NCBI RefSeq assembly: GCF_947568905.1
Contig: NC_079164.1
Span: forward strand, 36,146,001-36,210,000
Reading direction: 5' to 3'
DNA length: 64,000 nt
Source: Ostrea edulis
Taxonomy: Eukaryota
Notes under the pieces: generated by a model
What the model was told of the DNA's origin: nothing
Database searches by the model: none
The model's input: the letters and a program-made list of their open reading frames with translations, nothing else
Position numbers and translations under genes: made by a program
In this document: piece by piece, positions 1 to 64,000 of the stretch
Numbering within the stretch: the stretch's first letter is position 1
Layout of the letters: each line of letters starts with the position of its first letter

Positions 1-13260: not shown

Positions 13261-13500
13261 ATAACAGATATTGCACTGAAGGTCTAACAGATAACAGATA
13301 TTGCACTGAAGGTCTAACGGATAACAGATATTGCACTGAAGGTCTAACGGATAACAGATATTGCACTGAAGGTCTAACGGATAACAGATATTGCACTGAA
13401 GGTCTAACGGATAACAGATATTGCACTGAAGGTCTAACAGGTAACAGATATTGCACTGAAGGTCTAACGGGTAACAGATATTGCACTGAAGGTCTAACAG
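13261..13500. repeat. 30-bp minisatellite x8 (ataacagatattgcactgaaggtctaacgg)
   Basis: Near-perfect tandem copies; explains the PVRPSVQYLL repeat ORF. Confidence 0.97.
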
Positions 13501-13755
13501 GTGTATCTTGTACTGTTTGTGGACTACTCGTTAGATTTAATTGTTGCACAATACTCAGCCCCTCTTGGTAAATGACAACCATTTTTTCTATATCCATCAA
13601 TTATTGACCATTCTTATTACATGTATGATAATCTTACTGTTACATGTAGTACGAGTTTATGCTCTGTTCATCAGTCAATAGTGAAAAGATACCATCAGCT
13701 GGATTATGCCAGAACACCTTCAAGTCAGAAGAGGATCTAGCATGAGGGGCTGCAA

Positions 13756-13925
13756 TACTGTGGAATACTTAAATTCATGCAGGCCAATTTTTATGGATTA
13801 CCCAGATTTGACAGTTCCGTTGGGATATAATTTTGTGGATTGAGTATTTCATTGTGGTTTGAAATTCATGGAATAGGGCTAACCACAAAAATCGAGTCTC
13901 CATGAAATTTAATGATTCCACAGTA
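13756..13925. mobile_element. Short MITE with tactgtgga / tccacagta termini; relatives near 16022-16152 and 47874-48084
   Basis: Inverted termini TACTGT(G/A)GA...T(C)(C/T)ACAGTA with TA at the ends. Confidence 0.6.
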
Positions 13926-15399
13926 ATGTCTGAACACCTTTCTTGAGTGGGACTCGACTGAACACCTGGAAGTCAGAAAACCTGAAAGGGTTTCTATAAT
14001 CTCTTAAACACCTAGTGCTTTTGTGGGACTCATTTATAATCCCGAGAGACCATTCCTGGATTTTTCTGCATCAGAGTCCAGTAATTTGTTTTACACCAAA
14101 GTCTTCCTCATCCAATGGCGAGTAGGTGTGTTGAGTTATATGATTTCTGGAAACTAACAAGTGGATGGAAAACCTGATTAACCTTTTTTTAAATAACGTA
14201 TAGGTTAAATAACGTATGCTCTAGTTTTCTTCAAGTTTCCCAGACCTTAAAACTGTCACAGTTATACTCATTCTAAACTATGAAGCATGGGAGCTCAGTG
14301 TCAGGGATGGGGCTCTGACTAAGCTCCGCCCAAATACATTATTTTCTAATTACATGTACATCTCAATATACATATATATATATAGATATATACACACATA
14401 TATGTACCAGTATATCATATCAAAAACATGCACAATACATTTTTAAAAATATCAATGGTTTAATACGTATATACATCCCTGTATTTTAATACATGTACAT
14501 CAAAAACAATGTATGATTACAAAAGAATACTAGAATGTCTTAAAACATCTGGTAGGATGTAAGTTATGTGAAAAAATCATTACTGCACACACATACACAC
14601 GACTGAATATTGAATCGGCATTGTGGTATTTTCATTATACTACTTATGTGGATTTTTCTATATTTATTTCTGGATTTTATGTATGTAAATATTAATAAAT
14701 AATTTCGATTGATCATTTTAAAAAATACACGAGGGCATGAACTGCGACGCAATACACCGTGGTATACTGGTGTGAAGTATTGCAGTTCATACCCTCTTGT
14801 ATTTTCAAAAATGAAGTTTATTTCTTATATTTTCATTCTACTTTCATTTCTGTCAGAATTCCCAGTCATCAAAATATGCGTACTGTATTTATCAAGTTTT
14901 ATACACACATTGTTCACGTCTGCATCACATTCATGAGGAAATGGCTATATGATCACAATTGGTAAAGATATCAAAGACAAAAACATTGGATATATATATA
15001 TAATTATATATATATATATTTAAAAAATATGAAAAGAAAACACAGAAATCCTCCGTAAAGCTTTAGCGCTTTCATTACATCTTCAGAAGCTTTATATATA
15101 CATATATACATGTATTGCATTGCCTAGTTAGAAATTTGAAAGTGACTTTGTAAAAATTATTTGATAAAATATATATGCAAGTTTATGTCTGTACTAAATA
15201 CAGTCAAGTAAACAAATCATATACAGATCAACTATATGATACAATTATAGATCTACTATATGATGAAAATTATATGACAAAATTGTATAAATCTATTCAC
15301 TAAAATTATATTGATCTACTATCCTAAAATTATATCAAAGTACTATATGAAAATGTCTAAAAGTTACAATTCAAAGGGATTTAAGCTGTTGACTAACGG

Positions 15400-15861
15400 T
15401 CACTTATTTGTGGCACTAGTGTTGGTCACTTCTTCCTCCAAATCGAGGTCAGGAAACATGTCCACTCCTTCCAGACTTGGAGAGACCGCTTTAATTAATT
15501 GTGATTCATCGTCATTGTCTATGTAAATGTCATCGCTGACATTAGACGCCTCTCTAGTAAACACAGGTCCTCTTTGTGATGTCTCTATCTCCAGTGATCG
15601 CAGTGATCGGATACTCTGAGTCTCGCTGGCCGAGTCCAGCAAGCTGCTTAACAGGCTACTCTGGTCAAAATCTCGAACCTGCTGACTGTCCAGTCTTTCA
15701 AAGGCTTGGGCCAGAGTTTCTTCCGAGGACACATTTGGCCAGGACTTGTCTTTAATGATGTCTTCTTCTAATATTTCGTACTGATACTTGGAGTTGGAGA
15801 AAAGGTCTTCTATCCAGCACTGTACACGTTCTTGCACAAAATAACTTTCAATGATGAATGT
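15400..15861 (-). CDS. ATP13A3: ATP13A exon 30 (terminal; long acidic tail)
   Basis: ttgcag|[10 protein letters not shown]...[19 protein letters not shown]...TNK*; the SK..Y..L..D....WP pattern matches P5B C-termini. Confidence 0.88.
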   Translation of the reverse strand, partial: TFIIESYFVQERVQCWIEDLFSNSKYQYEILEEDIIKDKSWPNVSSEETLAQAFERLDSQQVRDFDQSSLLSSLLDSASETQSIRSLRSLEIETSQRGPVFTREASNVSDDIYIDNDDESQLIKAVSPSLEGVDMFPDLDLEEEVTNTSATNK

Positions 15862-18800
15862 CTGCAATTAAATGAAATTGAAAATTAAAATTCATAAAAC
15901 CAAAAAAAATATTAAGAACATCATAAGAATACTTTTGTGATTTAGTGACCTTAAAAGTAGGTCCTGTGTCACAGTAGGCATAAGCATGTTAACTTATTAC
16001 TACCGCCTCGAGTGCCACACATACTGTAGATTCCTATATATATCCAAGGAATTTAAAATATTGCGTATTATCGCGAGAAACATCTTGCGATTTGACATCT
16101 AAGAGTCATTTCGCGATATCAAGTACATGTGTAAAATAAGGAATTTACAGTACAGCAAAAGCAGCACTTTATCTACAGCTTGTGATGTGTTTATTTGAAT
16201 GAAACATAAATCAACATACAAACAAACAAAACAAAAATCTCAGCTAGTGTGAAAATAAGCATTTTGAATATCTACTCAACTGGGTACAAGATTGCACCTA
16301 TTTTACCCTTCCATTTTTATAACCTGAGTATAAATACAAGTAACATTTACAGCAACATCATTCTGCAGGTCAAAATGAATATAGAATGACTAAATTACTA
16401 ACAAAAAACACCATCATGCATGTATTTACCAAATAATTTACAGAAGTCCGCGTGGAATTTATAGTACAGGTACCTTAGAGTACAATCCATGACATAGCTC
16501 CCACAAAGCATGCTCCAGGAATAAGATCTCCTAGAACACAATCCAGTACAAAGCTCTAACAAAGCAATCTCAAGGAAATACTAGTAGCTCTCTTATAAAA
16601 CACTCCAGTATACAGCTTCCAACAAGAGGTACTTATGCTCATTAAGAATATCCTCTGCTTACCCCAATCTCCCAAAGGGTGTTGTTAATAGGTATAGATT
16701 ACCTCTTTCCTGAGTGTAAAAAAGAAAGGGCATGACAAAACCTTGGGTAGTCTCTTCTCTAGGGAGAAATGGATAAGAGATGAAACCATATTACTACTTC
16801 GATGTCCAGTGCACTTGACCTTTGACCTTTTGACCCCAAATTCGATAGGGAACATCCTCGTCCCATGGGTAGTTCATATGTATGACAGTAGGTGGAAAGG
16901 ATAACGCTTTAGAGCCTGGAAACCATTGTGTCTACAGATGGACGGACAGACAGACAGACAAACGGACAACCTGATTCCAGTACACCCTCCCACAATTTTG
17001 TTGCAGGGGTATAAAAATCATAATCCAGAACATTATAGCTCTCTTAGAACACACTCCAGGAGATAGCTCTCTTATGACAAAACTCCTACAGAACACACTC
17101 CTACAAAACACATTCCTACAGAACACACTCCTACACAACACACTCCTACAGAACACACTCCTACACAACACACTCCTACAGAACACACACACCTACACAA
17201 CACACTCCTACAGAACACACTCCTACAGAACACTCTACTACACAACACACCCCTACAGAACACACTCCTACAGAACACACTACTACAGAACACACTCCTA
17301 CAGAACACACACACCTACACAACACACTCCTACAGAACACACTCCTACAGAACACACTCCTACAAAACACACTCCTACAGAACACACTCCTACACAACAC
17401 ACTCCTACAGAACACACTCCTACAGAACACACTCCTACACAACACACTCCTACACAACACACTCCTACACAACACACTCATACAGAACAAACACACCTAC
17501 ACAACACACACCTACACAACACACTCCTACACAACACACTCCTACAGAACACACTCCTACACAACACACTCCTACAGAACACACTCCTACACAACACACT
17601 CCTAAAGAACACACTCCTACAGTACACACCCCTACAGAACAAACTCCTACAGAACACACTCCTACAGAACACACACCTACAGAACACACTACAGAACACA
17701 CTCCTACAGAACACACTCCTACAGAACACACTCCTACACAACACACTCCTACACAACACACTCCTACACAACACACTCCTACAGAACACACTCCTACACA
17801 ACAAACTCCTACAGAACACTCTTACAGAACAGACTCCTACACAACACACTCCTACAGAACACACTCCTACAAAACAAACTCCTACAGAACACACTACATA
17901 ACACACTCCTACAGAACACACTCCTACACAACACACTCCTACAGAACACTCCTACATAACACACTCCTACAGAACACACTCCTACAGAACACACTCCAGA
18001 ACACATTCCTACAGAACACTCTTACAGAACACATTCCTACACAACACACTCCTACAGAACACACTCCTACAGAACACATTCCTACACAACACACTCCTAC
18101 ACAATACACTCCTACAGGACACATTCCTATAGAACACATTCCTACACAACACACTCCTACACAACACACTCCTACAGAACACACTCCTACAGAACACTCC
18201 TACATAACACACTCCTACACAACACACTCCTACAGAACCCACTACAGAACCCACTCCTACAGAACACACTCCTACAGAACAAACTCCAGAACACATTCCT
18301 ACAGAACACACTCCTACAGAACACTCTTACAGAACACATTCCTACACAACACACTCCTACAGAACACACTCCTACATAACACATTCCTATAGAACACATT
18401 CCTACACAACACACTCCTACACAATACACTCCTACAGGACACATTCCTATAGAACACATTCCTACACAACACACTCCTACAGAACACACTCCTACAGAAC
18501 ACACTCCTACAGAACACACTCCTACACAACACACTCCTACACAACACATTCCTACAGAACACACTCCTACACAACAAACTCCTACAGAACAGACTCCTAC
18601 ACAACACACTCCTACACAACAAACTCCTACAGAACAAACTCCTACAGAACACTCTTACAGAACAGACTCCTACACAACACACTCCTACAGAACACACTCC
18701 TACAAAACAAACTCCTACAGAACACACTACATAACACACTCCTACAGAAAACACTCCTAAAGAACACACTCCTACAGAACACTCCTACACAACACACTCC

Positions 18801-21800
18801 TACACAACACACTCCTACAGAACACACTCCTACAGAACACACACCTACAGAACACACACCTACAGAACACACTCCTACAGAACACACTCCTACAGAACAC
18901 ACTCCTACAGAACACACTCCTACACAACACACTCCTACACAACAAACTCCTACAGAACACTCTTACAGAACAGACTCCTACACAACACACTCCTACAGAA
19001 CACACTCCTACACAACAAACTCCTACAGAACACACTACATAACACACTCCTACAGAACACACTCCTACACAACACACTCCTACAGAACACTCCTACATAA
19101 CACACTCCTACACAACACACTCCTACAGAACACACTCCTACAGAACACACTCCTACACAACACACTCCTACAGAACACACTCCTACAGAACACACTCCTA
19201 CAGAACACACTCCAGAACACATTCCTACAGAACACTCTTACAGAACACATTCCTACACAACACACTCCTACAGAACACACTCCTACAGAACACATTCCTA
19301 CACAACACACTCCTACACAATACACTCCTACAGGACACATTCCTATAGAACACATTCCTACACAACACACTCCTACACAACACACTCCTACAGAACACAC
19401 TCCTACAGAACACTCCTACATAACACACTCCTACACAACACACTCCTACAGAACCCACTACAGAACCCACTCCTACAGAACACACTCCTACAGAACAAAC
19501 TCCAGAACACATTCCTACAGAACACACTCCTACAGAACACTCTTACAGAACACATTCCTACACAACACACTCCTACAGAACACACTCCTACATAACACAT
19601 TCCTATAGAACACATTCCTACACAACACACTCCTACACAATACACTCCTACAGGACACATTCCTATAGAACACATTCCTACACAACACACTCCTACAGAA
19701 CACACTCCTACAGAACACACTCCTACAGAACACACTCATACACAACACACCCCTACACAACACACCCCTACACAACACACTCCTACACAACACACTCCTA
19801 CACAACACACTCCTACACAACACACTCCTACAGAACACACTCCTACACAACACACTCCTACACAACACATTCCTACAGAACACACTCCTACACAACAAAC
19901 TCCTACAGAACACTCTTACAGAACAGACTCCTACACAACACACTCCTACACAACAAACTCCTACAGAACAAACTCCTACAGAACACTCTTACAGAACAGA
20001 CTCCTACACAACACACTCCTACAGAACACACTCCTACAAAACAAACTCCTACAGAACACACTACATAACACACTCCTACAGAAAACACTCCTACAGAACA
20101 CACTCCTACAGAACACTCCTACAGAACACACTCCTACACAACACACTCCTACAGAACACACTCCTACAGAACACACTCCTACAGAACACACTCCAGAACA
20201 CATTCCTACAGAACACACTCCTACAGAACACTCTTACAGAACACATTCCTACAGAACACACTCCTACAGAACACACTCCTACAGAACACATTCCTACACA
20301 ACACACTCCTACACAATACACTCCTACAGGACACATTCCTATAGAACACATTCCTACACAACACACTCCTACACAACACACTCCTACAGAACCCACTCCT
20401 ACAGAACACTCCTACAGAACACACTCCTACACAACACACTCCTACAGAACCCACTACAGAACACACTCCTACAGAACACACTCCTACAGAACAAACTCCA
20501 GAACACATTCCTACAGAACACACTCCTACAGAACACTCTTACAGAACACATTCCTACACAACACACTCCTACAGAACACACTCCTACAGAACACATTCCT
20601 ATAGAACACATTCCTACACAACACACTCCTACACAATACACTCCTACAGGACACATTCCTATAGAACACATTCCTACACAACACACTTCTACAGAACACA
20701 CTCCTACAGAACACACTCCTACACAACACACCCCTACACAACACACCCCTACACAACACACTCCTACACAACACACTCCTACAGAACACACTCATACACA
20801 ACACACCCCTACAGAACACACTCCTACACAACACACTCCTACAGGACACATTCCTACAGGACACATTCCTACAGGACACATTCCTACACAACACACTCCT
20901 ACACAACACACCCCTACACAACACACCCCTACAGAACACACTCCTACAGAACACACTCCTACACAACACACTCCTACAGGACACATTCCTACACAACACA
21001 CTCCTACACAACACACTCCTACACAACACATTCCTACACAACACACTCATACAGAACACACTCATACACAACACACTCCTACAGAACACACTCCTACACA
21101 ACACACTCCTACAGAACACACTCATACACAACACACCCCTACAGAACACACTCCTACAGGACACATTCCTGCAGAACACTCTACAGAACACACTCCGATA
21201 GAACATGTCTGATATATCATGAGTGCATGTTGTAGGCCTAAGTTACCTCTAAAAAGTAATCCAAAAAGAAGTTGATGACTGCAATTCCAAGGTATACACA
21301 TCTGTAGGGGATTGAAGGAGCTGGCTTCATTTCAAAGAATTCTGCTACTTCATCGGTTGGGTAGATGTTCAGCCACACGGTCATGGCAATGCATACAAAC
21401 AAGTTAGCCAAAAAAAAATCTGAAAAAGAAAAGTCGATATTCATCATTCTGACAATAAAAGAGAGAATGTGATAATATATGAAATTTAATGAAAATTTTA
21501 CCATTAGTACATGCAGTGATAGTAAGTTGGCAAATTTGCCAACCTTAAACAATTTCAGAGTATGTGATTTGTTTGCTAAAAGTGGATTTGACTTTTCTAA
21601 TGTTTATAAGGATTAAGAAATTCCAGAAATTGAGAAAAGGGCATGAAAGGGGAAGGAGGGGGGGGGATATGATGATTTTGCAGATTAAAGAATAAAGATC
21701 CTATGATGAATTCAAGTTAGCTTAAAGTCTTGATGGAGGTGAGGGATTTCTGAATGATATTACAAAAAGATGACTTTAAAATGTGTTTCCATTTAAGGCT

Positions 21801-24800
21801 AGCACTTTGTAAAAGATAGCTCTCATTTCAAACTGATTATAACTTTCTTACAGACTTACAGTTTGTGAATATGGTTTTTCGATAAGGCCTTCCTTTGGAA
21901 AACACAATTGCCAGTGTGATGTATTGATACATCGAGATGACGTAAACTGCCATGTTCTCGTAACTTGTGTAGTCATCGTCCTCATTAATCTTATAGGGAA
22001 CAAACCTGTCAATCAAACAAGATTACTGAAGGTCATTCCAAACCGTATTATTCATTTTGGGACCAAGGAAGGGAAAACTAGCTATAGATTTATAGCTCTC
22101 TGGGAAAATATTGGGACAGACATTTTCCCAGAGATCTACAGCTACCCTAAAACTTGCTTTGAAATTAAACAGGAAACTATGTCCTACTGCACAAAGTTTG
22201 TAACATTTTCCTATTGAAGGTAAAAACATTGGAAATGTAAATATATATCATATCCACCAACTCAACAACAAATTTACACAAACAGAATCTGTAGTTTCAA
22301 ATTACGGATAAAATCAGGGCCGAATTATGTTTGTGACCCTAGTTCTTTTTGCAAACATTGCAGAATTATATGAAAATAATTGCCTTGTAAATAAAAACAA
22401 ATCTGCAGAACTTTTCCCCAGATTCTGAAGATGGAAGAAAAGTATTAATGATGCACAACTACACTGCTTAACACCTATGGAAGACTGGCTTAAAAATCAT
22501 ATAAAGAATATTCCTCCATTTTAAGTTTAGTTAATATACTAAGGTATGTATAGTGACAGTAAAACACTCATAGTGTACCTCCTGCTCCAGCGTAAAACAG
22601 TTCTTTATAACCAAACCTTGTTGTATACAATATTATTTTTGTTATTCTTCTCTCATAAAGGAATAACTATCACTTCGTAATAAGCATAAATTCATTATAA
22701 ACGTGTTTGTTATAAGTGTGTTTTACTATATGTGTAATGGAGGTTGAGTAATACCATGGCTGGTCCTGGACATTGAAATAACAGAAGACCTGAGCTGCAG
22801 TCTGTATTCCCATATGGAGTAGAATGGATAAGACGGGAGCGACACTGAAGAGACTAACCAGGGGCGGGTCCTTGGACAAACTGTCGTACGCGTTAGTGTA
22901 TCCAACTGTAATCAAACAAAACTTCATTACAAGGGTGCAGCCTGGAATAGCATGATGAAGCATGTAAAACACAACATAGACAATGTGCAAGTCAAAAATC
23001 AAAATACTTCATTATACACAAATCATGATTCTTTCTATCTTACAAGTACAGTAAAACACACTTACAGTGAACAAGATTATAATGAATTCATGCTTGCAGC
23101 GAAGTTATTTTCATTCCTTGTGGTTTTACAACATATTTTGAACTTAAAAGTGATAATGAATTATGTTTATATTCAATCAAAGTTGACTTCATTATAAGTG
23201 GGTTTTACTGTATCATATTTTGCTGTTGGGGAAGAGGCCAATTTATCTGCAGTTCAGATGAGATTTTTTCACTGCTGTGCTTACCGCAATTCACCTTTGA
23301 ATTAGAACGCTTTATCCAATATAGTATTGCGTTGTGTGACGACACAATTGAATGAGATGATTGAACAGTTTGAATGACATGTTTGGTGTAATACAATAAG
23401 AGTTTTCATTGGCCGATTACAGTCTGCCCACTTTCTCAAGCGGATTCAGCTGATCAGATAAGATGGACGGACTAGAAAATTACTAGGCCTAGCATGCTTA
23501 CATGGTATAGTTTAATTGTGTGTGACTTACATGTGAGTGTACTCGGGTGTAGTTTAATTGTGTGTGACTTACATGTGAGTGTACTCGGGTGTAGTTTAAT
23601 TGTGTGTGACTTACATGTGAGTGTACTCGGGTATAGTTTAATTGTGTGTGACTTACATGTGAGTGTACTCGGGTGCAGTTTAATTGTGTGTGACTTACAC
23701 GTGAGTGTACTCGGGTATAGTTTAATTGTGTGTGACTTACATGTGAGTGTACTTGAGTGTAGTTTAATTGTGTGTGACTTACATGTGAGTGTACTTGGGT
23801 ATAGTTTAATTGTGTGTGACTTACATGTCAGTGTATTCGGGTGTAGTTTAATTGTGTGTGACTTACATGTGAGTGTACTCGGGTGTAGTTTAATTGTGTG
23901 TGACTTACACGTGAGTGTACTCGGGTGTAGTTTAATTGTGTGTGACTTACACGTGAGTGTACTCGGGTGTAGTTTAATTGTGTGTGACTTACATGTGAGT
24001 GTACTCAGATATAGTTTAATTGTGTGTGACTTACATGTGAGTGTACTTGGGTGTAGTTTAATTGTGTGTGACTTACACGTGAGTGTACTCGGGTATAGTT
24101 TAATTGTGTGTGACTTACATGTGAGTGTACTTGGGTATAGTTTAATTGTGTGTGACTTACATGTCAGTGTATTCGGGTGTAGTTTAATTGTGTGTGACTT
24201 ACATGTCAGTGTACTCGGGTGTAGTTTAATTGTGTGTGACTTACACGTGAGTGTACTCGGGTGTAGTTTAATTGTGTGTGACTTACACGTGAGTGTACTC
24301 GGGTGTAGTTTAATTGTGTGTGACTTACATGTGACACTGAGCGATGTCAACAGGAACAAATCTATGTATAGGAACTCGAAGTCTGTCAGGTTGGCAAATA
24401 TCTGTCAAAATCACAAACAATTATAATATCGCTACTGCTAGACATCATACGGAAAATAAAATAAAACGTTTCAAAGATGTTTTCTCTAAGACATATTCCT
24501 CTTTTTCAATATTCATGATTAAAAAAAAAATTGGCAAGAGATGAATAAGTTTTAACTAAAATTCATTGTATATTCTTTCAAAACTTATCAAATATTCAAG
24601 TATAACTTAAAGAATCACAAACTATATAGATTAATTTCAACCAACAAAACAAGCAAAACATTGTAAACTGACCCAATAGAGAATTAAGACGGTGACAAAT
24701 TGAGTCAAACTGTAGCAGGCCATGTACTTAAAAATTCCGAACGAAGTCACCAGAGCTCCTCGGCCTTGTCTACAAGAGAGACCCATCATTCAGTGCGGTA

Positions 24801-27227
24801 TACTATTTGTACACTAGAGAAAATCTCACAGTGGATATATCCATAGTTCAATCAATAGTTGACAACTAACAGATGGATGCAGAATTTACCTGATAAGTGT
24901 TGGGACACATTCAATGTTGGGTTGTTTTGACGTAAATGGAGATGCCACAGAAGCCTCTGCCTCGGACAGTGAAATTCCAGCGTGTGCCGTCTTGAGGGCC
25001 CCACAGTCATTAGCCCCATCCCCACACATCCCGACAAAGTACCTAGGACAGAGAGGTGACAGGTGACAATTAAACTGTGACACAGACCAGAGTCTCTTTG
25101 TAATCGTTATTTCCCATTCATGAAATAAATTAATGGGAACATACACGTGTAACACACTTCAATGACTGATTTTCTTGTTCTGAATATCTCCGATTTTCAC
25201 ATAAACAAAATTGTAACAGATGATTTACCCTAACTCCTGCAGAACTTCTATTAATTGTGATTTCTGGTCAGGTGACATTCTAGCGAACACCGTCCCTCGT
25301 ACACAGATCTAGAAAGGAAATTTCTGCAGCGTATTTGATACAATGGTGTTTCATCATAACCTACATTATCAACAAGATGTATTTGTGAGACATATTATGC
25401 TCCTGGGTGTGTCTGTGTTCATGCATGCAATTTGCTTCAATGACCTTGACCTTCACAAGTCCATCACTTTGATTTTTCATCATAAATTAACATGCTATAT
25501 ATACCACAAAGCAGGTGTTTCTGAGTTTATATGTTTGAAACTTTTAAGAATTCAGTCTATCTATGACATACCTTCTGCAGTATCAGGGGGAAATGTTTTC
25601 TGATGATGGCCCATGTCTTTCCATCCATAGCAAAGTGGTAGTAGGAATCTGTATGGAAATCAAAGGGCATGCTAATTTTCGTCTCTTTCTGTAATGGAAA
25701 CAAGATGTGTTTGTGAAACACTGATGCCACTGGATTACAACAAAGTGGAACTGTAAGACATTGTATCCCTCTTTTTGAAAATTTCCAAAACTAGGTCAAT
25801 GGTCAATATTACGCTCACAAGGTCAACAAATCTGGTATCGTTGAAAAGGTTTTCTCACAAAAAAATGCACATGCTTAATATAAAAACAGTACCTCTTACA
25901 ATTTGGAAGATATGGCTTATATTCAAATTTCTATAAGCAGGTTAAATGTAAAGGTCACCAGGTCAAGGATTTTGTCAATGGAAAGGAATGCACATACAAA
26001 AATTGAAAGGTCTACCTCTTATGGTGTAAAAGATATAACCAAGGTTAAAGTTGTTTGAAAATTTCCAAAAACTAGGTCAAAGGTCAAGGTCACAATGTCA
26101 ACACCTAGTATCATTGGAAAGTCATCTCACAAAGAATTCAGATGCTAAACATAAAAGCAGTACCTCTTACGATTGAAAGATATGGCTTATACTTGAATTT
26201 TTTAAAAGTAGGTCAAAAGTCAATGTTAAGTTACCAAGTCAAAAAGTTTGGTGTCAGTGGAAAGGTTCTTGACACAAGAAATACACATACGAAATATGAA
26301 AGCTCTACCTCTTATAGTGTAAAAGATATGACCAAGGTCAGAGTTTTTTACCACACAGACAGACAGGCCAAAAACTAAATGCCCCTGAATCTTTTATTAC
26401 AGGGGCATAAAAAAAACACATGATACATACACATATCAACTTAATAAAGATATGGTTTGTGTACATTTTAACCTACTAACAAAATGTTACATAACTCACA
26501 GTAGATTTGTCATGGCCATGGTCGTCCGGATCTTCCGTATACATGTACTCCAGCCACGGGTCCTTCTTACCAGGAGTTCCGGGAAAGGCCTGGACTAGGA
26601 TGATCCTCTGATTTTCGCCGACCATCCCACATTCCCGAGCCACACTCAGAGCTGTTAACATGTTGTCTCCTGAAACAGAAACAACTTTCACAATTCCCTC
26701 CTCTCCAATCAACAATGATAATTTCCTTCTTTAAACAAGAGGCCCAAGGGCCACATCGCTCACCTGAGTCACCTTGGCTCATATTTAAAAATTTTCCCTA
26801 TATATTTGTGTGCAAAACTTTGATCCCCCCTTGTGACCCCATCCTACCCCTGGGGGGGCCATGATTTTAACAAACTGAAATTTGTAATATGTCGGAAAGC
26901 TTTCATGTAAATCTCAGCTTTTCTGGCTCCGTGGTTCTTGAGAAGAAGATTTTTAAAGATTTATCCTTTATATTATGTAAAACTTTGATCCCCTATTGTG
27001 GCCCCATCCAACCCCCGGGGGGGCATGATTTGAACAAACTTGAATCTGCATTATGTCAGGAAGCTTTCATGTAAATTTCAGCTTTTCTGGCTCAGTGGTT
27101 CTTGAGAAGAAGATTTTTAAATGACCCCACCATATTTTTGCATTTTTGTAATTATCTCCCCTTTGAAAGGGACATGGCCCTTCATTTGAACAAACTTGAA
27201 AGCCCTTTACCCAAGGATGCTTTGTGG

Positions 27228-27258
<31 letters not shown>

Positions 27259-27299
27259 TGAGAGGAAGTTGAAAATGTGATAAGTTTATGACGACGACA

Positions 27300-27336
<37 letters not shown>

Positions 27337-30300
27337 ACCTTTGGCTCAGGTGAGCTAAAAACATTTCCTGACCAATCTGAGCATGGTAAAACATGCTTAC
27401 AGTAAAGTGATTCTCATTCCCTGTAGTTTTAAATCATATCATAAACTTACTGAATATAACATTAAAATTGTTTGTCCCCAGCACTTCACTATAAGTGTGT
27501 TTTACTGTAATTGTTTGTCCCCAGCACTTCACTATAAGTGTGTTTTACTGTAATTGTTCGTCCCCAGCACTTCATTATAAGTGTGTTTTACTGTAATTGT
27601 TTGTCCCCAGCACTTCACTATAAGTGTGTTTTACTGTAATTGTTTGTCCCCAGCACTTCACTATAAGTATGTTTTACTGTAATTGTTTGTCCCCAGCACT
27701 TCACTATAAGCGTTTTTTGCTGTAATTGTTTGTCCCCCAGCACTTTACTATAAGCGTGTTTTACTGTAATTGTTTGTCCCCCAGCACTTTACTATAAGCG
27801 TGTTTTACTGTAATTGTTTGTCCCCCAGCTCTTCACTATAAGTGTGTTTTACTGTAATTGTTTGTCCCCAGCACTTCACTATAAGCATGTTTTACTGTAA
27901 TTGTTTGTCCCCAGCACTTCACTATAAGCGTGTTTTGCTGTAATTGTTTGTCCCCCAGCACTTTACTATAAGCGTGTTTTACTGTAATTGTTTGTCCCCA
28001 GCACTTCACTATAAGCGTGATTTGCTGTAATTGTTTGTCCCCCAGCACTTTACTATAAGCGTGTTTTACTGTAATTGTTTGTCCCCAGCACTTCACTATA
28101 AGTGTGTTTTACTGTAATTGTTTGTCCCCAGTACTTCACTATAAGTGTGTTTTACTGTATATGACACTAAAATCAAACATTCCTATTAATGTTTCAAAGA
28201 GCACAAAAATCCAGTATCAGTTGTAAGTCAGTTAATGTAGAAGTCACATCAGTTATAAGTCAGTTAATGTAGAAGTCACATCAGTTATAAGTCAGTTAAA
28301 GTAGAAGTCACATCAGTTATAAGTCAGTTAATGTAGAAGTCACATCAGTTGTAAGTCAGTTAATGTAGAAGTCACATCAGTTGTAAGTCAGTTAATGTAG
28401 AAGTCACATCAGTTGTAAGTCAGTTAATGTAGAAGTCACATCAGCTGTAAGTCAGTTAATGTAGAAGTCACATCAGTTGTAAGTCAGTTAATGTAGAAGT
28501 CACATCAGTTATAAGTCAGTTAATGTAGAAGTCACATCAGTTGTAAGTCAGTTAATGTCCTCTTTTATTACAATGTGAATGCTTTTAGGTAAAATTATAC
28601 CCCATGTTCAGCAGCCTGACAGTATATAAAACAAGAAATGCTAACATAGCACACCTGTTACCATGACAGTCCTGATGTTGGCGTCCAGAAGCTTGTGAAT
28701 GATGGGAGTAGTTTCTGGTTTCAGCCTGTTCTCCATCACCAAGAATCCAAGGAAAGTCAGGTTCCTCTCTACTTGCTCTCTGAGTAGCCAATAAAAAAAA
28801 ATGTCTTTAATACTAACATTTGATGACGTTAGTGCTGGAACAGTGAACTTTACTCACAACATGTTAGTAAAGATTGTGAATAAATGTGATTGTGACCACC
28901 ATTAAAGACCTCTTATCTTGTAAAGATATTCATTCTCATTCTGATGCAACTTGCAGTATTTCACTTGATATTGACCACTAAACAGTTGCATGATGGTATA
29001 GTCATAAAATATGTTCCAAAATATTTACATTAGACATTTTGTTCATAGCTCAATCTTTTATAACCTTATGATTTAAATCTTTTCATCTCGTTCATGCAAC
29101 TGCCTAAAACCGCAGTGCAGATGCAGTTTATACAGCAGTCTCATTAGTATGAGAAAAAAATCACCTGTGTGGAACAAATTAGTTATCTTTGAAATTACAT
29201 TTTTTATTTTCCAACAAGATACTTAAACTTCTATGAAAAAATATAGCTTAAAGGTCTGATAATGCCCCTGGATTGGTCTGATAACACCCCCTGGATTGAT
29301 GTGGTAACACCTCCTGGATTGATGTGAAAATGCCCCCTGGATTGATGTGATAACACCCCCTGGATTGATGTGATAATGCCCCCTGGATTGATGTGATAAC
29401 ACCCCCTGGATTGATGTGATAATGCCCCCTGGATTGATGTGATAACACCCCCTGGATTGATGTGATAACAACCCCTGGATTGATGTGATAACACCCCCTG
29501 GATTGATGTGATAATGCCCCCTGGATTGATGTGATAACCCCTGGATTGATGTGATAACACCCCCTGGATTGATGTGATAACACCCCCTGGATTGATGTGA
29601 TAATGCCCCCTGGATTGGTGTGATAATAACCCCTGGATTGATGTGATAATGCCCCCTGGATTGGTGTGATAACACCCCCTGGATTGGTCTGATAACACCC
29701 CCTGGATTGATGTGATAATAACCCCTGGATTGGTCTGATAACACCCCCTGGATTGATGTGATAATGCCCCCTGGATTGGTGTGATAATACCCCCTGGATT
29801 GATGTGATAACACCCCCTGGATTGATGTGATAATGCCCCTGGATTGATGTGATAATGCCCCCTGGATTGGTGTGATAACACCCCCTGGATTGATGTGATA
29901 ACGCCCCCTGGATTGATGTGATAACACCCCCTGGATTGGTCAGATAATGCCCCCTGGATTGATGTGATAATGCCCCCTGGATTGATGTGATAATAACCCC
30001 TGGATTGATGTGATAATGCCCCCTGGATTGGTGTGATAACACCCCCTGGATTGATGTGATAATGCCCCCTGGATTGATGTGATAACACCCCCTGGATTGG
30101 TCAGATAATGCCCCCTGGATTGATGTGATAATGCCCCCTGGATTGGTGTGATAATAACCCCTGGATTGGTCTGATAATGCCCCCTGGATTGGTCTGATAA
30201 TGGCCCTTGAATTGATTCAGCAATACTTGCCTTTGGATCCTCTGTATTTTTGTGTACTTTAGTTTTGTTGGAAAAGATCTATAAGCAAGGGCAATAACTC

Positions 30301-33300
30301 TGTACCCATGTTTGGTGTAATTTATAAGAACCTCATGGAAATTGCTTGGGACTGAAATAAAAGTTGCAGAAAGAGTACGTATTACAATACAGATCAATTA
30401 AAGAGAAGAGAACTTCACGCAGAATTTATAGAAAAGGTCTTTACCGGTCTCTGGTTTAGAAAGAGAGGCAATCATCTCTGGAGCTCCTTTAGTGAAGAGT
30501 TCAAAGTTGGGAGCTCCGAGTTTTCTTGTGATGACAGACATCCGTTGTAGGCTGGAGGTAAACGTGAATTGTCTCATGATGGCTATTTCATCATGCATTG
30601 GCTGGGAAATAAAAACATCAAAACAAATGTGAACAGTCTCATGATGGCTATCTCATCATGCATTGGCTAGGAAATAAAAACATCAAAACATATACTTATA
30701 TGTATGGAGCGCCAAATTAACATAAACTCAAATAATTGAAGATATCTTCAATTATTTGAAGATATCATCAATTCATTTGATGCGTGCAACAATTTAATTA
30801 AAGATCTCTTCAAATAATTAATGATATCTTCAATTCTGAATTATTGCGCGCATTAATTGAATTGATGATAACATTAATTCTTCAGCTGAATTGTTGCGCG
30901 CTTTAATTGAATTAATGATCTCTTCCAAATGAATTAATGATATCAACAATTGAATTGATGCGTGCTACAATTCAATTGAAGAGAGCAATAATTGATATAA
31001 TGCGCGCATTAAATCAATTGATGAGAGCAATAATTGAATTGATGTGCGCATTAATTCATTTGATGAGAGCAATAATTGATTTAATGCGCGCATTAATTCA
31101 ATCATTGCTCTCTTCAATTGAATTAATGATATCTTTAATTCATTTGAAGAGAGCAATAATTCTTTTAGAGAGAGCAACTATATAATTAAAGATATCTTCA
31201 ATTCAACATATCCAGAATTGAATTAATGATCTCTTTAATTGAATTGTTGCTTTCTTTAAAAGAATTGATGCGCGCATTAATTCCTTATACAAAAGCATTG
31301 TAAATGATTTAAAGATATCTTCAATTGAATTAAAGAGATCATCAAATTATTTATACCGAGCTCTAAATTAATTATTGCGAGCAATAATTCTACTAAATTG
31401 ATGCTCTCATCAAATGAATTGAAGAGAGCAATAATTAAATTAATGCACGCATCAAATCTATCATTGCTCTCATTAATTCAATTAATGCACGCATCAATTG
31501 AATTGAAGAGAGCAATAATTGAATTAATGCACACATTAAATCAATTATTGCTCTCATTAATTCAATTGATGAGAGCAATAATTGAATTGAAGTGCACATT
31601 AATTCAATTGATGAGAGCAATAATTGATTTAATGCGCGCATTAATTCAATTAAAGAGGGCAATAATTGAGATATCTTCAATTATTTGAGTTTATGTTAAA
31701 TTGGCGCTCCATATATATGCACTAAGATATAGGTGATGTACAGCTGTATTGGTAGAATGTCACACAAAATTTATCCCTTTCTCTGAAAAATTAAATTTGC
31801 ATATTGTGACCTTTCATGACTGCATCATATTAATTTTCCAATTTTAAGTCACAGTATGAAAATTTAAATGACCTGGTACTGAAAAAACCAATTCAACCAC
31901 TCAAAACAGACTTTAGATTATTGAGGGAATATGCTCTCTTGAATTTGATAATTGAGCTAGAAGACTATTATCAGGTCATCAGCCTCTCTATCAGATCTTC
32001 AGCCTCTCTATCAAATCTTCAGCCTCTCTATCAGATCATCAGCCACTCTATCAGTTCTGACCTTGAACTCTTCATCGAACAGCTCCTTGTTGCTGGATCT
32101 GGATCCTTTTGGTCTGACTATGGTAGGGACAATCATGTCATATCTACTGGTCTCTTCCTCTCCAGGTTCCTCCAATTCCTGTAACAACCGTTCAAATACA
32201 GATACAGTCAAACAACCTACAGGGACATTCAAACTAGTTTTATTATCGTTAAATCTTAATTCAATACATCCTCATCTTCATTAGCCAGGAATTGGAGAGA
32301 AGAGGGGTGGAACATAAACCCTTGCTTAGTGAAAATCCCAAAGTTGACACACCGTGTTCTAGTTTGGATAAAATGCTCTATCTGCAATGTCTCGATCCAC
32401 CCAGAAAACTGTGACCAGATGAGCTAGTTAGCCATCAGATCACTCTCATCCTCTTCATGACCATGAAAACCAGAATAAGCACCATCCCTAATTGTGAGCC
32501 TTGTGGCTCCAGAAGGATTTCATTCACAAATCAATCAAGCTTGTAATTTTATTCAATTTACTTGTCTTCATATACAGAATTTTTTAAAACTCTTTTAATT
32601 ATAAGCAAATATCTTCAAGAGATACACATGTATATACATGTACAATGTGTATATATACATGACATATCTTTTTGTGGTGACTCTGTTGTTTACATACCCA
32701 ATTTGTGGCATCAAACATAATAAGATCTAGTGGGTCGCCACTGAGCACTCCATCAATGATGGTCAGAGAGTGACAGGCGGTCATGACATGCAGTAGGTGG
32801 GCCTGGTCATGTGGGAGGGCCTTGATGTCGTGAAGCTCCTCAGTAAACCTGTATAACATCAAGGGGAATTCATAAATAATGTGCTACAACAATTCCAATA
32901 GCATCTCTATTAGGCTGATAATGGAAATTTTTAAATAGAATTTTGGTAAAACTTTACTTTAAATATCTATTACTTAAATTTTGGAAAATCAGTGGCAGTA
33001 CTTGAAGTTGAGAAATATAGTCCATATTCAAACTGCACATCATGATTTTTATTTTGATTAAAACTTTATCCTAATACCGATGCATGCTGACATCTGAGAT
33101 TCAAGTTTCAGCATACATCTGCTGAATTATCCTTCATTATCTTAACAATAAGTATGGTAAAAAATCAGCATTAATTCTAAAACCTAAGAACATGTTTACT
33201 ACTTGAAAATTTTACTTAGCAAATTAAGAATTGAGTCCAAAATGTGGAGGTAAATACTCTTAGTATGGAAAAATAATCTGGAGTTCTGAATACTCTCCAA

Positions 33301-36300
33301 AACTTAGAATAAAGCAGAGATGACTCAGCAATATGGGGAAGATGAGGGAGGCATCATTTCTTTTCACATTGCAAATATATTGGGGATAGGGAGTGTGTGT
33401 TAAGGTACGTTCAAAGAGCTGTTGATATGCAAATCAATTAGTGACGGAACTTTATGTCAATAATGCTAGTCAGTAATTTTTAATTCTCTGGTTTATTTTC
33501 TGACAATTTTCCTTGCCTAAACTTAGTGGTTTATTCCAAATACACTGTATATTTAAAAGGGTAAAAATGAAAATGTAAACCCTACAAGCCATCTTGTACT
33601 CCAACAATACTCTGCATGTTGAGGCCATCCTCTGTCAAAGTGCCCGTCTGTAATAAAACACGATACTGACATGATTCTTAAAAGATAACCACAGACTGAA
33701 TTTGTATTAGGATGGTTCAGAAAAACGTGTTTATTATGAACTCACACTTATCATGAAGTATTATTTATTTCCCTACAAGGGGAAAGTAGCAAATATTTTA
33801 TTGGATATAACAAAGTTTAGTTATAAAGAACTATGTCTAATAAATAGGTTGATATACTGAAGTTGCCACATATTATGTTGGTTGTCAAGTAAAATTAAGA
33901 AACTTCTAGTTACGTATTATCTTACCTTATCAAAGCAAACAGCATTGATGGTTCCACTGACATTAATACTTCGAGGACTGATGCAGTAAATCTGACTTTT
34001 CTTCAGACGTCTCTGAGCAAATACAATCCCAATGGTCAGAGCAGCTGGCAGAGCGGGCGGCACGGCTATCGTGATCAAGTCCATGGAACGAAGGAAAATA
34101 TCTGCAAATGCCTCAGACTCTTGCACCTGAAATATTGTCAAGACTTTTTGTATTCCAACTTAAGGTTCACTGTCCCTCTGAAAAGGATGATAACTCTTCA
34201 TATGGATCCATGGCAGTAATTCCTTCCTATGCATGTGACAAAAGAGAGTTGGGCAAACACGGACCCCTGGACACACTAGAGGTGGGATCGGGTGCCTAGG
34301 AGGAGTAAGCATCCCCTGTGACATTGCACATTAAGTTAAGCACTGTTGAATGAGGCACGATACACATTTGTGACATTGCACATTAAGTCAAGCAGTGTTG
34401 AATGAGGCACGATACACATTTGTGACATTGCACATTAAGTCAAGCAGTGTTGAATGAGGCACGATACACATTTGTGACATTGCACATTAAGTCAAGCACT
34501 GTTGAATGAGGCACGATACACATTTGTGACATTGCACATTAAGTTAAGCACTGTTGAACGAGGCACGATACACATTTGTGACATTGCACATTAAGTCAAA
34601 CACTGTCGAACGAGGCACAATACATATTTGTGACATTGCACATTAAGTCAAGCACTGTCGAACGATGCCTGATACTCTTTTTCCCGATTAGAGTGACCTA
34701 CCCCTGAATTCAAAATTATTCTGTGCTCTTTATCTACTAACGATGACTAAATGTATGCATTGATGGTCAAGAAGTATGGGTGTTGTTTGATTAATTGTGC
34801 TAATGTGTGTTTCATATATGCCATTGATCTTTTCAAAATTCATATTTTTCTGTAAATGAACAATGGCGCCATACTTTTATTTAAGTGGTTCTTTATGGTA
34901 TGAATGGAACGTCAGCCATTTTGTTTTGTAATAGACCTCCTTAATTCAGTGTATATTAATGGACAGAATCACAATAACATTAAAGAGTTCCATGACAGGG
35001 ACCAATATCACATTGTGGTCACAGATTATAAAAAATAACATGCAAATAGACTATATTCACATTTTCTTAATTCTAATGTATAAAAGTAATATATTAACTG
35101 ATCAGATTAAAATCTTCTATTCCACTCGTCATTTAGATCTATATGGAGGTGCGGCCCCATGTTTGACTACATACCATCAATACTACTGTGTAAATGAATC
35201 CGACCCCTGCAATGGCTGCCAGTATGCCGACAAATATGTATGTGTCCCTATTGAATTTAAAGTCCACAGGTTTTGGGAACATGATGGAACGCACCAGTTC
35301 TCCTTTTGCTGTTGAAAATCCTTTAATAAAAAAAAAAGAAAGAAATACATCTGTCATGATATCACTAAATCTTAAATGAAAGCTAACAGTTCCAGATAAT
35401 TACTTTATATCAATACAATAAAACACTCTCACAGCATACAGTTATAAATAGGTGTTATAGACGGCTAGTCCACCATCCTGTACCACAGCATACTGTTAAC
35501 TCACTGGATATAACAAATTACTTATAACATATATCAAAACTATTTGTCCTTCCCACTTTGCTATAAACATGTCTTACTGTAATTGAATTATGTTGATCAG
35601 AAAGACAAGCTTGTCGAGCTTTACCTGTCCGCAGAACCACAGCCTTAACATGCTGGGAGCCATAAAACCTGGTCTGTAAGATGTGTGTGCCACAAAACAG
35701 AACGTGTTTCGCGTGATCCTTCAGGTTGAACAAGATATCCTCCTGTGACTTGGACATTTTAGGGTTGGGTAATGGAGTTTTAGTCACTGGTACACTTTCT
35801 CCTGTAATCAAAATTCGAATTTTACAAGTACGCGGTCTACTCTTCTCACATTAAAGTCCCTTATATTGAACTATCTGTTATACTAAAGTTGCTTATATTA
35901 AATTGAACTATCTGTAATATTGAAGTCGCTTATATTGAACTATCTGTTATATTGAAGTTCATGCTTATATTGAACTATCTATTATATTGAAGTCACTTAT
36001 ATTGAACTATCTGTTATAATGAAGTCGCTTGTATTGAACTATCTGTTATATTGAAGTAATTTATATTGAACTATCTGTTATATTGAAGTCACTTATATTG
36101 AACTATCTGTTATATTGAAGTCATTTATTTTGAACTATCTGTTATAATGAAGTCACTTGTATTGAACTATCTGTAATATTGAAGTCGCTTGTATTGAAAT
36201 TATCTGTTATAATGAAGTCATGCACTTATATTGAACTATCTGTTATATTGAAGTCACTTATATTGAAGTCACTTATATTGAACTATCTGTTATATTGAAG

Positions 36301-37464
36301 TCACTTATATTGAACTATCTGTTATATTGAAGTCACTTATATTAGCAACAACCACGCTCGCTAGGTGGCGCGTCATGTTCTATTTTTATTTCTACAGGAA
36401 AAGTGGGACGAGGTTACACCCTATTTTTTACGGGCTAGTATGGATAAACCTAGAGCCTACGAATGATGCGAAGTTGATCGTTCGGATCTAAAATAGCTAT
36501 ATTTAGCGTATCTCACGTGATTAGGCAGATTCCAGAAAATCCCTTTGAGATTGAAGCGATTAAGTAGAGCGAGTATATGTAAACATTTACTTAACGGTGA
36601 AATACGCAACAAAGAGTGACATATTAATACATTTTATGCATGAATAAATTATACTGAGGTCAAACATGGACGATAATTGCCCGTGTTCATATAGTATTTG
36701 ATTAATTTAGATATCCAAGGAAAGATAACTCCCATTATTAACGTACTCACAACAAACCGGTGGTATACAATAATACAATGTTTCTGAATGATGAGTGAAT
36801 CTTTATTTTCATCAGAATCTTTTCCATCACACTCGCAGACCAGGTCCCCATACCCCTACCAGTGTCAAACTGTGACTGATAGCAGTGCGGTATTTAATTT
36901 GATATAGTCTAGAGGAAATTCGAAATATGGTAGTGACATTTCTTCCTCACTGAATTAGCTGGATTTTTAACGTTTAAAGAAAAGTGGGGTATGGACTGGG
37001 GGGTTAAAAATGCTATTTGCCAAATTTTCAACAATATTAATTACAAGGCAAGGCAAAAGGGGTCATTAGCTACAGATGATGCAATTTTCACTTGCAAGTT
37101 GCACTGCCACTAGTTACACTTAATTAGTGACTTACTTACAGAGAAATAAAGTAACTTACAAATATTTTATTTATTTATTTATCTATCATTTCATTTCATT
37201 TTTTTTAATATCATGGTTTGTAGAAGAATCATCGCAATAAAGGGACATTAATTATTAGTGTTACAAAAAAATCTGATCATGCAGTTTTTAAATTTCTGAA
37301 TTTTGAAAAAATAAATAAATAATAGATTCTGATACCACTCAGCCCCCCCACCCCCCGACTGGCCAGAGAGTTCTGCTTCTGTCAGTTCTGATGCAACTAG
37401 CTCAGCCCCCAGACTGGCCAGAGAGTCCACTGTTTCGGTAAATTCTGATAATGATGCAACTCAG

Positions 37465-37498
<34 letters not shown>

Positions 37499-40400
37499 AC
37501 AGCTCTACCAGAAGTTCTCGGAAAAGACTTGCTGATGTTTAATAAATCAGTTTTCCTATTAATTTTACTTTTGCTCCTGTTCATCAGTTCATTAGGCTAT
37601 GGCCCAATCTGATTAAATTTAAGATCGTTGATCCGCTCCGTGTTCCACTTCCTTTCCTGTATCTGTGAAGTCCAGAGGTGAGATATATTCTTTCCAAAAC
37701 AACTAAGAATGTTCATGGAACAATTTAGTATTAATTGTTTTCCATTTATGTTGTATGCCTTATTTCAAGAAATAACTTTCAGATCACTTTTTAATGTGAA
37801 ATGGAACATTTTCAATTTTTGACAACCTGACGGTAGGGGTGTTTAAGACACTATACCTCATTTTCTGTAAGGAAGTGGAGTAAAAAGAATTCAGAATTGG
37901 ATTCAGCATACCCAAAATTGGTAATTACACCTGCTTTTTATTGTTTTGGATAATGGTGTTTCAAGAAATAAAGTTGGGTCACTTTTTGATGCGAAATGAA
38001 ACATTTTCTGTTTTTGGCAACCTGACGGTAGGGGTGTTTAAGACACTATACCTCATTTTCTATAAGAAATTGGAGTAAAAGGAATCCAGATTTGAAATCA
38101 GCATACTCAAAATTGGTAATTACACCTGATTTTTATTGTTTTGGGTAATTTTTAAAAAATGGGTGGTGGTTGCTACTTATATTGAACTATCTGTTATAAT
38201 GAAGTCACTTATATTGAACTATCTGTTATATTGAAGTCACTTATATTGAAGTCACTTATATTGAAGTCACTTATATTGAACTATCTGTTATATTGAAGTC
38301 ACTTATATTGAACTATCTGTTATAATGAAGTCACTTATATTGAACTATCTGTTATAATGAAGTCACTTATATTGAACTATCTGTAATATTGAAGTCACTT
38401 GTATTGAACTATCTGTAACACTGAAGTGAAAATAAATCCACAGTAACATTATTCATAATGTTCAGCATCAGTTATATTCAATTTTGGATATGATGAACAA
38501 TTCAAGTTGATCCCCTGAATTTCAATATATCCTGAGTATGTATATGCAGATGAGTATATTGTATACATTCGACTGAAAAATCACAAATATAAAATCTAAT
38601 GCAGTTTAATAGTGATCCATGAGGTATTAGAATTAGACCATCACCTGTGAGCATACTCTCATTAATGATACAGTTTCCTGTCAGAAGCACGGCGTCACAC
38701 TGCATGAAACAGCCATTCCGTGGGATAGAAATAATGTCGCCAGGCACCAGATCATCCGAATTCACGTCTACATAAGCTGAAAACAGCATCAATTTTTCTA
38801 ATGAGCTGTACTCTTTAATTACCTTATACATTTAGGTATCTAATAGATTCAATATCAGAAAGTTCTCTTGGGGAGAAGAAAATTCTATGATTTAAATAAA
38901 AATAATCTTACTATCTCCACTTAGTCTGGACACGATTGTCGATGATTCTATGGTGTCTCTTAATGCTCTTTGCATCTACAACAAAGCAGATTTTAACAGT
39001 TTGTCCAAATGAACAGTCATGTTTTGACACAAATTTTCAACAAGTGCCTGCAAACAAAACCCAGCCATTTAGCTGTTGTGTCTAAAGTTGTTTGATCTAG
39101 TATACAGAAGTGACTAGAACTTTTTCTTTTGCTTTTATCTATTCTTAATATTCTCAAGTCAAAAATAAATTTCCATTTCACTCTGAAGTCAATGTTGACA
39201 GATCTATAAGATAATTGTTTGAGAATTTTAAGTTTTAACTCAGGTAAACTTTTACCATACTCAAACTCAAACTTTTTTGTTTTGAGTACAACTCAGGTGA
39301 AATAGTTAATACCAGGCATGGAGGTTATAAAACTTTGTAGTCAAACTCTAACATGTTTGTTTTGAGTACAACTCTGAGCAAGCTCCAAAGCATACTCAAA
39401 AAATCTTGAGAATGTACTCAATTTGAGAATGAGAATGATTTTATAAAAGTTTTATAACCCTGACTTTTGAATATGAGTAAAAAAAATTCCCTCTTTATAA
39501 GCTGTCTAAATTGGAATAAACTTATCTTATCTTCTCTAAATGATATAGAACACAGAGTTTGAGTTTGAGTATGAAGATGTGCTCAAAAAAGTTTTATAAC
39601 CTCCAGGACAGGTGTTATTCTATTGCACTTATTTATTCAGTCATTAATTCAATAATCACAAATCACAAATAAATAAATGTGAAATCATTAACATTTAGGG
39701 GTTGGGTTGGATTTGTGAATTGCCAAGTGTTTACACTGTTGGGAGAATGTGATTGTGTGGATTTGGTTTACACTGTTGGGAGAATGTGATTGTGTGGATA
39801 TGGTTTACATTGTTGAGGGAATGTAATTGTGTGGATACGGTTTATACTGTTGGGAGAATGTGATTGTGTGGATATGGTTTACACTGTTGGGAGAATGTAA
39901 TTGTGTGGATATGGTTTACACTGTTGGGAGAATGTGATTGTGTGGATATGGTTTACACTTTTGGGAAAATGTGATTGTGTGGATATGGTTTACACTGTTG
40001 GGAGAATGTGATTGTGTGGATACGGTTTACACTGTTGGGAGAATGTAATTGTGTGGATATGGTTTACACTGTTGGGAGAATGTGATTGTGTGGATATGGT
40101 TTACACTGTTGGGGGACTTTGATTGTGTGGATATGGTTTACACTGTTGGGAGAATGTGATTGTGTGGATACGGTTTACACTGTTGGGGAAATTTGATTGT
40201 GTGGATATGGTTTACACTGTTGGGAGAATGTGATTGTGTGGATACGGTTTACACTGTTGGGGGAATTTGATTGTGTGGGTATGGTTTACACTGTTTGGAA
40301 AATGTAATTGTGTGGATATGGTTTACACTGTTGGGAGAATGTAATTGTGTGGATATGGTTTACACTGTTGGGAGAATGTGATTGTGTGGATATGGTTTAT

Positions 40401-43400
40401 ACTGTTGGGAGAATGTGATTGTGTGGATATGGTTTACACTGTTGGGAGAATGTAATTGTGTGGATATGGTTTACACTGTTGGGGGAATGTGATTGTGTGG
40501 ATATGGTTTACACTGTTGGGAGAATGTGATTGTGTGGATACGGTTTACACTGTTGGGAGAATGTAATTGTGTGGATATGGTTTACACTGTTGGGGGAATG
40601 TGATTGTGTGGATATGGTTTACACTGTTGGGAGAATGTAATTGTGTGGATATGGTTTAAACTGTTGGGAGAATGTAATTGTGTGGATATGGTTTACACTG
40701 TTGGGAGAATGTGATTGTGTAGATATGGTTTACACTGTTGGGAGAATGTAATTGTGTGGATATGGTTTACACTGTTGGGAGAATGTGATTGTGTGGATAT
40801 GGTTTACACTGTTGGGAGAATGTGATTGTGTGGATATGGTTTTAGTATAGTGAAACATTATATAACCTGTATATTTTTACAAGGCCTTGAAATCCATTGG
40901 GATATGAGTGTCCTCAAAATCAGAGAACCCCCCCCCCCCCCATATACAATGATGCCACAGAAAACAAACATAGGATTACCTTTCTGGTTTGGTATATAGT
41001 GGCTGTTATGGAGACCACTGAGATGACAACGATACAGCTGGCATAGTAGTAATACTCATCTGCAAACCAGATGCCACAACTGAACAACTGGAAGATGTAG
41101 AAAGGTGACAACACCTACAAGACAATACTATAAGCATGTAGCCTGGGGACTCCTCAAGAACATATTTCAAATCTCAAACTTTAAAAATATGTAGCAAACA
41201 GAAGAAAAGATTGCATTGAATAAATTGTTCCTGTTTCTTTGCCCATCTACAAACCTCTTTAAAAAGGAGTTTTATGATTGGTGTAACATGAATCTGAATG
41301 GAGTTAGTACCAAACATGGCCATTCTACAAGAAGAAAAAAAAGCAATGTCCCAAAAGTGAAAACGTTTCTGTGATAGACAGAATGTTGACAACACTACTT
41401 GTAGCTCACCGTTCCTGCTGCTGTTGATAGGTCAGTCCCTTGCATGCATGAAAATAGGAACATTTTGTTTGTTTTTCTAAACCTCTGTAAAGGGATCAAA
41501 GAGATATTAAAAGTGAGAGTGGTCAGAGCACAGTCATAATTAAGCATTGGCAACTAATTATGGTACATAGATTTCAGTTCAACATGTATACTCTTTCAAA
41601 AAATGTTTTTACCAAAAAATTGTGTGGAGAATATCTATGAGAACCCCTTTCCATTGAATACTAACATCTATCACAAAGCAAACCATCCACGTAGTTTATG
41701 TGCAAGATAACTCCATGTGATCACAAAAGTATAGTCAAGAATGAGAATTTTTTTTCAATACATGTACAGTGAATTAATGAAATATACAATTTGTTTCAAT
41801 CTTAGACTAGAACTTGTTTAAACTGGTTTTGAAATACTTACTCTAATTTTTTAAATGTTTGAGAATCAGGATCCCAGATATATTTTACTCTTTTAGTGAT
41901 GAAGTAGCGGACGAGATTCCGAGTCAGCTAAAAATGAATTGCAATTCTGTTTAGCGTTACATTGTTATCTGCATGGAAACCTACAATTATGTATAAAAAA
42001 ATGAAACTGTTCAAGAATTGTCACATAAGTTAAACAAAGACCCAAGTGAGATAACTTAATAAAAATATATGGAGCAGCGTGCAATTACGGTAAAAATGAG
42101 AAGAAAAAATGACACATTGTAAATTTTAGTACCTTAGTGTGACAACATATTTTGTACCATTTAAAAAGAATAGAATGCACAAGAGTTGTCAGAAGACAAC
42201 ATAGCTCGCAGGGAAGCATGACTCTACTTGACCTATCTTCCTTGGTTCAAAAGATATTGCTAAAATTAACATTTTTGAAAAGTAGGTCAAAGACCAAGGT
42301 GAAGTTTACTAGGTCAAAAGTTGGTATCAAATGAAAGGCCTGTTCATGATGAATATTAATGTGAAATATCAACTCGATCATCTGCCCCACTGGATTCGAT
42401 TGTAATAGCTAGGATATTGCCAAGGTTAATGTTTTTGAAAAGAAAGTCCAAGGACACTATGTCAAAAGTCTTCATACCAAATGAAAGGCCTCGTCATAAG
42501 GAATCTATATGTGAAATATCCAACCCCATCCCCCTTTGATTCAAAAGATATAGCCAAGGTTGAAGTTTTACCCTTAAATTGTAAACTGCATATAAAAGTT
42601 TATATACAAACAACAATGCAGTGCATGAATATATGGTACATATTAAATGTTATTATGAAGCTTAAGTCTTCTTATTTTCGAATTCTTCTTTTACAGTTAC
42701 TCTCCTTGACAAGCACAATGTTTTGGCCTTAGCTTGCACTAACATGTATGCCCAACAATTTCTCACTTTACAATAATCTGATCACTTTTACTGCATTTAC
42801 TAGACAACTGCACCATAGTCAAGGCCCTTTATTACCAAGTTTTTCAGTTTTGTAGGAGTGCTTAAGGCTATTCAGTCAGATCAAGGTTCAAATTTTATGT
42901 CAGGGTTGTTTCAACAGGTCATGCATGAGTTAGGTGTTAGACAATATAAGTCTACTGCTTATCATCCCGAGTCTCAGGGAGCACTTGAACACTTCCATCA
43001 AACCCCTAAAACTATGATGAAAACATTATTGTTATCAGTATGATAAAGACGGGGATGAAGGCGTTCACCTTGTTTTATTTGCTGCAAGAGAAGCAGTTCA
43101 GGATTCAGTCCCTCTGAATTAGTGTTTGGCCATACAGTTATAGAGGTCCTTTGAAATTGCTGAGGGGAAAATGGCTAACTGAAACTTAAGTGCTCTTAAT
43201 CAAATTTCAAAAAGAAACTTCATAATGCTTGACATAAATTAGCACAAGAAAATCTCAAGAGTTCTCAAGCAAAAATGAAAGTTTGGTATGACAAAGATGC
43301 CAGGAAGAGAGTTTTCAAACCAGGTGATAAGGTTCTTGTACTTTTGCCTGTTTCTGGCATGATCATTTGCAGGCCAGGCAGTATGGTCCTTATGAAATTG

Positions 43401-46400
43401 AAAGCAAGTTTAGTGATGTGAACTATGTAGTTAAGACACCTGGCCGGCGTAAAGAAAAACAAGTTTGTCACATTAACATATTAAAAGTATTTTGATAGAT
43501 GTGACCGAAATTCTGTAAAATCAGTTTCCACTTTAGCCAATGTTCAGACATTACAAAATTGTACTGAGAATGAAATTAGTGTAGAAACTTGTGAAAAAGA
43601 CTTCAATCAGAATATCTGTTTTAAGAACTCCAAAATTCTTGCCAATTTGGATACCAAACTTGGACATTTAAATATATATATTCACCAGAGAGAACAATTA
43701 TAAGTTCAACGTTTCATGGTTAACTTAATCCTTCAATCTTCTCGGATGTTCTACAAAAGACCAATGCCGCTTGTCATGATGTTATAGTTAATGATGCTTT
43801 GCCCATCAAGCAGCATCCCTATCGTTTAAATCCATTAAAAGTCCAGTACAATGAGTACATGTTGAACAACGACATTATTGAACCAAGTAAAAGTGACTGT
43901 AGCTCACCTTGCATTCTTGTATTGAAACCTGATGGTACCTACTGATTATGTACTGAATTCTGTCACGAAAACAGATCAACTCTTATCAGATTCCTAGAAT
44001 TGATGACTGCATGTATTGACAAAATTGGAAATGCCAAATTTGTCAGTAAATTTGACCTGTTGAAGGGTTACTGGCAAGTGCCATTGACTGAAAGAGCCAA
44101 AGAAATCTCTGCAATGGTGACTCCCGATGGCCTCTTTTAATACAAAGTGATGCCGTTTGGTATGAAAAATGCTCCAGCGACCTTTCAGTGGATAATTCAT
44201 TCCGTTCTACATGATCTTCAAGCATGTGAAGCCTACATTGATGATGGTATCATCTACAGTGACACATGGGAGGAACATCTCCGAATCATGCGTGCATTCT
44301 TCAACATTCTGGTAAGAGCAAATTTAACAGTGAACCTTGCAAAGAGTGACTTTTGTCACCCTACTGTAGAGTAATTAGGTCATAAATGTCAACAAAATTA
44401 TCCAACCATTGAAAAAAAGTGTCTAATTGCTTTGTCGTTAGCTTTACAACATTTTGATGTTTATTTGAATGTTACTGTACCTCAAGGTTATGGGGACAAA
44501 CAGTTTGGTAGTGATGGGACAATGATCGATTATCATCGAAAATTGATTGGTTTACCTATTCCAATCATTATCAATTATAAATTTTATAATCGAAAGTCGC
44601 TGTCAAAACCGGAAATAAAAAGGACCGAGCTGGTTTCATATTTTAATTCATTTCAAAATGGCGAACATTCCAGATAGTGCCAGTTTCGCTGTTAAATAAA
44701 ACAAAGCATGTATCTTCTTTTTGTTCAGCACAGTTTTACATGTGCTGTTTATTTTTTTTAAATATATCTGTTCTAGTCCAAAGGTTAGTGCCAGTTTTAC
44801 TGTAGTTTCTGTTTATAATTAAATAAAAAATAATGTATGAATGATTGAGTTTGTTCATTTCTGCAGTATTCATATAGAGAAAGTAACATACATGGTGGTG
44901 TAGAAGGTTTTAACAAATAATATTGAATGAAAAATATAGTTTTTAGATATCATAGAAAACGATTATTAATCGAAAATCGATCAGTTTTCTACTCCCGATT
45001 ACAAAACGATTATGATTTTAAACCGATTGCCCATCACTACAGTTTAGTACTTAATGAAAAGTCTTGTCAAAAGGAATACACATGTGAAATATGAAAGTCA
45101 GCTACCACCAACCATTTAAAAGTTATGGGCACTGTTCAAAAGTAGGTTAAATCCATAGGTAAAAAGTGTTGGTATGAAAAGAAAGGTGTCAAAAGGAATA
45201 CGCATGTGAAATATAAAAGCTCTATCATCATCCATTCAAAACTCATGGTCATGGTTAAAGTTTTTGAAGACTGACAGACAACAGGGGCCAATGGGCCACA
45301 TCACTCACCTGAGTCACCTTGGCCCTGCAATTGTTAAATTGTTGTGATTTTTAAAAGATCTTTGTTATCAATCTTTATTCTCATGAAAAATTTTGACCCC
45401 ATACTGTGGCCCCAACCTAGCCCCAAAGGATCACAACATCACTGAAAATGAATTCACATAATACAGAGATGCCTCAACACCAATATGGCTAACATGATCT
45501 TGCTGTTCTGGATAAGACCATTGAAGTCACAAGGTCATTGATAAGACCTTGCCATAAGAAATCTACATACAGAATATGAAAGCTCTATCTTAAATAGTTT
45601 AAGATGTATTAAATAGGTAATATTTTTATTAAAAGTAGGTCAAATTTCAGGTCAAGGTCATATGGTCAAGCTTCACAATAAAAAAGGGTCTTGTCATAAT
45701 TAGCCTATATACAAAATATGAAAGCCCTACCCTATATAGTTCAGGAGATATTGAATAGGTCAGGTATTGTTTTAAACAGATTTATGCACATCAAGGTCTT
45801 GTTATAAAGAATCTGTATACAAAATATGAAAGCACCACCTAAATTAGTTCTGAATATATTTGATAGGTTATGTTTTTTAAGGTAGGTCAAACTCTAAGTT
45901 CAAGGTTACAGGGTCAAAGATCATGATATGAAATGAAAGGTCTTGTCATAAGAAATATATATATACAAGATATGAAAGATCTACCTTGAATACATCTTCA
46001 CAAGTCAAGGGTTATTGATTCGTTACCTCACACTAACCCTTGACATCAGTCGCTATATAAAAGTTGGGCTCATTAGACCATTACGCAATCCACTATAAAT
46101 AAAACATCCAATGAAATCAGTCTGCATCTTGTTATAGTGTACATGGTTACAAATGATGCGATCTCATACTGCTGTATTGATAAACAAGCGCAATTGTAAT
46201 ATTTACACCACTAATTACGTTTATTGATAGTAGATCAAGTTTGGAAACCTTTTTGTTTAAGATAATATTGCTCAAACGATTGAAATAGCCATAACTGTAG
46301 CTATCAATACACATGTTTTTATTTGAATCTCTCGCTTCGCTTTGTTAGAAATAGAACCGCATTCTCATTGGTTCCCACTCTTTTGTGGGAACCAATCAGA

Positions 46401-46872
46401 ATGAGCCCAACTTTTTGATAGTCACTGATGTCAAGGGTTAGTGTGAGGTATTACAAATCAATAAACTTGATTTGTGAAGATGCCTTGAATAGTTCAGGAG
46501 ATATTAAATAGGTAAGATTGTTATCAAAAGTAGGTCATACTTCCAGGTCAAGGTCACAAAATAATATCAAGTTCTAATTGCCATAAAAAACCTATATACG
46601 AAGCATGAAGGCTCTACCTTCAGGAGATATTGAATACGTTAGGAATTTTTTTTAAAAAGTAGGTCAAATTCCAAGGTCAAAAGATCAAACAAACACTATT
46701 GTGTGCAAGGTCTTACCATAAAGAATCTATATACAACATACAATTAAATCCTCACCTAAAATAGTTAAAAAAATATTCAATAGGTTATGTTCTTTTAAAA
46801 ATAGGTCAAACTCTGAGTTCAAAGTCACAGGGTCAAAGATTATGATATGAAATGAAAGATCTTGCCAAAGAA

Positions 46873-46921
<49 letters not shown>

Positions 46922-49900
46922 AATCCATCTTGATATATTTTTTTTTATATATAAAAGCACGAAAACCCAACAACACCCTACTTTCTTAAAGTGTCGGATC
47001 TAAGAAGATACAAGGCCAGTAAAGAAATTCATAAAAGCACTGAAAAGGCCACGACACTGTTGGTTATTTAAAACTGAAATTTTCGATGCAACCCACGTCT
47101 TTATCAAGAGACATATATTACATAAACAAATAACACACACCACGAAAAAACGACAAGTATCAATAATCTACATTGGTAACAAGAATGATACACGGAAAAT
47201 TATGCATGCTTGCATTCACGATGTAAAAACATGCACATAGTTTATAAGTATGAAGCTTTGAATGGCCATAATAGGTATTTAGTGTGATAATGACCTTGAC
47301 CTTTGGATTTCAAAAGCAACATGAATCTTGAATGTCATCAGGATTTGAAGTCTGATAAACATACACCAGCAATTACATGTATAAAAGTTAGAGGCAAGCT
47401 CAAATCTACAGTATATGGTGAAAAAGAGACCTTGACCTTTTGACCTCAAAATAAATAGGTCCCTTCCTCTTTTGGATATGATCATGTTATGTAAGTTTCA
47501 CAAAGATGCCCCTAGTAGTATGAAAGTTAGAGACAGACAAGCTCAAATCTATGGCATTTAGTGACAAAGTGACCTTGACCTTTGGACCTCAAAATAAATA
47601 GGAACTTAGATACATGTGCAAAATTAAAGAGGAATAACACATCATCATAATGGCTGACCTTCTTTCCATTCACAACAGTTTTCTCTATTGTGACATACAT
47701 CCTTAATTATAAAATTTATCAATTTGTCTGTCTGTCTGTCTGCAGTCATCAACTGTATTTTAAAACGATTCTTTTAAAAGACAAAAACTTTAGTATTCAT
47801 TTGTAAGATATTTTTTACAATGACATATTTATATAGTTATATGTTACTTTATATAAATCATGTCCTTCATCAACTACTGTAGAAGGATTTAATTTTGCTT
47901 AATTTCAGAAGAAGCATCACTCGCAAAATAAAAATACTTGCTTTTATTTTAATATTGCTGATATACATGTAAACACTCTTATCAGGAGACCACTCACGAA
48001 TTCATGTTCTTTCAATTTGACGTCTACGAGTCATTTCGCGATTATTATATATCTAGTACTCACCTAAAATATGGAATCTACAGTATGTAAAACAGTGAAC
48101 TGTAACAATTTGTCCAATGCATACAATGTTACAGTTACACATGTACAGTAAGTCATACTTACCAATATATGCCTTCTGAATTACATGTACTTTATTACTC
48201 AAATAAAATGATTAGGAAAGTATTACCTACTTCCACCAAACCATGCAAGTCTGTTGTTTGTATGCAAACAGTTACATAATTCTGTTTGTACATGTATCTG
48301 AAAAGCTGCAATTACGTTAAACATAACTGATACTCAAATGAAGATTTTTTTGGGAGAGTTGAGACTGCAGAATAAACCTTTAGATGGTGGATGATGCTAA
48401 TTTCACACACACATATTTGTGGTGGATGATACTAATTTCACACACACATATTTGTGTGGATGATGCTAATTTCACACACACAGATTTGTGGTGGATGATG
48501 CTAATTTCACACACACAGATTTGTGGTGGATGATGCTAATTTCACACATTCAGATTTATGGTGGATGATGCTAATTTTACACACATAGATTTGAGGTGGA
48601 TGATGCTAATTTAATTCACACACACAAATTTATGGTGAATGATGCTAATTTCACACACACATAGATTTGTGGTGGATGATGCTAATTTCACACAATAGAT
48701 TTGTGGTGGATGATGCTAATTTCACACACACATATTTGTGGTGGATGATGCTAATTTTACACACACAGATTTGTGGTGGATGATGCTAATTTTACACACA
48801 CAGATTTATGGTGTATGATGCTAATTTTACACACACAGATTTATGGTGGATGATGCTAATTTTACACACACAGATTTGTGGTGGAATGTGCTGATTTTGC
48901 ACCAATTAGCAGTCTCCAGATGCTTGTTTTTCAGGGTTTTTTTTTTAAGAGGAAATTTTGGTGGTGATTTGCTGAACATCAGATAACACTATAGAAGTTG
49001 TTGTAATGTTTAGTAAACATTCATTCATATTTCCTAAATGCATTAACTAGCACATGCACACCTACTGCATACTGGAAAATTTTCACCCTAATGCATCGGA
49101 AAACAATATATTTTGACCCATTTCAGATTAATTAGGGGATTATTTTTCCTACTTTTAGAGTGAGTTATACAATCTTGTTTTATTAGCCCAGTTTTGAATT
49201 CGCCCACAAAAAAGTGGGCTAAAAATAACACAAGGGTGAAAATTTTACAGTACAAAGTACATATGTATTACATTTTTTTCTGGTTAATATTCAACCACAG
49301 TATAGCTAGGTATATTCAGACACCATGCTGAGCATTGAAAAATCTAACAAAGCTAAAGGCTGCAAGCAGTGAAAGCTAATCAGACAATAATTTAAAAGTG
49401 TTTATTACTTCTAAAACTCGATCAACCTCCGACACGCGTCCTTCTGATTCACAGGCTGTAGATGTCTAAGAAATAAGGAAAAGAATCTCACATCACACAC
49501 AAACCAAGAGGGTAATTTGATTTTTAAAAGGAAATGGCCGGGCTAATTTCTGAAATGATGTGCACTGGTATCCTCATCATGTGTTGAAATACCAACATCC
49601 ATTGCTTATGTGGATGAACAAAACCACAAAATCAACAAGAGTTGTCAGAGGACAACATAGTTCACAGGGAAGAATGACTCTGCTTACCTATCATTCAAAA
49701 GGTTAAGAGTTTTTGAAAAATAGGTCAAAGTCCATTTTTAGATTACTAGGTCAAAAGTTTTGATACCATATATCAAAGGCCTGTTCATTAAGCATCTAAA
49801 TATTAAACATCAAATCCCTATCATCTTGGTTCAAAAGATATAGCCAAGGTTAAAGTTTTTTCCTTAAGAGTGTGATGCCAATGCTGACACTAGCTATAGG

Positions 49901-52748
49901 GTCATGACAATAGCTCTCCAGTCCGAGCGAGTTAGAAATGATGTTTGGGATGTTTCTGTTTTTAAATGAGAACAAAATTTAGCCTTCCATGAATTTACAT
50001 ACCAACAAAATTTTTGATTCTAGGCAAACCACAAGATTTGATGCTCACATTAAAAATTAACAAAATTACCATATTCATTCTAGGATATGTTCATGATTCG
50101 ATAAAGGTTTAACTAGATCTGTAAGTCAGATCAAATATATGTGAGAATGTCATAGTTGGATGCAAAATGAGGGAGGCATAATTAGTAGTATGAAAAAAGC
50201 AATTTAATATTAAGAGGAAATGGCCCCATATCGGAAATAATATATGTACTGCATGGTTTCCTCATCATGCACTGAAATACCAATGTCCATTGTTTATGTG
50301 GTACGTTGACTATAAGAAATCATGAAATTAACCACGAAGTACAGGATTCTTTTTTCATAAGAGAAAAACAACAAAATTTATAGCTGTCCTGATTTTAAGT
50401 AAATCATAAAATTTGATACCTGTGAAAAATTCATGAAATCACAGTACATATAATTATTATCAAATTCATTTTAGGATATCATGATTTGAAAAAGGTCGAT
50501 CTATTAAGTGTAACCCCTAGCTATCCTACTTCTTTTCAATTTTCTTATTCTAATTTTCGAAGTGCCAGCTGGACGATTATTGGTATAGTGTAGGTTATAG
50601 TGAAATGTATTTATGTACATGTATGTACTCATGTAAATGACCCTTGAACCTGGTCTGTCCTATACCTGACCCTTGACCTGGAACTCCAGTTCACTTATCC
50701 TTGTCCACCTATCTGTCAGCAGTCGGCCTCATACCCTAAACCAGTGAAGATGTTTCCTGTCCTTTATGATGTTGTATATGTCCTTTGTTGAAGCCTTGCC
50801 ACGTGTAAGGTAGGGCATTATTTCTAATTGCCTCATGTTTACAATTATATCATGTAATACCTCGGTTACATAATAGTAGGAATTACAGTGTAGATACTTT
50901 GCATAATTGTCAGTATCTATATATAACTAAGATTCTCAATTCAATTGACCGGCATGTATAGATACGAACTTTATACAATATATGATCTTCTTGTATCACG
51001 TATTTTTTAATGAAAGTAAATAATGGTTACAATCTTGATAAGTAACATTAAAAAGGAAGTGATGACAAGATGATGCTGTTCTGATAGAGTACCTGTGATT
51101 CCGGTAAGACAACAGAGTAAATTAGGGGTCATCCATAATTGTCAACCATTTTCCAAAGTGTGCAAAAAGCACACTTTTTGAAACCCCCCACCCCCCTCAA
51201 AAAGTGTACATCAACCATTTTCAAATTCCCAACAAGAAGATCGACAATCAAGTTTATGAGCAATTTAGTTCAAACAATGAGTTCTTTAATATTGGTACCC
51301 CTATTTCTTGTTATATATGAATGATATAATGTTTATAAATGTGCAAATTTTGTGTACAATAAGATTTTTGTTTTTATAGAGAAAAATAAATATGTCTCTG
51401 TCTTATATCTTGTGGTTTTTTTTTGGTTTTTTTATACAGGCATTACACTTTTGTAACATGACCAATACTTTTATGTTTTTATAGCCAATAGGTCTATATA
51501 CGATAAAATAAAACCGAACTCTGCGGATACAAAATAAATCCGAAAGAGAAAAAAAGAGTGTACGGTAAAATTGTCGATTTTTTATCCCCTCCCCCTGAGC
51601 GTGCTTTTGCACACTTTGGAAAATGGTTGACAATTATGGATGACCCCTTACATAATTTTATTCAATTTGATTTCACTATATATTTACTTATACCGTATAA
51701 ATGGAATTTTTAGCGAGACAAAAATTTAGCGATTTTCCCATAAAAATGGGAATATATATTTAGCTAGTCTTTGAGCTAATCTTAGCAACTTTATGATTCC
51801 AAGAAAGATAACTATTACTTTTGATACGGAATAAATTGTTAGCACTTTATATAATTTTTTAGCAATCTCAACACCCTTGCTAATAATGCCAAAATAAAAT
51901 TCCCACTAAAGATTCTGCTTAAACGATAACTTACAGAAAACCTTTCCTCATCCAGTACTACTGGTGTTTGTTACATTAGAACTGACATTTACCAACGTTT
52001 TGTCTGTAAAAAGAGCTTCATTCTCATTATGTACTGTGATATGTATCAGTGACCATTAGTTACTTTAAATGGAACAGCCAATGCATCCTATGACCTTGAC
52101 GATGCTAATGACTATATGCGGATAGGTGGTCCTAAAAAACCAGATTGAACTAGTTTGCAACAAACATGTATTCATTGTCTATGATGAAAGCAACATCCAT
52201 TTCAAACGACATACAAGAGAAAAGATACAGTGAATGTAAATATTATGGTTTTGAGCGAATAAAACGAATGAACAGACAGTTAGATAGGATGCAGACAAAC
52301 TTTGAAACGAACTGCTTCATTAAGTCTTCAGCTCAGGTGAGCCCAAACACATCAAACGCAGAAAGTGACTATTGCAATTAGATATAGAAGGTTTGGGGTA
52401 CATAAACCCAGAGGCATGACATTTAATGGTAATCTCAGTGAGATTTAATCATGAGTTACATGTACTTTAATTCATTATCATAAAATTGTTCACCTAGTCG
52501 TGGGAAAAAATACAGAATAGTAATTTCTCAATAGTGAGGGCAGAAGTCAGGTAATTGCATGCCTTTTTCCTCTGACCTGTAGATTCAGGCAGTGATAGTT
52601 TAACTGTTTTGATTTTCTCTGTGATGTAGAAATCAAATTGCAAGTCTGATACAAGAAATAGCTTATTAAATGCAAGGCCACCTTGAATAAATCATACATT
52701 TAATATCAATTGCGCACATAGGTTTTGGTGAATTCAACATTTGTAATC

Positions 52749-52782
<34 letters not shown>

Positions 52783-53995
52783 TGGCTCATATTTAAAGAT
52801 TTTTCCTAGTATATATTCGCATGTAAAACTTTGATCCCTATTGTGGCCCCAACCTACTCCCTGGGGCCATGATTTTTACAAAATTGAATCTGCACTATGT
52901 CAGGAAGCCTTCATGTAAATGTAAAATTTTCTGGCCCAGTGATTTTTCAGAGGAAGATTTTTAATGATTTTCCCCAATATACTTGTATGTAAAATTTTGA
53001 TCCCCTACTGTGGCCCCATCTTACCCCCGGGGACCATGATTTTTACAAATGTGAATCAGCACTAAGTCAGGAAGCTTTTGTGCAAATGTAAACTTCTTTG
53101 GCCCAATGGTTCTTAAGGAGAACATTTTTAAAGATTTTTTTTCTATTTATTAGTTATGTAAAACTTTGATCCCCTATTGTGGCCCCATCCAACACCCAGG
53201 GGCAATGATTTTAACAAACTTGAATCTGCACTATGTCAGGAAGCTTGTATGTAAATCTCAGCTTTTCTGGCTCAGTGGTTCTTGAGAAGAAGATTTTTCC
53301 TATATGTAAAACTTTGATCCCCTATTGTTGCCTCATCTTACCCCCCCCCCCTTGGGGGAGGGCATGATTTTAACAAACATGAATCTCTACTATGTCAGGA
53401 AGCTTTCATGTAAATTTCCATTTTCCTGGCCCAGTAGTTTTTGAGAAGATTTTTAAAGATTTTCCCTATATATTTGTATGTAAAACTTTGATCCCCTATT
53501 GTGCCCCCATCCTAGTGCTATGGGGCCATGATATTAAAAAACTTGAATCTGTACTATGTCAGGAAGCTTTCATGTAAATCTCAGCTTTTCTGGCTAAGTG
53601 GTTCTTGAGAAGAAGATTTTTAAAGATTTTCCCTATATATTTATATGTAAAACTTTGATCCCCTATTGTGGCCCCATCCTACCCCCGAGGGCCATGATTT
53701 TTACTAACTTGAATCTGCATTATGTAAGGAAGCTGTCATGTAAATTTCAGCTCTTCTGGTGGAGTGGTTCTTGAGAAGAAGATTTTTAAATGACCTCACC
53801 CTATTTTTGCATTTTTTGTGATTATCTTCCCCTTTGAAAGGGGCATGGCCCTTTATTTGAAAAAAAACTTGAAAGCCCTTCATCCAAGAATGCTTTTGGC
53901 CAAGTTTGGTTATAATTGGCCCAGTGGTTCTGGAGAAGAAGTCAAAAATGTAAAAAGTTTACAGACAGACGATGGGCAACAGGCGATCAGAAAAA

Positions 53996-54031
<36 letters not shown>

Positions 54032-57000
54032 GTTACATAAGTGAATAATCTACTCCCTAAAAAACATATTGATTAGCAAACCAAAAACAACAAACAATAA
54101 TTTTTCACTGCAATGTAAATATGTATATAGATTTAGCACTAGACTTTTCATACATCTTTACTATCATTAGCCTACTTATGTAAATCTGGTTTGGTTGTGT
54201 TGAGGAAGGGACAAATCTACTTGTTTGTGTTGTTGGTCATTCTAGGCTTTATTATATATAAAATCCAGAGAGAGACAGAGAAAGAGGGAGAGATGTACAT
54301 GTATATACATTTATAATGGTTATTATTACAGCATAGCAATAAATTTATTGGGTTTTTGCATGAGGGTTTTCAGAGTGAAAATTAAAAATGTCAGTCTGGG
54401 TGGGGTTAAGGAAAATAACTCCTGATAAAATTTTATTTTCTTGGTCTCCAAGTGACCTACACTACCTTAGAGTCGGCCATTTTTAGTGGTGTGTTGCTAC
54501 TGTAGGCACTCTTACTGAAGGCGATCCCAGCCACGCCATCCTTCATAGCGCTACAATGGAAGGTCAAGGTTAAATGTCAAGGTTAAATATCAAAGTCAAA
54601 TGTAACAAACAGGTAGCTCCTATCCGTCAAACAAATAATAAACCATTAAAGCACTTCAGCCTTCAAGATATGTATCGGACCAGGGCTGTTTTCTGTATAG
54701 CTAGGTTTATGACTTAATTGCTATATATATATATATATTTAACTTGATGTGTCAATATGATACGAATGTCTCCAATGACCTACAAGTTTTGAAATATTTG
54801 AAAGTCCAGGGATGTAAAAATAACACTAGGTGCGGATAAAACAGACTGAAATAGAATATAATGTATCACATATCCTGCTTATGTATTCTTGAATAAGTTC
54901 TGAAGAGACCATGGGCTAGCTAGGTAGACTGTAAAGTACAAAGACAAACTCTGGATGCAGAAAGGAATTCAATCACTGAGTTATTTTATTAATTGAGATT
55001 TTATATAGAATATTGCATTTATTCAAGGTACAAAAACCTTGAGTTGACAATATAATGTCATTTTGTATGAATTAGATTAAAAAATGACAATATTTGCAAA
55101 CTGTTCATTTGACACATTTTGTAACAATTTAAAATAAAAATCCATTTGTTCATTTTGTCAATGTCATTTGTTCATTTTATTTAAGTATACATATAAATTC
55201 CAATGATTTTTTTAACACGACTTTGATATCTTTTAAGTCTAAGGGCAATGACCCTACCAGGTAAAAGGAGGTCAGTAAACAGGCAAGAGGGTGAAACTTA
55301 ATCTGGGATTTAATGTAATAAAACTACAAGTACATGTACACACTGTCATGTTCAGTTCATTATCGTAACAAGCACAATTTAATACATAAAAGTCTGGAAA
55401 TAATATAATTTTTTCAAGGCAATAATTTAAAAAAAAAAAAATGTGTTGATCAACATGAAACTCGAACTTTGTGTCATTGATATATTGAGATAACGCTGTC
55501 TACAAACACCCCCCCCCCCCCCAAAGTCCAGAAAACTGTAAATTAGAAGTATTCAAAGTTTAAGTGCAGTTATCAGTAACTTCATTAAAAAAAATAGTCA
55601 ATTGACATGAAACTTGAATTTGATCTTTTAAGTCATCAATATAGAGACATACTGAAAATTAGGTCATTACCCACCAGCACAGCAAACAGAGTCTGGAAAA
55701 ATTACCAAGAGGAATGACAGAAATATGGACAGAAAAAGTAACACTTTCTGCCCCGAGCTGTTTCATAGCAGGAGGCATAAATATATCTGGAATCTTCCTT
55801 TAGTGTACCTTGTTGTTGGTTGTCCATTTTTACTGGAAATTTGAACTGTGGACACAAACCATTGGAGGTACTGATCCTGTGAAAATTAAAACTTGAGTAG
55901 TCAATTCTGGCAGCTTAAAATCGAGCAGCGCAGTTCCAGCAGTATATAGGTCTAATTAAAAACAGAGTCATTATTCTACTCCTCTAGGTGAGAAGTTATA
56001 ATTATCAATCTTAACTGTAGTATATTACATATGTGACAGGTAGGGAGAAAATGTAATAGACCAGACTATAAGATTCGAACAGAGACCCCCTAAATTTCTA
56101 GCAACTAAGATATCTGGACATCGGTGCTCGAACTTGTCTGACCACCACACATAAAACTTATCTGGACACCGGTGCTCGAACTCGTCTGGCCATCACACAT
56201 AAAACTTATAGTCAAAATTGCATCATTAAATTCTCTGTAGTTAGAACTGGTTTGAATTCGATTTTTATAAATTTCTTTGCAAAATTTAAGAAGGTACACA
56301 CTATATTATGCAGTTTTTTCATGTACTACACTGCTAAAGCAATAAATGTATATTTATTACACAACATATATTTTTATAATTATCCTTACCATATACACCT
56401 AACAATTGTACATTTTATAATCATAGACCGACGGAAACACACTACTTACCCTAAGTATGACGATTTTGGCTTCTGGAAGTGAACATTTGGAGTGAGTACA
56501 TTTAATGAAGATGTGTGGCAGCCAGTAGAATACAAGACGAAGAAGGCCAGCGGTGATGATGATGAAAAACCAAACAATGACTTTTCTGACCAGACTCGGT
56601 CGATAACCACTGATTTCCTGTTAGTGTGAATCAATGAAAAAATATCTGTACCACTCAGAATCTACAGAAAACAACACAGTATTAAAAACACATGCAGTTA
56701 CAGCGAACATTCTTATAATGAATTCACATTTACAGTAAAACACAGTTACAGCGAACATGCTTATAATGAATTCACACTTACAGTAAAACACGGTTACAGC
56801 GAACACGCTTATAATGAATTCACATTTACAGTAAAACACAGTTACAGCGAACACACTTATAATGAATTCACATTTACAATAAAACATGGTTACAGCAAAC
56901 ACTCTTATAATGAATTCACACTAACAACGAACTGATTTTTATTCTCTTTAGATATGTAAACAAATTGTAAACTTATTGGATAAATGAATTACACGTATGT

Positions 57001-60000
57001 TTACAACATATTAAATTTTTTGTTCCCAGTAATGTGCTATAAAGGTGTTTTACTGTATAAAGATTTTAAAATGATGCTCTTTCTTTTCAAGATGTATATG
57101 CTAAAACGATTTAAAACACTTAAAAAAATAATTCAACTTATAAACAATTATTCAACAAAGATCATCTCAATAACATCTGTGTCAAGCTGTTGAAATTATC
57201 GACTCTGAATCACTGCAACATTAACCTAGCTGCACAAAGGGTCATAATTTGAGAGAGAAACTTCAACTAAAATGCATATCAAACTAGGAAGAACTGTTTT
57301 AGCACACTAAAACTGATGTCTCCCCTTCCATTTTTTATAGGTTTTTAAAAACATATTTAGGGATCATCTTTAAAGTGGAAAATTAAGACTTACGGTACAT
57401 AACATTTGCCTATATACATATGAGCTTCAAACAAGGAACAGTGTTGTGAACATATGATAGTGAATTAATCTTGCCAACATACCAAATATCAAAGGCCTAT
57501 ATCAAAACACAAACAAAAGTTATGATCCGGACCAAAAAATTGGTCCAAAAATTCTATTATTTGACCTTTACATAAAAGGTCAAGGTCAAAGGTCATCAAA
57601 AATGGTATGCGACACACTGTCTTAATATCATGGTATACCCACAAACCAAATATCAAAGGCCTATGTGAAAAGACAAAAAAGTTATGGCCCGGACAAACTT
57701 AATTTGTATGTTGATCGAAGAACAAGAAGAAACAATATGTCCCCGTTCTGGGAAGGGAGACATAATTACCAATCTACATGCATAATTAGAGTCAATTATA
57801 CTAAATTTACATAGCTTTCATCAAGACCCTCCCAATCCCCTTAAAACTAAATATGATATGATAATGTTGATACAAATTGATTAGTTCAGACTTAACAGTT
57901 CAGGTATTAATAACAATTTAGATACCTTTTCTAATGTTTATTCAGAAATGAAAGTGTACATGTAATATTTAAAGGTAACTATGAATGTATCATTAAAAGA
58001 CTTAATCTGTGTTCCAAGCAAATTGTATAATCAAAACTTACAGATTTTGATCCCTCCTTGAATTTAGATTTTTAGATCTTCTGTTTGTTTTATACAGTCA
58101 TGTGTCTTATAGTTATAGTTACATGTATGTAATACTAATAATTTATGTTGGCCAAAAGCTCTGCAGTCTGCTATGTTTTCCCATGTTGTGCAACATTCAC
58201 CAACTAAAAATAAAGTTTTATCTTATCTTTCTCGTTTAAAAGGCTAGACTAAGATTTTTATTACACTCTACTTATGTATACTATTCCATTCCATCATTGT
58301 TTCTATAAACTTGACCCACTGCGACAAAGACTGAGTGAAGACAGTAGGTCAATGCTTGATCGGCAATGCTTAAAGTCTTAATTAACACATTATGGCCTTG
58401 TTGTTCTTGAGAAGAATTTTCATTAACATTTTTATAAAAAAATTCTGTATTGTGATTCCACCTTGCTAAAGATCTGCATGCAATTAATTAGGTCCATGTC
58501 CTTTTTTTTTTTTTTTTTTTTTATATATCTTCATTTTATATCAGTGACCTTGATCATATGATCTTCAGTGATTATCACATGACCTTGTGTGATGCTCACA
58601 TGACCTTGGGTGATGATCATGCAACCTTTGTGTCAATCATGTGCATCTCTATATAATTCCTCTCAAAATTCTGCCCCAAACACGCAAGAATATCATGGTT
58701 ACACAGACAGAAAGACAGGGTGATTCTTATAATCCCAAACTTTCCTTGCTATTGTTATTTAATTTTATAAAGGGCAGAGAGTATATGATCCTCTTGTTGA
58801 GTATATTCAAGGTATTGGTCATAATGATCGAATTTGGTGTAAATTTGGTCCAATAGTTCCATTGATAAGACCAAAAAATGTGAAAACTTACAGACAAGTT
58901 GAGATGGCCCACAACGAACATCACTTCCTCCTGATGTGACCTAGTTTAGTACCACATCAACTATACAAAATCTTTTTCTCAGAGTATATGAGTTCCAAAC
59001 TCTTACCATTTGATCCTCCTGTCCTGGGTTGACATACTGGAAGCCCGCCTTCATAGGAGGAGGGCCCGAGAGCCCCACCTTCACCTTCACCTCCTCTGTA
59101 AAATACAAATTCCTTAATCAATCATTAGCTTTATATACTTCAATCTTTACAATACATTGTACTTTGGTTTCACCATTTTTTGTGGGTATTTGAATTTCTT
59201 AAGATTTGTCAAAAAGTAAAATTGATGAAACTAAGATATGCCTAATTTCATATATGTACATGTATTGTAGTTTGAATTCTTGCTGTATAAAACTATTGAC
59301 CTCCAACTACATGTATGAGATCTGAGTTTGACTAGTTAAGACTAGTAATTTGATGGTCATGCATATCATCTATGAGATTATGAACTACAATCCCTCACAC
59401 CAGCATACTTCATGAAGGACATTAATTAGAAAAGTATGTGTCAGTGTGAGGCATTGCATTTCATACCCTTTAGGTATATTTCAAAAATTACCTGGGTAGA
59501 TTCATATTTTTTATATTTAATAAATATAGTTATGTCCCAGCAGTTAATTTAGAATATATCAGGCATATACTATATCAATAAAATTCATACACAGGTACAA
59601 TGCTCAAAGCTGCACAGCATATTCATGAGGAAACAGCTATCATGACAGTTTGTAAAGATGTCAAAGGTATTTGCTGTTTTGACTCAATATGTTCTCTACT
59701 GGGTGTAATATGATGGGTTAAAAATCAGGACAAAATCTTAAAATTTCATTCAGGTTATTTAAAGTCTGGTTCCTGACCATGATCTATACAAAATTTAAAC
59801 AGGTAAGCAGCAGCTAGTTGTCGTGTATACCTATAAACTAACACAGTACATCAGGTGTGTGGAGAGACAGAAATTCACCTTCTAAATAATTCTTCATGAA
59901 TTAAAGCCAATTCACTCTGACATTTTGAAAATAATAGACCTAAAACAAAGAAAACATCTAAGGCTTATACTGCAAACATGGAAATTTATGCAACAGGGTT

Positions 60001-63000
60001 AAATACACATTACAAGATTTTCACATAATACCCCCACACATGATGTAATTCCTTGATTAAAGATACTGACATCATGTAATTTAAACCGCTACACCTGTAT
60101 ATGGTTTGCAAAGGATATATGTGATATCAACATGAGGAAATATGCACATTAAATGCTTGTTATTGTGATATCCCATTTTCTTAGAATGCTCAGACAGTGC
60201 TTGTCTGTCAGAAAACTGAAACAGCTAGCCAAGGAATACAGTAATTTCTACTGAGTCTGATTGGTTTGACTGCCGATTGATTGCTAATTTCTAGTCTGAT
60301 TGGTTTGACTGCCATGATTGCTAATTTCTACAGAATGATTGGTTGGGATGCCATTGTCATGCTAATGTTATATGATTTAGTGTAGCATTGTAAATTTAAC
60401 TTGTCAAATAAACCACACATTTCAAGTTTTTCAAAGTAAATTTAACTCATCTTGGAATTTAAAAAAAATCATCTTCTTAACAGTCTATTGGTTAAATTTT
60501 TGACAAACTTGCACATACGCAACACAATATGATGTAGATTTCAATTTTTCAAGGCATCACCCCTGTGTAAAGGCCATAGCCTCAAGGTCATTTCAAAATT
60601 GATGATTTTCAGAAACTTATCATTGCATGGCTACATTTTTTGCACTATATATATAATCATCACATTTCACATAAATCATTCTTTGTGACAAGACTTGACT
60701 TCTGTATGTTACTGTGACTTGACCTCTGTATTACGATGACATTGACCTTTAAAATACCTTCAGTCTTCTTTTTTTGCAAATAACATTTTAGTTTCCTCTC
60801 TGGTAGAACTTAAACATTTCATTTGTGTATTCTCTTTAAAAGCCCTGTATTCTAATGGTACAAAAGTATTTGACTTTGCAACCTTGATGTTGACCTTTGA
60901 TTTACTTAATTGGCCATGACTTTTGAGATGCAAGCAACAGTCCATTCAAATTTAATTCGATAGCACAGATAAAGATAGCTGACGTTTTAATGGACTAAAA
61001 TTATTGACTTTTACATGACCTTTACGCTTAACCTACTTTCCAAAAAATAGTAATTTGCTTGTAAACCTGTACAACAAATTTCATCAGGTATTTCTAGGCC
61101 CATGAACTGTTTGCTTTCTTTAATTTTAGTCATTTGTTTCATAATTTTTATCTTCATAATAATATTTTAGCTTTAATTAAAATTCTTTAGTAGATATGTT
61201 GAATTAGTCATGGTAAATATGAATAGTTATAGCAGTCTAATAAACTGTTTCTGTTTACTGACTATAATTAAAATGTTTTAAAGTAGAAACTTTATATGAA
61301 TTTCTTCTTATGTACTCATGCATGTTTTGTGTAAAAAAAATTTTGTTACCAAGGTGTTAAAGATCTGTTACCACACATCAATCATCTATGTTGTTGCATT
61401 TATGATAATGTGAAAAGGTTGTACATGTATGTACAATGAAACAATGGTAGAGATTTTCATTTCTGTACATCAAAAATTACCACTGTTAGCAGACGCTATT
61501 TATAAGCTCGCCCTGGCCCTGTAACATTTAGTAAACATCAAATTGTTTGGAAGAATGTGAAAACTTACTTTCTTTAGCCATATATGCCCTCACAATATGA
61601 TCTACCTGTGAACTTTAATTAAGCTTGGCATGTCTCTATCAGGTATTCATACTAGCAGGTAGTACTGCTTGAATGAACACAAATACTGGTCTCCTACACT
61701 TCTTCATGATCATGTGTACATGTTGTTGGGAAGTGTTTGCATTCACAAGGTCATGAACCAAGTCATCTTTACCAAACAGTACCCAACAAATTATAATATA
61801 TTACATTTTTTTTTTTACACCTTTGTTTAATATGCTTCAAATATGTCAATCATTACTGAGGCTCACCTGAATGAAATTCAGTCAAATCATATGACAACTA
61901 AGTCATGAATGACTAAAATTAGTAATTATAATAAATGTATCCCAACAGATTTGTACACTGTCTTGCCTGACATTTTTAGGCAAATCTAGGTTCATGACAG
62001 CCCAAGACTGGAAACCCAAACGAAGCAAAGAAGACTGAAGGAAACATGGAGAAGAACTGTGGAAAGAGAGGAAAGAACTGGGATTCAGGTAGTAGGATGA
62101 GGAAAGCCAAAGACAGAACAGAGTGGTGAGAAACTATTCATGGGACCCAGTTCATGGAACTGAAAATGAGGTTCTGATAATAATGGAAAGAATGGCAAAC
62201 ATTTACATTCATCAATGTTTGTCAATAAGAAAACTCTGTTTCATTGAATATAAGTCACCTTTCATCTTAAAATAAATGCTTATACTCATAAAAAACAAGA
62301 GGCCCCTGGGCCACATTGCTCACTGAGTAACATTGACGGGGCCTGCTGTTGTGATTTTTAAAAGAAATGTTGTCACTCTTTAATCCCTGAAAATTTTTGG
62401 CCCCATATTGTGCCCTCAACCTAGCCCTAAAGGATCATGACATAACTAACAAGAGGCCCATGGGCCACATCACTCACCTGAGTCACTTTGGCCCATATTC
62501 AACATTTTTTTTTACCTACATATTCACATATAAAACTTTGATCACAATTGTGGCCCCAACCCATCCCTGGGGGCCATGTTTTTTACAAACTTGAATCGAT
62601 CTGCACTATGTCTGGAAGCTTTTATGTAAATTTGAACTTTTCCAGCCCAGTGGTTCTTGAGAAGATTTTTAAAGATTTTCCCTATATATTTGCATGTAAA
62701 TATTTTATTCTCTATTGTGGCCCCAACGTACTCCAGGGAGCCATGATTTTTACAAAATATCTGGAAGCTTTTACAAAAATGTAAACTTTTCTGGCCCAGT
62801 GGTTCTTAAGAAGATTTTTAAAGATGTAAAACTTTGAACCCCTATTGTGGCCCCATTCCTACCCCCCAGGCCATGATTTTAACAAACTTGAATCTGCACT
62901 ACTTAGCATATCAGGAAGCTTTCATGTAAAATTCTGGTCTTTTTTAATGATCCCACCCTATTTTTGCATTTTCGTGATTTATCTCCCCTTTGGAAGAGCA

Positions 63001-63994
63001 TGGGCCTTCATTTAAACAATTTGAATCCCCCCCCCCCCCCCCCCCCTTCACCGATGAATGATTTGTACAAAGTTTAACTGAAATTGGACCATTCTTCTGG
63101 AGAAGATGAAAATGGTAAAAGTTTATGTATGGATGGACATGCAGAAAGAATAGTTCACTTGAGCTTTCAGCTCAGGTAGCTCAGGTGAGTTAAAAAACCA
63201 AGCTGTGTCAAAATACAAATAATACCGATGTGCACTTACTCAAATGGTTTATTAGCGAGACACATATTTAGCAATTTTTCCATAAATCATGGGTATATTT
63301 AGCGAGAGCTAATTTTAGCAACTTTAGAATTCCAAGAAAGATCGCTATTACCTCTGATATGGAATAAATATTAGTGACATTCAATTTCAATTGTTTGGTA
63401 CAGTCATGCAGAGGTTATGCACTAGGCCTATTCAAGGTTTCAGCTTTTTAAATTATTATAGGAGGAATACTACATCGTCATTATGGCCGACTTCCTTTGA
63501 AAAACACAAATATCAGCAATATACATTCCTTCTAAATCGAATTGCCTTAGCTGGGTAGCTCAATTATGTGTCAATTGCTGATCTGTAGTTCAAGTTTAAG
63601 ATTTTATTCCTCCTTAAGGTATTCAAAGTATAAAAAAAGGATATTGTACCAATTTTGAAGGATTTGAATCAAAATATATTGTTAAATAATGATGAAAGTG
63701 AAGTAGATGAAATTCACATGACTGGTAAATGATTAGCTGACCTTTTTGCACGTTTAAAGACATTTTTGAAGTTATCAGTGCCCTGTGCAAAAATAAGAAA
63801 AATCAAATTTTCTAAAAATGTGAGGTAAAAGATTATTTTTATATAGAGAAAGTGTATGCAACTTTCTACTTCAGATATTTACTTTGATCAGTTGAACAAA
63901 CTTTACAGCCACTGTAACAGAGCTGTCCCTTAATTCATTCCACCATCTTGTCAACTTATCTAATTACAAACTGCCTTTGAATCTTACCTGCCAT
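15400..63994 (-). CDS. ATP13A3: P5B-type ATPase (ATP13A2/ATP13A3-like polyamine transporter), whole coding span: 30 exons, about 1285 aa
   Basis: Exons join with consistent phases and sum to 3858 nt. Motifs: NPGQEDQM N-terminus, SPFYIFQ, TGES, P5B-specific PPALP, DKTGT, KGAPE, TGDN, GDGANDC. The symbol names the closest family member; 1:1 orthology was not tested. Confidence 0.95.
17078..21196. repeat. ~4.1-kb 15-bp minisatellite (acagaacacactcct / acacaacacactcct) with higher-order structure
   Basis: About 270 units; C/A-rich on +; fills most of the last ATP13A intron; source of the CRSVF, VGVC and QNTLL ORFs. Confidence 0.98.
21247..21419 (-). CDS. ATP13A3: ATP13A exon 29 (TM9-10)
   Basis: (Y)[57 protein letters not shown]|gtaac. 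Confidence 0.92.
21860..22005 (-). CDS. ATP13A3: ATP13A exon 28 (TM8)
   Basis: (W)[48 protein letters not shown](t)|gtaagt. Confidence 0.94.
22755..22905 (-). CDS. ATP13A3: ATP13A exon 27 (TM7)
   Basis: (F)[49 protein letters not shown](tg)|gtatt. Confidence 0.94.
23047..23210. mobile_element. MITE with tacagtaaaacacactt... termini
   Basis: Left end tacagtaaaacacacttac; right end ataagtgggttttactgta is its inverted complement. Confidence 0.65.
23494..24329. repeat. 42-bp minisatellite x20 containing the exon 26 splice donor
   Basis: Minus-strand unit ACAT|GTAAGTCACACACAATTAAACTACACCCGAGTACACTC; ORF 23472..24359 gives 19 full [14 protein letters not shown] units plus a partial one. Confidence 0.97.
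24329..24401 (-). CDS. ATP13A3: ATP13A exon 26 (TM6)
   Basis: ttgacag|[24 protein letters not shown](t)|gtaagt. Confidence 0.94.
24673..24769 (-). CDS. ATP13A3: ATP13A exon 25 (TM5)
   Basis: (R)[32 protein letters not shown]|gtcagt. Confidence 0.95.
24890..25042 (-). CDS. ATP13A3: ATP13A exon 24 (GDGANDC)
   Basis: [50 protein letters not shown](ag)|gtaaat. Confidence 0.96.
25229..25308 (-). CDS. ATP13A3: ATP13A exon 23
   Basis: tttctag|[26 protein letters not shown](gg)|gtaaat. Confidence 0.95.
25572..25688 (-). CDS. ATP13A3: ATP13A exon 22
   Basis: ttacag|[39 protein letters not shown]|gtatgt. Confidence 0.92.
25699..26412. mobile_element. Helentron-like non-autonomous element with internal tandem subunits
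   Basis: Starts aaacaagatgtgtttgtgaaacac; ends cagacagacaggcc...ggggcataaaaa; internal aaggtcaaggtca-type subunits. Confidence 0.6.
26500..26669 (-). CDS. ATP13A3: ATP13A exon 21 (completes TGDN)
   Basis: (G)[29 protein letters not shown]...HDKST|gtgagt. Confidence 0.94.
26733..27360. mobile_element. Helentron/HINE-like non-autonomous element
   Basis: aaacaagaggcccaagggccacatcgctcacctgag ... gacgac microsatellite ... ggctcaggtgagctaaaa (subterminal inverted motif). Related ends at ~506-1668, 10610-10642, 11551 and 45281. Confidence 0.75.
27466..28160. repeat. 43-44 bp minisatellite x~16
   Basis: Unit taattgtttgtccccagcacttcactataagtgtgttttactg. Confidence 0.97.
28215..28558. repeat. 32-bp minisatellite x~11
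   Basis: Unit aagtcagttaatgtagaagtcacatcagtt(a/g)t. Confidence 0.97.
28655..28779 (-). CDS. ATP13A3: ATP13A exon 20
   Basis: (R)[41 protein letters not shown](g)|gtgtg. Confidence 0.95.
29258..30205. repeat. 23-bp minisatellite x~41
   Basis: Unit ctggattgatgtgataa(tg/ca)cccc; a 23-aa period is seen in all three minus-strand ORFs. Confidence 0.97.
30231..30351 (-). CDS. ATP13A3: ATP13A exon 19 (ends at a GC donor)
   Basis: (V)[39 protein letters not shown](ag)|gcaagt; the next exon requires a phase-2 donor. Confidence 0.9.
30445..30601 (-). CDS. ATP13A3: ATP13A exon 18 (KGAPE)
   Basis: tttcccag|[52 protein letters not shown](g)|gtaaa. Confidence 0.94.
30703..31713. mobile_element. 1-kb TIR element with an internal AT-rich repeat array (foldback-like)
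   Basis: ~45-bp TIR tatggagcgccaaattaacataaactcaaataattgaagatatc and its inverse; TA-bounded; interior built of attgatgagagcaataattgaatt units in both orientations. Confidence 0.85.
32062..32178 (-). CDS. ATP13A3: ATP13A exon 17
   Basis: [39 protein letters not shown]|gtcag. Confidence 0.92.
32698..32848 (-). CDS. ATP13A3: ATP13A exon 16 (N domain)
   Basis: [50 protein letters not shown]|gtatgt. Confidence 0.95.
33586..33647 (-). CDS. ATP13A3: ATP13A exon 15
   Basis: ttacag|[20 protein letters not shown](tt)|gtagg; completes DKTGT. Confidence 0.93.
33926..34126 (-). CDS. ATP13A3: ATP13A exon 14 (TM4 PPALP, start of DKTGT)
   Basis: [31 protein letters not shown]...[20 protein letters not shown]|gtaag. 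Confidence 0.96.
34240..34320 (+). mobile_element. Retroposon (LINE/SINE) 3' fragment
   Basis: actagaggtgggatcgggtgcctaggaggagtaagcatcccctg resembles a common bivalve retroposon 3' segment (recalled from memory, not searched). Confidence 0.4.
34317..34672. repeat. 52-bp minisatellite x~7
   Basis: Unit tgtgacattgcacattaagtcaagcagtgttgaatgaggcacgatacacatt. Confidence 0.96.
35175..35320 (-). CDS. ATP13A3: ATP13A exon 13 (TM3)
   Basis: (G)[48 protein letters not shown]|gtatg. Confidence 0.95.
35625..35801 (-). CDS. ATP13A3: ATP13A exon 12 (completes TGES)
   Basis: (G)[14 protein letters not shown]...[27 protein letters not shown](g)|gtaaa. Confidence 0.95.
35862..36343. repeat. ~32-bp minisatellite, left part
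   Basis: Unit aagtcacttatattgaactatctgttatattg; resumes at 38175. Confidence 0.93.
36344..38174. mobile_element. 1.83-kb non-coding TIR element inserted in the minisatellite
   Basis: Termini (t)agcaacaaccac / ggtggtggttgct(a); flanking duplication acttatatt at 36335-36343 and 38175-38183; internal poly-C and a ~175-bp direct repeat. Confidence 0.82.
38175..38425. repeat. ~32-bp minisatellite, right part
   Basis: Same unit as 35862-36343. Confidence 0.93.
38645..38776 (-). CDS. ATP13A3: ATP13A exon 11 (A domain)
   Basis: [43 protein letters not shown](g)|gtga. Confidence 0.95.
38912..38975 (-). CDS. ATP13A3: ATP13A exon 10
   Basis: ttgtag|[21 protein letters not shown](a)|gtaag. Confidence 0.88.
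39729..40843. repeat. 37-bp minisatellite x~30
   Basis: Unit gtttacactgttgggagaatgtgattgtgtggatatg. Confidence 0.98.
40980..41114 (-). CDS. ATP13A3: ATP13A exon 9 (TM1-2)
   Basis: [45 protein letters not shown]; ag/gtaa. Confidence 0.95.
41255..41324 (-). CDS. ATP13A3: ATP13A exon 8
   Basis: ttgtag|a [23 protein letters not shown]|gt. Confidence 0.92.
41410..41484 (-). CDS. ATP13A3: ATP13A exon 7
   Basis: tttacag|a [24 protein letters not shown](cg)|gtgag. Confidence 0.9.
41842..41927 (-). CDS. ATP13A3: ATP13A exon 6
   Basis: tttttag|[28 protein letters not shown](ga)|gtaagt. Confidence 0.9.
42855..44478 (+). mobile_element. Decayed Ty3/Gypsy LTR-retrotransposon pol fragment, order INT-RT-RNaseH (Gmr1-like)
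   Basis: Integrase [11 protein letters not shown]...[33 protein letters not shown] (42858-43490); [46 protein letters not shown] (43800-44375); RNase H YPTIEK...[10 protein letters not shown] (44398-44478). Many stops and frameshifts. Confidence 0.92.
44509..45039. mobile_element. hAT-like non-autonomous element, 531 bp
   Basis: TIR tagtgatggg / cccatcacta; 8-bp TSD cagtttgg / cagtttag (one mismatch). Confidence 0.8.
45993..46482. mobile_element. MULE-like MITE, 490 bp
   Basis: ~58-bp TIR catcttcacaa...acctcacactaacccttgacatcagt; perfect 9-bp TSD ccttgaata (45984-45992, 46483-46491). Confidence 0.87.
46866..46918. repeat. (TA)n microsatellite
   Basis: About 26 TA units. Confidence 0.95.
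48387..48895. repeat. ~35-bp minisatellite x~14
   Basis: Unit gtggatgatgctaatttcacacacacagatttgtg, with a variable (ca)n. Confidence 0.93.
51125..51647. mobile_element. PIF/Harbinger (Tourist-like) MITE, 523 bp
   Basis: ~47-bp TIR ggggtcatccataattgtcaaccattttccaaagtgtgcaaaa(a)gcac; 3-bp TSD TTA (51122-51124, 51648-51650). Confidence 0.88.
52750..54029. mobile_element. Helentron/HINE-like element with a tandem satellite core
   Basis: Same termini as 26733-27360; interior has repeated aaaactttgatcccctattgtggcccc...aaacttgaatctgcactatgtcaggaagc units. Confidence 0.78.
54466..54550 (-). CDS. ATP13A3: ATP13A exon 5 (variable loop)
   Basis: ttgtag|c [28 protein letters not shown]|gtagtg. The only candidate I found that bridges phase 2 to phase 0; poorly conserved. 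Confidence 0.6.
55809..55876 (-). CDS. ATP13A3: ATP13A exon 4
   Basis: tttcacag|[22 protein letters not shown](ag)|gtac; phase 0-2. Confidence 0.85.
56050..56120 (-). mobile_element. Decayed tRNA-derived SINE head
   Basis: Reverse complement resembles ccagata.c..agttg.tagaa...agggggtctctgttcgaatc (A-box/B-box-like). Confidence 0.4.
56450..56617 (-). CDS. ATP13A3: ATP13A exon 3 (N-terminal membrane hairpin)
   Basis: 168 nt; [56 protein letters not shown]; cag/gtaagt. Confidence 0.93.
56690..56905. repeat. 48-bp minisatellite x~4.5
   Basis: Unit tacagtaaaacacagttacagcgaacatgcttataatgaattcacatt; 16-aa period in ORF 56621..56902. Confidence 0.92.
59007..59095 (-). CDS. ATP13A3: ATP13A exon 2
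   Basis: tttacag|AG...ATG|gtaag; (E)[29 protein letters not shown], similar to the ATP13A3 N-terminal NxGQEDxM. Confidence 0.88.
62293..63196. mobile_element. Helentron/HINE-like element(s) with a duplicated start
   Basis: aacaagaggccc.tgggccacat..ctcac at 62293 and again at 62448; ends ctcaggtgagttaaaaa. Confidence 0.72.
63988..63994 (-). CDS. ATP13A3: ATP13A exon 1, coding part (ATG GCA G)
   Basis: gacacaATGGCAG|gtaag with a good Kozak context. The phase-1 donor fits the phase-1 acceptor at 59095. The exon runs off the window end. Confidence 0.55.
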
Positions 63995-64000
63995 TGTGTC

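What the first reader, a model, noticed from the sequence alone, without database searches (positions are those of the whole stretch)
23494..24401. A real 5' splice site amplified 20 times in frame: a potential 'ladder' exon extension in a P5B ATPase
The first unit of this 42-bp minisatellite straddles the exon 26/intron junction. On the minus strand every unit regenerates AC(A/G)T|GTAAGT, the same strong donor in the same phase (42 = 14 codons). The exon's frame stays open through the whole array (ORF 23472..24359: ...TSLSV-[[14 protein letters not shown]]x19-...). Any of the 19 downstream donors would join exon 27 in frame and insert n x 14 basic, His/Cys-containing residues right after TM6, with no premature stop to trigger NMD. 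Copy-number variation would change the number of possible isoforms. The structure is directly visible; use of the extra donors is inference.
Basis: partly seen in the sequence, partly recalled or inferred. Interest (0 to 1): 0.72.

Follow-up and report, generated by a model that had tools for sequence, protein, structure and literature searches.

The report
Splice-donor minisatellite in oyster ATPase intron
An intron of a flat-oyster polyamine-pump gene begins with 20 head-to-tail copies of its own splice signal, a repeat type already known from human and lancelet genes, and every annotated transcript uses only the first copy, so the proposed ladder of longer proteins is possible on paper but has no support here.

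Summary
A 42-bp array (23504..24334, 19.8 copies, 94% match, no indels) starts 6 nt inside a 73-nt exon. On the minus strand it repeats ACRT|GTAAGT 20 times at exactly 42-nt spacing, and the exon's reading frame stays open through it.

The gene is Ostrea edulis "polyamine-transporting ATPase 13A3-like", a P5B ATPase.

All four RefSeq isoforms join ...SLSVT|FGYTNAY, which is the first donor. Two Saccostrea orthologues and a third oyster product known only from Logan contigs read the same. The two Saccostrea orthologues have the same donor but a short intron (108 and 267 nt) without the array.

The unit occurs nowhere else in the 895-Mb genome.

This is a splice-junction minisatellite ("mirage"), the type known from human F7, CBS, IFI6 and amphioxus. 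A paralogue 14 Mb away carries four more donor-spanning arrays, with periods 56, 44, 30 and 37.

The in-frame, stop-free property is close to chance. One period in three is a multiple of 3, and the consensus unit is open in two of three sense frames.

In known cases either no downstream copy or only the nearest one or two are used.

The scan has already reported this class in other windows of this genome.

The parts
24329..24401 (-). 73-nt coding exon ([24 protein letters not shown] plus one base). It encodes the conserved FLYIDL transmembrane segment of the P5B ATPase.
   Evidence: Exact mapping of RefSeq product P0271. Weak but specific match to P5B chain 7op3_A residues 1173-1192. 100% identical peptide in the Saccostrea orthologues.
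24323..24331 (-). Authentic 5' splice site CAT|GTAAGT. The first intron base is 24328.
   Evidence: This is the junction used by all four annotated isoforms. The paralogue has the same donor at the same position and phase, TCACAT|GTAAGT. S. cucullata has TTACAT|GTAAGT and S. echinata TTACCT|GTAAGT.
23504..24334 (-). 42-bp minisatellite of 19.8 copies. The unit is roughly the exon's end plus the first ~27 nt of the ancestral intron.
   Evidence: TRF. Units in register. All 19 matches in the 895-Mb genome at up to 3 mismatches lie in this array, with 0 control hits. The flank after the array is homologous to positions about +30 to +45 of the short S. cucullata intron.
23525..24286 (-). 19 downstream copies of the donor (pseudo-5' splice sites). 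The GT starts at 24286, 24244 ... 23530, all in phase 1. Six have G rather than A at position -2, including the two nearest the true donor.
   Evidence: None is used in any annotated isoform.
23496..23501 (-). Degenerate last site GTAAGC, 29 nt after the 20th donor and out of phase. It marks where the array runs back into ancestral intron sequence.
   Evidence: Sequence. Compared with the S. cucullata intron.
22906..23503 (-). Non-repeated remainder of the intron, with the acceptor tacag| ending at 22906.
22755..22905 (-). Next coding exon, 151 nt ((F)[19 protein letters not shown]...QDQPW).
   Evidence: Exact mapping. 84% identical in Saccostrea. 49% identical in the paralogue.

Best explanation
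This is a splice-junction minisatellite of the 'mirage' or F7-IVS7 type.

Origin (inferred). In the Ostrea lineage, after its split from Saccostrea, a short segment was duplicated in tandem and then expanded to about 20 copies by slippage or unequal exchange. The segment held the exon's end, the 5' splice site and about the first 27 nt of the intron. A 9-unit higher-order block shows in the variant pattern.

Consequence. Every unit carries the donor, so all the extra copies sit inside the intron and are removed with it. The splicing machinery takes the most upstream donor, the only one with the true exon upstream. The other 19 are silent pseudo-sites, or nearly so.

The frame. The period of 42 (14 codons) and the open frame are by-products of a unit that happens to lack stops in two of three sense frames. 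They are not a designed isoform ladder.

Shown: the anatomy, uniqueness to this locus, absence from Saccostrea, and use of the first donor in all annotated products. Inferred: the mode of origin, and the silence of the copies at the RNA level.
For: Anatomy.

Unique to this locus: 19 of 19 pattern hits lie in the array and the reversed-pattern control gives 0. The DNA search finds only this place.

Orthologous intron: 108 nt in S. cucullata and 267 nt in S. echinata, starting GTAAGTC, with no array.

Annotated products: XP_056003240.1 and three further isoforms all read ...[15 protein letters not shown].... Other oyster and bivalve products have no insertion at this junction.

Same class nearby:
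- The paralogue has donor-spanning arrays of period 56, 44, 30 and 37, and acceptor-spanning arrays of 42 and 13.
- The window gene has a 65-bp x2 duplication across an acceptor.
- The Saccostrea orthologues carry such arrays too, some at the same junctions with other periods.
- Across the two O. edulis genes there are 5 donor-spanning arrays against 1.46 expected, P = 0.016.

No preference for periods divisible by 3: 2 of 5.

No special RNA structure hiding the copies: z = -0.17.

Literature: in F7 the identical downstream sites are functional but silent, and the most upstream is chosen (PMC1557585). Amphioxus mirages do not disturb normal splicing (PMC3087553).
Against: Silence of the copies therefore rests on gene models and analogy.

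Gene annotation would miss isoforms present at a few percent.

In human IFI6 (12-nt unit) and CBS (31-nt unit) the two nearest pseudo-sites are used (PMC1557585). A 42-nt unit could behave either way.

All 20 GTAAGT copies are intact, and unit positions 1-22 never vary, while all 9 variable sites fall in positions 23-41. In the paralogue's older array, where extension would hit a stop at once, most units have lost the donor G. This contrast is compatible with the copies being visible to selection, but it rests on two arrays only.
Confidence: 0.75

Rival explanations
1. Partial ladder, as in human IFI6 or CBS. The first donor dominates, but the one or two nearest copies (24286, 24244) are used in a measurable share of transcripts. 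This would give in-frame isoforms with 14 or 28 extra residues at the end of the FLYIDL membrane helix.
For: The copies are identical in the GTAAGT core, in phase and free of stops, so such mRNAs would escape nonsense-mediated decay. IFI6 and CBS use their two nearest pseudo-sites (PMC1557585). No RNA structure masks the copies.
Against: None of the four RefSeq isoforms shows it. The two nearest copies have G rather than A at position -2, a slightly weaker match. F7 has a similar period (37 nt) and shows no use at all. The insertion would land in a conserved transmembrane/loop boundary whose sequence is continuous in all relatives seen.
Confidence: 0.2
2. Full functional ladder. Many of the 19 copies are used, and array length tunes a set of P5B isoforms with long basic His/Cys-rich inserts.
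For: Only the open frame and the phase. Variable sites are 5 synonymous to 4 non-synonymous in the exon frame, against 2 to 7 in each of the other frames.
Against: The synonymous excess is not significant. The expected synonymous fraction is 0.30-0.37, there are only 9 sites, and CpG decay accounts for three of them. H>Y, P>L, P>S and S>N changes are tolerated. There is no annotated isoform and no database protein with the peptide in the 170-540 aa range searched. The array is absent from Saccostrea. In published cases distal copies are not used.
Confidence: 0.02
3. Functional intronic element. An array of U1-binding sites helps define the very short 73-nt exon or suppresses premature cleavage within the intron, and is kept for that reason.
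For: All 20 GTAAGT copies and the following 16 nt are invariant, while the rest of the unit varies. The exon is short.
Against: Saccostrea splices the same 73-nt exon with a 108-267-nt intron and no array. Arrays of this class sit at many junctions with unrelated units and turn over between genera. The invariance rests on about 9 mutation events in a young, homogenised array.
Confidence: 0.04
4. A dispersed satellite or transposon-borne array that landed next to the donor by chance and only resembles it.
For: This gene is 30% tandem repeat, and one array on a donor is expected by chance.
Against: The unit occurs nowhere else in the genome. The array's first unit is continuous with the exon's last bases. 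Its far end runs into sequence homologous to the ancestral intron about 30 nt from the donor.
Confidence: 0.02

Closest known systems
Human F7 IVS7 37-bp VNTR (Borensztajn et al. 2006, PMC1557585)
   Same: The first unit spans the exon/intron boundary, taking the exon's last few bases (4 there, 6 here by TRF) plus the start of the intron. The authentic donor is followed by identical copies, and physiologically only the most upstream one is used. Here, likewise, all annotated products use the first.
   Different: F7 has 5-9 copies of 37 bp, not a multiple of 3. Here there are about 20 copies of 42 bp, in frame and without stops. Silence of the copies was shown by experiment in F7 and is only inferred here.
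Human IFI6 (6-16) intron-2 minisatellite, and the CBS 31-bp VNTR c.1444_1467+7(16_21) (as summarised in PMC1557585; CBS naming in PMC2630376)
   Same: Many reiterated donors (25 pseudo-sites in IFI6, 15-21 units in CBS).
   Different: Their units are shorter (12 and 31 nt). Use is documented there and not here. Even there only the two nearest copies are used, not the whole array.
Amphioxus 'mirages' (Adh3 and globin genes; Ebner et al. 2010, PMC3087553)
   Same: Minisatellite-like tandem duplications of exon/intron boundaries, on both donor and acceptor sides, recurring in many genes of one genome. They vary in length and do not disturb normal splicing.
   Different: A different phylum. The unit lengths reported there are 10-160 bp. 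In oysters the class has so far been noted only by this scan's other reports; my one literature query listed none.
Human LMNB2 (100-bp) and PDGF (81-bp) boundary minisatellites (cited in PMC1557585)
   Same: Reiterated donor, with only the authentic site used.
   Different: Longer units. Known to me only through the citing paper.

Membership tests
Splice-junction minisatellite ('mirage' / F7-IVS7 type) | Head-to-tail array whose first unit spans an exon/intron boundary | tested here: met
   The TRF array starts 6 nt inside the exon and runs 824 nt into the intron.
Splice-junction minisatellite ('mirage' / F7-IVS7 type) | The splice-site sequence is reiterated in every unit | tested here: met
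   20 of 20 units carry ACRT|GTAAGT at exact 42-nt spacing.
Splice-junction minisatellite ('mirage' / F7-IVS7 type) | Derived from the locus itself, not a dispersed repeat | tested here: met
   The unit is found only here in 895 Mb. The orthologous Saccostrea introns start with the same GTAAGTC and lack the array.
Splice-junction minisatellite ('mirage' / F7-IVS7 type) | Normal splicing uses the authentic (outermost) site | tested here: met
   All four RefSeq isoforms read SLSVT|FGYTNAY. This is evidence at the level of gene models only; no reads were examined.
Splice-junction minisatellite ('mirage' / F7-IVS7 type) | Copy number varies between alleles (VNTR) | not testable with these tools
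   Only one assembly copy of the locus exists in G000.
Multi-donor minisatellite giving in-frame protein isoforms (IFI6 type) | Unit length is a multiple of 3 and free of stops in the exon's phase | tested here: met
   42 nt; 0 stops in the exon frame across the array.
Multi-donor minisatellite giving in-frame protein isoforms (IFI6 type) | Downstream copies are used in mature mRNA | tested here: inconclusive
   No annotated isoform uses one. No database protein with the repeat peptide at 170-540 aa. No O. edulis transcript fragment was found across the junction. RNA reads were not examined.
P5B P-type ATPase (ATP13A2/3-like polyamine transporter) | P5-type N-terminal domain plus P-type ATPase core with the PPALP/DKTGT region closest to P5B | tested here: met
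   The exon at 33929..34120 matches P5B and ATP13A2 chains at E = 1.5e-16 to 6e-16, against 6.5e-05 or weaker for P5A. The annotated product carries PF12409, PF00122, PF00702 and PF13246 and is named polyamine-transporting ATPase 13A3-like.

The most novel reading that the evidence does not exclude
The nearest one or two copied donors (24286, 24244) are used in at least 1% of transcripts. The oyster P5B pump would then exist in forms with 14 or 28 extra basic residues after its sixth core membrane helix, and array length would vary among oysters. Because the extension is in frame and escapes mRNA decay, this locus would be a clean natural read-out of how an invertebrate spliceosome chooses among identical 5' splice sites.
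Probability: 0.2. Interest if true: 0.45.

Novelty: new member of a known kind. Interest (0 to 1): 0.3.

Why it matters
On its own this is one more example of a known repeat type.

Its modest value is as a test case. Twenty identical, strong donors lie in phase with no stop, so any use of the copies would be visible in mRNA rather than hidden by decay. Published cases disagree on whether near copies are used.

It also adds two genes, and their Saccostrea orthologues, to the scan's earlier notes that boundary-spanning minisatellites are unusually common in oyster genes. In these two genes the excess is 5 observed against 1.46 expected.

The array is probably a useful length-polymorphic marker in a species of conservation and aquaculture interest.

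Tried and rejected
- Repeat peptide in databases. The 309-aa read-through gave no hit. That search sees only proteins of 170-540 aa.
- Transcript fragments across the junction. Residues 905-1085 of the RefSeq product gave no O. edulis fragment; the best hit was 59% identical.
- Pfam and PDB on the two short exons alone. Pfam gave nothing. PDB gave nothing for the 49-aa exon and only a weak hit for the 24-aa exon. One call failed on my own frame error.
- Transposon or dispersed-satellite origin. Rejected.
- RNA structure masking the copies. Rejected; z = -0.17.
- Purifying selection on the repeat peptide. Not significant.
- Chance placement. It cannot be rejected for this gene alone (1 observed against 0.75 expected). 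It is rejected only when the paralogue is added.
- Spliced models. I built no spliced model of my own and sent none to a search tool. Exons were searched singly by reference, and full-length queries were database proteins.

Full report
**What is there**

On the minus strand a 73-nt exon (24401..24329) ends ...GTCACAT and is followed by GTAAGT. Tandem Repeats Finder reports one array at 23504..24334, period 42, 19.8 copies, 94% matches and no indels. GTAAGT occurs 20 times at exactly 42-nt spacing, from 24328 to 23530. It is preceded by ACAT 14 times and ACGT 6 times. A degenerate GTAAGC follows 29 nt after the last copy, out of phase.

Across the array the exon's frame has no stop. A second sense frame has only five, all in variant units. 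One antisense frame is open as well.

**The gene and the genome**

An exon at 33929..34120 matches P5B ATPases and human ATP13A2 at E of about 1e-16, far better than P5A. A search of protein representatives with that exon gave a full-length relative from Aplysia.

A word search seeded with that relative returned two Ostrea edulis RefSeq proteins. Their contig length, 112,480,954, equals that of the window's contig. P0181 maps to the window at 95-100% identity over 15 tblastn pieces (11 at 100%), and P0184 likewise (95-100%, 14 pieces) to a paralogue about 14 Mb away on the same chromosome.

The window gene is "polyamine-transporting ATPase 13A3-like". It has four isoforms, X1-X4: XP_056003240.1, XP_056003243.1, XP_056003245.1 and XP_056003247.1.

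Mapping X1 exactly onto the window resolves 29 introns. The finding's intron is the 26th of these: donor 24328, last intron base 22906, 1423 nt.

**Is the first donor the real one?**

Yes. The paralogue has the same exon end and donor (TCACAT|GTAAGT) at the same position and phase, with a 214-nt intron and no array. In Saccostrea cucullata and S. echinata the exon peptide is identical. Their donors are ACAT|GTAAGTC and ACCT|GTAAGTC, and their introns are 108 and 267 nt without an array.

The sequence just after the O. edulis array (ATGTAAGCATGCT) matches ACAGTAAAGCATGCT about 30 nt into the S. cucullata intron. The unit therefore corresponds to the exon's end plus about the first 27 nt of the ancestral intron. 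The expansion happened after Ostrea and Saccostrea split.

The unit occurs nowhere else in the 895-Mb assembly. All 19 hits at up to 3 mismatches lie in the array, and the control gives none.

**Are the copies used?**

Direct evidence could not be had. 

The indirect evidence is as follows:
- All four RefSeq isoforms read ...LLTSLSVT|FGYTNAYDS..., which is the first donor. They differ only at the N-terminus.
- Neither Saccostrea orthologue, nor a third oyster product known only from Logan contigs (P0180, a 179-member cluster), nor any other relative fetched here has an insertion at this junction.
- No protein carrying the repeat peptide was found among candidates of 170-540 aa.
- No O. edulis transcript fragment spanning the junction is in the collection.
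- An RNA fold of the exon end plus three units is no more stable than shuffled sequence, z = -0.17. Nothing obvious hides the copies.

**Is the open frame meaningful?**

Probably not.
- The five donor-spanning arrays in the two O. edulis paralogues have periods 42, 56, 44, 30 and 37. Two are divisible by 3, as chance predicts.
- The consensus unit is stop-free in two of three sense frames.
- With a phase-1 intron, GTAAGT itself cannot create a stop.
- Among the 19 full units, 25 of 798 cells differ from the consensus, at nine positions.
- In the exon's frame, five of those positions are synonymous and four are not (H>Y six times, S>N, P>L, P>S). The expected synonymous fraction is 0.30-0.37, so this is not significant. 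Three of the sites are CpG decay.

One oddity remains. All nine variable positions lie in unit positions 23-41, and positions 1-22 (the donor and the next 16 nt) never vary.

**The class it belongs to**

While looking for paralogues I found that the paralogue's next intron begins with a 30-bp array (22-24 copies, depending on the TRF run). Its first unit is the exon end plus CCATG|GTAAGAAAG. There the extension would hit TAA at once, and most units have lost the donor G.

A systematic pass then gave these counts:
- The paralogue has four donor-spanning and two acceptor-spanning arrays.
- The window gene has one donor-spanning array (this one).
- The window gene also has a 65-bp x2 duplication of an acceptor plus exon start at 30560..30690.

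Random viable placement of the observed arrays gives 1.46 donor-spanning arrays for the two genes, against 5 observed (P = 0.016). For the window gene alone it is 0.75 against 1. The Saccostrea orthologues carry such arrays too, partly at the same junctions but with different periods.

After these tests I consulted the scan's earlier notes. Four reports on other windows of this genome describe the same class and pointed me to F7 and lancelet papers. I then read those papers.

**Literature**

Borensztajn et al. 2006 (PMC1557585) describe the human F7 IVS7 37-bp VNTR.
- Its first unit spans the boundary.
- Its identical downstream sites are functional but silent.
- The most upstream site is chosen.
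- When the true site is destroyed, the next copy takes over.

Their introduction lists further cases:
- IFI6: 25 pseudo-sites, with the two nearest used constitutively.
- CBS: two pseudo-sites used.
- LMNB2 and PDGF: only the true site used.

The CBS VNTR is named c.1444_1467+7(16_21) in PMC2630376. Ebner et al. 2010 (PMC3087553) describe amphioxus "mirages" at both donor and acceptor boundaries that do not disturb normal splicing.

**Verdict**

The thing is a young, locus-specific splice-donor minisatellite of a known kind, in a genome where that kind is common. The ladder is arithmetically possible, but the gene models do not support it and chance explains the open frame.

My estimates are:
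- about 75% that the copies are silent or nearly so;
- about 20% that the nearest one or two are used at a measurable level, as in IFI6 or CBS;
- about 2% for a full functional ladder.

I built no spliced model of my own and sent none to a search tool. Exons were searched one by one by reference, and full-length queries were database proteins.

Noticed in passing
G000:C1:22270600-22312100 (loci L008-L015), paralogous P5B gene (P0273/P0184): The paralogue has four donor-spanning arrays (56 bp x2.1, 44 x3.3, 30 x22, 37 x5.9) and two acceptor-spanning arrays (42 x20.2, 13 x1.9). In the 30-bp array the nine units nearest the true donor have all lost the GT, and intact copies survive only further in.
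   Followed up: partly
window 30560-30690 (-): A 65-bp x2 duplication of an acceptor plus the first 10 codons of the exon ([10 protein letters not shown]). The annotated product needs the downstream, exon-proximal acceptor. Using the upstream copy would add 65 nt and shift the frame.
   Followed up: partly
window 30230 (donor) and 29257-30216: A GC-AG intron (AAG|GCAAGT), followed from +15 by a 23-bp x42 array. The array begins next to the donor but does not include it.
   Followed up: no
window 15862-59006 (whole gene): Tandem repeats of period 10 or more fill 13,061 of 43,345 nt (32 merged arrays). One is a 4.1-kb array of a 15-mer (17082-21205) that starts 42 nt into the last intron.
   Followed up: partly
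L016, L017, L018 (Saccostrea cucullata and S. echinata orthologues): Donor-spanning arrays occur at several junctions, some the same as in O. edulis but with other unit lengths. Examples: the 'catcag|GT' junction has 44 bp in the O. edulis paralogue, 66 bp in S. cucullata, and 88 bp in both Saccostrea orthologues of the window gene; the 'gccatg|GTAAGAAA' junction has 30 against 29 bp.
   Followed up: partly
window 23504-24334, unit positions 1-22 versus 23-41: All nine variable sites of the 42-bp unit lie in positions 23-41. The donor and the next 16 nt never vary in 20 units. This could reflect few mutation events, homogenisation or constraint, and remains unexplained.
   Followed up: partly
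window 35850-36343 and 38175-38427: The same 32-bp unit forms two separate arrays near the two ends of one 2.8-kb intron.
   Followed up: no
window about 26730-27310, 52790-53970, 62590-62760, 11790-12060; also the paralogue's introns: A dispersed repeat with a decayed ORF ([23 protein letters not shown]..) and internal tandem units of about 165 bp sits in several introns of both paralogues.
   Followed up: no
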